Part shown: one piece after another, positions 1 through 64,000 of the stretch
Numbering within the stretch: position 1 is the stretch's first letter
How the letters are laid out: every line of letters starts with the position of its first letter
The notes under the pieces: model-generated
What the model saw: only the letters and a program-made list of their open reading frames with translations
The model's database searches: none
Told to the model about the DNA's origin: nothing
Made by a program: the position numbers and the translations under genes
IMG/VR virus record: IMGVR_UViG_3300032293_001706
Span: 32,001-96,000 of that record
Length of the DNA: 64,000 nucleotides
Source of the DNA: a virus
Reading direction: 5' to 3' (one strand)

Positions 1-155
1 GCTTTCCTAATCTTTTCTCTTTTTAATGTTGATTTTTTAACGTGCTCTTTCCGTCTTTTTAATTCCTCAATTTGTCCACTGGTAATCACTTTAGATTTAT
101 ATTTTTTAAGTGCCTTATCCAAATTTTCACTTTTTTCTACTTTTATTATAATCAT
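1..155 (-). CDS. rpsU: Ribosomal protein bS21 (partial, 3' end beyond window start)
   Basis: Hand translation from ATG at 155 gives MIIIKVEKSENLDKALKKYKSKVITSGQIEELKRRKEHVKKSTLKREKIRKA, open to base 1. Matches the bS21 pattern (E-x-x-D/E-x-AL-K-x-x-K ... EL-x-x-R ... K-x-S) and resembles Bacteroidota S21. Not in the ORF track. Confidence 0.88.
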   Translation of the reverse strand, partial: MIIIKVEKSENLDKALKKYKSKVITSGQIEELKRRKEHVKKSTLKREKIRK

Positions 156-172
156 ATTTCCTATTTTATCAG

Positions 173-180
173 ATAAATAT
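173..180 (-). promoter_or_regulatory. Candidate late promoter motif (ATATTTAT) upstream of bS21
   Basis: Same motif precedes most structural gene starts in the window; lies 17 nt before the ATG. Confidence 0.55.
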
Positions 181-274
181 AACAATTTTTTTATTATGAA
201 ACTTATAATTTGTTTAATAATTTATTTTTTATTATATTACGAGAAAATAAACAATAATAAAATGAAAAAGTTAG

Positions 275-724
275 GTGATGAAAAAAGGGAAAACGTCCAA
301 ATTGGACTTATACAATGAATGTAAATGTTATTATGGTAGCGTAGATACAACAGAATTAAAATCAATTTATTTGGTATTACAAACGTGGGTAACACCAACT
401 GTCGAAAAAGAAAATTGGAACACAACGGTGGGTTCAATAACAAGGACAATAAAACATAAAATATATGAACTCTTAAATCGAGAAATGTTTAGAGACCGAT
501 TTATAGTTGATTTGGATTTAAGGACCAGCGGATTAAAAACATCAAAATCATCATTTTTAAATTTGGAAATAACTTTCTTTACAAAAGAAAATATCGAATT
601 TAAATCAAATAAATTATGTGATGAATTAAAGAAAATTACCGAAGAAATATATCATGATGTATTATCAAATTCAAAATATTTTACAATTCAATACTCAAAA
701 ACAAGAGAAAAAGTAAAACTTTGA
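275..724 (+). CDS. Conserved phage hypothetical protein
   Basis: 149 aa ORF filling the gap between bS21 and the prohead protease; no family recognised. Confidence 0.6.
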   Translation: MMKKGKTSKLDLYNECKCYYGSVDTTELKSIYLVLQTWVTPTVEKENWNTTVGSITRTIKHKIYELLNREMFRDRFIVDLDLRTSGLKTSKSSFLNLEITFFTKENIEFKSNKLCDELKKITEEIYHDVLSNSKYFTIQYSKTREKVKL

Positions 725-758
725 CATTCTATTATATTTATAGTGAAAAGAAATTATA

Positions 759-1478
759 ATGGAAAGACAACACAGACTAAATGACGGTAGATATCTCTTA
801 ATTGAGTATGATGCAGGCAGCGTAAGTTGGAAAGATTCCTTAACTGAAAATTTTCATTCTGCAGGTAAAACTCAACTCGAACATTCAAAACCATTTATAT
901 TTTATGCAACATTACAAAAATATGGTGTTCCTAATAGAAATGGAAGAATTTATCCTGAAAGGATATTAAAAAGAGAAGCTGACAAATATAAGATGTTGAT
1001 TGAAAAAGGATTATCAACATCTGAATTAAATCACCCTGAATCATCATTAATTGACTTGGACAGGGTTTCACATATCATTGATGATATTTGGTGGGACGAT
1101 AACGTCTTAATGGGTAAATTAAGACTATTAACATCGCCAGGTTTCCACGAAAGAGGTGTCGTATCAACAAAAGGTGACATCGCAGCAAACTTAATGAGAC
1201 AAGGTGTAAGGATGGGTATATCTTCAAGAGGGGTAGGTTCTTTGGAAAAAAGAGGTGAATACAACGAAGTGAAAGATGATTATGAATTTATTTGTTTTGA
1301 CTTGGTTATGAATCCTTCAACACCTGGAGCGTATCTTTATCTTAATAAAGATGATAGAAAATTATATGATGAAAATTTGGAGTCAGATAAAAAAACAATT
1401 CAAACAACAAATTATGGTGGTTTAGATAAATCACTTGACTTAATGACAAAATTAAACGATTTTTTGGGATATAGATAA
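759..1478 (+). CDS. gp21: Prohead core protease (T4 gp21-like)
   Basis: NRNGRIYP, ELNHP (catalytic His), ISSRGVGS (catalytic Ser), DLVMNPSTPGA; upstream of scaffold and capsid genes. Confidence 0.93.
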   Translation: MERQHRLNDGRYLLIEYDAGSVSWKDSLTENFHSAGKTQLEHSKPFIFYATLQKYGVPNRNGRIYPERILKREADKYKMLIEKGLSTSELNHPESSLIDLDRVSHIIDDIWWDDNVLMGKLRLLTSPGFHERGVVSTKGDIAANLMRQGVRMGISSRGVGSLEKRGEYNEVKDDYEFICFDLVMNPSTPGAYLYLNKDDRKLYDENLESDKKTIQTTNYGGLDKSLDLMTKLNDFLGYR

Positions 1479-1489
1479 AATTAATTATT

Positions 1490-1696
1490 ATGGACCAAAA
1501 ATTCTTTGTAGCAAAAATTCAGTATGACCTGATTGATGATTCAGGTAAATTAAAAAAAGTAAGGGAAGAAAAACTTGTTAAGGGGTATTCTGTTACCGAT
1601 GTGGAAGCTAAAGTCACAGAAAAATTTAAAGGGTTTCAGCACGATTGGAGAATAACCGCAGTTGCTGAAAGCAAGATTGACGAAGTGTTTGAATAA
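1490..1696 (+). CDS. DUF4494-like small protein
   Basis: FFVAKIQY..GKLKKVREEKLVKGYSVTDVEAKV..ITAVAESKIDEVF resembles the Bacteroidota DUF4494 pattern. Confidence 0.6.
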   Translation: MDQKFFVAKIQYDLIDDSGKLKKVREEKLVKGYSVTDVEAKVTEKFKGFQHDWRITAVAESKIDEVFE

Positions 1697-1718
1697 TATT
1701 TTATTACTTTTTTTTGAG

Positions 1719-1750
1719 AAAAACCCGATTTTTATCGGGTTTTTTTATTT
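1719..1750 (+). terminator. Intrinsic terminator
   Basis: AAAAACCCGAT-TTTT-ATCGGGTTTTT perfect stem followed by T-run, after the 1490-1696 gene. Confidence 0.85.
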
Positions 1751-1826
1751 TTATCCCATCCCAACTTAACTTTTTTGCAATATGTACATATTTATATGAA
1801 AAATAAAGAAAATTTATTGCTAAAAA

Positions 1827-3128
1827 ATGAGTACAGAAAAAAAATCATTAGTTGAAGAAGCTTTACTACAAATGAAAAATTTGCAGAATGTAGTTTCTGA
1901 AAATGCAAAAGGAATACTTTCTTCTACAATGAAGGAAGAAATCGAAGAGTTGGTAAAAGAGTCTTTGGAAGAAGAGACTGAAGATGAAATAATGGGTAGT
2001 GAGTCTTACACAGAAGAAGGTCCCGAAGGGATGGAAGGTGAAGAAGAAGATTCTATGACCATTGATATGTCAAACACAGACATGGGTGATGATTCGGAAG
2101 AAATTACAATGTCAAATGTTGACATGACAGACGATGAAATCGAACCTTTGGACATGACAAATGCATCAGATGATGAATTGTTGAAGATTGTTTTGGGTAT
2201 GGGTGATGAGGATAGACTTATCGTTCAAAAATCAGGAGACAATATTCAAGCTGACATGTTGACCAAAACTGATTCAATGTCTTTCCCAGCACAAGGTGAA
2301 CTTGAAATGGGTGATGAATCTGAAATTGACTATGAAAATGAAATGGGTGACGATTCTGAGGAATCAGAAGAAATTGTCTATGAAATCGAAATGGAAGATG
2401 ATGAAGATGAAATGGAAGATGATGAAGATGAAAAAGAAGGTATGATGGAGTCAAAAGGTAAAACTTATCTTGGTGTAGGTATGGGTAAAGGACCTAAAAA
2501 AGATGTTTTCAAAAAAGGTGAAAACATGGGTAAAGGATTCAATGATGATAAAAAATTCGCACCTGAAGCTAAAAAGTTTGTTAAAGGTGAATTTAAAGAA
2601 TCCGCAATCGAAGAAATTGAAGAGGAATCCAATGAAGGAGAAATGGAAGAAGCTGCAAGAACTTTGGGTAATGGTAAAAGAAATTTCCCAAAAAGGCATG
2701 GTCTTCCAAAAATGAAAGTTGTAACCAACAGTGCTTTAGAAGAAGAAGTTAGAGTTTTAAGGTTGAAAAATGAAGAATACAGAAAAGCTCTTAACATCTT
2801 CAGAGAAAAACTTAATGAGGTTGCAGTTTTCAATTCAAATTTGGCTTACGCTACAAGATTGTTCACTGAACACACAACTACAAAACAAGAAAAAATAAAC
2901 ATCATGAGACGTTTTGATAACGTCGAAACAATCAAGGAATCTAAAAACCTTTATAGTCTAATTAAAGACGAATTGGGTTCTAAGAGTAATAACGTTGTGA
3001 AAGAATCTATCGTTGAAAACATCGATAGAACACCTTCAAACGGTTCTACAAACTTGATTGAAAGTAAGACATATGAAAATCCACAATTCCTAAGAATGAA
3101 GGATTTAATGTCAAAATTAAACAAATAA
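1827..3128 (+). CDS. Prohead scaffolding/core protein (gp22-like)
   Basis: Highly acidic centre, coiled-coil C-terminus, many (I/L/V)xE motifs, located between protease and major capsid gene. Confidence 0.75.
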   Translation: MSTEKKSLVEEALLQMKNLQNVVSENAKGILSSTMKEEIEELVKESLEEETEDEIMGSESYTEEGPEGMEGEEEDSMTIDMSNTDMGDDSEEITMSNVDMTDDEIEPLDMTNASDDELLKIVLGMGDEDRLIVQKSGDNIQADMLTKTDSMSFPAQGELEMGDESEIDYENEMGDDSEESEEIVYEIEMEDDEDEMEDDEDEKEGMMESKGKTYLGVGMGKGPKKDVFKKGENMGKGFNDDKKFAPEAKKFVKGEFKESAIEEIEEESNEGEMEEAARTLGNGKRNFPKRHGLPKMKVVTNSALEEEVRVLRLKNEEYRKALNIFREKLNEVAVFNSNLAYATRLFTEHTTTKQEKINIMRRFDNVETIKESKNLYSLIKDELGSKSNNVVKESIVENIDRTPSNGSTNLIESKTYENPQFLRMKDLMSKLNK

Positions 3129-3159
3129 ACTAAACTAAACAAATTAATAAAAAACTAAA

Positions 3160-4965
3160 ATGGGAGCATTATTAGAATCAGGTCTTGTTGGTAACATCGG
3201 TCTTAAACACCTAAAAGTTATCAAAGAAGATACAATTAACAAATGGGACAGACTTGGGTTCCTAGAAGGGTTGAAAGGACATGTTAAAGAAAACATCGCT
3301 CAACTTTATGAAAACCAAGCATCACACTTAATAAACGAAGCTGCTAGCACATCTTCAGACGGTTCTTTCGAAACGGTTGTATTCCCAATCGTAAGAAGAG
3401 TTTTCTCTAAGTTGTTGGCTAACGACATCGTTTCTGTACAAGCAATGAACTTACCTATCGGTAAATTGTTCTACTTCGTACCTAAAATTCAGGGTTATAC
3501 TACAGGTCAAGACCCAACTGCTGGTGGAAACCATTATGCACCTTTCGGAGCCCCTAATGGTCCTGCATCACCTGATACAGGTTACGCATCAACAGATAAA
3601 AACTTGTATGACAGATTCTATGAAGGTAATGAAGCGACTTTGGACCCTCCTGGATTGTTTGATTACTCAAAAGGTGCATTCAGTTCTGTTACCGCAAGTG
3701 TAACAACAGTTGCATGGTCTTCAGGTTCTTTAGTGGCGTCAGGTTATGGTGCTGGTGAGTACAGAAAAGTATTGTTGGCAATGTCAGGTTTCGCATCTGG
3801 CGGAGCTGGTAAACTTATCGGTCCTGACGGTCAAGTAATGGATAACGAATCTTTCTTGGGAGACTTAACTGTTAAGGCGGTAACAACTGCAGGTGGAGCT
3901 TTCTCAGGATTAGGTGGAAATGCGTTGTTATTTAGAGTTGTTACTCAGAAATACGGTAAAGGTATCGTTCAATACGGAACATCATCTACATTAGCGTTCC
4001 CAACTGGAGGTGGAAACGGCGGTGAGTATGATAACCTTTGTGACGCAAATGGTATTATCTATTTGGAAGTTGATGCACAAGTTCCATGTTCTATAGGAGC
4101 TGGTTCATTGGATGGTTATTCTGGATTAACTACTACTATTGCAGGTGATTCCGGTATTAATACTGAATTTGTATGTACATACAGAGCGTATAAAGAAATG
4201 GAATTCGAAGACCAAATTGGCGAAGTTTCTTTCGACTTGGAATCAGTAACTGTTTCTGTAACTGAAAGAAAACTAAGAGCACAATGGTCTCCTGAATTGG
4301 CTCAGGACGTTGCAGCGTTCCATAACATTGACGCAGAAGCTGAATTGACAGCGTTGTTATCAGAACAGGTAGCAGCTGAAATCGACAGAGAAATCTTGAG
4401 AGACTTGAGAAAAGCGGCAGCTTGGACATTGAGATGGGATTACAACGGTTGGAAAAGAGGCACTGCATCAAATCCATTAACACAATACACTCAGAAAGAT
4501 TGGAACCAAACATTGATTACCGCAATCAACCAAATTTCTGCTCAAATCCACAAATCAACACTTCGTGGTGGTGCTAACTGGATTGTTGTATCTTCTGAAA
4601 TCAGTGCAATCTTTGATGACTTGGAATACTTCCACGTATCAAACGCATCTCCTGAACAGGACCAATACAACATGGGTATCGAAAGAGTTGGTACATTGGC
4701 AGGTAGATATCAAGTGTATAGAGACCCTTACTTCCCACCAAACACAGTATTGATGGGTCACAAAGGTAGTTCTCTATTGGACACTGGATATGTATACGCT
4801 CCATATGTTCCTCTACAGTTGACTCCAACAATGTATAACCCATTCAATTTCACACCTATCAAGGGTATAATGACAAGATACGCTAAGAAGGTAGTAAACA
4901 ACCGTTTCTACGGTAAAATTACAGTTGATGGTGTTAGAACATTTGATTTGAGAGAATTGAGATAA
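3160..4965 (+). CDS. gp23: Major capsid protein (T4 gp23-like)
   Basis: IVSVQAMNLPIG, RKLRAQWSPELAQD, IDAEAEL..LSEQVAAEIDREI, YAPYVPL, F.PIKGIMTRY; strong highly-expressed codon bias. Confidence 0.96.
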   Translation: MGALLESGLVGNIGLKHLKVIKEDTINKWDRLGFLEGLKGHVKENIAQLYENQASHLINEAASTSSDGSFETVVFPIVRRVFSKLLANDIVSVQAMNLPIGKLFYFVPKIQGYTTGQDPTAGGNHYAPFGAPNGPASPDTGYASTDKNLYDRFYEGNEATLDPPGLFDYSKGAFSSVTASVTTVAWSSGSLVASGYGAGEYRKVLLAMSGFASGGAGKLIGPDGQVMDNESFLGDLTVKAVTTAGGAFSGLGGNALLFRVVTQKYGKGIVQYGTSSTLAFPTGGGNGGEYDNLCDANGIIYLEVDAQVPCSIGAGSLDGYSGLTTTIAGDSGINTEFVCTYRAYKEMEFEDQIGEVSFDLESVTVSVTERKLRAQWSPELAQDVAAFHNIDAEAELTALLSEQVAAEIDREILRDLRKAAAWTLRWDYNGWKRGTASNPLTQYTQKDWNQTLITAINQISAQIHKSTLRGGANWIVVSSEISAIFDDLEYFHVSNASPEQDQYNMGIERVGTLAGRYQVYRDPYFPPNTVLMGHKGSSLLDTGYVYAPYVPLQLTPTMYNPFNFTPIKGIMTRYAKKVVNNRFYGKITVDGVRTFDLRELR

Positions 4966-4983
4966 TCTAACTCAACCTAATAT

Positions 4984-5013
4984 AAAAAGGGACGATTTAT
5001 TCGTCCCTTTTTT
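4984..5013. terminator. Bidirectional intrinsic terminator
   Basis: AAAAAGGGACGA-TTTAT-TCGTCCCTTTTT between the convergent capsid and endonuclease genes. Confidence 0.88.
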
Positions 5014-6628
5014 ATTTTAAAACCATTTCATATTTTAAATTCCCTGTATCCCATATTTTATCATAACCCAATTCAATCATGATTTGATTTTCGGTTTTAT
5101 TTGAATCGTGTCCCATTTTAACTAAAACATCTTTTCTAAAATTAAATCGATAATATCTATGTATATAGTTTTTTGTGTAATAATAATTTGGTTTTGTTAT
5201 ACCAATAAAATTAAAACCCACTTTACCATAAAAACAATACTCATCAGACGGGGACCAATTTCTGTCGGCATATGTAATAATTCTATTGGGTTTATGTTCT
5301 TTAATAAAATGGTTCAATAATTTGGTGAACCCTCCAATAACATTTAAACTACAATATCTGTATATTTCATAATCCTTTAGTTTTTCATTTTTATTACCTA
5401 ATGGTCTTCTCAAATTACCAAAAGTTAACAATGATACTATTTTATCATTGTACTTTAACGCATAAAAAATAGAAGACTTGTCATTCCCTTGTAGATGATT
5501 ATCGTCTAAAAATTTTTTCTTTTCAATTTTACTTATTTGTTCAATTGTACATTTCCTTGCGTATATTTTTTCATTTTTTATATTAGTTAAGTTTTTGAGT
5601 CGCTCTTTTATTATTTCTTTTTTGGATTCCCATTCATCGGAAAATATGTGAATAAGTCTAATTTTGTTATCTAAACATTTTATTGTTTTATCTATATGAT
5701 ATTTCTTAGTTTTTCCTTGTTTTTCAGAATGCCAATAAAGACCATTAAATTCTATTCCTATATTAAAATCAGGTAAAAAAATGTCTAATTCAGTACCATT
5801 TAAAATTTTTTTAGTATTTGTTTCATATTTAATACCCAACGTATCTAAAAAAGAACATATTTCAATTTCAGATTTACTTCTATACGTTATATTGTTATTC
5901 GAATTAATTAAATTTTGATTAAAGATATTGTTTAATTTTGTGGAAATTATATTATCTCCGTACAAAAGTTTGTATTTATCAACTGTTATATCGTGTAATT
6001 TTAAATAAGTATTCGATAAAATTTTTAATTTTTCATCACATATATTACAAATTATATAGTTTTCTTTATCATTAAATAATTCATTACGTTCCTCAAATTG
6101 TTTAAAAGTGTTAAAGTAATTAATATATTGTGGGTACTGTTCAATAAAATCGGATACTGATACATGTTCCTTTTCAATATGTTTTGTAAACGACCCACTC
6201 TTATTTTTTAAATCAGTTGTTTCCCAATTACATATCGGACAAATTAATTGAGGTAATTCAATAACTTCTATTTTATTAAAGAATTCATTATGAAAATGAA
6301 CTCCATGTTCTTTAAAAAACATTCTACGTTTAAAAGAGGACGGGATGTCAACGTCAGGATAACATTCTTTAATGTGGGTAGTTATTGAACCACTTTTATT
6401 TTCATAATCGTTGAACTTTTTAGAACACTTTTTACATTCTAAAATGTGTGGTGTTATTATAATATTTTTATTGTTCGTGTATTTTACTTTACCACCGACT
6501 TTTTTGATAGGTATATTATTATTTTTTAGTATGGTTTTTAATTTTAATTTACCTATTTTATATTCTTTACATATCTTATCAAGAGATGAATCTGCTTCTA
6601 AATATTTTTTAATTATTTCATGTTCCAT
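5012..6628 (-). mobile_element. Free-standing Hef-like homing endonuclease (Zn fingers + Vsr/DUF559-like nuclease + GNAT-like C-terminus)
   Basis: Three CxxC units; ELDIFLPDFNIGIEFNGLYWHS nuclease motif; KIYARKC..HLQG..TYADRNWS..Y.KVGF C-terminal domain; antisense insertion right after the capsid gene. Confidence 0.72.
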
Positions 6629-6669
6629 TATTATAAGTATACGTAATAACGGAATAAAGTCAAACAGTT

Positions 6670-6888
6670 TTAATTTTCGTTTACATCATTTTGTGGTAGG
6701 TATAGTTTCCTAATTGATTTTGAAATAATTTCAGATTCATTTAATGTAAACACACCTTGTGTATAAGCGTATTTTATACCTTCTTTAAGAAAGAAAATTG
6801 CCTGTTCATGAGTTATAGATGAAATAAGTTTTTCAAACTCTTCATCATTATTAAATTTTAACGTACCAAAAATATTGTAATTATTCAT
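6670..6888 (-). CDS. Hypothetical protein
   Basis: 72 aa ORF with plausible composition; ends ..GVFTLNESEIISKSIR. Confidence 0.55.
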   Translation of the reverse strand: MNNYNIFGTLKFNNDEEFEKLISSITHEQAIFFLKEGIKYAYTQGVFTLNESEIISKSIRKLYLPQNDVNEN

Positions 6889-6925
6889 TTGTGTAGATAT
6901 TTATATGGTATAAAATAAATAATTA

Positions 6926-8053
6926 ATGTCAAAAGATAAAGATTCTTTTCTTAAAATCATTAAGGAAACAACAAATACTGGTGGTTCAGGTTCATATAGA
7001 CCACCAATTAGTCCAGGTTTAAAATTATGGGATAAATCATCATTAGGACCATTTACAGACCCTGTATCTAACTATGTTAGTTCAGAGCTTCAATATGATA
7101 GTTATGACGGTATAATAGATAGTAAAGACATTAAAACAAAGGAACATAAAGCAAGAAAAATTTCACAAGAATTGAAAAGAAAACAACAAAATCAAGACGA
7201 TGATGGTTTAGGAGCTGGAAGACTTAGCGGAACAGGAATCGGTGGAGATATATCTGAACAATTAGAAAAAATTCAAAAGATATTAGCCGAAGATTTAGCC
7301 GTATGGTTTGGGACCAAGAAAAAACCTAAAGGTAGTAAACAACCAAAAGGTCCTTGGGTTAATATTTGTAGAAAAGATAAAAATGGTAAACACCCTCCTT
7401 GTGGGAGGTCCGATACATCAAAAGACGCATATCCAAAATGTAGAGCAGCCGGTGTTGCAGGAAAAATGACAGATTCCCAAAAGAAATCTGCCTGTGCTCA
7501 AAAAAGAAGAGCCGAGAAAAAGGACACACAAACAGGTAAGGGTCAAAAACCTGTATATACATCATATAAACCAAAAAAAGAAAGTATAATACCTAAAGAA
7601 GTATTATTAGAAAAGTTTAAAGTAGAACCTCACGAATATGAAAAATTATATGAAGATGATAATTTTTTATTGGTAATTCCATTAACTTTTGAAGCGTCTT
7701 GTAAGTATGGCGCAGGAACTAAATGGTGTACAACATCAAAAGATAAAGACGATATGTTTGAGAAACATTTTAAAATGGGTTCACTAGGTTATCTTATAGT
7801 TAAAAATAAAAACTTACAAGATAAATTGCAATCAACAAAATATGGTTTATTTGCTAATAGACCTAATAAGAACTTTTTGGGTGGGAATTATCCTGCTCCA
7901 CAAGGTATAATTGTTTATGACGATAAAAATAATATTATCGATAACAATAAGATAATTAATCTATTTGACCGTGTAGATTTGTATGATACTTTAAGAAAGA
8001 TTATTCGTCAATTTACTTTATATAGTGAAGACAAGTTTAAAAAAATTAACTAA
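6926..8053 (+). CDS. Multi-module probable internal head protein
   Basis: Basic Cys-rich module (GPWVNIC..HPPCGR..YPKC) then an ASCKYGAGTKWCT module, separated by xxE motifs; TATTTAT upstream at 6897-6905. Confidence 0.55.
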   Translation: MSKDKDSFLKIIKETTNTGGSGSYRPPISPGLKLWDKSSLGPFTDPVSNYVSSELQYDSYDGIIDSKDIKTKEHKARKISQELKRKQQNQDDDGLGAGRLSGTGIGGDISEQLEKIQKILAEDLAVWFGTKKKPKGSKQPKGPWVNICRKDKNGKHPPCGRSDTSKDAYPKCRAAGVAGKMTDSQKKSACAQKRRAEKKDTQTGKGQKPVYTSYKPKKESIIPKEVLLEKFKVEPHEYEKLYEDDNFLLVIPLTFEASCKYGAGTKWCTTSKDKDDMFEKHFKMGSLGYLIVKNKNLQDKLQSTKYGLFANRPNKNFLGGNYPAPQGIIVYDDKNNIIDNNKIINLFDRVDLYDTLRKIIRQFTLYSEDKFKKIN

Positions 8054-9976
8054 TTAACAATATGGTGGTGAACACCTTTTTTTACCATCCAATCCTTTAA
8101 TTTTACCTTTACATACTTGTACGGCGAAACCATTTGCATATGCAGAGGGGTAAACGTCAAATTTTGCTTTTGCTGCCGACTTTCCTCTTGAACATAATTT
8201 TGTTCCTGTTTTCTTTTTTCCTTCACTTATTTGAGGTAAAACTTTATCCAATACAGTTTCAGGGTCTTTATATGTATTTAATTTCTTTTTCATTTCACCA
8301 ATATCTTTGATTGCCGCCAAATAAGGAACCATAGAATCTTTAACTTTATCACTGAAAGGTAAAACTTTACTAAGTTCGTCCAATACAGATTCTAAAGATA
8401 ATGATGTTAAAATTGGCATCCCAAAAACATTAAAAATTTTAAACCCTGGAATTGCCATTTCACCAGCCGATTGTAACATATCAATAAAATCAACCTTTAA
8501 TTCATCTTCAACTTTATCAAATTCTTCCAATAAATTTTCAATTTCTTCACCACTTTCAAATTTCTTCTTTAAATCATAATATTTTTCCATATCATCATTT
8601 AATTCAGAATAATTTAAAATTATTGATGCCGCACCGACAGGAACATTTAAACCAGGTATTGAACCTAAAGTTGCTCTTACTTTATCACCAACTATGTTTG
8701 AGAGAATACCTCTCCAATCAAAATCTTCATTTATATTTCTCATATCATCTTTATTTAATTTTATTTCTTTTTCTATTTGAATAGATTTATTGTCGTACCA
8801 ATTACTAAAAAATTCAGAAACGTTGTTGATTTCATCACTTCTGTTAACAGCCATTTGGATTGCGAATGGGGAACTAAATGTATCTCTTCGGGCTTTCTTA
8901 ATAGGTCTTTTAATAATACTTTCTACCCATTTTTTTATATAAGGAACATACTTAGGACTTTCCATTAAAAAATATTTAAAAAGAGTATCAAAAAAAGTAA
9001 TATTATAATCTAATACACCTGATTTTTGTAATATAAAAATCCATTCATTTTTTTCAGGGATTATCATCCATATTATTTCCGATGACTTATCATAATATAT
9101 TTTTCCTTCAGATGTATAAAATTTAATAAATTCAAGTATTAAATCTCCACTAATTTTTGGTAATTTATCTTCATTTATATTTCCCATATCATCTTTATTT
9201 AATTTTATTTCTTTACCTAATTTAAGGATATTATTAACATTCACAATTTCGGGAAGAGTTGGCCAAACAATATCTTTAACCTCCTTTTGAAGGGTTTTTT
9301 CAACCCACTTTTTTACATACGGAACAAAATCAGGGTATTCCATCGAAACGTATCTGAAAATACTCTTAAAAACTCTTAAAGAACACCATAGATTACCTGA
9401 ATCATATAACGCAAATACCCATTGATTTTTTTCAGGGTTTATCATATATATTGTGTCGTTGCTATAGTTAGAATATAGTTTTGTATCAGATGTAAAATCA
9501 TCTAATAATTCGAATATAATTTCTTCATCGACTAATCGTGATTCTTCACTTTCATTAATATTTTCTTCTGAATTTAATTCGGTTCCTGATTGAAGGATTC
9601 TTTCAACCGATAAATTGTTATCTTTAAGATTTTCATAAGTGTATTTAATCCCTTTTTGAAGGGTTCTTTCAACCGCATGGATGCCGCGTATTCCGAGAGG
9701 TTCGGCGTAGTTAACCTCCTTTTGAAGGATTCTTTCAACCCACTTTTTGATATACGGGTTAAAATCAGGGTATTCCATCGATACGTATTTAAAAATTTTA
9801 ACGAAAACTGAATAATAATACAATAAACGACCTGTTTTTGTTAATTCAAATATCCATTTTTTTGTTTTTGGGTTTATCATCCATATGGATTCCGTTTCAT
9901 CATCATAATATAACTTTCCATCAGATGTAAAATCATCTAATAATTCAAATATTAAATCTTCATTGATTTTTTCCAT
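8054..9976 (-). CDS. Repeat-module protein with C-terminal PSAYANG (DUF5872-like) domain
   Basis: Three related ~120 aa modules starting INE(D/S)..IFELLDDFTSD, a fourth unrelated module, then KLCSRGKSAAKAKFDVYPSAYANG. Confidence 0.6.
   Translation of the reverse strand: MEKINEDLIFELLDDFTSDGKLYYDDETESIWMINPKTKKWIFELTKTGRLLYYYSVFVKIFKYVSMEYPDFNPYIKKWVERILQKEVNYAEPLGIRGIHAVERTLQKGIKYTYENLKDNNLSVERILQSGTELNSEENINESEESRLVDEEIIFELLDDFTSDTKLYSNYSNDTIYMINPEKNQWVFALYDSGNLWCSLRVFKSIFRYVSMEYPDFVPYVKKWVEKTLQKEVKDIVWPTLPEIVNVNNILKLGKEIKLNKDDMGNINEDKLPKISGDLILEFIKFYTSEGKIYYDKSSEIIWMIIPEKNEWIFILQKSGVLDYNITFFDTLFKYFLMESPKYVPYIKKWVESIIKRPIKKARRDTFSSPFAIQMAVNRSDEINNVSEFFSNWYDNKSIQIEKEIKLNKDDMRNINEDFDWRGILSNIVGDKVRATLGSIPGLNVPVGAASIILNYSELNDDMEKYYDLKKKFESGEEIENLLEEFDKVEDELKVDFIDMLQSAGEMAIPGFKIFNVFGMPILTSLSLESVLDELSKVLPFSDKVKDSMVPYLAAIKDIGEMKKKLNTYKDPETVLDKVLPQISEGKKKTGTKLCSRGKSAAKAKFDVYPSAYANGFAVQVCKGKIKGLDGKKRCSPPYC
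8724..9214. repeat. 47 bp direct repeat pair (8724-8770 and 9168-9214, 1 mismatch)
   Basis: tcttcatttatattt(ct/cc)catatcatctttatttaattttatttcttt occurs twice; encodes KEIKLNKDDM(R/G)NINED. Confidence 0.9.
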
Positions 9977-9984
9977 AATGAACT

Positions 9985-11484
9985 TTACTTATTATCGACA
10001 ATTTGAAATTTTAGTTGTCTTTTATAAGTATCAACCTCATCAGAAGTTAATACTTTAATATCAACAAAATATTCATTAGGTACTTTATCTTTTGTATCAA
10101 ACACAAAATAATATTCATTGGGTGTTTGATTGATTCTTGTCCAATCCTGAACTATAACTTCAGTAGGTCCTTCTGTTACATAAATTCTATAATAACACTT
10201 AAACTGAGGTAGTATTACATTTGATGAATATGCTTGTTTTACGGTAACAACAACTTTTCTAATATCAGTGTTTAATATTTTTTCATCTTGTCTAATTCCA
10301 CTAAAAGTAAACCCATATTCAACAGGGTCTTTAGCTAAAGTGCTTATTTGATAATATTCATTTGAAGGTCTTAGAATTAAATCATTTTCAATATTAGATA
10401 TTGTGACACCGTTTATTGTAATTCCCTTCCAAGTGTCTGTAAATTGACAAGGTGTTGAATATCCTGTTATTGGTGGTATTGTTACCTCATATACCCCTTG
10501 AGTTCTTAAAATGGTTGTTAATCCTGTAAACCCTGACATTAAATCTCCGTTTGAGTCAGAAATATCAACGGTAGGATTTGAATCAAAATTTGTTGGGACA
10601 CCTTGAATGTATGAGTACAAATAAAGCTTGTTTTCTTTATTTTCAAAAAACGCATTTCTATCGTCCAATATCAAATCATCATATGTTGTTTCAAGATATG
10701 GTTCATAAAATGTTTGTGTGTGTCTTGTAAAAAACCCAACGGAATAATTTTCGGTTAATCCTGAAAGATTTTCTAATGATGGAGAATAAGCGATTATCCA
10801 ACCAGTAATACCCGTTGTTGCACCTGTAAGATAATTATTTATCTCATCTGTCATATCAAATTCGATATTTTCATTACCATATTCAAAATGTTGCGTATCA
10901 ACTAAAGTGAGGGCTGAATAATTTATTTGTGTCCCTACACCTGAGTTATTATTAATATAAATTCCTGGTGTCGACCAACCACTCAATGTAGTTGCTCTAA
11001 ACCAATTCGAAGGTCTTGATGAATAACTTTGGTCAGAATCTCTATTTGGTTTATACGCTAAACTCGCATTACTTATACTAACATTATCCGTATCGTAATA
11101 ATCGTATCCAACACCTTCATCCCAATTTTGTGTTGCTCCCGTTAATCCACTTTTAGGTATTCTATATAAATTTAAATCAAAAGAGGTTGCTCTTCTTCTA
11201 CCTTCACTTGTTGTTGCATTCAATAAATCATAATTGAACATTATTGTATTGGTCATCTTTAACTTGTGACTTATTGGACTTCCTGTATATACAATACCAT
11301 TAGAAATCTTTTGTTGAAGTTGTGAAAGGTCAATATTGAAAATAAACCTCGAATACCCTGGAGGTGTTAATGTATTATCTACTCTACCGAAAAATAATTC
11401 AGTTACAGGATTTAATCCTGTGTTTCCCGAACTATTATAAATAATCGTGTTGTTTCTACTGAAATATGACTTATGAATTGACAT
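9985..11484 (-). CDS. Probable virion structural protein
   Basis: 499 aa, T/G/S/N-rich beta-type composition, TATTTAT upstream, next to the spike gene. Confidence 0.5.
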   Translation of the reverse strand: MSIHKSYFSRNNTIIYNSSGNTGLNPVTELFFGRVDNTLTPPGYSRFIFNIDLSQLQQKISNGIVYTGSPISHKLKMTNTIMFNYDLLNATTSEGRRRATSFDLNLYRIPKSGLTGATQNWDEGVGYDYYDTDNVSISNASLAYKPNRDSDQSYSSRPSNWFRATTLSGWSTPGIYINNNSGVGTQINYSALTLVDTQHFEYGNENIEFDMTDEINNYLTGATTGITGWIIAYSPSLENLSGLTENYSVGFFTRHTQTFYEPYLETTYDDLILDDRNAFFENKENKLYLYSYIQGVPTNFDSNPTVDISDSNGDLMSGFTGLTTILRTQGVYEVTIPPITGYSTPCQFTDTWKGITINGVTISNIENDLILRPSNEYYQISTLAKDPVEYGFTFSGIRQDEKILNTDIRKVVVTVKQAYSSNVILPQFKCYYRIYVTEGPTEVIVQDWTRINQTPNEYYFVFDTKDKVPNEYFVDIKVLTSDEVDTYKRQLKFQIVDNK

Positions 11485-11496
11485 TATATATAAATA

Positions 11497-13026
11497 TCAA
11501 TTAATCCTTAACTTTTCATTCAAAATGTTTTGATATCCATTAAAAATTTCAGTCAATATTTGTTGTGAAGTTGTTTGGTCTTTTGCAACAGGGTTTGGAG
11601 GCATATTATGATATGGGTGAACGTGGTTTAATAAGTATTTAACAATCAATTCTAATAGATTTAAAAGTTTTTCACCTCTTACCATTGAGTTGGTATTTGG
11701 ATATATATTATCCCAAATAAAGTCCTGTGGTAGAATATTGTCATTATATTCTTTAACGTCTTGGAAATTTATTGATAAAAGCCCGGGTATTTCAGATTCG
11801 TGTGATAATAAGAATATAAAATCCGAAGCGGTCATACCTATCGCTGTTGAGGTATTATTTATGTTAGGTCTTAATGTTGTTATTTCACGAGCCTCTTTTA
11901 ACGGACCTAAAGTATTTTTTTCTGAAACGAGCCCATAACCTCTGGTTGTATCAGTTTCATTTAAAAAAACATTTCGTATAAACTTATTTGCATTTAAGTT
12001 TTCAACCCCTATTGAATTAATTGATTTATCATAGAGTTGTTTACTAGGCTGAAATACGAATGGGAATTGTTTTAATGTACTACTTACAATATTATCTTTC
12101 AATCCTATTTTACCGTTGTTAAGATTAATGATGAGTTCTTTAATCCCGTCCGTAATTGTTTTAAAACTTTCGTTTAAATAGTCTTTTCTAAAAATAGGGC
12201 CTATTTTTGAATCATCTGAAACTTCAAAATATTTAGATTCTGTAAATGCTGAGGTATTAATCGAATTAAATGGTGATATACTATAAAGTTCTATATACCC
12301 TGAAAAATTACCATCTTCAGTTCCTAAGCCACCATATACATTATATTCTATTAAATAATTTAAATTTTGATAAACACTTATAGTAGCGGTACTGGTTTCA
12401 ACAGTAGAATCAGTTTTCCTATTTTCATAATGTTGAAGCATGGTAAAACTATTTCTTTTATTAAATGTTACCCCTTCATTAGTTCTAAATTCTTTATTTA
12501 CACGTGCAATGAATCCATTTTTTGGTAACATTACATCAGAATTATTTCTACCTAATAAAGATACTGTTGAAGGCACTGGATATAGTCCTTGATTGTTTGG
12601 TTTTGTTGGTATTGATGTTTGAGGGATAATTTTACCTTGAGTAGGTTTATTTCTTTCACCTAATGCTAATCCATTAACCATTGAGTTAAATGTATCGTTG
12701 TCTAAATTATCGATGCTTGAGAAATTTCCTTGAATGTAAAATCTGTTATTTTCAGGATATTTTTTATCGTAGAAAATAATGTGAACAAATTCTTTTTCTT
12801 TGGGAACTTGATATAAAAATATTGGAAGTAGAGGATAAACAAGAAATGGGTCTTTTAATGTCCATTTATCATTTATATTGTCTAATTCTCCTACAGGTAA
12901 AGCTCTGTTATATGATTGAACTTGCCAATCTTTTGGAACACATCTAATTCTACCTAAATTTAAGGGGTCATTTACATCAATAACTTCACCATAATAAATC
13001 GTTCTATTAACATCAAGACCATTCAT
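11497..13026 (-). CDS. Baseplate central spike/hub (gp5/VgrG OB-fold N-terminus)
   Basis: GEVIDVNDPLNLGRIRC at the N-terminus; NHVHPY HxH metal-binding tip motif near the C-terminus. Confidence 0.7.
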   Translation of the reverse strand: MNGLDVNRTIYYGEVIDVNDPLNLGRIRCVPKDWQVQSYNRALPVGELDNINDKWTLKDPFLVYPLLPIFLYQVPKEKEFVHIIFYDKKYPENNRFYIQGNFSSIDNLDNDTFNSMVNGLALGERNKPTQGKIIPQTSIPTKPNNQGLYPVPSTVSLLGRNNSDVMLPKNGFIARVNKEFRTNEGVTFNKRNSFTMLQHYENRKTDSTVETSTATISVYQNLNYLIEYNVYGGLGTEDGNFSGYIELYSISPFNSINTSAFTESKYFEVSDDSKIGPIFRKDYLNESFKTITDGIKELIINLNNGKIGLKDNIVSSTLKQFPFVFQPSKQLYDKSINSIGVENLNANKFIRNVFLNETDTTRGYGLVSEKNTLGPLKEAREITTLRPNINNTSTAIGMTASDFIFLLSHESEIPGLLSINFQDVKEYNDNILPQDFIWDNIYPNTNSMVRGEKLLNLLELIVKYLLNHVHPYHNMPPNPVAKDQTTSQQILTEIFNGYQNILNEKLRIN

Positions 13027-13223
13027 TTTTTAATTCTTTTCTTATATTCTTCCAAAAGTTTATTATAGTCAGATTCTATATTATCTAAATCGTAAGTTAA
13101 ATCAATTATTAATTTTTTTGTTTCATCATGTTTTTCAGATAAAAAATCCAAAGAAGATAAAATTTCATTATTGGATTTATTATTTCTATCTTTAACTATT
13201 TCTTCGATTATTTTCTTATTCAT
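13023..13223 (-). CDS. Small coiled-coil hypothetical protein
   Basis: 66 aa, ATGA-type coupling to the spike gene. Confidence 0.55.
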   Translation of the reverse strand: MNKKIIEEIVKDRNNKSNNEILSSLDFLSEKHDETKKLIIDLTYDLDNIESDYNKLLEEYKKRIKK

Positions 13224-13224
13224 A

Positions 13225-15198
13225 TTATTCTAAATTACCAAATAAGTTAATTATTGGTTTTGTACCTGTTGATAACGCTGCAACATCTAAAGAACTAATA
13301 CCAACGCTCACTTTGCCGTTTTCTGCAACTTCATCAATGATAGTTTGATAAATACTTCTTTGTACAAGTATTCCTGTATTAGGAGAACCATCAGGCATGT
13401 CACCAGTATCTACACCATTTTTTTCCAATTCTTCGATGTATCTTGTTAATAATGAAGTTGTTGACATGCCTGGTTTAACAGAAGATAAAGTATTCCATAG
13501 AGGGTTATTACCCCCTGTCGTTAACCTTAATAACCTTTGAGACAATGAAAGTAGTCTTTGAAGTTCGTCAATTACGTTTTGACATCTCCTGTAGTCTTCA
13601 ATACCCTGTATAATACTTAAACCAATATTGATGCCATCTAATATTGCTTTTACGTTTTTCTTTTTTTTAATTAAAATCTCATTAAGTTGTTGATTTACTA
13701 AATCATTAACAATTCTCTTATAATTCTTTTTTATTTCTTTCACCAATTCTTCAACAAAAATTGTACTTATTTTTGATACAATATTCATTAAAAATTTCTT
13801 ATATATTCTTACAAACCCATCAATCGAATCTGCCGATAATTCATTAGGTTTTAACGCCTTTTGCATTACAATAAATGGGAAGATATGTTTAGGCGATAAA
13901 ATAGTATTAACAACCGAAAGAATAACTACCTTTAAAAATTCTTTATTAATTGTTACATCTAAACCCGTTTGTATTTTTGCTTTCCACTCAGGATTATTAG
14001 ATAAACTATTAATCATGTTTTCAGCTAAGAAATCAGGGTCATTTGTGATTAAATTTTGGTCATTAAAAGGGTCTAATAAATTAAGAATTAATGAATTATT
14101 TACATTTAATTTAATATTGGCACAATCCGAAAACTCAATAACCCCTTCATTAAAATTTTTTACTTTTTGTTCGATTTCTAAATTGTCAATATCATTAAGT
14201 AATATTAAATTTGTATCCGCTTGGTCTAATTGGTCTAATTTACCAACACCTGAAACATCAATTTCTTGTTTATTGTCAAAACACATACCCAAAAGTCTTT
14301 GGATTAGTATCTCCCATTTAAATTGTTCTCTAGATTGGTTATCCGCAAATTTCTTATTTATTGATATAACGCCTGTTAAAGCATTAAGAACATTAGTATA
14401 AACTTCTTTTATATTAACAACATCGATGGTTAAATAGTAGTCACCTAAAAATTCAACAACCTTATTACCGTTAAAACGAGGTTGTAATTCTACTTTAAAG
14501 AAATCCCCATCAACATTATTGTTATCTTTGGTAACATATGTTATATTAAATAAGTTTTGATTTGTCTTGCCTCTGAAAAGAGTGTTATATTCATCTAAAT
14601 AACTAACACCTTTTTTTTGTATTCTATTGTGTAGTTCTCGATTAAAAGAATATGGTGTTACAAACGGATTAAAATCCAAATTTTCATATAAATATTGTCC
14701 AGGTTTTTCAGTTGGACTATATTGTAACATATTACCGAATATGTCAATTGAGCTGACGGGTATATATAAAATTTCTGATTTAAATTCTTGTTCTTGTGAA
14801 CATCCTAAAGAGGAAATAATCTCATCCTGTAATATATTTTGTATACGACCTCTAGTTGTACGTATAGTACGAATAAATAATTGTTTAATTTCATTTAAAG
14901 TATTACTATCACCATTATTACTTATCGAATTAATTGCTAAATCAATTAAAGAATCTATCTGTGTTTTACCTTGATTTTGAAAGTTTTTTACATTGTTCTT
15001 GGTCCCTGAAAGAAAAGATTCATATTTTGCCTTATATGACGCTTCTTTATTATCTAAATTATCAGAATATACTGAAACACCACTATTTATTCTTTTGCGT
15101 AATTCTGATTGCTGAGCATTTATTTTATTTGCTGTTTTAAAGGCAGAATACTTCTTTTGAATATTTTGATATTGTTCACCTTGTGATTGTTCCGGCAT
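13225..15198 (-). CDS. Hypothetical protein (probably virion-associated)
   Basis: 657 aa ORF co-oriented with the spike gene; no family recognised. Confidence 0.5.
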   Translation of the reverse strand: MPEQSQGEQYQNIQKKYSAFKTANKINAQQSELRKRINSGVSVYSDNLDNKEASYKAKYESFLSGTKNNVKNFQNQGKTQIDSLIDLAINSISNNGDSNTLNEIKQLFIRTIRTTRGRIQNILQDEIISSLGCSQEQEFKSEILYIPVSSIDIFGNMLQYSPTEKPGQYLYENLDFNPFVTPYSFNRELHNRIQKKGVSYLDEYNTLFRGKTNQNLFNITYVTKDNNNVDGDFFKVELQPRFNGNKVVEFLGDYYLTIDVVNIKEVYTNVLNALTGVISINKKFADNQSREQFKWEILIQRLLGMCFDNKQEIDVSGVGKLDQLDQADTNLILLNDIDNLEIEQKVKNFNEGVIEFSDCANIKLNVNNSLILNLLDPFNDQNLITNDPDFLAENMINSLSNNPEWKAKIQTGLDVTINKEFLKVVILSVVNTILSPKHIFPFIVMQKALKPNELSADSIDGFVRIYKKFLMNIVSKISTIFVEELVKEIKKNYKRIVNDLVNQQLNEILIKKKKNVKAILDGINIGLSIIQGIEDYRRCQNVIDELQRLLSLSQRLLRLTTGGNNPLWNTLSSVKPGMSTTSLLTRYIEELEKNGVDTGDMPDGSPNTGILVQRSIYQTIIDEVAENGKVSVGISSLDVAALSTGTKPIINLFGNLE

Positions 15199-15207
15199 AG
15201 TAAATTA

Positions 15208-15585
15208 TTACTTATTTAATTTATACTGACCGTCACCACCAGTTTGTTCTATATCTTTTTTAAGTAGGTCTTGTATTAAGTTATCATCAATATCAGAAAA
15301 AGAAAAATCTTCAGCAATTTTATTTTGTGATTTTTCCCAAATGTTGGACTGTAATTTAGATAATGTTAATTTCTTTTCTACAGTATCATTTATAATTTTC
15401 TGTTGTTCTTTAATTATAGGTCCAATTATTGCCATGTCGGAAGAATCCTTCATCATTGACAACATTTTGTTTTGAATTCTTATTGCGGTTGCTCTTTGTT
15501 CAACAAGTTCATTATATATTTCTTGCATTAAAGCTAAAACCGATTCTTTATTTAACGATATTTCTTTTTTCTTAGGTCTTGTCAT
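15208..15585 (-). CDS. Hypothetical protein
   Basis: 125 aa helical ORF; TATTTAT motif at 15589-15597 directly upstream. Confidence 0.55.
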   Translation of the reverse strand: MTRPKKKEISLNKESVLALMQEIYNELVEQRATAIRIQNKMLSMMKDSSDMAIIGPIIKEQQKIINDTVEKKLTLSKLQSNIWEKSQNKIAEDFSFSDIDDNLIQDLLKKDIEQTGGDGQYKLNK

Positions 15586-15611
15586 ACCTATAAATATTTG
15601 TTATTCGGTTT

Positions 15612-16367
15612 TTACCTATTATCTATCTTTTTAACAAATTCGAAATAAAGTTTTTTAAATTTTTTCATACTTACTCTTATTTCTTTTGTTGAAAGATTCG
15701 TCATCTCCCTCAAAGAGAGCAAAACTATATTCTTGTTAAATTTTTTATTGTCTGTACCAACAAAAATGTTTTCATAGTTTTCAAATAAATCAATCAATGA
15801 TTGACCTAACCTTTGTTCATTTTCATTCAAATTATGGGTAATGATAAAGGTTTTTAGATTATTTCTATAATCTGTAATTATTTTTTCAGAGTCAACAACC
15901 TCTCTATCAATATAGTAGACCATATCAGGTCTATTTTCTAAATCGCTTGAAATGTCTTCGTATGATATTTTTCTATTTGTATCTTTTTGGTCTTTAATTA
16001 TTTGACCCATTAGATAATTTTTGCAAATTGTACCAAAATAAGAATAAGCCTTTTTATTTTTATCTGGTATAAATCTGTCTGATTTTGTAATTAAGAATGA
16101 ATGTGTGTCATTTAAAATCTCTTCGAAAGTCATGTCTTTACGAAATAACTTATACCTTCTAATAATTGAGGACACCATTTTTTCAATTGGTGCCCTCAAA
16201 AATTCATTGTAGATAAGATTTCTTTCTTCTATTGTATCCGCTTGTAAAAATAATATTACAGCGTTTTCTTCCCGTTCATCAAAATAATTTGATGTTGGTT
16301 TAGGCTTTCTACCTCTTTTGTTTTCGTTGGTATAATTTGTACCAGAATATGATTCTGCTGCTGGCAT
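15612..16367 (-). CDS. Phage sigma factor-like protein (gp55-like)
   Basis: Region-2-like segment EEILNDTHSFL..F.PDKNKKAYSYFGTICKNYL parallels gp55-type F...K...AY.T....N.F; C-terminal HTH-like segment. Confidence 0.6.
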   Translation of the reverse strand: MPAAESYSGTNYTNENKRGRKPKPTSNYFDEREENAVILFLQADTIEERNLIYNEFLRAPIEKMVSSIIRRYKLFRKDMTFEEILNDTHSFLITKSDRFIPDKNKKAYSYFGTICKNYLMGQIIKDQKDTNRKISYEDISSDLENRPDMVYYIDREVVDSEKIITDYRNNLKTFIITHNLNENEQRLGQSLIDLFENYENIFVGTDNKKFNKNIVLLSLREMTNLSTKEIRVSMKKFKKLYFEFVKKIDNR

Positions 16368-17167
16368 TAACCATTGGTTTCTTCATATTTTATATTTCTA
16401 TCACTTGTAAAGAAATATTCTTTTTTTGCCGAATCAATCCAAAACTTCGCCTCATTTTCGGTAATTTTGTTTTGCCCAAACTTGTAATTCCAAAATATTG
16501 AGGATTCTCTAAGATTAACATGTTTGTATCCGATTCTTGGAATAGTCATAATTCTTACAGAATTATATGTCATCCTCAACAAGAATTCATAGACAAATGT
16601 GAGTTTCATTGATTTTTTAAATCCTCCAAAATCTTGAAATTTTGATTTTCTTAAAACCATACCACTAGATTGGAAATTTTGATATTCATTTAATAATTCA
16701 TTGGTTAAAATTCCAATTTCGGGATTAAACGATGCTGCAAAAGTTGCCTCATTTGTATATCCCGCAAATGAACCTTTTTCATCAACATCAACAACCAAGG
16801 GTAAAAAACCATCACATTCAGGGTGTGCGTTGATATAATTCCTAACATTTTTAAACCATATAGATGAATATTCATCGTCAAATTCAAAGATTGAAATCCA
16901 TTCTGAGGATGAGTTTTCAACACCTAAATTAATCTGTGACTGAAAATCAGTGTCACTTGATGTGTTTACAACTTTAATAACATTCAAGTCACCAAAATCA
17001 AATTCGTTTATAAATGTTGTTAATTTTTCATCATCAGTGTGAACTAATACTAATTCATCTACCTTTGATTGTTGTCTTTGTATAGATTCAATACTTTTTG
17101 TAAAGAATTCTGTAAAATCTCTTGAATGAGTTGATGATACAGGTAATATAACTGATATTGTTGACAT
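16367..17167 (-). CDS. Glycosyltransferase family 2-like
   Basis: ISVILPV start, QINLGVE..EWISIFEFDDEY DxD-type motif. Confidence 0.75.
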   Translation of the reverse strand: MSTISVILPVSSTHSRDFTEFFTKSIESIQRQQSKVDELVLVHTDDEKLTTFINEFDFGDLNVIKVVNTSSDTDFQSQINLGVENSSSEWISIFEFDDEYSSIWFKNVRNYINAHPECDGFLPLVVDVDEKGSFAGYTNEATFAASFNPEIGILTNELLNEYQNFQSSGMVLRKSKFQDFGGFKKSMKLTFVYEFLLRMTYNSVRIMTIPRIGYKHVNLRESSIFWNYKFGQNKITENEAKFWIDSAKKEYFFTSDRNIKYEETNG

Positions 17168-17172
17168 AATTA

Positions 17173-18231
17173 TTAATTTTCTTCGTTAATTTTATTTAAT
17201 TGAGTTTCAAATATTTCCAATCTTTTACTGTTAAAATCACTAAATAAGTTGACAGTTTTATTTTCAAAAGATTCAAAATCTGAATATTTTTCAGCGGTAC
17301 TTAACCCTGATTCATATAGTTTTTCAGCAATGTTGTCTTCAAGCCAATTTTGAATAAATTCGGCCAAAATATCGACAATAGCATTAGTGTTATTTGTCCA
17401 TATTCCATTATCTTCGTTCATCCATTCTGGTTTAATATTTGGTATTTTACCAATGACAGGTGTATTTGTCCTCATAGATTCCAATGGGAATGTACCAAAT
17501 CCTGAAATATCATCAACCCATACAGAAACAAATGAATCTTTTAGTAATTCTGAAAATTCAAGTTGACTAACACCCCTCATATCTCTAAAAGTAATCCATC
17601 TAAATTGAGGATATTTTAGATAAAAAGTTTTAATGATTTTCATTGTGTCCCGTTGGTCTCTAGTATGTACGGACACTATCGGTTTTGCAGGTATTGTTTT
17701 TTTCTGAAATGACTCAGGTATTACAGGTGAAACAACGTCAAAAGAAATATTTTTCATTACTTCTGATATGTATTTCACTTGTTCTTCAGAAGTTGTGATA
17801 CATTTTAAGAAACCATATTGTGACCAGCTTGCACCAGGTGGTAGAGTTTCCATCATATAATCATATGATTGACACAATACAATTTTTCCACAAGCATATT
17901 TTCCTAATTGCTCAATAACGTGACCATACAACTCAGGAACTACCAATATATCTTCAGGTGAAATTTCCAAATTCTGACCTTCAATTGCCTTATGTGGAAT
18001 TTCCATGTATTTATCATCCAACCAAGAACCAACTCCTTTATAGTCGTTTTGTTCGTGAATTACTATTACATTTAAACCTCTTTTAAATAACACATATGAC
18101 ATCTCATAGATATACCTAATAGATGCTTTCGCATTACCTTTTGTATCCTGTACAAGAAAATAAATTCTATTTTTGTTTTCTTTAAGGATGTTAATTGAAT
18201 TTTGTAGTTTTTCTTTAAAATCAGTATTCAT
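17173..18231 (-). CDS. GT-B fold glycosyltransferase
   Basis: DILVVPE, DDISGFGTFPLESM..TPVIG (GT4-like C-terminal motif). Confidence 0.72.
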   Translation of the reverse strand: MNTDFKEKLQNSINILKENKNRIYFLVQDTKGNAKASIRYIYEMSYVLFKRGLNVIVIHEQNDYKGVGSWLDDKYMEIPHKAIEGQNLEISPEDILVVPELYGHVIEQLGKYACGKIVLCQSYDYMMETLPPGASWSQYGFLKCITTSEEQVKYISEVMKNISFDVVSPVIPESFQKKTIPAKPIVSVHTRDQRDTMKIIKTFYLKYPQFRWITFRDMRGVSQLEFSELLKDSFVSVWVDDISGFGTFPLESMRTNTPVIGKIPNIKPEWMNEDNGIWTNNTNAIVDILAEFIQNWLEDNIAEKLYESGLSTAEKYSDFESFENKTVNLFSDFNSKRLEIFETQLNKINEEN

Positions 18232-18232
18232 A

Positions 18233-18502
18233 TTAAAATTTTGTAATTATTTTATTTGCAAATAATGTATTGAACGCAAATTTAAAGGGTAAACTCATGT
18301 CTTTAACAGAATGAGCTCCCAAGGTAGTATCAACGACCTCATTTTCACTCATAATAACATCTATCATTGTTTTTACCAATTCAAATTTAACAATACTCAT
18401 GTTTTGTTCTGAATCTCCACTAACTGTTCCAGGTAGAGAGATTATTTCTTGAACCTTATCAATATCGATAAAGTAATTTTCGTCAAATATTTCAATCATC
18501 AT
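18233..18502 (-). CDS. Hypothetical protein (likely start 18502; ORF track extends to 18547)
   Basis: ATG at 18502 follows the stop of the HAD gene at 18513. Confidence 0.55.
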   Translation of the reverse strand: MMIEIFDENYFIDIDKVQEIISLPGTVSGDSEQNMSIVKFELVKTMIDVIMSENEVVDTTLGAHSVKDMSLPFKFAFNTLFANKIITKF

Positions 18503-18512
18503 ATTATTATAA

Positions 18513-19109
18513 TCATAACGATTTATATACCGAAGTAAAATCTTCAATACTTTTTATTGTGAAATCAGCATCAATATTTTCATTATAACAAGTTTCAACC
18601 TTTATTGAAGTTTTCTTTTCTGGTTTAGATAATAATAAATCAGGATTTGCGGTAACAATAACATCAAATTTACTCCACATCTTTTTAAATGTTGTTTTAT
18701 TGTAAAACAATATTTCATCTGTTTCCAAACCATATTTTGAAAGGAAAAATAAAGTTGCGGGTTTTTGTTTTGCAACTCCTTTAGAGATAACACTAATCGT
18801 ATCTTTCTTTTTTAGAACATTTTTTTGTATTTCACTAAACACATTAAATGTATTTGCAGATACCGCCGGTGCATGTCCGTTTATACTCATTGGAAAATCT
18901 ATGTACATAAAATTTACATAGTCGCCTTCAGTTGGAAACTTAAAAAAGTCAACAAAATAATGTGATGTAATAGGTTCAATAATTTCATAATTAAACTTTT
19001 CTTCACCTTCTTCATAGACATAATCTTCAATAAAGAATTTTTCATAAACCGCCTTAGTTTTATCCAAGGTGGCTCTTAAAACTTCATCAACATCAAAAGC
19101 GAACTTCAT
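18513..19109 (-). CDS. HAD-family 5'(3')-nucleotidase-like protein
   Basis: N-terminal FAFDVDEVL (DxD motif I); VETCYN C-terminal motif like NT5C-type phage enzymes. Confidence 0.68.
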   Translation of the reverse strand: MKFAFDVDEVLRATLDKTKAVYEKFFIEDYVYEEGEEKFNYEIIEPITSHYFVDFFKFPTEGDYVNFMYIDFPMSINGHAPAVSANTFNVFSEIQKNVLKKKDTISVISKGVAKQKPATLFFLSKYGLETDEILFYNKTTFKKMWSKFDVIVTANPDLLLSKPEKKTSIKVETCYNENIDADFTIKSIEDFTSVYKSL

Positions 19110-19839
19110 CTTCGTATTTCTTTAATATTTTAGTAATTAATGGATTTCTAACAATATCCTGTTCACCAAATTCAAATACACCGATGTCTTCCATATCTCT
19201 GAATTTGGATATTGCATCCCATAATCCTGAGTGTGTTTTGTCTTTGTATCTATCAGTTTGTTCTAAATCCCCTGATATGAAAAATTTACTATTAAAACCA
19301 ATTCTTGTCAATAGAAGTTTCATTTGTTTAGGGGTACTATTTTGAGCTTCTTCAAATATTAAAATGGTGTTATCAATATTCCATCCTCTAATGTATGCTA
19401 ACGCTTGAACTTCAATTAAATCGTTTTCAATTAATTTCTCACGATTTTCTTTTCCGATTAGTTTATTCAGAAGATAATAAGATGGACTGATATATGGGTC
19501 CAATTTTTCTTCTAACGCTCCCGGTAAAGAACCCAATTTTTCTTCAGCTTCAACTGCCGGTCTTACAATCATAATTTTTTCATATGAATTAGATGGGTCT
19601 TGTAATAAATCAACAGCGGCTTTCATTGCGATATATGACTTACCAACACCCGCAGGACCTGAACAAATGGTTATCTGATTTGATTTTAATATATCGTAAT
19701 ATACTCTTTGGTTTTCGGTAAGGAATTTTTCCTTAGTTTGTTTTTTAATAAACTGTGAAATAATTTCTTTTTTTGATTTATATGTAAGTTGGCCGTCAAT
19801 AGGTAATACAGTCTTTTTTCTCGTTTGCTTTTTTTCCAT
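19093..19839 (-). CDS. phoH: PhoH-family ATPase (likely start 19839)
   Basis: GPAGVGKS Walker A, VRPAVE, LG.LPG, LAYIRGW, FEEAQN, LLTRIG, SGDLEQTD, DIVRNPL. Confidence 0.95.
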   Translation of the reverse strand: MEKKQTRKKTVLPIDGQLTYKSKKEIISQFIKKQTKEKFLTENQRVYYDILKSNQITICSGPAGVGKSYIAMKAAVDLLQDPSNSYEKIMIVRPAVEAEEKLGSLPGALEEKLDPYISPSYYLLNKLIGKENREKLIENDLIEVQALAYIRGWNIDNTILIFEEAQNSTPKQMKLLLTRIGFNSKFFISGDLEQTDRYKDKTHSGLWDAISKFRDMEDIGVFEFGEQDIVRNPLITKILKKYEDEVRF

Positions 19840-19894
19840 ATATTTTTTATAAAAATAATAATTTTTAACTTTAAGTAAAATAATCACTTATTTT

Positions 19895-21451
19895 TTAGTT
19901 TTTAAAAAAATCATACCAATAATTATATGTCTTTAAATCATTAGGTGTCCCCCAACATATGTAATTTTCGACTTCAAAAACTTTAACTTTTAATCCTGTC
20001 TCAACACATCTATTTATAACATCGTCAACATAAAATTCATTATTAGTCTTTTTATTATCGGACTTATTTAGTAATAATCCATCTAAAAAATATTTACTTT
20101 TTCTAAAAAACATGGTTCCAACAATTGCATGTGTTTTTAATGGATTATCGTATATAAATTTTTTACACGATACTGATTTTATAAAATTATCAGAATCAAC
20201 TTCTAACCAAGCATAATCATTTGGGTTTTGTTTACTTGATTGATTATTTCTGAATGACCAAACAATAACATCTATATTTATATCGTCTAATAATGTTTGT
20301 AATTTTTTAGAATCGTAATAAATTCCATTGTCACTTGCGGATATTAAAATAGGTAAATCCGGATTTAAATTATTTTCATTAATACCTATTTCACAAGTAA
20401 TTGCTTGACCTTCGGTTACCCCTGATATTGTTGTTATTTTAACATTATCAAAATAGTTTGGTATTATTTTATCAATTTTATACTTATCAAAATGTTCTTT
20501 TTGACATATAAAAATTTTATTATTTGTTTTTGGTAAACATTTTACAGCTTCAACCACCATAAAAGAATCATTTACTGATAATAGTGGTTTAGGCGTTTCA
20601 TAACCATTTATAAAAAATCTACTACCTAAACCCGCCATCGGTAAAATTAGTGTGGTATTTATTGGACAAATTGATGGTTCAAAAATCTGTTTTACTTTTT
20701 TAAAATAGTTTGACCATCCCTTGTAAATTTCTAAATCATATGGTGTTCCCCATTGTAGCATCTTTTCAATTTCAAAAACGCCAACATTAAGACCGTCTCG
20801 TATCATTAAATTATAAACTAAACTAACATAATATTCACCATTTATATTTATGTTAGAATCAATTAATTCTTGGAAATACTTTTTTACGAGTTTACCTGAC
20901 TTAAAATAATATGTACCATTTGATGCGAATTCATTCATTCTATTATTAGTAAATGGTTGCTTTTCTCTAATTTCTGTAACTAAATTATTTTCCACATTAC
21001 AAAATGCATAATTATCAGAACCTAACATATGAGGGTGAAATCCAATATAACAAGGTATTAAACCATCATAAATTTTTGTTTCACTTATAAATTTTTTAAA
21101 ATCCCAAACAGTTCCATAATCACAATAACTTAGAATTATTTCTTTATTTTCATCAATTTCATCAAATATTTTAGACACACTAAAAACGGGACCTTTTTTT
21201 AAATTATCAGGTATTTCTATAATTTTTGAAGTCGGACATATTCTCTTTAAAATTTGAGACATGTCTGTTGTCTCTAAATGAGTTTTATTACAAATAAAAA
21301 TTACATCTGTAATTCCTGGGAATAAGTTTAAAACATGTTCAATAATTGGTTTACCATCGACCTCAATCAGAGGTTTCGGTTCACTATATCCACCATCTAA
21401 GAATCTTTTACCAATACCTGACATAGGTATTATTAATTGTATGTTTTTCAT
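19895..21451 (-). CDS. Tandem (two-domain) sugar-phosphate nucleotidyltransferase
   Basis: Two copies of the signature: IPMSGIGKRF..PKPLI and LPMAGLGSRF..PKPLL; each domain ends with WGTP.DL. Confidence 0.88.
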   Translation of the reverse strand: MKNIQLIIPMSGIGKRFLDGGYSEPKPLIEVDGKPIIEHVLNLFPGITDVIFICNKTHLETTDMSQILKRICPTSKIIEIPDNLKKGPVFSVSKIFDEIDENKEIILSYCDYGTVWDFKKFISETKIYDGLIPCYIGFHPHMLGSDNYAFCNVENNLVTEIREKQPFTNNRMNEFASNGTYYFKSGKLVKKYFQELIDSNININGEYYVSLVYNLMIRDGLNVGVFEIEKMLQWGTPYDLEIYKGWSNYFKKVKQIFEPSICPINTTLILPMAGLGSRFFINGYETPKPLLSVNDSFMVVEAVKCLPKTNNKIFICQKEHFDKYKIDKIIPNYFDNVKITTISGVTEGQAITCEIGINENNLNPDLPILISASDNGIYYDSKKLQTLLDDINIDVIVWSFRNNQSSKQNPNDYAWLEVDSDNFIKSVSCKKFIYDNPLKTHAIVGTMFFRKSKYFLDGLLLNKSDNKKTNNEFYVDDVINRCVETGLKVKVFEVENYICWGTPNDLKTYNYWYDFFKN

Positions 21452-21912
21452 TAATCTTTATTTTTTTCTATTTCAAATATAAAATCTGTACAGACACCAT
21501 AAACATTATTTAATAAATCGGTGTTTATATCGGATAAATTAATCATTGGTATGATATCGTTTTTTGTTAGATTTGATTTTAAGTTATGAACCCATAAATG
21601 ATGAGTACTTGTCAATGTAAAATCGTCACCATTATGACAAAAAAATTTGAAATTACTGTTTATTTTATTCAGATTATTAGCAGATTCTTTGTTTTTACAA
21701 TGAAACCAAATATATTCCGCTCGTTTTAACATCCAACTAAGTTCAATTTTATATTGTGGAAAATCATGACCTAGCCAAAATTCACCATTAATAAATCTAA
21801 TATCGGCTTCAACTTCATACCCTAATTGAATTGCACAATCAATGTAACTAGGTCTATTTTCTTTTTCAGGTATTGGTCCGTTTACATTACCTCTATGGGA
21901 TATTATTTTCAT
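21451..21912 (-). CDS. GDPD/PLC-like phosphodiesterase
   Basis: MKIISHRGN, GYEVEADI, LGHD, WFHCKN, GVCTDF. Confidence 0.8.
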   Translation of the reverse strand: MKIISHRGNVNGPIPEKENRPSYIDCAIQLGYEVEADIRFINGEFWLGHDFPQYKIELSWMLKRAEYIWFHCKNKESANNLNKINSNFKFFCHNGDDFTLTSTHHLWVHNLKSNLTKNDIIPMINLSDINTDLLNNVYGVCTDFIFEIEKNKD

Positions 21913-22208
21913 ATTTCCTCGATTCTAATTGTTTTATCATCAATAAATAAGTCATAATAGGGTTTATCAACCCTCAATTCATGAAATTTAACACCCCATT
22001 CATTTAATTGTTTATAGGTTAAATCATACCAATCAATTTGTTTTCTACTACCTCTTGCGGTCCAATAAACTATTGTATGTCCTTCATCATATAATTGATT
22101 TATTTTTTCTATATTCTTATATATCGGTGAGGCGTTTTCATATTTTCGGTCTTTAGATGTTTCACAAATAGTTTCATCTATATCAACGTAGATTACCTTT
22201 AAATTCAT
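21909..22208 (-). CDS. Small HAD phosphatase (capsule-biosynthesis type)
   Basis: VDIDETIC, YWTARG, KPYYDLFIDDK. Confidence 0.82.
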   Translation of the reverse strand: MNLKVIYVDIDETICETSKDRKYENASPIYKNIEKINQLYDEGHTIVYWTARGSRKQIDWYDLTYKQLNEWGVKFHELRVDKPYYDLFIDDKTIRIEEI

Positions 22209-22924
22209 ATTATTTTTATGTTTTCATTTATATCACCAAATAAGTTATTGAACTCTACATAATACCTATCAATTTCTTCTCGATGATTTTTTTGATTAAT
22301 ACCCATATAATTTAAATAATCTGTTTCATAATTAATACCACCATCTATTGTACAATTTTTGAGATGTCCTATATTATTATTTGTAAATCTTGATATTGTG
22401 TGTATTTTAAATTTTAAATTTGGATATTTTTCTTTTATAATATCTTGTAACTCATATGGTATTGAATTATAACGTACTAGAATAAAGTCAATAAAATTAT
22501 CACCATTTAGATAATTTCTGAAACTATTAATTCTTGTATTATATCTTTGTATGAAATTATTAAAATTATTTTCAACAAAATGAAAAGGATTGGACCACCG
22601 TTCATTTAAATATAAATTACCGTGATATGGGGATTCATGGTTAAATACAAAATTATAATACGTATTATAAATCCATACTTCATCATCTTTTTGATTGGGA
22701 ATATGTATCCCCATTTTAGGAGCTGAACGTAATTCCAAATAATTAGGATTACAAAAATATTCAAAATCATCTTTAATACATTCACAAAGACCAATGTAAT
22801 TCGATATCATCATGTCAAATGGACAAGTATTATACCCATCAGATTTATTTTTTCTTAAACCCAATAATAATCCTTCCTGAGCCGCAGAACAATTCCAACC
22901 TAAACTTATTCCAACTTTATTCAT
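22205..22924 (-). CDS. DUF1796-like putative papain-like protein
   Basis: ISLGWNC..CPFD.M..F.H E S..RY.RI..F pattern. Confidence 0.65.
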   Translation of the reverse strand: MNKVGISLGWNCSAAQEGLLLGLRKNKSDGYNTCPFDMMISNYIGLCECIKDDFEYFCNPNYLELRSAPKMGIHIPNQKDDEVWIYNTYYNFVFNHESPYHGNLYLNERWSNPFHFVENNFNNFIQRYNTRINSFRNYLNGDNFIDFILVRYNSIPYELQDIIKEKYPNLKFKIHTISRFTNNNIGHLKNCTIDGGINYETDYLNYMGINQKNHREEIDRYYVEFNNLFGDINENIKII

Positions 22925-23592
22925 ATTAATGATTTCCTATATTTTTCTTTTTCATCGTTTAATAGACTTTTTATGTCTTTATCAGTGAGAAAATTTATTC
23001 CTGATGTGCTTAAATATATTTCTGCTGATTTTTCACAAATGTCTGATACTATTGAGCATTCTTCAATTGTTGAACCACAGGCAATAATACCATGATTTTG
23101 TAATAAAATTAATTTTGGAAAAGTATTATTTTCATTAATGAATTGATTTACTTGTTTTTGAATTAATTGAGTTAATTCGTCACCGGGTTTTGCATAAGGT
23201 ACAACACATGACTTTTCTCCATTAAAAATTACTTGGTCTGGAAATATACGTTTATTTGCAAATTCCAAAAAATTACTACTTGAAAGGATTGAAAGTGTTT
23301 TAGTTGGATGAGTATGTGAAATAAAATTTATGTTTCTGTGTTTTAATAAAAAAATATGAAAACCTAACTCCATACTACCTCTTTTTTCTAAATTATCTAT
23401 TTGATTTCCGTTGAAGTCGAATTTTACTAAATCATTTGAAGTTAAATTATAGAGACATTTGCCACTCGCTTTAATATAAAAGGTTTCTCCGTCTTTCCCT
23501 GAAATATTACCCTCCATACCAACACAATATTTACTTACCCGTTTAGATAGTTTAAGTAGTTTTATAATTATATTATCTTTAACTGTTTTCAT
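22921..23592 (-). CDS. Class II aldolase/adducin-family enzyme (likely start 23592)
   Basis: EGNISG, IKASG, SMELGFH, HTHP, ILLQNHGIIACG. Confidence 0.85.
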   Translation of the reverse strand: MKTVKDNIIIKLLKLSKRVSKYCVGMEGNISGKDGETFYIKASGKCLYNLTSNDLVKFDFNGNQIDNLEKRGSMELGFHIFLLKHRNINFISHTHPTKTLSILSSSNFLEFANKRIFPDQVIFNGEKSCVVPYAKPGDELTQLIQKQVNQFINENNTFPKLILLQNHGIIACGSTIEECSIVSDICEKSAEIYLSTSGINFLTDKDIKSLLNDEKEKYRKSLI

Positions 23593-23620
23593 TTTTATAT
23601 GAAAAAATAAGAAAAAAAAA

Positions 23621-25075
23621 TTAATCAGTAAAGTTGATATGAAAAATAAAATAAAGTATATAATCATAAAAACTTTTTGTTTTATTATCCTTTAAAAAGT
23701 CGTTATTTTCAAAATTAAGGTCTGTGTATTCATCAAAAATAATACTTGTAAATTTATAATCTTTATTTATAGTATAATTTATGTTTGATGTGTTAAAAAC
23801 ATCCATAACCGTTTTTAAGTTTTTACAATCTGACCTAATTAATAACTCTAAACTTAATGATTCTTGATTATATAAATCAGTAAAATCTATTGTATTTTTA
23901 CTAAAAAATCGTACTATGATGTCAGCATTTTCTTTTTGAGGCTTAATATAATCATTAAAATCTTTTTGTCTTTTTTTAATGTTTTCCAATACTTTATTAG
24001 GACTATACCCTCTTTCTAAAACATCGCGCTTAATCTTCCACTTTTTTTTCAAATTTTCATCAGTATCCATAAAAATTTTCAAGTCGTAAAGATTGGTATT
24101 ACCATACAAACTATGTAACCCACATACAATTAGATTATCTGACGGGTTAATTAATTTCTTTTCGGTAAACTTACCACTGTGGTGGTCATAATCTACTTGA
24201 TATATATCATTACCTAATTTTAAATTGAAAATATCTTCTTCCATTTTAGTAATATAATTTGATTTTGGATTTAAATGAGTGGTTTGTTCCCAATTTTTAT
24301 TATTCCTTTCCCATTTATGGTATCTATCACACTCCAAAGTAAAAGAATTATTATAACAATTTTTTAATAACCTACTTAATGTTGATTTTCCAGACCCCGA
24401 ATCACCACAAATTGCAAAAATATTACACTTAGATAGTAGAAAATTATATTCTATATCCAATTTTTTAAATGATATGTTTGTTTTTTTTAAATACTCAAAT
24501 AATGATGTTTCAGATACGGGTAAAAAGAAATTACCATAAAATTTATAAATATCAAAATATTTATCCATAATTTTTGACTTACCAAAGGCAAATGCGTCAC
24601 AAAGATAACCATCATTGGAATTTGTAAGTCTGAATTTATCCATTTTAGCATCTGACGGTATATAAATTATATTGTCTTCGACTACAATATCAAAAATATT
24701 TTTAGTTAATATGTTTAAATCTAATCTATATCTTATTACTAAATCATATTCAGATGATTCAGATTCTCTTATAGTTTTTATTTCATTAAGTTTGTATAAC
24801 TTAGCCCAAAGATTAATAACGTTATTAATTTTATTATCACTAACATATGTTTGATTGTTTTCAACAATTGTTGTTATTGGATTAAGAATGTCTACTATTT
24901 TTTTTATATCAGAATCTTCTATTTGATTTAAATATTTATCATCGGTATTTTCACTTTTTGTGATATGTAAATAAACATCAACAGTTTTAAATTTTTTTAC
25001 AATTTCATTTACTATGAATTCAATACTTTTTTCGTAGTTCCTTAAATATCCAGCAATTAATAATGCAACTCTCAT
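23621..25075 (-). CDS. Fusion: putative glycosyltransferase N-terminus + phosphoribulokinase/uridine kinase-family C-terminus
   Basis: N: MRVALLIAGYLR..YDLVIRYRLD..DAFAFG. C: ICGDSGSGKST, YDHHSG, GLHSLY, WKIKRDVLERG, DFNDYIKPQ..ADIIV. Confidence 0.8.
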   Translation of the reverse strand: MRVALLIAGYLRNYEKSIEFIVNEIVKKFKTVDVYLHITKSENTDDKYLNQIEDSDIKKIVDILNPITTIVENNQTYVSDNKINNVINLWAKLYKLNEIKTIRESESSEYDLVIRYRLDLNILTKNIFDIVVEDNIIYIPSDAKMDKFRLTNSNDGYLCDAFAFGKSKIMDKYFDIYKFYGNFFLPVSETSLFEYLKKTNISFKKLDIEYNFLLSKCNIFAICGDSGSGKSTLSRLLKNCYNNSFTLECDRYHKWERNNKNWEQTTHLNPKSNYITKMEEDIFNLKLGNDIYQVDYDHHSGKFTEKKLINPSDNLIVCGLHSLYGNTNLYDLKIFMDTDENLKKKWKIKRDVLERGYSPNKVLENIKKRQKDFNDYIKPQKENADIIVRFFSKNTIDFTDLYNQESLSLELLIRSDCKNLKTVMDVFNTSNINYTINKDYKFTSIIFDEYTDLNFENNDFLKDNKTKSFYDYILYFIFHINFTD

Positions 25076-25078
25076 AAA

Positions 25079-25966
25079 TTAAATTCCTTCGAATACATTT
25101 TGATTTTTACTTATCATATCATTTAATATATTTATAAGTTTTGAATTATTAAATATTTTATTGTAAAAATAATCATAATTGTTAATAACATCAAGAGTTT
25201 TAGTCGGTATTTCGTTGTAATCTGCCCAAATTATGAACTCGTTATATGGTATCTTTTCTTTTAACGGAACATCTTCGCTAACAATAATAACTCCATTACT
25301 TAATGCTGGTAAAACCCGCAGTTCTTCAAAAGTATGATGATGGTCTGTCTGATGTATATTAACCATAATTTTTGTTTTACTATATAAATCTAATAAACAC
25401 TCATTTGAAAAACAATTAGTAATTGTTGTGTTATTAACACCTAACTCATTTATTTGTGATAAAATATTCTTACGCCTAATGTTAGAACTCGTATCAAATA
25501 ATGTTATTACTTTAGATTTTTCACCATTAAATTTAGGGTCATATATTGTTGGTGATATATAAAGTACTTTTGATAGAAAGTTTTGAAACTTACCACATGA
25601 TTTTATATTTTCAATATTAGGTAAACTATATTCTATGATATAATCTAATGAATTAAGATAGTTAAATTTATCAATTCGTACTAAATAATAACTATCTTTA
25701 TTTTTTATGTTGCCGTAAATTTTATCGTTTACGGACCGACCACCTTCTTTTACGAGAGTATGTTCACATTGTATGTCAATTTTTAATGTTTTGTTATTAT
25801 TTTTAAAATCAAAAAAGTAATCACCAAAAATAATATTAAAACTTTCATCACATTCTGATAACCAATTTTTTAATAATTTAACAATATAGTTATAATATTC
25901 CCTAGTATGAATAACTTGGTTATCGGTGTAGAGTAAAAAACTTTTATTAATTTTCTCAATTATCAT
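25079..25966 (-). CDS. GT-B-like glycosyltransferase (CgeB/DUF3880-like C-terminus)
   Basis: KIMVNIHQ..FEELRVLPALSNGVIIVSE. Confidence 0.55.
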   Translation of the reverse strand: MIIEKINKSFLLYTDNQVIHTREYYNYIVKLLKNWLSECDESFNIIFGDYFFDFKNNNKTLKIDIQCEHTLVKEGGRSVNDKIYGNIKNKDSYYLVRIDKFNYLNSLDYIIEYSLPNIENIKSCGKFQNFLSKVLYISPTIYDPKFNGEKSKVITLFDTSSNIRRKNILSQINELGVNNTTITNCFSNECLLDLYSKTKIMVNIHQTDHHHTFEELRVLPALSNGVIIVSEDVPLKEKIPYNEFIIWADYNEIPTKTLDVINNYDYFYNKIFNNSKLINILNDMISKNQNVFEGI

Positions 25967-26754
25967 CTATCTACAGTTCGTTCCGTTTTTTGCTGTGCTC
26001 TTTTAACAAAGAAAGTTTTAATATTATCATCAAAAGGATTTACTGAATGACAATCATATTTTGGGTCTGGATTAGGGTTATTATTCCACATATAACCTAA
26101 GTATCTTATATCGCCATCAATATCATAATTCTTATGGTCATTCAATTCCCATATAATTCTAGCTAAATATCTTTCCGCTGCGCAACTTTGAGTTCTATTT
26201 GTTATCACAATCTGTTTAAAATAATCATAAGTCCTTTCAACGTTTAATGATGATATTATAAAACTACAACACCAACAAAAAGTACATTTATCTAAATTAT
26301 CTAATAGCCCCAATTTTAATAAAATTTCATTGGATATGTCTTGTAACATGCCGTCTTGAAAGTATGAATTAATTGTACAAGCTTTAATGTTTTCATTATA
26401 GAGAGTGTTAAAATCCAATTTATTTTTTAAAATAAATGTATCTTGTGTTAATACAATGTAAGAATATTCATTTATTAATGAATTATCTATTAAAAATTTC
26501 AAACCGATTTGATAAGCCCCAATTTCAAATTTACATTCTATATCATTTTCTAATAACACGACATTTTTATATTTTCTTAAATTTGCAAATATATCCTCTT
26601 TATACGTTGAATTATTATCTACGAAAATAATAAGTGCGTCTTCGTAGAATTTTTGTATAGTCTGCACATAATATTCACTATATGAATCATATCCTCTATA
26701 GTATTTATGAGCGATTATAAAAACTGGTTTGTTGATATTTTTAATTATTTCCAT
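25963..26754 (-). CDS. Putative glycosyltransferase
   Basis: FVDNNS, KFEIGAY, LTQDTF; inside the glycosylation cluster. Confidence 0.45.
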   Translation of the reverse strand: MEIIKNINKPVFIIAHKYYRGYDSYSEYYVQTIQKFYEDALIIFVDNNSTYKEDIFANLRKYKNVVLLENDIECKFEIGAYQIGLKFLIDNSLINEYSYIVLTQDTFILKNKLDFNTLYNENIKACTINSYFQDGMLQDISNEILLKLGLLDNLDKCTFCWCCSFIISSLNVERTYDYFKQIVITNRTQSCAAERYLARIIWELNDHKNYDIDGDIRYLGYMWNNNPNPDPKYDCHSVNPFDDNIKTFFVKRAQQKTERTVDR

Positions 26755-27554
26755 TTACTTGAATTTTTTAAATTATATTTATTTACTATTTTTTCGTATT
26801 CATATTTTATATCATCACACGAACCAATAGGTAACGTTTCAATGTTTAAATATTTTTGACTGTGTGTTATGTGAATGTACCTAAATGGTTCCAAACAAAT
26901 AAAATAACCACATTTAAATTTATTTTTTGAAAAAAGTTTAAAGATATTAAAGTTAACTGCATATTTCTGTGTATCAGGGTGTTCGATTGTTCTATAATCT
27001 CTGAAACCAAATTTTTCCATAATATCGATTAACGTCTCTTTCTTCCAAATCGATGGATTAACATTATATGGGTATCCTTTATTTTCAGTATCTATATTTG
27101 ATGATTTTATGTAATATAAATCATTATCATTTATTTCGTGACTCTTAATACTATCAAAATCGTAGGCTAATTGAAAATCAACTCTGTCGTAATTATTTTC
27201 ACGTAAAAAGTTAAACATACTTTTAATTTTTTCTTTATCAATATAAAATACAATATCATTATCATGTATGAAAATAAAATAATCATACGGAACGTCTTTA
27301 ATTGTATTTAGTAATCTATATCCATACGGTAACGAATCATCGTAAAAAATAACTTTTTCAAAATTATTATAAATACCACTAAGGTCATCGTCATTTTTAT
27401 TTATGATTAAAATCATCTCCCCACAATCTTTCAAATAATCAATTTGTATTTTTAATACTTCTAAGAAAGAAGAATGACTATAAATAACAATCTTTAAATT
27501 ATTATCAAGCGGTTTATCAGACAATTCAAATTTTTTTATATCAAATGTTATCAT
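26745..27554 (-). CDS. Putative GT-A-like glycosyltransferase (paralog 1)
   Basis: YSHSS, IFIHDND, YNVNPSIWKKETL, YRTIE, CGYF.C; paralog of 28476-29240. Confidence 0.5.
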   Translation of the reverse strand: MITFDIKKFELSDKPLDNNLKIVIYSHSSFLEVLKIQIDYLKDCGEMILIINKNDDDLSGIYNNFEKVIFYDDSLPYGYRLLNTIKDVPYDYFIFIHDNDIVFYIDKEKIKSMFNFLRENNYDRVDFQLAYDFDSIKSHEINDNDLYYIKSSNIDTENKGYPYNVNPSIWKKETLIDIMEKFGFRDYRTIEHPDTQKYAVNFNIFKLFSKNKFKCGYFICLEPFRYIHITHSQKYLNIETLPIGSCDDIKYEYEKIVNKYNLKNSSKWK

Positions 27555-28474
27555 TTTTGGTAAGTAGTGTTACGGATTTTATCAACCCAATATTTTAGGG
27601 TAATTCGTTCATAGTTAAATTCTTTATTTTTAAAGTCATCAATTGTCTTGTTCAATAACTCTTGAGTAATTTCGCTCCAATCATTTACTATTAGTACAGG
27701 TAAATCTTTATATAAAGTATCTAATTGGGACTTCTTTACAATCACAATTGTTCCTAACATTAATGCTTCCCATGTTCTGTGACAATCCATACCGTGGCCC
27801 ATTGGCGAAACTGTAAACGCATAATCCGCATTTTTTTTCCAAGTAGATTCTCTATCTACTAATGATGGTTCATAATAAATTAAATCTTTGGGTATTTTAT
27901 TAATTGCGTCTTGCCTTGGGTTACCAAATTCTGAATAGGTAACAAAATGAAAATTAGAATAACATTTAGGTAGTCTTTGATAAAATTCTCCCGCATTTTT
28001 TCTAATGTTGGTTAACATATTTTCCTGTTCTTTTGGTGTCATTGCTTGATTGCTCCATCCGCAAAACTCACCAAACGTTAAAGAATGAAAATTTACACCA
28101 ATTGGAATTAATGAAAATTTATTATGATAGTTTTCATTACAATTCACAGAATACCAATGAATTATTCTATCATCGTTAATTAGATTATTAAAAGTGTGTA
28201 AATCTATTAAATCGTCAGGCATTGTTTCATCCCCATCACCAGTAATTAAAATAAATTTATAATTCAAGTAAGGAAATACTTGATGTATAAATTGTCTAAA
28301 AAAAGCAAATTTAATATAAATACAATCACCATCTTTACCTTTTAGTAGTTTATTGAAGTCATGAGTAATTTTATATGGTTCTTTGTGATACGTTATTATA
28401 TTATTTTCGTCTAAAGATAATAACATTCCGACACTGGATATGTATTCACATTCTTTTAATTGTTCTAAGCTCAT
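27551..28474 (-). CDS. Exostosin/GT47-like glycosyltransferase
   Basis: ITGDGD, FTVSPMGHGMDCHRTWEALMLGTIVIV, LPVLIV.DW. Confidence 0.68.
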   Translation of the reverse strand: MSLEQLKECEYISSVGMLLSLDENNIITYHKEPYKITHDFNKLLKGKDGDCIYIKFAFFRQFIHQVFPYLNYKFILITGDGDETMPDDLIDLHTFNNLINDDRIIHWYSVNCNENYHNKFSLIPIGVNFHSLTFGEFCGWSNQAMTPKEQENMLTNIRKNAGEFYQRLPKCYSNFHFVTYSEFGNPRQDAINKIPKDLIYYEPSLVDRESTWKKNADYAFTVSPMGHGMDCHRTWEALMLGTIVIVKKSQLDTLYKDLPVLIVNDWSEITQELLNKTIDDFKNKEFNYERITLKYWVDKIRNTTYQK

Positions 28475-28475
28475 A

Positions 28476-38054: not shown

Positions 38055-38435
38055 TTATAATTTTGCATTTATGTAAACAACAGACATTAATTTATCTCCT
38101 GTTGTATTATAATTTGACGGTAATTCATTAAATTTTTCACCTGTTCTCTGAAACGTAAAAGTTTTATCTATTCTAAATAATCTCCAACCCGGTAAAACTT
38201 TTTTACCGATTGCAACACTATGTGACGCTCCTTCAGGTTCATATGCCCTTAAAACTAAATTTCCTTTTAATGAACGTCCCAAACAAACAGGATAAACAGT
38301 TCTATATCCTTTACCACCTGGTTCGTCACCATCGTATGTTATAATAATAACATCACGATTTTTGATTGCCCTTTGCAAATCATTAAATGATACGGCTTCA
38401 GTAATAAAACTTTTTATAGTTTCAAGTAACTTCAT
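38055..38435 (-). CDS. WYL-domain-like protein
   Basis: ITY..G.RTVYPVCLG..LRAY..GWRLFRIDK resembles the WYL core. Confidence 0.6.
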   Translation of the reverse strand: MKLLETIKSFITEAVSFNDLQRAIKNRDVIIITYDGDEPGGKGYRTVYPVCLGRSLKGNLVLRAYEPEGASHSVAIGKKVLPGWRLFRIDKTFTFQRTGEKFNELPSNYNTTGDKLMSVVYINAKL

Positions 38436-38737
38436 TATCCAGGAATTTGATATGGGTTTTTTCTGTTGTATTTATTTATTTTGATGTTTTCTTTTCTGTC
38501 TATAATGTCATCTTTTGTTCCTGCATTTTCATTACCTACATCAAGAAAAATACCAGTTCCTCTACCTAAAGAATCACCATCGGCAATAGCATCTTTATTT
38601 GTGGTTCCATAAAGATTATCGACATTATAATCGTTTCTTGCAAATAATTTTTGTCTTTGTTGTTCGGCATAAAAACTCATTTGGTTTTTATCTGCTTCTG
38701 GTTGAGAAAAATCTAATTTATCATTTTGTGTACTCAT
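38435..38737 (-). CDS. Hypothetical protein
   Basis: 100 aa ORF translationally coupled on both sides. Confidence 0.55.
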   Translation of the reverse strand: MSTQNDKLDFSQPEADKNQMSFYAEQQRQKLFARNDYNVDNLYGTTNKDAIADGDSLGRGTGIFLDVGNENAGTKDDIIDRKENIKINKYNRKNPYQIPG

Positions 38738-39201
38738 AGTATTAATTTTTTAAACCAATTATTTATTTGTTCGATTTCTTCAGAAATACCTGAAATTCTT
38801 TGACTTATTTTCTTATGTGAATGTGATGGTCTAAAATCAGTTCTTAAATCATCATTCTTAGTATGTGTTGATATAAATTGATTATCCATAGCAGCATCGC
38901 TTTTTATTTGTTTTGGTAATCTTTTTCCTTCTCTTGAACTTTTAAGTTGATGTTCAACCCATCCTTTGAATGTTCCACCACCTAAGATATGATATTCAGG
39001 ACTTGATGTATTTCCGTTACTATCGAACCAGTTTTTTATTCTTTTTAATTGTTGATATGTTGCATAACCTGTTTCGGACAACTCTTTAGCTCTTTTAACA
39101 TTCTCGACACTTTGGTTGGAGTATTTAGAAATTGAATTTCTTAAAATTTCCAAAATGTGTGGAGGAATATGATAATGGTGTCCGTATAGGTCCTTATTCA
39201 C
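38734..39201 (-). CDS. Hypothetical protein (possible head morphogenesis-associated)
   Basis: TYQQLKRIKNWFD..LGG..WV motif; coupled within a TATTTAT-led operon. Confidence 0.45.
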   Translation of the reverse strand: MNKDLYGHHYHIPPHILEILRNSISKYSNQSVENVKRAKELSETGYATYQQLKRIKNWFDSNGNTSSPEYHILGGGTFKGWVEHQLKSSREGKRLPKQIKSDAAMDNQFISTHTKNDDLRTDFRPSHSHKKISQRISGISEEIEQINNWFKKLIL

Positions 39202-39898
39202 TTTTCAACATTTTTATTAATTCGTTTATGGTTATGCTTTCAGTTTCCGCTTGTTTTTTCAAAAACTTAATATTCTTTTTTAAAATTTTAGATACAGATG
39301 TTTCTTTTTTTGTAATATCCCCATCTTTCTTTGATTTTTTAACCAATATATCTTCAGTTACCTCATTTTCTTTTTCAAACAGTCTTTGCATTTTTTTCTT
39401 ACCTGGAATTTTTCCCATTTCTTTGGCTCTTTCCTCGGCATTAGATTCAATTTCTTTTTTTTCTGATTTAGATTTAGTATCTTCAATACCTAATAATTCA
39501 GATAAATAATCGACAGTTTCATCATAGGTCATAAAATCTGTTTCTTCTTCCCTACCAAAAACTTTACTCATATCTTCTTCATAAAAATGTCTTCTATACC
39601 CCATTCTAAAAATATCATAAACATTTCTTGCCATTGATATGGTTTGGTCTGTGGTTTTCTTTGGTGTAACATGTGGGTCTAATATCGGAATTTTTGAACT
39701 TAAAAAAGTTCCGTCTCTATCAACCAATTCATCTATTTCACCTTCAGATTTTTCAGATTTTCTTTTTATAACATCCAAATAACTTTTATGGTTTCTACAC
39801 GGCATGTATCTATCATTATACATTTTATGTGTTCCAATACAACCAAGTTCTTTGGCTTTTTGGACTGCTTCTTCCTTAGTTTTATATTCGTGTATCAT
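39194..39898 (-). CDS. Hypothetical protein with N-terminal DUF3721-like motif
   Basis: YKTKEEAVQKAKELGCIGTHKM..YMPC. Confidence 0.55.
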   Translation of the reverse strand: MIHEYKTKEEAVQKAKELGCIGTHKMYNDRYMPCRNHKSYLDVIKRKSEKSEGEIDELVDRDGTFLSSKIPILDPHVTPKKTTDQTISMARNVYDIFRMGYRRHFYEEDMSKVFGREEETDFMTYDETVDYLSELLGIEDTKSKSEKKEIESNAEERAKEMGKIPGKKKMQRLFEKENEVTEDILVKKSKKDGDITKKETSVSKILKKNIKFLKKQAETESITINELIKMLKSE

Positions 39899-39949
39899 TT
39901 ATAGAATTTATTTTATTATAAATACAATAATGTTTGTATTTATTTATGA

Positions 39950-42490
39950 ATGGCAACACAGAATATCAATAACTTTTATTTTAGAAGATTCGATGCATTT
40001 ACAGACGACAGTGAATATACTGATTTCTTTCTAGTTGCAGACGAAAAACAATACGATGAAGAAGTAATTTTTTCTAATCAATTAATTGCATATGAAAACG
40101 GACAAAGATTACCAATCAACATAGAATTGTTCAATACTGGTTCATCACAAAATATTTTATTATCATATGGTGAATATAATACAGGAAACACATTAGTTTC
40201 TTTAAACAATTACAATGATAATACATTAAATGATACTTGTTATAGTGCATTTACAGGTATTTGTGATGTAGGTTTAACAGCTATTGATAATGGACTTGTT
40301 ACGGATATGACAGGAAATACTTTGTATTATTCTATGGGTATCCGAGATGATTACAAGTTTGACCCATTACATTACGATAGAAGATTTAAAATGAGACCTG
40401 TAACAGGATACACACAAAGTCCTAATACAAGATTTTCAGGTATTTCGTCCCAAATATTGTATAATATTGTGACAAAAACAGGCTCAACAATTGGTCAATA
40501 TTATGACTTATATGGTGGATACCTACAAGGGTTTTATCAATTATATGGGTATGATTATAAGGTTTTACCTGAAAGAACAAATAAGGGTTGGACGGTTGAA
40601 ATGTTACTAAAACCTAGAGTAACCGATGAATTTACACCTGGTGAAAATCAAACTTATTTAAATAACATATATCCTGATAACGCTGGTACTTTCTTTTTCA
40701 TGGGTACAAGAGCGGAAAATAAATTTTGGCATTACGCTTCAGGTACAAATTCAGGGAATACAGGATATACAAGAGTAACAGAAAGTTTATCAAACGGATG
40801 TATCGAAACTTGTTCTTGTAGTAATACAGCGGTAACAAATTCAAATTGTTATACAACATATCCACTTTCGGCAATTACAATACAAAAAAATTGTTCAACG
40901 GACACCGTAATACAAACAGAAAAAAATACACAATTAGACACATATTCAAATGCACTTTCATTTAGATTAGAAGGTGACCCAACCAATCCAAAATTATGTG
41001 TAAAATACCTTTTATGGACGGGTAATTGCGAAACAACAGGAAGTTGTACAAATACCGGAGTAACTTATGAAACAGGTTATACAATTACTGAAATTTGTTC
41101 AACTGACGGAATTTATGATGTTTGTAGAACAGGAAATACTGGTATTGACAATTGGGTAATGATTAATGTCGTATTCAGTAGATATCAAACATTAGAAGAT
41201 TGTGATTTAATTAATTTAGGTGGTTTAGGTGGGATGAGAGAATTAGTTTACACGGCATCCGCAGTTGATAATACGGTGTCGTTAATTAAACCCCCTAGTA
41301 CACATCCTGATAACACATACCCCGAAAAAGTTGAAATAATTAGTTTGCAACAAAAGTGGTTAGAAGAAAGAAACTATAGATTGGGTGATTTAATTTTTTA
41401 TGTAAACGGAAAACGTTTTATGAAAATTGAAAACTTTGAAGAAATTATTCCAAGAGAATTGGATGAAGTTAAAGAAAAACAAGTAGGAGTTCCGTTTAAT
41501 ATTTCTTGGGGTGGTGGTAGTTTCGGTCTAAGAGAATCATTAACATTTAGTGGTTGTTCAGGAGCAACAGGACCATATATTCAAGACCCTGAAGTAATGT
41601 CTGAAAATACTTTAAGTGGTACTAGTCTATCAGGTCTATCAACTCCAATATTAATAGAACAAAATTTTGGTGGTACATTTATGGGTGCAATATCAGAATT
41701 TAGAATGTATATTGAACCTTTAGTTTCATCACAAATACAACATAACTACAGAATACTAAAAGATAAATACCAATTCTTTGATGTTGATTGTCCAACTTGT
41801 CCGACACCAACTCCGACACCAACACCTTCTGTTACCCCTAATCTATCACCAACTCCGACACCATCGGTTACTCCAACGGCAACAATTACATCGACACCAA
41901 CACCGACACCAAGCGAATTGCCGAAGTTGGCTTATCTATTCATAGAACCACAAACAGGTTCAACATTAATTGGTCAATACTTATACGACTTGGATAATAC
42001 AAGATTGTTCTTTGGATTTACAAACGCATCAATGCCTGATACAACAGATGCGACACAATTCAATGTGGATATGAACCAATATGTTTCTTATTCTGGTTGG
42101 TCAAATGGAGTATTCCCCGCAGTTCAAAGTGAAACTGTACCACAAACATCAGGAGGTGTTGATAGTTTTGGAAACGCAATACAAGCATACAACTTCAAAA
42201 CACACGAAGTTTCTGCTCATACGATTAATAGTCCTGCGTGGTTTACTTGGATTATTGCAACAGGTTTCACAAACGGATTACAACAATTGCAGATTGATTA
42301 TAATGTCAATGGAAATCCGAATGTATTTACAACAGTATTTACCGAATCAACAATTAGAAGTCAAACATTTACTTATACAGGTTCAACAATACCTCCTGGA
42401 ACATATAGAGTTTACACCACATTTAGTGACTTTGCATTCTATATCACAGATAATGATAATATATACTTTAAAGGTAATGTTTGTGGGTAA
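39950..42490 (+). CDS. Virion structural protein (Cys/Thr-rich, LamG-like segments, Pro-Thr linker)
   Basis: GWTVEMLLKP, IFYVNG, FMGAISEFRMY, then a CPTCPTPTPTP linker and a C-terminal beta domain. Confidence 0.55.
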   Translation: MATQNINNFYFRRFDAFTDDSEYTDFFLVADEKQYDEEVIFSNQLIAYENGQRLPINIELFNTGSSQNILLSYGEYNTGNTLVSLNNYNDNTLNDTCYSAFTGICDVGLTAIDNGLVTDMTGNTLYYSMGIRDDYKFDPLHYDRRFKMRPVTGYTQSPNTRFSGISSQILYNIVTKTGSTIGQYYDLYGGYLQGFYQLYGYDYKVLPERTNKGWTVEMLLKPRVTDEFTPGENQTYLNNIYPDNAGTFFFMGTRAENKFWHYASGTNSGNTGYTRVTESLSNGCIETCSCSNTAVTNSNCYTTYPLSAITIQKNCSTDTVIQTEKNTQLDTYSNALSFRLEGDPTNPKLCVKYLLWTGNCETTGSCTNTGVTYETGYTITEICSTDGIYDVCRTGNTGIDNWVMINVVFSRYQTLEDCDLINLGGLGGMRELVYTASAVDNTVSLIKPPSTHPDNTYPEKVEIISLQQKWLEERNYRLGDLIFYVNGKRFMKIENFEEIIPRELDEVKEKQVGVPFNISWGGGSFGLRESLTFSGCSGATGPYIQDPEVMSENTLSGTSLSGLSTPILIEQNFGGTFMGAISEFRMYIEPLVSSQIQHNYRILKDKYQFFDVDCPTCPTPTPTPTPSVTPNLSPTPTPSVTPTATITSTPTPTPSELPKLAYLFIEPQTGSTLIGQYLYDLDNTRLFFGFTNASMPDTTDATQFNVDMNQYVSYSGWSNGVFPAVQSETVPQTSGGVDSFGNAIQAYNFKTHEVSAHTINSPAWFTWIIATGFTNGLQQLQIDYNVNGNPNVFTTVFTESTIRSQTFTYTGSTIPPGTYRVYTTFSDFAFYITDNDNIYFKGNVCG

Positions 42491-42520
42491 AATAAATAAA
42501 TTAAATAGTATTTATATATA

Positions 42521-42901
42521 ATGGAATTTTTTATAAAAAAAGGCGCAACACTCCCAATTCTTAAAATGCAAATTGTTAAGGATGGTAGGAACGATTTCCG
42601 TAATTTCATGGAAGATTTGGAAAATGCAATTATTACATTTTCAATGAGGAATGAAGGTGATGGTACATTAAAAATAGCTTCAAAACCAGCATATATTGTT
42701 CAAAAATTAATGGATAATCCTGATGCTCCTGTTGAATATTATATATATTATCAGTTTACCTCTAGTGATACAAAGAAATCAGGAAGGTTTTTAGGTGAAT
42801 TTAGTGTAACCACTGCACAAGGGGAACTCATTGTTCCAATTAGAGAAAATCTTTATATTAATGTAACCGATTCATTTATTAAAACACAATATTGTTGTTG
42901 A
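42521..42901 (+). CDS. BppU-N-like Ig-fold virion protein
   Basis: FFIKKGATLP.L, YQF...DT..SG.F.GEF pattern. Confidence 0.55.
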   Translation: MEFFIKKGATLPILKMQIVKDGRNDFRNFMEDLENAIITFSMRNEGDGTLKIASKPAYIVQKLMDNPDAPVEYYIYYQFTSSDTKKSGRFLGEFSVTTAQGELIVPIRENLYINVTDSFIKTQYCC

Positions 42902-42925
42902 TTTTATAATGTCTTAATATTATCA

Positions 42926-42992
42926 TTTTCTTGAAATGAGGAAGGTAAATGTTATAATTCATGACAGCTAATACACCACTCGGAAAGGAAAA
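42926..42992 (+). promoter_or_regulatory. Candidate structured mRNA leader of the DNA polymerase gene
   Basis: Nested pairings TTTTCTT/AGGAAAA, TGAG/CTCG, GGT/ACC, TGTTAT/ATGACA; GAAAGGA 5 nt before the ATG. Confidence 0.45.
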
Positions 42993-42994
42993 AT

Positions 42995-45724
42995 ATGATT
43001 ACACAAGAAGACATTAAAAAATTTTTAGAGGGGTCAGACCCTGAAGAATTCATTACATCAATTGAATTCGATTATCAAACAGATTACATTTACAAAATTA
43101 AAGAAGTACCAGGAAAAGGTAAAATCCTTCAGAAGGATAGTTTTATTGCTTTTGCTTGGGTCGGAGATTTAAGAGGTTTGAACTTTTATAAAGGTTCAAA
43201 AGAACTACAAAAAAGTTCCATGTCGAAATATGGAATTGTAATTGAACAATTAAAAACAATGGGGGATGAAAGATTGGAAAAAGGTTTAACCTATATGGTT
43301 AAGTCTTTAAAGGGTTATAGACCGTTGATTCAATTTTTTAGAGATGGAGGTTTGGACCCTTGGGGTGAAAATTTAAGGGATAAAATAATGATATTACCTC
43401 CCGTTGAACAATATTTGGTTCAAAAAGAAAAAAGATTATTTAAAGGATTTGCCGATTATGATGAAGTTACTCGATTAGTATTTGACTTGGAAACAACTTC
43501 TCTTGAACCTAAAGATGGTAGAATTTTCATGATTGGTTTAAAAACAAACAAGGGTTATCATAAGGTAATTGAATGTTTGGAAGAAGAACAAGAAAAGGAT
43601 GCCATCATTGAGTTTTTTAATATTATAAATCAAATAAAACCATCTATCATTGGGGGACATAATTCATTTAACTTCGACTGGCATTGGATATTTGAAAGAT
43701 GTAAGATTTTGGGTTTGGACATTAAAAAAATATGTCATTCGATGAACCCTGAAAGAACAATTACACAATCAAAACAACTTCTGAAGTTAGCAAATGAGGT
43801 TGAAGATTATATGCAAACTTCAATATGGGGTTATAATATTATTGACATCTTACATTCAGTAAGAAGGGCTCAAGCAATTAATTCAAACATTAAAGCTGCG
43901 GGTTTGAAATATATTACTAAATACTTAAACGCCGAGGCACAAGACCGTGTATATATTGAACATACTGAAATCGGTTCACTATATAAAAAGAAAGAAGAAT
44001 ATTGGTTAAATATTACAAACGGAAAATATCGAAAAGTTGGATTAGACTCAAAAATTGATAGTGTATGTGAAAGAAGAAACGACATATACATTAAAACAAC
44101 AGGTGATAATATTGTTGAAAGATATCTTGATGATGACTTGGAGGAAACTCTATTAGTGGATAAGGAATTTAATCAAGCTTCATTCTTACTTGCATCAATG
44201 ATTCCAACAACGTATGAAAGGGTTTCCACAATGGGAACAGCGACATTATGGCGAATGTTGATGGTTGCCTGGTCATATAAATATGGTTTAGCAATTCCGC
44301 AAAAACAAACTAAAACCGAATTTGTTGGAGGTCTTTCAAGACTGTTAAAAGTTGGATATTCAAAAAACGTTTTGAAGTTAGACTTTAGTTCACTTTATCC
44401 ATCAATTCAATTGGTTCATGATGTGTTCCCAAAATGTGACGTAACAGGAGCGATGAAGGCAATGTTGACTTATTTTAGGGATACTAGGATTAAGTATAAA
44501 AATTTGGCTTCAGAATATAAGACAAAAGATAAAGTTTTGTCACAAACTTACGACAGAAAACAATTACCTATTAAAATTTTTATTAACTCACTATTCGGAG
44601 CGTTATCCGCCCCTCAAGTATTTCATTGGGGGGATATGTACATGGGTGAACAAATTACGACTACGGGAAGGCAATACCTTAGACAGATGTTGTATTTCTT
44701 TATGAAAAGAGGTTATACCCCATTGGTTTGTGATACGGACGGTATGAACTTTTCACTACCCGAAAATGGTGTTGATGATAGAAGATATGTTGGTAAAGGA
44801 AACAATTGGTTGGTGGAAAAAGGTAAAATTTATGAAGGGTACGAAGCCGATGTTGCAGAGTATAATGATATGTTTATGAAAGGAGCAATGGGTCTTGATT
44901 GTGATGGAACTTGGAAGTCTTGTATCAACATTGCCAGAAAAAATTACGCAACAATGGAAAATAACGGTAAAATCAAATTAACAGGAAACACAATCAAATC
45001 AAAAAAACTACCGTTATATATTGAAGAATTTTTGGATAAGGGTGTTAAAATGTTACTTGATGGGGACGGTAGTGGGTTTGTAGAATATTATTATGAATAT
45101 CTACAAAAAATCACAGATATGAAAATTCCTCTTAAATCAATTGCATCAAGGGCTAAAGTTAAAATGTCTTTAGCCGATTATAAAGTAAGATGTACTCAAA
45201 AGACAAAAGCCGGTAGTCTGATGTCGAAAATGGCACACTTAGAATTAGCTATTAGAGACGGATTAAACGTTAATTTGGGTGACGTAATTTATTATGTAAA
45301 CAACGGTACAAGAGCATCACATGGGGATGTTCAAAAGAAAAACGATTCAGTTGTGATTAATTGTTATAGATTAGACAATGAAGAACTTGAAAAAAATCCT
45401 GATATGCTTGGGGAATATAATGTTCCGAGGGCGGTAACAACATTTAATAAAAGAATTGCTCCATTAATGGTTGTTTTTAAAGATGACGTTAGGGATTCAT
45501 TATTGATTGATAATCCTGAAAAACGTGAATTTTTTACTAAAGAACAGTGTGAATTGATAAATGGTTATCCTTTGGAGGATGGTGACCAAGATGAAATCTC
45601 TGATTTGTTGAGTTTATCTGAAAGTGAAAATATATATTGGGAAAAGAGAAGTTTGAACCCTAATTATATCTATGAATTGGCCGAAGAAGGATGGGAACAA
45701 CATGTCGATTTAAATAAGAATTAA
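42995..45724 (+). CDS. polB: Family B DNA polymerase
   Basis: FDLETT, GHNSFNFD exonuclease motifs; DFSSLYPSI, KIFINSLFG, CDTDG polymerase motifs. Confidence 0.95.
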   Translation: MITQEDIKKFLEGSDPEEFITSIEFDYQTDYIYKIKEVPGKGKILQKDSFIAFAWVGDLRGLNFYKGSKELQKSSMSKYGIVIEQLKTMGDERLEKGLTYMVKSLKGYRPLIQFFRDGGLDPWGENLRDKIMILPPVEQYLVQKEKRLFKGFADYDEVTRLVFDLETTSLEPKDGRIFMIGLKTNKGYHKVIECLEEEQEKDAIIEFFNIINQIKPSIIGGHNSFNFDWHWIFERCKILGLDIKKICHSMNPERTITQSKQLLKLANEVEDYMQTSIWGYNIIDILHSVRRAQAINSNIKAAGLKYITKYLNAEAQDRVYIEHTEIGSLYKKKEEYWLNITNGKYRKVGLDSKIDSVCERRNDIYIKTTGDNIVERYLDDDLEETLLVDKEFNQASFLLASMIPTTYERVSTMGTATLWRMLMVAWSYKYGLAIPQKQTKTEFVGGLSRLLKVGYSKNVLKLDFSSLYPSIQLVHDVFPKCDVTGAMKAMLTYFRDTRIKYKNLASEYKTKDKVLSQTYDRKQLPIKIFINSLFGALSAPQVFHWGDMYMGEQITTTGRQYLRQMLYFFMKRGYTPLVCDTDGMNFSLPENGVDDRRYVGKGNNWLVEKGKIYEGYEADVAEYNDMFMKGAMGLDCDGTWKSCINIARKNYATMENNGKIKLTGNTIKSKKLPLYIEEFLDKGVKMLLDGDGSGFVEYYYEYLQKITDMKIPLKSIASRAKVKMSLADYKVRCTQKTKAGSLMSKMAHLELAIRDGLNVNLGDVIYYVNNGTRASHGDVQKKNDSVVINCYRLDNEELEKNPDMLGEYNVPRAVTTFNKRIAPLMVVFKDDVRDSLLIDNPEKREFFTKEQCELINGYPLEDGDQDEISDLLSLSESENIYWEKRSLNPNYIYELAEEGWEQHVDLNKN

Positions 45725-45734
45725 AATACTTTTT

Positions 45735-46070
45735 TTATTGATATTTAATTCCATCACTAGATAAAATAAACCAATAACCTCCAATGAAATAAAATTCGAC
45801 ACTTGAACCTGAATTTAATTCAATGTCATCATATTTGTCATCGAATTTATTTCTATCAGGTTTTATAATTGTTTTTGTTAAAGATTTAATATAAACGTGG
45901 TCGGTTGTTGAACTATCCAAAGTGATTTCACAATCGTCCACGTTTTTAACAATTATTATGTGTTCACCTTTTGTTACATAGGTTTTTTCCGACAAAATTA
46001 TGCCTTCAGAGGATTCGACCTCAATTCCATTTATAATTCTTTTTGAGGGTATATTCTTTAATATTGGCAT
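45735..46070 (-). CDS. Hypothetical protein
   Basis: 111 aa beta-rich ORF coupled to the neck gene; ends GGYWFILSSDG. Confidence 0.55.
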   Translation of the reverse strand: MPILKNIPSKRIINGIEVESSEGIILSEKTYVTKGEHIIIVKNVDDCEITLDSSTTDHVYIKSLTKTIIKPDRNKFDDKYDDIELNSGSSVEFYFIGGYWFILSSDGIKYQ

Positions 46071-47197
46071 TAAATTACGTAGAAATTTCCAGGGAAAGCT
46101 CTAAACTTCAATTGTTTGTTAAGGTTTTCAGCTATTAAAGCTTCTCTTTCCATAACCTTGTCAGGTCTTAATCTCGTTAATTGACCTTCAGCGCCAATTA
46201 GTTCTTCAAGTAGTTTCGCTCTTTCATCTTTCGCCTCAGTAGCCAAAGAAGTATAATCAAGAGTTAATTCTGAATCGGGTGTTTTTAAGTTTCCACTATA
46301 CTTTCCCCAAACACGAGAAAGAGTTTCTTTACAATATGCGGTGAACCATCTTCTAACCCATTGTTGTGCAGGAACATTTAATTCAGACCAAGAAAGTTCT
46401 TCTAATGGCACATCTGAAGGTAATTTAACGATGTCAGGGTTTTTTGCTAAACAATCATTTCTATCGCCATCTGTGGTGTCATAATACCAATACCAACATC
46501 TGTATCTGTTAAATGAAATATTTGAGAAGTCGAATCTACCACCAGGTACGTTATAAAGATGTACAATTTTCTTTCCATCAGGTGCTGCGGTGATTCTATA
46601 TGTTAAATCACCAATGATAATTCTTTGTTTGATATTTCTATCTGCCATTCTTAAAAGAACGTCAAATGCTGGCATCATAAAATAACTACCACCCACACCA
46701 AATTGTGCATATCCTGCGGGTCCACCAAGACCAGTACCTCCGAAACCATATAATCCACCCATGAACGGGTCAAAGAAAGTATCATTTAATTCCGCTCTTT
46801 GAAACCAAAGAAGTTCGTTAATTTCTCTCCCTGCAGGAATTTCATATAGTTGTTGATTTGGAACCAAATCAAAATAATCTTTTTTCAAGACCCAAGGACC
46901 ACCAGCTTGTAAACCAACAATTTTTGAATACGCATAAGTATATTGGGTTTCCCAATCTAAACTACGAGTAATAAGTGCGTTTGCAACTGAACGTTCATCC
47001 AAATTAAGACCGTTTAATGAAGTCCATTGTGAATCTATCAACCAATTAAGAACATATTGGGTATAATCACCAATAGCAAGTTCCATTAACGAATCCATTT
47101 GTTCGTCTTCCAATTCAACACCTCTAACGGGTGCTCCAAGAAGATTTCTTATTCTTCTATAAAGTCTGCTTCTTTCGGGTTCTTGTATAATAGCCAT
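46070..47197 (-). CDS. Neck/head-tail adaptor protein (gp13-like; likely start 47197)
   Basis: LGAPVRGVELEDEQM, WV..WFTAYCKE..WGKY, LATEA..E..KL.EEL architecture. Confidence 0.75.
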   Translation of the reverse strand: MAIIQEPERSRLYRRIRNLLGAPVRGVELEDEQMDSLMELAIGDYTQYVLNWLIDSQWTSLNGLNLDERSVANALITRSLDWETQYTYAYSKIVGLQAGGPWVLKKDYFDLVPNQQLYEIPAGREINELLWFQRAELNDTFFDPFMGGLYGFGGTGLGGPAGYAQFGVGGSYFMMPAFDVLLRMADRNIKQRIIIGDLTYRITAAPDGKKIVHLYNVPGGRFDFSNISFNRYRCWYWYYDTTDGDRNDCLAKNPDIVKLPSDVPLEELSWSELNVPAQQWVRRWFTAYCKETLSRVWGKYSGNLKTPDSELTLDYTSLATEAKDERAKLLEELIGAEGQLTRLRPDKVMEREALIAENLNKQLKFRAFPGNFYVI

Positions 47198-47218
47198 TAA
47201 CAATAAATATCATAGATA

Positions 47219-48772
47219 TTAAATTTGGCTACTTTTTTCGAACACGTAATTTCCGTCAATTATTTTTGTTGAATTGTTTTTGAAAACAATAGTTGTATCG
47301 CCATTATTGAACGCAATATAATCTGTTGTATATTTTTTAGGATTACTAACACCATATATAACAACTTCGTTATATGAAAACTTCCTGATAGATGAAAAAG
47401 GTTTTATTTGTATGGTCTTTTCAACACCATTTTCAATAACAATTGCATCAACCCCTGAAATCATATCTTGTTCACTACCCAAACCACCAATTTTTTTTAC
47501 TTCATCGGTGTTAAATATTTTTTTAAGTTGAATTATTGTGTTATCTTCTCTAATATCACCCAACCTATTTGTTTGTTTTAGTTTTTCAAAAATTTCTTGA
47601 AAGGTTTTTGAAGTTTCAAGATTGAATATTCTATTTTTTAATAACTCCAAATAGTTACAAAATCTTTCAACTTCTTTTATTTGTTGTTGCTTATCTGATG
47701 GTGAAAATGAAATTTTTTCCTTATTTACGGATTTTAAATAAACATTTAAGTCGTTCATTAATATACAGAACGCACTATAGTTTGTGTTAAGTTTATTTAT
47801 AACTGACCGTCCTTTTGATTCAAAATCATATATACCTGACATTGAATTGGTTTCATATTCTCCCTTTTCTTTCCAATATTCAGGAAAAACATCTTTCAAA
47901 ATACTGTTTATGGTATGCATAAACTTATATTTTACTTCAGGGTTAGTTGAAAACAATTTATTTATTTCTTTTGTTTGTGTTGAGTTACATCCCATACTTT
48001 CTCTTGATTCACTTATAATTTGTTTGTAAGACTTTGATTCTTTTATTTCTTTTTCGGTTTTTGACAAATATAACGAATTTACGAATTCCCAGTTTATTGC
48101 GGAAAAGAAATTTTTAACATATTCATCTCTTTTGTTTTGGTATTTTAAATAATATGCATGTTCCCACAAATCTAAACCTAAAATAGGAAAACCACCGTCT
48201 TCAACAATGTTCATTAAAGGATTATCCTGATTTGGTGTTATAACAATTTTTAATTTACCACTTTTTGATATTATTAACCAACACCAACCTGAACCAAAAT
48301 TTGATGATGCTTTTTCTATAAAACTTTTCTTAAATTCGTTATAAGAACCAAAATCTTTTTTTATTCTTTCCAAGACCTCACCCTTAATGGTTTGTTTTGT
48401 TGGTGATAACATTTTCCAAAAAAGAGCGTGATTAAACGCACCACCAGCATTATTCCTAACAATTTTATTAAATCTTGAAATACTTCTTATGATTTCTTCA
48501 AGGTCCATATCAGACCTTTTAATATTTTCAATTGCTTTGTTTAACTTTTCAACGTATCCCTTATAATGTCTATTATAGTGAATATTCATTGTCTTAGGGT
48601 CAACAAATCTTAATAATGATGAATATGAATATGGTAACTTTTCGATACCAATTTTTTTCATTTCATTTAGAATTTCTTTTTGTTGGGTGTGTAATTCCTC
48701 TGAAAGATTTTCTTTACCTTCCAAAATTGTTTGAATTTCTTCAATTTCCAAATCTAACTTTTTAAGTTCCAT
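47219..48772 (-). CDS. sod: Fe/Mn superoxide dismutase fused to a C-terminal domain of unknown function (likely start 48772)
   Basis: LPYSY..L, HYNRHYKGY, NNAGGAFNHALFW, FGSGW, NQDNP, DLWEHAYYLKY; ~270 aa extra C-terminal region. Confidence 0.9.
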   Translation of the reverse strand: MELKKLDLEIEEIQTILEGKENLSEELHTQQKEILNEMKKIGIEKLPYSYSSLLRFVDPKTMNIHYNRHYKGYVEKLNKAIENIKRSDMDLEEIIRSISRFNKIVRNNAGGAFNHALFWKMLSPTKQTIKGEVLERIKKDFGSYNEFKKSFIEKASSNFGSGWCWLIISKSGKLKIVITPNQDNPLMNIVEDGGFPILGLDLWEHAYYLKYQNKRDEYVKNFFSAINWEFVNSLYLSKTEKEIKESKSYKQIISESRESMGCNSTQTKEINKLFSTNPEVKYKFMHTINSILKDVFPEYWKEKGEYETNSMSGIYDFESKGRSVINKLNTNYSAFCILMNDLNVYLKSVNKEKISFSPSDKQQQIKEVERFCNYLELLKNRIFNLETSKTFQEIFEKLKQTNRLGDIREDNTIIQLKKIFNTDEVKKIGGLGSEQDMISGVDAIVIENGVEKTIQIKPFSSIRKFSYNEVVIYGVSNPKKYTTDYIAFNNGDTTIVFKNNSTKIIDGNYVFEKSSQI

Positions 48773-48800
48773 TACTATAAATAATTGAATTATTGAAAAG

Positions 48801-51704
48801 TTATCTTTTTTGATTAATTCTATCCATAATTTCTCCAACAATTTCAGCTCTATCTAAGTTATCACCCATAACAGTTGCAATGTTTTGTTTTTTGGTATTA
48901 ACAATATCATATATTATCCCTTCAATCGCGTTCTCGAAAATTGGATAGTATACGGATACTGAATTTTTTTGACCATAACGATAAGCTCTATCTTCCGCCT
49001 GAGCCATATCACCAGGAACAAAAGAAAGGTCATTCATTATTACCGCTTCCCCAGCAGTTAATGTTATTCCAACTCCTGCGGCTTTCATATTACCAATAAA
49101 GATTTTTATCTTATCATCTGTTTGAAACCTATCTACCGCTTCTTGTCTTTGTTTTGGTGAACAAGAACCATTCAAATAAACAGAATTTTTTGAATAATGA
49201 TTATGAAGAGATTCTAATGTTTCTGTAAAATTGGTGAAAACAATAACTTTTTTATCCTGTTCGATAATATTATCAATTAATTCTATCGTTGAATTGATTT
49301 TTTCTTTTGCAATTACTTGTCTTACTTTTGTAAGTTTTGTGAACTGAACGGTTAGTGATGAACTTTCATCGGGGTTTTTATCATACCAATCATAATATTC
49401 TCCCATTAAACTTTCATATTCTTTAGATTTTAATCTTAGGTAAACTGGTGTTATTATTTTTTCAGGAAGGTCCAAGATATCCGTTTTTAATCTTCGTAAT
49501 ACTTGTCTTGACGTTCTATCTCTTAATTCCTCAAGGTTAGATGCTCCAGTGACATTCCATATTTTTCTATTACCAACTTTAAACTGATAACCATCACAAT
49601 ACCTTTTTACATATGCCATCCAATTTGATGCTACGGGTGATTCCACCAAATTTAAAAGATTATAATAGTTAATTGGTCTTGATGTCATTGGAGTTCCTGT
49701 TAATAACCAAAGTCTATCAACATCTTTCACAAAACTATTAATTAATTTGGTTCTCTTTGCCAAACTATTCTGTACATAGTGAGCCTCATCAATAATTATT
49801 AAATCAAAATTACTTTTTAATATTAAGGATTCTTGATTTTTTTCCGTACTGTGGAAGTTTTTAACTATGTCGTAATTCATAATTACAAAATCCGCATCTT
49901 CATATTTTTTACCTTCACAAATATATACTGACCTATCACTATAGTTTTGAATTTCCCTTTGCCAATTAATCTTTAAAGATGCGGGACATATAATTAAAAT
50001 TTTCTTTGCTCCTGTTTCTAATGCCGCAACAATTGTTGAAGTTGTATTATGAGTTACAATACAATGTTCTGTAACGTATAACTTATCAGGAGAGTCAACT
50101 GAAATACAAACCGCATCCCCTCTACCTTCGAGTTGTATATCTTTAATATACCTTCCAACTTTGTATTTATTAGGGGAGTTATATAATTTACACTTTCGTT
50201 CAAGTTTGAATGGGTTCATACCACTAGGTAATTTTATATTAACCCTATAGGATTTTTTACCCTTTTTTTTAACTCCATTATGAGTATAATTTGTTATTCT
50301 ATCTTTTTTTCTAGCAATCCCCCCTAAACTATGAACAATTTCAATTACGTCATCACATAGTTTTTCAGATGTTGTGCTAAATTCAGTTCCTCTGAACTCA
50401 CCATTTTTACTAACATAACAAGTCCCATCAGTATCCATTAAACCTTTTAAAAGTTCTAATCTATCATTAATTGAAGAATATTTATACGCATCAGGAATAA
50501 ATTTATTATATGAACCACAACCCATTAAATTTAATTTTTTCAAAATTTGTATTACTGGATTAGTAAGTCCTGCTTCTTTTATAATTTTATACCCATATTT
50601 TGAATTTACTTTTTCAATTATCCGTGAATTTTCAGGTAAAACTTGTTTTATATAATTAATAATTTCATAATCTTTAGTTGTAAAAGAAATACTTTTTTGA
50701 GTTATACCACCATCTCCTAAGATTAACCCCAACAAGTAAGGATTTAACTCTAATTCACGTGACACAAACTCAATCGGTTTAACCATTGGTATTTGCCATT
50801 TGTTATTACCACCTTTATTTTTAAAATAAGTTTTAAATTTATATTTTCTATTATTGTTATTTTTTTCACCTAATACTTCTAAGGCTAACTCTTTATCTAG
50901 CATATCGCCTACGGATAATACAATCTCTTTTTTTCTACGAGAGTTATTAGTGTTAATCCCAAAACTGTTTGACATGACCGAAAATAAATGTTCTTTACAG
51001 ACTAAAATAGAAACCCCATCATTGAATGATACTCTGTATAAATCTTTAACCCCTTGTGGGTAAACACCTAAAACTTTACACTTTTTACCATTACTACCAA
51101 TAACTTCATCACCAATTTTTAAATCACCAATTTTTTTTCTACCGTATGGGGTAAATACCATATTTTCAACAAACTCGGCTTTTCCAGCACCCATATCGTC
51201 TGCCAAAATAAATCTTTTGGTTCTTACTAAACGATTAACCGCTTCTATTTGATGTTTTAATGGAGGTCTATGGGAATACTTTGAAAAATCAATTTCTTTG
51301 TAATACTCTTCAGGGTTTTTAATAATCGCAACTTTTGGAATCCAAATATCCGTCAAAGGTTCACTTTCAAAAAATTTACCCCATATATGATAAGATTTTT
51401 CTTTTTCAACCAATAATTTTTCAACCCAAATTTTGTTAGGAGGATTGGTATATAATTTTTCATTTGCAATTTTTTCTGAAAAATATGAATCCAATTCAAC
51501 CCACTTCTTTGCAATTTTTGGTGTTATATTATGAAAGTTTATTATATACTCTGATTGACTTCTTGTTATTTCTTTACTCTTATTAGGTCCGAAAAGTGAT
51601 TTTAATCTTAATATATAGTTATTTGCACCATTATAACTCTCTAAAATTTTAAGAGCTTTTTTTTCAAAAACATTTATAGACGACGATTCGATGTTGTCTG
51701 ACAT
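48801..51704 (-). CDS. SNF2-family helicase containing an intein
   Basis: LADDMGAGK/T Walker A split by the intein, IIDEAH, LLTGTP, GVGITLT, QAEDRAYRYGQ. Confidence 0.92.
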   Translation of the reverse strand: MSDNIESSSINVFEKKALKILESYNGANNYILRLKSLFGPNKSKEITRSQSEYIINFHNITPKIAKKWVELDSYFSEKIANEKLYTNPPNKIWVEKLLVEKEKSYHIWGKFFESEPLTDIWIPKVAIIKNPEEYYKEIDFSKYSHRPPLKHQIEAVNRLVRTKRFILADDMGAGKAEFVENMVFTPYGRKKIGDLKIGDEVIGSNGKKCKVLGVYPQGVKDLYRVSFNDGVSILVCKEHLFSVMSNSFGINTNNSRRKKEIVLSVGDMLDKELALEVLGEKNNNNRKYKFKTYFKNKGGNNKWQIPMVKPIEFVSRELELNPYLLGLILGDGGITQKSISFTTKDYEIINYIKQVLPENSRIIEKVNSKYGYKIIKEAGLTNPVIQILKKLNLMGCGSYNKFIPDAYKYSSINDRLELLKGLMDTDGTCYVSKNGEFRGTEFSTTSEKLCDDVIEIVHSLGGIARKKDRITNYTHNGVKKKGKKSYRVNIKLPSGMNPFKLERKCKLYNSPNKYKVGRYIKDIQLEGRGDAVCISVDSPDKLYVTEHCIVTHNTTSTIVAALETGAKKILIICPASLKINWQREIQNYSDRSVYICEGKKYEDADFVIMNYDIVKNFHSTEKNQESLILKSNFDLIIIDEAHYVQNSLAKRTKLINSFVKDVDRLWLLTGTPMTSRPINYYNLLNLVESPVASNWMAYVKRYCDGYQFKVGNRKIWNVTGASNLEELRDRTSRQVLRRLKTDILDLPEKIITPVYLRLKSKEYESLMGEYYDWYDKNPDESSSLTVQFTKLTKVRQVIAKEKINSTIELIDNIIEQDKKVIVFTNFTETLESLHNHYSKNSVYLNGSCSPKQRQEAVDRFQTDDKIKIFIGNMKAAGVGITLTAGEAVIMNDLSFVPGDMAQAEDRAYRYGQKNSVSVYYPIFENAIEGIIYDIVNTKKQNIATVMGDNLDRAEIVGEIMDRINQKR
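50046..51179 (-). mobile_element. Ala1 (class 3-like) intein with LAGLIDADG endonuclease, 378 aa
   Basis: Starts AEFVENMVFTP.G, ends AVCISVD..LYVT..IVTHN followed by Thr+1; LLGLILGDG and LLKGLMDTDG motifs. Confidence 0.9.
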
Positions 51705-51747
51705 AAATCAATATTAAAAATAATAAATAATAAAGTATTTATCAATA

Positions 51748-52260
51748 ATGGCAAATAAAGTTCCAATTACAAGAATATCAAAATTTTTTGGTGAAAAAGA
51801 TTTTCAACTCAATTTATCAATGGGTGAAGAATGGTTATTGGGTGATATGAATTTTACAGTTGTTTTATATCGTGTTGATAGGTCTAAAACAAATCAGGAT
51901 GATGTTTATGGGGAAGCACTCACAAACTCAATAAGTTTTTTACCCCCTGTTGAGGTTAAAGGTTATCTTAAAATAGAAGCCCCCACACAACCTGAATTTG
52001 GTTCTTCAAGATTAACACAAACCGAACCAGGGAATATGACATTTAGTGTTTATCTACATCATTTAGAGGAGTTAGGTATTCAAATACAATATGGTGATTA
52101 TATCGGGTATGCGGAAACAGAAAGTAGAATGAGGTATTATACTGTTGCGGATGATTCAAGGATTATTTCAGATAATAAACACACTTATGGTGGTTACAAA
52201 CCTTTTTATAGAACATTTATTTGTACACCTGTTAGTGAAGATGAATTTAAAGGTATATAA
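51748..52260 (+). CDS. Neck/head completion protein (gp14-like)
   Basis: DDVYGE..F.PPVE, LEELG..I.YGDYI pattern; upstream of the tail completion and sheath genes. Confidence 0.62.
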   Translation: MANKVPITRISKFFGEKDFQLNLSMGEEWLLGDMNFTVVLYRVDRSKTNQDDVYGEALTNSISFLPPVEVKGYLKIEAPTQPEFGSSRLTQTEPGNMTFSVYLHHLEELGIQIQYGDYIGYAETESRMRYYTVADDSRIISDNKHTYGGYKPFYRTFICTPVSEDEFKGI

Positions 52261-53300
52261 TGGCACTTCCGAAAAAAATAGTTAAAAATATTTCTTTAAC
52301 ACCAAAAAAAATATTGGGTGAAAGAAGAGAAGAATTATTAGAAATGATTCAAAAAGATGGTACTTTTCTACCGAAAGGAATTTATCATGCCGATTTGGAT
52401 AGGGGAATGTTGGATTTTGTTAAAAATGATTTAGGGATATCGGTTGACGGAAAAAAAATAAATACAGTTGATGTTATCATCACAACACAAAATTGGGCTC
52501 AATTTACACAAACTTGGAATTTTCAAGATTTGGATACCAATATTTCACCCCCATTTATTGCAACCGTAAGAAAACCTGAAACACCATATGGTACAAATCA
52601 AGGAACTACCTTTAAAATACCCGGTAGACCAACTTTTCAATATGCGTTGGTTCCAACGTTTGACGGTGTAAGAAATGGTTATGATGTTTATAAAATACCT
52701 CAACCGACACCTGTTGATATTACTTATGAAATTAAAATTTTCACAAACAGGATGAGAGAACTAAACAAGTTCAATAAAAAAGTATTGGAAGCGTTTGGCT
52801 CAAAACAATTCTATAAAAATATTAATGGTAGGTATATTCCAATTTTATTGGATACAATAACAGATGCATCAGTTAATGACTTAAATAAAAGAAGATATTA
52901 TATACAATCATATTCAATGAAAATGTTAGGTGTTTTATTAGATGAAGAACAATTTGAAAGAACTCCCGCAGTTTCAAGAGTCCTTCAAATTATGGACGTT
53001 GGTGTAAAAACCAAACAAAGAAAAGCTGAAGCACCAAACCCTAATGAAAATACTGTTGATGGTCTTTATCAATTTATTAGCGGTAACACACAATTAACCG
53101 ATACTTTGTATTATAATTTTGATTATTATTTCATTAAATCAGATAATGTTAATTCATATAATGTCTATATTAATAACAATTTTATAGGACAAGATGTAAG
53201 TTATTTTCAAGTAAATACAAATGATGTGTTAAGGGTTGAAATATCATTTGATGATGTGACAAAAAATGGTTCTATTTTATTTGAGAAAAAACTAGTCTAA
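52260..53300 (+). CDS. Tail completion/terminator protein (gp15-like)
   Basis: IPQPTPVDITYEI.I.T..M..LN pattern; position before the sheath. Confidence 0.62.
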   Translation: MALPKKIVKNISLTPKKILGERREELLEMIQKDGTFLPKGIYHADLDRGMLDFVKNDLGISVDGKKINTVDVIITTQNWAQFTQTWNFQDLDTNISPPFIATVRKPETPYGTNQGTTFKIPGRPTFQYALVPTFDGVRNGYDVYKIPQPTPVDITYEIKIFTNRMRELNKFNKKVLEAFGSKQFYKNINGRYIPILLDTITDASVNDLNKRRYYIQSYSMKMLGVLLDEEQFERTPAVSRVLQIMDVGVKTKQRKAEAPNPNENTVDGLYQFISGNTQLTDTLYYNFDYYFIKSDNVNSYNVYINNNFIGQDVSYFQVNTNDVLRVEISFDDVTKNGSILFEKKLV

Positions 53301-53462
53301 AGGTTCTCCGTATATGTCTTTTTTTTCCTGACAATTATTTTTAATTAAACTCTCCAAAAACCCATAAATTTTATAACCTTTTTTGTTACAATATTCTTTT
53401 AAGAGTTTATGTGACTCTACGGATATTTTGATGTTTTTTATTTTCTTGGGTGTTTTTTCCAT
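53292..53462 (-). CDS. Small ribbon-helix-helix-like DNA-binding protein (56 aa, not in ORF track)
   Basis: Hand translation MEKTPKKIKNIKISVESHKLLKEYCNKKGYKIYGFLESLIKNNCQEKKDIYGEPLD*; TATTTAT at 53500-53508. Confidence 0.6.
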   Translation of the reverse strand: MEKTPKKIKNIKISVESHKLLKEYCNKKGYKIYGFLESLIKNNCQEKKDIYGEPLD

Positions 53463-53581
53463 AAAGGTAGAAAAAAGGCAGAATTTAATCTTACTGAATT
53501 ATAAATATAATGAATAATACAAGTTTTTTGCTAAAGTTAACAATATTTATGTAAAAATAAATTTTACAAAAACAAAAAATA

Positions 53582-56500
53582 ATGGCAACAAGCAATAAAG
53601 TTTTCGTTTCACCTGGAGTATATACTTCAGAACGTGATTTATCTTTTGTGGCACAAAGTGTGGGTGTTACAACATTAGGTATCGTAGGAGAAACTTTGAA
53701 AGGTCCAGCATTTGAACCAATCTTTATCACAAGTTTCGATGAATTTCAAGCGGTTTTCGGAGGTACACTTCCTGAAAAATTCGTAAACACACAAATCCCT
53801 AAATATGAAGCGGCATACATTGCAAAATCATATTTACAACAATCAAATCAACTTTTTGTTACAAGAGTTTTAGGTTTGTCAGGTTATGACGCAGGACCTT
53901 CTTGGTCAATCACGTCTGTGGCAAACGTAAATGGTTCTACAGTAATTCAAAACGCAACACCTTCAAGTGTTGTCGTTACATTCACAGGTAGTACAGGTTC
54001 AACTTCAGTATCTTTTGGTTCATTTGCGTCAACTGTATTTGCAAATGATGTAAATACAACACAATCATTAACTGATGGAACCACAACAACTATTAAAAAT
54101 CAGTTGGATAGTTTTGTAAATTCAGTAATGAATACAAACTCAACAAGTGCAACAACAGCGTATGTATTTGGAACATTAGGTGACACTGTTTATAATACCT
54201 TGACAGGTGCTGGTTATACAGGTCTTACAAATGTTTATAACGTACCATCTTTAAAAAATTCATTAACATCATATTCAAGTAGGGATAACGATGCTTGGTA
54301 TTACTCACAATTTAATATTAGTTCAGGTAATAACTATAGTGGTTATTCATTTAGTGTTGCGGTAACATCACTATCAGGAACCGCATTTGGAACCGCAGGA
54401 CAATTTTCAGGTTCTGTAACAATTTCCGCATCAACATTACTTGGAACTGCTTATACCGATTGGAATAATGTTGTGTTAGCAACTCTTCGTTCAAGAGGTA
54501 TCGCACCATATGATAATTCAACAAATCCTGATTATCAGGTAACAGGAACTACAGATGTTATTATTGATTTAAGTGGAGTATATTCAGGTACAAGTAAAAC
54601 ACCTTTTGGTTCATTTGCAATTTCGGGTGTAACATACGAAGGTAATACATTTAATTTCAAAACATCCCTTGATTCAACAGACCCAAATTATATTTCAAAA
54701 GTATTTGGTTTATCTAATTTCGGAAAAGATAGAAATGATGTTCCATTGTTTGTTGAAGAAAGTTTCAGCAATATGTTGACCTATGGTTATCAAATGGGTT
54801 ACGTTAAGTCTATTGGTAGTACATTAAAAGGATTACCATCAGCACAAGACGATAACGGAACAAACACATCAATAGGTTGGTATTTGGAACAATATCAAAC
54901 ACCTGAAACACCTTACTTAGTTTCTGAATTAAGAGGTAACACAGTTTATGATTTGTTTAAATTTATATCAATTTCTGATGGTAACGCAGCAAATGCTGAA
55001 ATTAAAATTTCAATATTAAACATTTCATTTACAAATGGAACATTTGATGTTGGTGTTCGTGATTTTAATGATACAGACCAAAATCCTGTATTCATTGAAA
55101 AGTTCACAAATTGTTCAATGAACCCAAGTAATAATAACTTTATCGGTGTGAAGATTGGAACAAGTGATGGTGAATACGTACAACGTTCAAAATTCATAAT
55201 GGTTGAATTAAACCCTGAAGCTCCGATAGATGCACTTCCTTGTGGTTTTAGAGGTTATCCTTTAAGAACATATAACGGTGTTACATCAGCATTTCCAATC
55301 TACAAAACACAATATGAAACAGCAGGTGATAATACTTTTTATCCTCCTTTTGGTTCACAACAGGTAAGTTCAGGTGATAAAGTTAACAGAACTTATTTGG
55401 GTATTTCAAATACTGTTGGTATTGACCAAGAATATTTCAACTATAAAGGAAAACAAAACCCTACAAATATTGCAACGGCAACAAGTTCAAATCCTTGGAA
55501 TTTTATATCAAAAGGATATCACTTAGATTCAGGAGCAACAGTTGTAACAATTCCTTCAACTTATTCTACTTCAGGTACATCAGCATTTGAAGTTGGTGAT
55601 GCGTCCTTTAGTTCAGAACCAACAGATTCAACAAGTCCATACTACAGATTAAACGCAAGGAAATTCACTTTGGTTCCTGCGGGTGGTTTTGATGGCTGGG
55701 ATATTTACAGAGAATACAGAACAAATGGTGATAATTTCATCATTGGAGGTTCAGGATTCTTGAAAGGTTTTGCACCAACATCACAATTCCCTACCGCAAC
55801 TGGTTGGGGAGCGTTTAAGAAGATTACTGTTGACGGTAATTCAAATGATTGGGCTAACACCGATTATTATGCATACTTAAAAGGTCAGAAGACTTTCGCA
55901 AATCCTGAAGCGGTTAACATTAATATTTTTGTTACTCCGGGTATTGATTTTGTTAATAACTCAAACCTTGTTGAAGACGCAATTGATATGATTGAAAATG
56001 ATAGAGCGGATTCACTTTATATTACAACTTGTCCTGATTATAATATGTTTGTATCAAATACAACATCATCAGAAAACTTGATTTACCCTCAAGAAGCGGT
56101 TGATAATTTGGAAACAACAGGAATCGACTCTAACTACACCGCAACTTATTATCCTTGGGTATTGACAAGAGACACTGTAAATAATACACAGATTTATCTT
56201 CCTCCAACCGCTGAAGTTTGTAGAAACTTGGCGTTGACCGATAACATCGCGTTCCCTTGGTTCGCATCTGCGGGTTACACAAGAGGTATTGTAAATGCGG
56301 TTAAAGCAAGAAAGAAACTAACACAAGAAGACAGAGATACCCTTTATCAAGGTCATATTAATCCAATTGCGACATTCTCTGATGTTGGAACAGTAATTTG
56401 GGGTAATAAAACAACACAAATTGCTGAATCCGCTCTTGACAGAATCAACGTAAGAAGATTGTTATTACAAGCTCGTAAGTTGATTTCAGCAGTCGCAGTT

Positions 56501-56749
56501 AGATTGTTGTTTGAACAAAATGACGACAAGGTAAGACAAGACTTCTTGGATTCTGTGAACCCAATCTTGGATTCAATTAGAAGAGACAGAGGTTTAATTG
56601 ACTTCAGAGTTGTAGTAACAAATACACCTGAAGATTTAGATAGAAACCAAATGACTGGTAAGATTTATCTAAAACCAACCAAAGCTCTTGAATTCATTGA
56701 TATTGAGTTCTTAATTACACCATCAGGTGCATCATTTGAGAATATCTAA
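53582..56749 (+). CDS. gp18: Tail sheath protein (gp18-like)
   Basis: FVSPGVYTSERD, GET.KGP, YYPWV, PWFASAG..RG, INPIATF, WGNKT, RINVRRLL, IYLKPTKALEFI. Confidence 0.95.
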   Translation: MATSNKVFVSPGVYTSERDLSFVAQSVGVTTLGIVGETLKGPAFEPIFITSFDEFQAVFGGTLPEKFVNTQIPKYEAAYIAKSYLQQSNQLFVTRVLGLSGYDAGPSWSITSVANVNGSTVIQNATPSSVVVTFTGSTGSTSVSFGSFASTVFANDVNTTQSLTDGTTTTIKNQLDSFVNSVMNTNSTSATTAYVFGTLGDTVYNTLTGAGYTGLTNVYNVPSLKNSLTSYSSRDNDAWYYSQFNISSGNNYSGYSFSVAVTSLSGTAFGTAGQFSGSVTISASTLLGTAYTDWNNVVLATLRSRGIAPYDNSTNPDYQVTGTTDVIIDLSGVYSGTSKTPFGSFAISGVTYEGNTFNFKTSLDSTDPNYISKVFGLSNFGKDRNDVPLFVEESFSNMLTYGYQMGYVKSIGSTLKGLPSAQDDNGTNTSIGWYLEQYQTPETPYLVSELRGNTVYDLFKFISISDGNAANAEIKISILNISFTNGTFDVGVRDFNDTDQNPVFIEKFTNCSMNPSNNNFIGVKIGTSDGEYVQRSKFIMVELNPEAPIDALPCGFRGYPLRTYNGVTSAFPIYKTQYETAGDNTFYPPFGSQQVSSGDKVNRTYLGISNTVGIDQEYFNYKGKQNPTNIATATSSNPWNFISKGYHLDSGATVVTIPSTYSTSGTSAFEVGDASFSSEPTDSTSPYYRLNARKFTLVPAGGFDGWDIYREYRTNGDNFIIGGSGFLKGFAPTSQFPTATGWGAFKKITVDGNSNDWANTDYYAYLKGQKTFANPEAVNINIFVTPGIDFVNNSNLVEDAIDMIENDRADSLYITTCPDYNMFVSNTTSSENLIYPQEAVDNLETTGIDSNYTATYYPWVLTRDTVNNTQIYLPPTAEVCRNLALTDNIAFPWFASAGYTRGIVNAVKARKKLTQEDRDTLYQGHINPIATFSDVGTVIWGNKTTQIAESALDRINVRRLLLQARKLISAVAVRLLFEQNDDKVRQDFLDSVNPILDSIRRDRGLIDFRVVVTNTPEDLDRNQMTGKIYLKPTKALEFIDIEFLITPSGASFENI

Positions 56750-56760
56750 TAAACATTATT

Positions 56761-56790
56761 ATGGGGTGGGGAAAAAATAACCCACCCCAT
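56761..56790. terminator. GC-rich hairpin after the sheath gene
   Basis: ATGGGGTGGG-gaaaaaataa-CCCACCCCAT; lacks a clean U-tract and abuts ATATTTATA. Confidence 0.55.
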
Positions 56791-56813
56791 ATATTTATAA
56801 TTAAAATACAACT

Positions 56814-56957
56814 ATGAAATTCACAAAAAAAGTATTGTTTGAAAATATGGAAGTTAAGACCAATGGTTTAAAAACTTATTCTGAAAAACCTCAGTCTATA
56901 ATTGTTAGTGAATCACAATTAGAAAGAGTAATTCAAAAAATTTTAAATAAAAAATGA
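56814..56957 (+). CDS. Small protein (47 aa, not in ORF track)
   Basis: MKFTKKVLFENMEVKTNGLKTYSEKPQSIIVSESQLERVIQKILNKK*; stop overlaps the next ATG (ATGA). Confidence 0.65.
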   Translation: MKFTKKVLFENMEVKTNGLKTYSEKPQSIIVSESQLERVIQKILNKK

Positions 56958-57805
56958 ATTATAAAAAACTAATTAGACGTACCCTACATAAATTGTCTGA
57001 AGGATTTGACCCTAGTGGTCTTCCTGACCATAAATACTATGCTTTTGATTGGGATGATAACGTAATGAACATGCCAACAAAAATCATAGTATTAGATGAA
57101 GATGGTAATGAAGTTGGTATTTCTACTGATGATTTTACCGAACATAGACATCAGATAGGTAAAGAACCTTTTGTATATAATGGTAAAACTATTATATCAT
57201 ACGCCGAAAGACCATTTAGAAATTTCAGAGATGAAGGAGAAGCTCAATTCTTGGAAGATATCATGTCAGCAGGATTCGGACCTTCTTGGAACGACTTTGT
57301 TGAATGTATAAATGGGGGTTCAATTTTTGCAATTATTACAGCACGTGGACACAACCCTGAAATCCTTAAAGAAGCGGTATATAAACTCATTAAAAACAAT
57401 ATTGGTGGGTTAGATGAGGAAAAGGTTGTTGAGTCGTTAAAAATGTATCATGAGTTAACTGATAAAGAAATTAAAGATGATGATACAATGATTAGAGAAT
57501 ATTTGGACATGTGTAGGTTTCATCCTGTTTCATTTGGTACAGGTGCGGAAGCAAATCCTGAAGAAGGAAAAGTTAATGCATTAAGAGAATTTATAGGTTA
57601 TGTAAAACAAGTTTCAAGAGAAATTGGTGGAAGAACCTTATTTAAAAATGACGTTACAAATAATTTTATCATCCCTAAAATTGGTTTTTCAGATGATGAT
57701 GAAAAAAATATTGAAAAAATTAAAGATTTCTTAAATAAAGAATTTGGCCTAGAAGCTCCAGTACAGACATATTTAACTAAATCAAATATTAAAAGAAAAT
57801 ATTAA
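56954..57805 (+). CDS. HAD-superfamily hydrolase-like protein
   Basis: AFDWDDN (motif I), IITARGH (motif II), GFSDDD (motif IV). Confidence 0.62.
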   Translation: MNYKKLIRRTLHKLSEGFDPSGLPDHKYYAFDWDDNVMNMPTKIIVLDEDGNEVGISTDDFTEHRHQIGKEPFVYNGKTIISYAERPFRNFRDEGEAQFLEDIMSAGFGPSWNDFVECINGGSIFAIITARGHNPEILKEAVYKLIKNNIGGLDEEKVVESLKMYHELTDKEIKDDDTMIREYLDMCRFHPVSFGTGAEANPEEGKVNALREFIGYVKQVSREIGGRTLFKNDVTNNFIIPKIGFSDDDEKNIEKIKDFLNKEFGLEAPVQTYLTKSNIKRKY

Positions 57806-57910
57806 TAATAATTAAAACCAGATTACCTAGGCAATTATATATGAAAAAAACTAAATAGTAAATATTTATATAGAAAATAAACTAAAGAAAACAAAATAAT
57901 GAAATAAAAT

Positions 57911-64000: not shown

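Follow-up and report, generated by a model that had tools for sequence, protein, structure and literature searches.

A T4-like lake phage carries a cassette headed by a fusion of a glycosyltransferase-fold domain and a Calvin-cycle-type kinase

The window analysed here, a 64,000-nucleotide stretch of a T4-like lake phage, carries a cassette of six ORFs headed by a fusion of a GT-A-fold domain and a kinase of the phosphoribulokinase (PRK) type (Table 1). The six genes lie where an earlier note, made from the sequence alone, had placed them, all on the minus strand, and neighbours overlap or are separated by gaps of at most 7 nt. This packing suggests that the six are co-transcribed. No minus-strand terminator-like sites were found within 19895-25075. 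A GT61-like gene lies 4 kb upstream of the cassette, and the same long operon holds about ten glycosyltransferase-like genes.

Table 1. Features of the cassette and the associated GT61-like gene, in positions of the window
Feature	Position	Strand	Evidence
Whole fusion ORF, 484 aa	25075-23621	-	GT-A-fold + PF00485
GT-A-fold domain (DUF7796-like), fusion residues 1-213	24437..25075	-	fold search, weak homolog DUF7796 match
PRK-like P-loop kinase domain, fusion residues 214-484, stop codon included	23621..24436	-	PF00485, NF005655, fold, tree
Class II (FucA-type) aldolase-family enzyme, 223 aa	22921..23592 (ORF readable from 23667; homologs start at its Met26, i.e., at 23592)	-	PF00596
DUF1796 protein, accessory	22205..22924	-	PF08795
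Capless HAD phosphatase, 99 aa	21909..22208	-	phrog_1238, TIGR01689, motifs
Minimal GDPD-fold protein, 153 aa	21451..21912	-	AF2 model, fold searches, invariant residues
Tandem nucleotidyltransferase, 518 aa: NT-A 1-262, NT-B 263-518	19895..21451	-	PF00483, GlmU N-domain models
GT61-like glycosyltransferase	29237..30451	-	PF04577, 63.5 bits

The cassette is widely conserved, recurring at about 55 loci (about 50 viral, four bacterial and one on an E. coli plasmid), and a literature search found no paper describing it. Co-occurrence was counted at the 25 viral loci that were fetched with the nucleotidyltransferase and have at least 6 kb on both sides (well-flanked loci). The kinase and a GDPD-like gene are present at all 25, the GT61-like gene at 23, the aldolase at 22 and the HAD at 19. 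Each of these loci carries either a GDPD-fold protein of the 153-aa type or a GDPD-like protein of the bacterial type (~200 aa), never both. Many of the parts are also found fused: the GT-A domain to the kinase (30 ORFs), the HAD to the aldolase (8 viral ORFs), the kinase to the aldolase (2 loci and 3 cluster representatives), NT-A and NT-B to the HAD (2) or to the GDPD (1), and the GT61-like enzyme to a GDPD-like domain (1, at locus L029). The proposal that the genes form one functional module is borne out by this co-occurrence and these pairwise fusions. In the complete genomes of the cyanophages S-SM2 and Bellamy, only the kinase is missing from the set.

The kinase domain matches PF00485 with 120.6 bits and the type II PRK model NF005655 with 188.2 bits, below that model's cut-off of 236, whereas two uridine kinase (Udk) models give 81 and 68 bits against cut-offs of 180-220. 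Among solved structures, PRKs match the domain at E-values of 3.5e-31 to 1.9e-29 and a uridine kinase at 4e-9; in a wide fold search, 9qko was aligned over 261 residues (Z 22.7) and a uridine kinase over 190 (Z 16.0). The motifs that had drawn attention to the gene (GDSGSGKST, GLH, WKIKRDVLERG and YIKPQKENAD) are all found. The PRK residues listed for catalysis and for binding the 5-phosphate of Ru5P (PMC5241800, PMC9978339) map to H253, R257, Y296, H298, K347, R350, D351 and R355, which are invariant or nearly so among 138 representatives of the kinase family. The eight also occur in cbb-operon PRKs, whereas Udk does not share them, and the Udk-specific residues are missing from the cassette kinase. 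In a phylogeny of the domain, a branch with 100% support divides the uridine kinases from the PRKs and cassette kinases together; the cassette kinases fall outside a pair of cbb-operon type II PRKs with 87-89% support, and the placement of a long-branched type I PRK reference among them is unreliable. All of the sequence and structure tests point to the PRK side of the family, as the earlier note had expected. The Walker-B Glu, which is kept in every reference PRK and Udk aligned, is replaced by Cys318 in the phage kinase and by Cys or Ser across the cassette kinases, the sole consistent departure from true PRKs. Because of this replacement, the chemistry of the kinase may differ from that of PRK.

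The AF2 model of the GT-A-fold domain (mean pLDDT 83.6) was aligned with BoGT6a over 191 residues in the wide fold search (Z 12.7, rmsd 3.6). Many other GT-A glycosyltransferases scored Z 10-12.5, and nucleotidyltransferases of the same fold scored about 10.5. A homolog gives a weak match to DUF7796 (28.4 bits), and the strand-4 motif of the domain is R-x-D, with no canonical DxD. In S-SM2 and Bellamy, the domain is free-standing, and the GT61-like gene lies between the aldolase and nucleotidyltransferase genes. The GT61-like enzyme is the likely user of the cassette product.

The aldolase-family enzyme matches PF00596 with 97 bits. Residues G28, N29, G44, S73, E75, H93, H95 and N166-H167-G168 are invariant in phage and bacterial members, and the enzyme keeps the full FucA-type zinc and phosphate site. 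The family profile matched FucA at E-values of 1e-19 to 5e-15, OtnC at 1e-14, MtnB at 8e-10 and RhaD at 7e-5, and at E <= 1e-4 no chain named L-ribulose-5-phosphate 4-epimerase was found. The enzyme had been described as a class II aldolase/epimerase; the class stands, but the enzyme is no closer to AraD than to the aldolases, and FucA-type ketose-1-phosphate aldolases match best. Against a model of Ru1P aldolase, the score is 42 bits, with a cut-off of 300. The next protein is DUF1796-like, as had been stated, with 41.3 bits to PF08795 (cut-off 23), but as a part of the cassette it is only accessory. It is present in the window and at loci L003 and L005, that is, at 3 of about 55 loci, and its slot is often taken by a TylF-type methyltransferase, which is found inside the cassette in 17 other ORFs and at several loci lies between kinase and aldolase.

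The HAD matches phrog_1238 at E 1.8e-30 and the capsule phosphatase model TIGR01689 with 33.5 bits, under the cut-off of that model, and all four motifs of a HAD phosphatase are visible (DxDxT, T50, K82 and DD90-91). Its PHROG family is labelled with the name of a heptose-pathway isomerase, although the protein is a HAD. For the AF2 model of the minimal GDPD-fold protein (pLDDT 95.2), Foldseek put GDPDs at the top, and the 22 best rows in the wide fold search are GDPD-family enzymes without exception (Z 8.9-10.8, with 141-149 of the 153 residues aligned); its HRG, EN, E-x-D and HD residues are invariant. In the tandem protein, PF00483 matches the N half, and each half is matched by GlmU N-domain models (residues 6-240 and 267-499). 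The two halves are 28% identical, each with separate conserved motifs; NT-B retains GxGxR, K, GQ, D, K and EFYVDD, of which the Q and the second D are missing from NT-A. In three bacterial MAGs, NT-A and NT-B are separate adjacent genes. The HAD phosphatase, the GDPD-like enzyme and the two-domain nucleotidyltransferase were thus all correctly recognised in the earlier note.

That note had also placed such trios in bacterial capsule loci. The trio is indeed carried by bacterial glycan loci, but these are not of the classic capsule kind: in Gracilibacteria, Bacillota, Hirschia and the E. coli IncR plasmid, the set has as neighbours GtrA, a small GT2 and a kinase-fused GT-C domain. These are Gtr-like loci of lipid-carrier glycosylation. 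A search of the phage record, three bacterial MAGs and the Hirschia plasmid turned up no RuBisCO, and psbA was likewise missing from the phage record. This agrees with the view that the genes are not a Calvin-cycle set.

From the domain identities, conserved catalytic residues, co-occurrence and fusions, all observed directly, we infer a substrate, an order of steps, a sugar and a glycosylation target. The reading that we favour, with somewhat better than even confidence, is that the six genes and the GT61-like enzyme divert ribulose 5-phosphate (Ru5P), a pentose-phosphate intermediate of the host, to a nucleotide-activated five-carbon sugar that is used to build glycans and not to fix carbon. 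The PRK-like domain would make ribulose 1,5-bisphosphate (RuBP) by phosphorylating Ru5P, or a closely similar ketose phosphate, at C1; from RuBP, the small HAD would strip the 5-phosphate to leave a ketopentose 1-phosphate able to close into a furanose ring. The FucA-type zinc enzyme would then act on this ketose 1-phosphate, most likely changing its configuration (by retro-aldol and aldol reactions, or through an enediolate). The GDPD-fold protein and both nucleotidyltransferase domains would convert the phosphate ester to an NDP-sugar, the end product being an NDP-pentose or NDP-pentulose donor. The GT61-like enzyme and the GT-A-fold domain of the fusion would finally move the sugar onto a glycan, either made by the phage or on the host surface. 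For the donor, a ketopentose is a plausible choice; a polyol phosphate is less so, since the cassette has no recognised reductase. Cyanophage hosts produce RuBP themselves, and the contrast with the two cyanophage genomes without the kinase counts for the pathway, as do the glycosylation loci of the bacterial versions and the lack of RuBisCO in the phage record and the bacterial hosts examined. In haloarchaea, a HAD enzyme takes the 5-phosphate off RuBP to give cyclised Ru1P, on which a FucA-type enzyme then acts (PMC9700705); these steps are a biochemical precedent.

The linear five-step scheme cannot hold in every locus as written, because 3 of the 25 well-flanked loci lack the aldolase and 6 lack the HAD. 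Nucleotidyltransferases normally act on anomeric phosphates, to which a ketose 1-phosphate does not belong. Why two nucleotidyltransferase domains and a phosphodiesterase-fold protein would be needed is not explained by the scheme. The GT-A domain without a canonical DxD, the kinase score under the curated PRK cut-off and the Walker-B replacement also count against it.

Some of these points would suit a phosphodiester-linked decoration in place of a glycosidic donor, which we consider rather unlikely. An NDP-linked ketopentose phosphate or polyol phosphate (cf. CDP-ribitol, CDP-glycerol) would be passed on as a sugar-phosphate unit, with the GDPD-fold or GT-A-fold domain handling the phosphodiester. 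IspD and TarI, nucleotidyltransferases of the same fold, activate non-anomeric primary phosphates, and the N half of the tandem protein has a weak IspD match. A phosphodiesterase fold at every well-flanked locus and the missing DxD would fit as well, as would a neighbouring gene with a weak match to the ribitol-phosphate-related RXYLT1 C-terminal domain (E 1.6e-4, below cut-off). However, the lack of a recognised reductase makes a polyol unlikely, and the GtrB-like GT2, GtrA and GT-C of the bacterial versions usually move sugars rather than sugar phosphates. A donor for phage DNA hypermodification (e.g., a glycosylated hydroxymethylated base) instead of a protein or surface glycan is improbable. 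In its favour, the long operon also holds a PolB-exonuclease-like gene and a gene that matches dUTPase (87 bits) and, more weakly, dCTP deaminase. However, the 190 kb record (63% complete) yielded no gene of the thymidylate-synthase or hydroxymethylase families, the operon's glycosyltransferase-like genes far exceed the needs of DNA glycosylation, and the bacterial versions use lipid carriers and GT-C enzymes, a sign of envelope glycans.

The kinase, HAD and aldolase might alternatively form a catabolic shunt (Ru5P to RuBP to Ru1P to DHAP and glycolaldehyde) that yields energy during infection. The complete FucA-type site and the same order of the three families in haloarchaea (PMC9700705) are in its favour. 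We regard it as quite improbable, since the trio is always tied, and fused, to nucleotidyltransferases, the GDPD-fold protein and glycosyltransferases, since the aldolase scores so far under the Ru1P aldolase cut-off, and since ATP spent on splitting Ru5P would presumably duplicate pentose-phosphate and glycolytic routes. That the kinase is a uridine/cytidine kinase, as source pipelines label its homologs and as membership of PF00485 would allow, or else a Calvin-cycle auxiliary gene, is highly improbable. The kinase has the residues specific to PRKs and lacks those specific to Udk, the Udk models score far below their cut-offs, and the tree parts it from the uridine kinases with 100% support. 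Neither RuBisCO nor psbA turned up in the phage record, and where photosynthetic PRKs have the P-loop cysteine of their redox pair, the phage kinase has Ser.

Compared with known systems, the kinase resembles the dimeric PRKs of plants, cyanobacteria and archaea (with solved structures 6hzk, 6kev and 5b3f, and 9qko/9qkn for the 'cyanobacteria-specific PRK') in its P-loop kinase fold with the PRK-specific C-terminal sheet, its catalytic Asp/His dyad and all Ru5P phosphate-binding residues; its P-loop, GDSG, is like that of the aligned type II PRKs. It differs from them in its sub-cut-off score, the Walker-B replacement and the missing P-loop redox cysteine, and it is always fused or adjacent to glycan enzymes, never with RuBisCO. 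The bacterial cassettes share GtrA, a GT2 of ~234 aa and a GT87-like membrane domain with Gtr-type three-component glycosylation (GtrA flippase, GtrB GT2 and GT-C transferase). Their GT-C domain is, however, fused to the kinase, a fusion not known to us from Gtr systems, and the phage cassette has soluble GT-A-fold and GT61-like enzymes instead of GtrA, GT2 and GT-C.

The haloarchaeal non-carboxylating pentose bisphosphate pathway (PMC9700705) places a HAD and a FucA-type class II aldolase-family enzyme, the pair fused in viral ORFs, downstream of RuBP, as is proposed here. It is catabolic and starts from nucleosides via R1P kinase and R15P isomerase, neither of which the cassette has, whereas the cassette goes on to nucleotidyltransferases and glycosyltransferases. 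NDP-glycero-manno-heptose biosynthesis (GmhA; HldE/HddA kinase; GmhB HAD; HldE/HddC nucleotidyltransferase) differs in its PfkB or GHMP kinase and its SIS isomerase. The cassette has a PRK-family kinase and no such isomerase, adds a class II aldolase-family enzyme, a GDPD-fold protein and a second nucleotidyltransferase domain, and would start from a five-carbon sugar. In the heptose pathway, a kinase makes a bisphosphate, a small HAD removes the distal phosphate and a nucleotidyltransferase activates the remaining one; the proposed cassette route would follow the same kinase/HAD/nucleotidyltransferase logic.

The phage from which the cassette comes is represented by an IMG/VR record of 190.5 kb with an estimated completeness of 63%. 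The window spans bases 32001-96000 of this record, and its G+C content ranges between 23 and 37%. Window genes for a capsid protein of the gp23 type, a tail sheath, a family B DNA polymerase and PhoH identify the source as a T4-like myophage. Across the 190.5 kb record (63% complete), no psbA, RuBisCO large subunit or gene of the thymidylate-synthase/hydroxymethylase family was found. The cassette sits within a run of about 25 minus-strand genes, of which roughly ten are glycosyltransferase-like. The six ORFs that the earlier note had described are all present: a 484-residue fusion of a GT-A-fold domain (residues 1-213) with a phosphoribulokinase (PRK)-like kinase (residues 214-484), a class II aldolase, a DUF1796 protein, a HAD phosphatase, a 153-residue GDPD-like protein and a 518-residue tandem nucleotidyltransferase with halves NT-A and NT-B. 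The ORFs overlap or lie no more than 7 nt apart. No minus-strand terminator-like site was found inside the cassette, where promoter-like matches did not exceed the chance level. It is reasonable to infer from the gene packing and the lack of terminators that the six genes are co-transcribed.

Several other genes of the window deserve mention. Four neighbours of the cassette gave no family match at all, and between them lies the gene of a 307-residue protein that weakly matches the RXYLT1 C-terminal domain (E 1.6e-4, below cut-off). RXYLT1 acts in dystroglycan glycosylation as a ribitol-phosphate xylosyltransferase. Two genes lie midway in the glycosylation operon, of which one matches dUTPase and, more weakly, a dCTP-deaminase-like family, and the other is PolB-exonuclease/RNase H-like. 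Further away, a 540-residue ORF encloses a complete Fe/Mn superoxide dismutase (residues 66-256), and no family match was obtained for its C-terminal ~280 residues. An SNF2-family helicase gene carries LAGLIDADG homing-endonuclease domains between its helicase motifs; Hom_end and Hint-associated families match there less strongly and stay below cut-off. This insert looks like an intein.

Positions of the features discussed, in window coordinates for the window and in the coordinates of the collected locus for other sequences
Sequence	Position	Strand	Feature
Window	~15.2-36.7 kb	minus	Gene run containing the cassette
Window	19895-25075	minus	Cassette
Window	23593-23667	minus	Upstream extension of the aldolase ORF
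Window	23592	minus	Met26 of the aldolase ORF
Window	25079-27554, 28476-29240		Four neighbouring genes
Window	27551-28474		307-residue protein
Window	34305-35601		dUTPase-match gene and exonuclease-like gene
Window	47219-48841		Superoxide dismutase ORF
Window	48801-51704		SNF2-family helicase gene
E. coli plasmid NZ_CP145712.1 (L065)	4481-13443		Whole bacterial cassette, one operon
Allomeiothermus silvanus plasmid (L014)	8983-9951		PRK cluster
Mycobacterium intracellulare plasmid (L066)	5950-6894		prk cluster
Phage S-SM2 (L001)	6222-6599		Cupin
Phage Bellamy (L002)	5630-5980		Cupin
Viral locus L022	7658-8428		256-residue ORF

The kinase could in principle be either a PRK or a uridine kinase (Udk), as both belong to the family of PF00485, which matches residues 219-396 of the fusion with 120.6 bits against a cut-off of 22. 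The curated family with the highest score is type II PRK (NF005655; 188.2 bits, E 2.1e-55), although the score stays under the 236-bit cut-off of that model. Of the two Udk models, TIGR00235 gave 68 bits (cut-off 220) and NF004018 81 bits (cut-off 180), and the type I PRK model gave only 48 bits. Solved cyanobacterial and archaeal PRKs match the kinase at E 3.5e-31 to 1.9e-29, compared with 4e-9 for uridine kinase. A similar picture emerged from the AlphaFold2 model of the fusion (pLDDT 83.6), of which 261 residues align to the 'cyanobacteria-specific PRK' 9qko with a Z score of 22.7, against 190 residues and a Z score of 16.0 for uridine kinase. The alignment to 9qko takes in a C-terminal sheet that uridine kinases do not have.

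Structural papers on PRKs describe an Asp/His dyad that serves catalysis and the side chains by which the 5-phosphate of ribulose 5-phosphate (Ru5P) is bound, and functional residues were listed as H55, R59, Y98, H100, K151 and R154 in MhPRK and D42, D169 and R173 in RsPRK (PMC5241800, PMC9978339). The equivalents in the fusion (D250, H253, R257, Y296, H298, K347, R350, D351 and R355) are invariant or nearly so among 138 family representatives, and all nine are shared with the PRKs of cbb-type clusters from A. silvanus, M. intracellulare and Sinorhizobium meliloti. In the Udk of E. coli and Pseudoalteromonas, H253, R257, H298 and K347 are replaced by Y, Q, Y and R. Judged from its sequence, the kinase has the dyad and the Ru5P- and ATP-binding residues expected of a functional PRK, and is a candidate for the ATP-dependent conversion of Ru5P into ribulose 1,5-bisphosphate.

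A maximum-likelihood tree, which included two cbb-type type II PRKs, one type I PRK and two Udk sequences as references, separated Udk from the PRKs and the cassette kinases by a branch with 100% support. The two type II PRKs form a pair (87%), and all cassette kinases lie beyond a branch of 89% support. The type I PRK falls among the cassette kinases on a very long branch, a placement that is unreliable. The cyanobacterial and plant PRKs were compared through solved-structure searches. The tree and the residues contradict a grouping with uridine kinases, the outcome that the earlier note had named as a refutation of its proposal. Two consistent features nevertheless set the cassette kinases apart from true PRKs. 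The Walker-B Glu of the EGLH motif, which is Glu in all four aligned PRK and Udk reference sequences, is Cys318 in the window; position 318 is Cys in 62 of 66 members of the GT-A type and Ser or Cys in most members of the membrane type. The P-loop cysteine of the redox pair is also changed, being Ser in the window kinase.

PRK counts as a hallmark enzyme of the Calvin cycle and, beyond that, of a single archaeal pathway (PMC9978339, PMC5241800). RuBisCO (PF00016) was not matched in the phage record, in three bacterial metagenome-assembled genomes (MAGs) or in the Hirschia plasmid, and the claim that the kinase is not a Calvin-cycle auxiliary gene holds for these sequences, where it does not co-occur with RuBisCO or cbb genes. 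By contrast, the reference PRKs are found in cbb-type clusters, with RuBisCO adjoining in A. silvanus and rpe, tkt or FBPase genes in M. intracellulare and S. meliloti. The A. silvanus plasmid cluster consists of PRK, RuBisCO, CbbX, Rpe, Fba and Tkt, and that of the M. intracellulare plasmid of rpe, tkt, prk, HAD and fba. Both species are known as heterotrophs, though their plasmids carry clusters of the Calvin-cycle type. Annotation pipelines label the cassette kinase genes either 'uridine kinase' or 'phosphoribulokinase', so phage copies can be miscounted as carbon-fixation auxiliary genes. A large and distinct PRK clade that is wired into glycan biosynthesis would represent a new role for a Calvin-cycle enzyme. 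The proposal that the cassette activates a sugar is largely right in kind, in that the module is led by a PRK and is not a Calvin-cycle gene set, while its details are unproven. Literature searches for the gene combination returned no published description of it.

Residues 1-213 of the fusion adopt a GT-A fold in the model, with a Z score of 12.7 to BoGT6a and of 10-12.5 to many glycosyltransferases, including hyaluronan synthase, Mnn9 and SpsA (11.5-12.5 over this region or further). The Z scores of nucleotidyltransferases with this fold come close to these values (~10.5). The usual DxD position after strand 4 is occupied by R117-x-D119, both invariant, and a homolog of this domain gives a DUF7796 match.

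The aldolase (PF00596, 97 bits) keeps the zinc His triad, the acid/base Glu and the GN and SG phosphate loops, and G28, N29, G44, S73, E75, H93, H95 and H167 are invariant among 22 phage and bacterial members. Among solved structures, its family profile is closest to FucA-type enzymes (E 1e-19 to 5e-15), followed by OtnC, MtnB and RhaD; at E <= 1e-4, none of the chains was named as an L-ribulose-5-phosphate 4-epimerase. The window aldolase stays far below the cut-offs of the AraD model TIGR00760 (25.4 bits against 389), of L-fuculose-phosphate aldolase TIGR01086 (40.6 against 400) and of ribulose-1-phosphate (Ru1P) aldolase NF053831 (42.1 against 300). A longer reading of the ORF adds 25 codons at its start; they encode a hydrophobic, low-complexity stretch, which overlaps the kinase gene at its end. 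Since all homologs start at the internal Met26, the long form is probably an artefact of ORF calling and Met26 the true start.

The HAD protein has only 99 residues and no cap domain, yet motifs I-IV are present (D9-x-D11-x-T13, T50, K82 and D90-D91); matches to TIGR01689, BT0820 and PNKP-HAD were weak. The 153-residue protein matched no Pfam family at E <= 0.01, PF03009 included. Its family profile gave a weak E of 0.77 to 1zcc, and hhalign against the bacterial GDPD-like family a weak probability of 58% over 40 columns. The model (pLDDT 95), on the other hand, is a shortened GDPD barrel (153 residues against about 240), the top 22 rows of the fold search were all GDPD-family enzymes (Z 8.9-10.8), and the best matches aligned 146-148 of the 153 residues with a Z score of 10.8 and an rmsd of 3.2-3.3. 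The GDPD residues HRG, EN, ExD and HD are present, with H6, R7, E18, E35, D37, H49 and D50 invariant. The protein is predicted to be GDPD-fold on the basis of the modelled fold and these motifs. In the 518-residue protein, the N half matches PF00483 (29.7 bits, cut-off 21.2) and GlmU N-domain models align to both halves. NT-A and NT-B are 28% identical and share PM(S/A)GxGxRF...KPL; NT-B holds the full canonical residue set, while the Gln that contacts the base and the second metal Asp are missing from NT-A. From phages to bacteria, the halves are conserved in distinct patterns.

Full-length relatives of the fusion are numerous, with 1,524 proteins at E <= 0.001. The best 120 of these cover at least 65% of the query (mostly 98-100%) at 50-80% identity and come from contigs of up to 343 kb. 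When the kinase domain was used as query, 480 sequence clusters were obtained at E <= 1e-30. Of these, the best 150 were all fragments or cassette-type architectures, of which there are four, with the kinase joined to a GT-A domain, a membrane GT-C (GT87-like) domain, a class II aldolase or a methyltransferase. Members occur in phages of 17-55% G+C and in contigs binned as giant viruses; the bacterial ones come from Gracilibacteria, Bacillota and Alphaproteobacteria and from an E. coli plasmid.

Custom profiles were used to scan six kinase-seeded and 47 nucleotidyltransferase-seeded viral loci, three bacterial MAGs and plasmids of Hirschia baltica and E. coli. Of the nucleotidyltransferase-seeded viral loci, 25 extend for 6 kb or more to either side (well-flanked). 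In these, the kinase and a GDPD-like protein were always present (25/25 each), followed by a GT61-like gene (23/25), the aldolase (22/25) and HAD (19/25). The GDPD-like slot was filled by the 153-residue form in 12 loci and by a bacterial-type form of ~200 residues in 13; the two never co-occurred, which supports their equivalence. The cassette genes also occur in fused form: the kinase is joined to GT-A or to the aldolase, HAD to the aldolase or to the nucleotidyltransferases, and GDPD to the nucleotidyltransferases or to GT61. DUF1796 is an accessory gene found in three loci only. A TylF-type O-methyltransferase lies inside the cassette in many other loci, in several between kinase and aldolase. 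The aldolase is missing from three well-flanked loci (L022, L049 and L050), which suggests that it tailors the sugar and is dispensable for its activation. In L022 and L049, an ORF of 256 residues directly follows the kinase gene and may be a non-homologous replacement of the aldolase. That the L022 ORF is a diverged aldolase was rejected, as hhalign gave a probability of 0.1% and Pfam no match.

Bacterial cassettes adjoin GtrA, a small GT2 and PMT- or GT87-type membrane transferases, which is a context of lipid-carrier glycosylation. Just two of 5,426 complete E. coli genomes carry the cassette, both on plasmids of ~33 kb. One is a 33 kb IncR plasmid from a human-stool isolate with an O35-type O-antigen locus, where a single operon encodes the tandem nucleotidyltransferase, GtrA, GT2, a GDPD-like protein, a membrane-domain kinase, HAD, the aldolase and a 586-residue protein without assigned function. 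An identical copy was found in an isolate from a bullfrog. The operon offers a bench-ready version of the cassette in E. coli.

The cyanophages give a clue to the chemistry of the cassette. Across ~50,000 records of isolate phages, the tandem nucleotidyltransferase was confined to two Synechococcus phages, S-SM2 and Bellamy (four records); relatives with a single domain are found in other Synechococcus phages and in one contig of an uncultured phage from human faeces. In S-SM2 and Bellamy, the tandem nucleotidyltransferase is accompanied by the GT-A domain, aldolase, HAD, GDPD-fold protein and GT61-like gene, and PF00485 is absent throughout both complete genomes. The hosts of these phages make ribulose 1,5-bisphosphate (RuBP) in bulk, and for this reason the lack of the kinase agrees with entry into the cassette at RuBP, as we infer from the two genomes.

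One candidate product is a nucleotide-activated ketopentofuranose such as xylulofuranose (Xulf), for which the cassette would be the missing route. Yersinia enterocolitica O:5,27 and Campylobacter jejuni RM1221 are candidate producers of Xulf. The donor of Xulf in the E. coli O95 and O97 antigens was stated to be unknown (PMC7685785), and the N-glycans of chloroviruses MT325 and TN603 contain Xulf, which is sometimes methylated (PMC9614988); the methylated form fits the frequent TylF-type methyltransferases. According to this scheme, PRK would put a phosphate on O1 of the ketopentose, HAD would free O5 to allow closure of the furanose ring, and NT-A would activate the 1-phosphate as an NDP ester. 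The GDPD-fold enzyme would then act like a PI-PLC, with the anomeric O2 attacking the phosphate to expel NMP, and would open the resulting 1,2-cyclic phosphate to the ketofuranose 2-phosphate, which NT-B would convert into the true NDP-ketofuranose donor. Such a migration of phosphate from O1 to the anomeric O2 is speculative, but it would explain the presence of two nucleotidyltransferase domains and a phosphodiesterase-fold protein in every well-flanked locus. A link to Xulf through E. coli strain S1-CAM-01-A, which carries the cassette on plasmid p5-S1-CAM-01-A, was not borne out, because its Wzx/Wzy locus is of the O35 type and not O95 or O97; the O-antigen type of this carrier gives no support to the link. 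We consider the scheme as a whole improbable. Identification of the product would define a new nucleotide-sugar pathway and might also show by what route ketopentoses are built into O-antigens and viral glycans.

Within ~2 kb of their cassette copies, S-SM2 and Bellamy encode a small cupin annotated as 'cysteine dioxygenase', which in S-SM2 directly adjoins a second HAD; no counterpart was found in the window. The cupin and HAD recall the methionine-salvage trio of dehydratase, enolase-phosphatase and dioxygenase. A scheme of this kind for the cassette itself, with MtnB dehydratase and MtnC enolase-phosphatase, was rejected, since MtnB is more distant from the aldolase than FucA and the phage HAD is capless. 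A proven enzyme pair of haloarchaea acts on RuBP: HAD strips its 5-phosphate to give cyclised Ru1P, on which a FucA-type enzyme then acts (PMC9700705). The cassette holds the same HAD and FucA-type families as this pair downstream of RuBP, often fused to each other.
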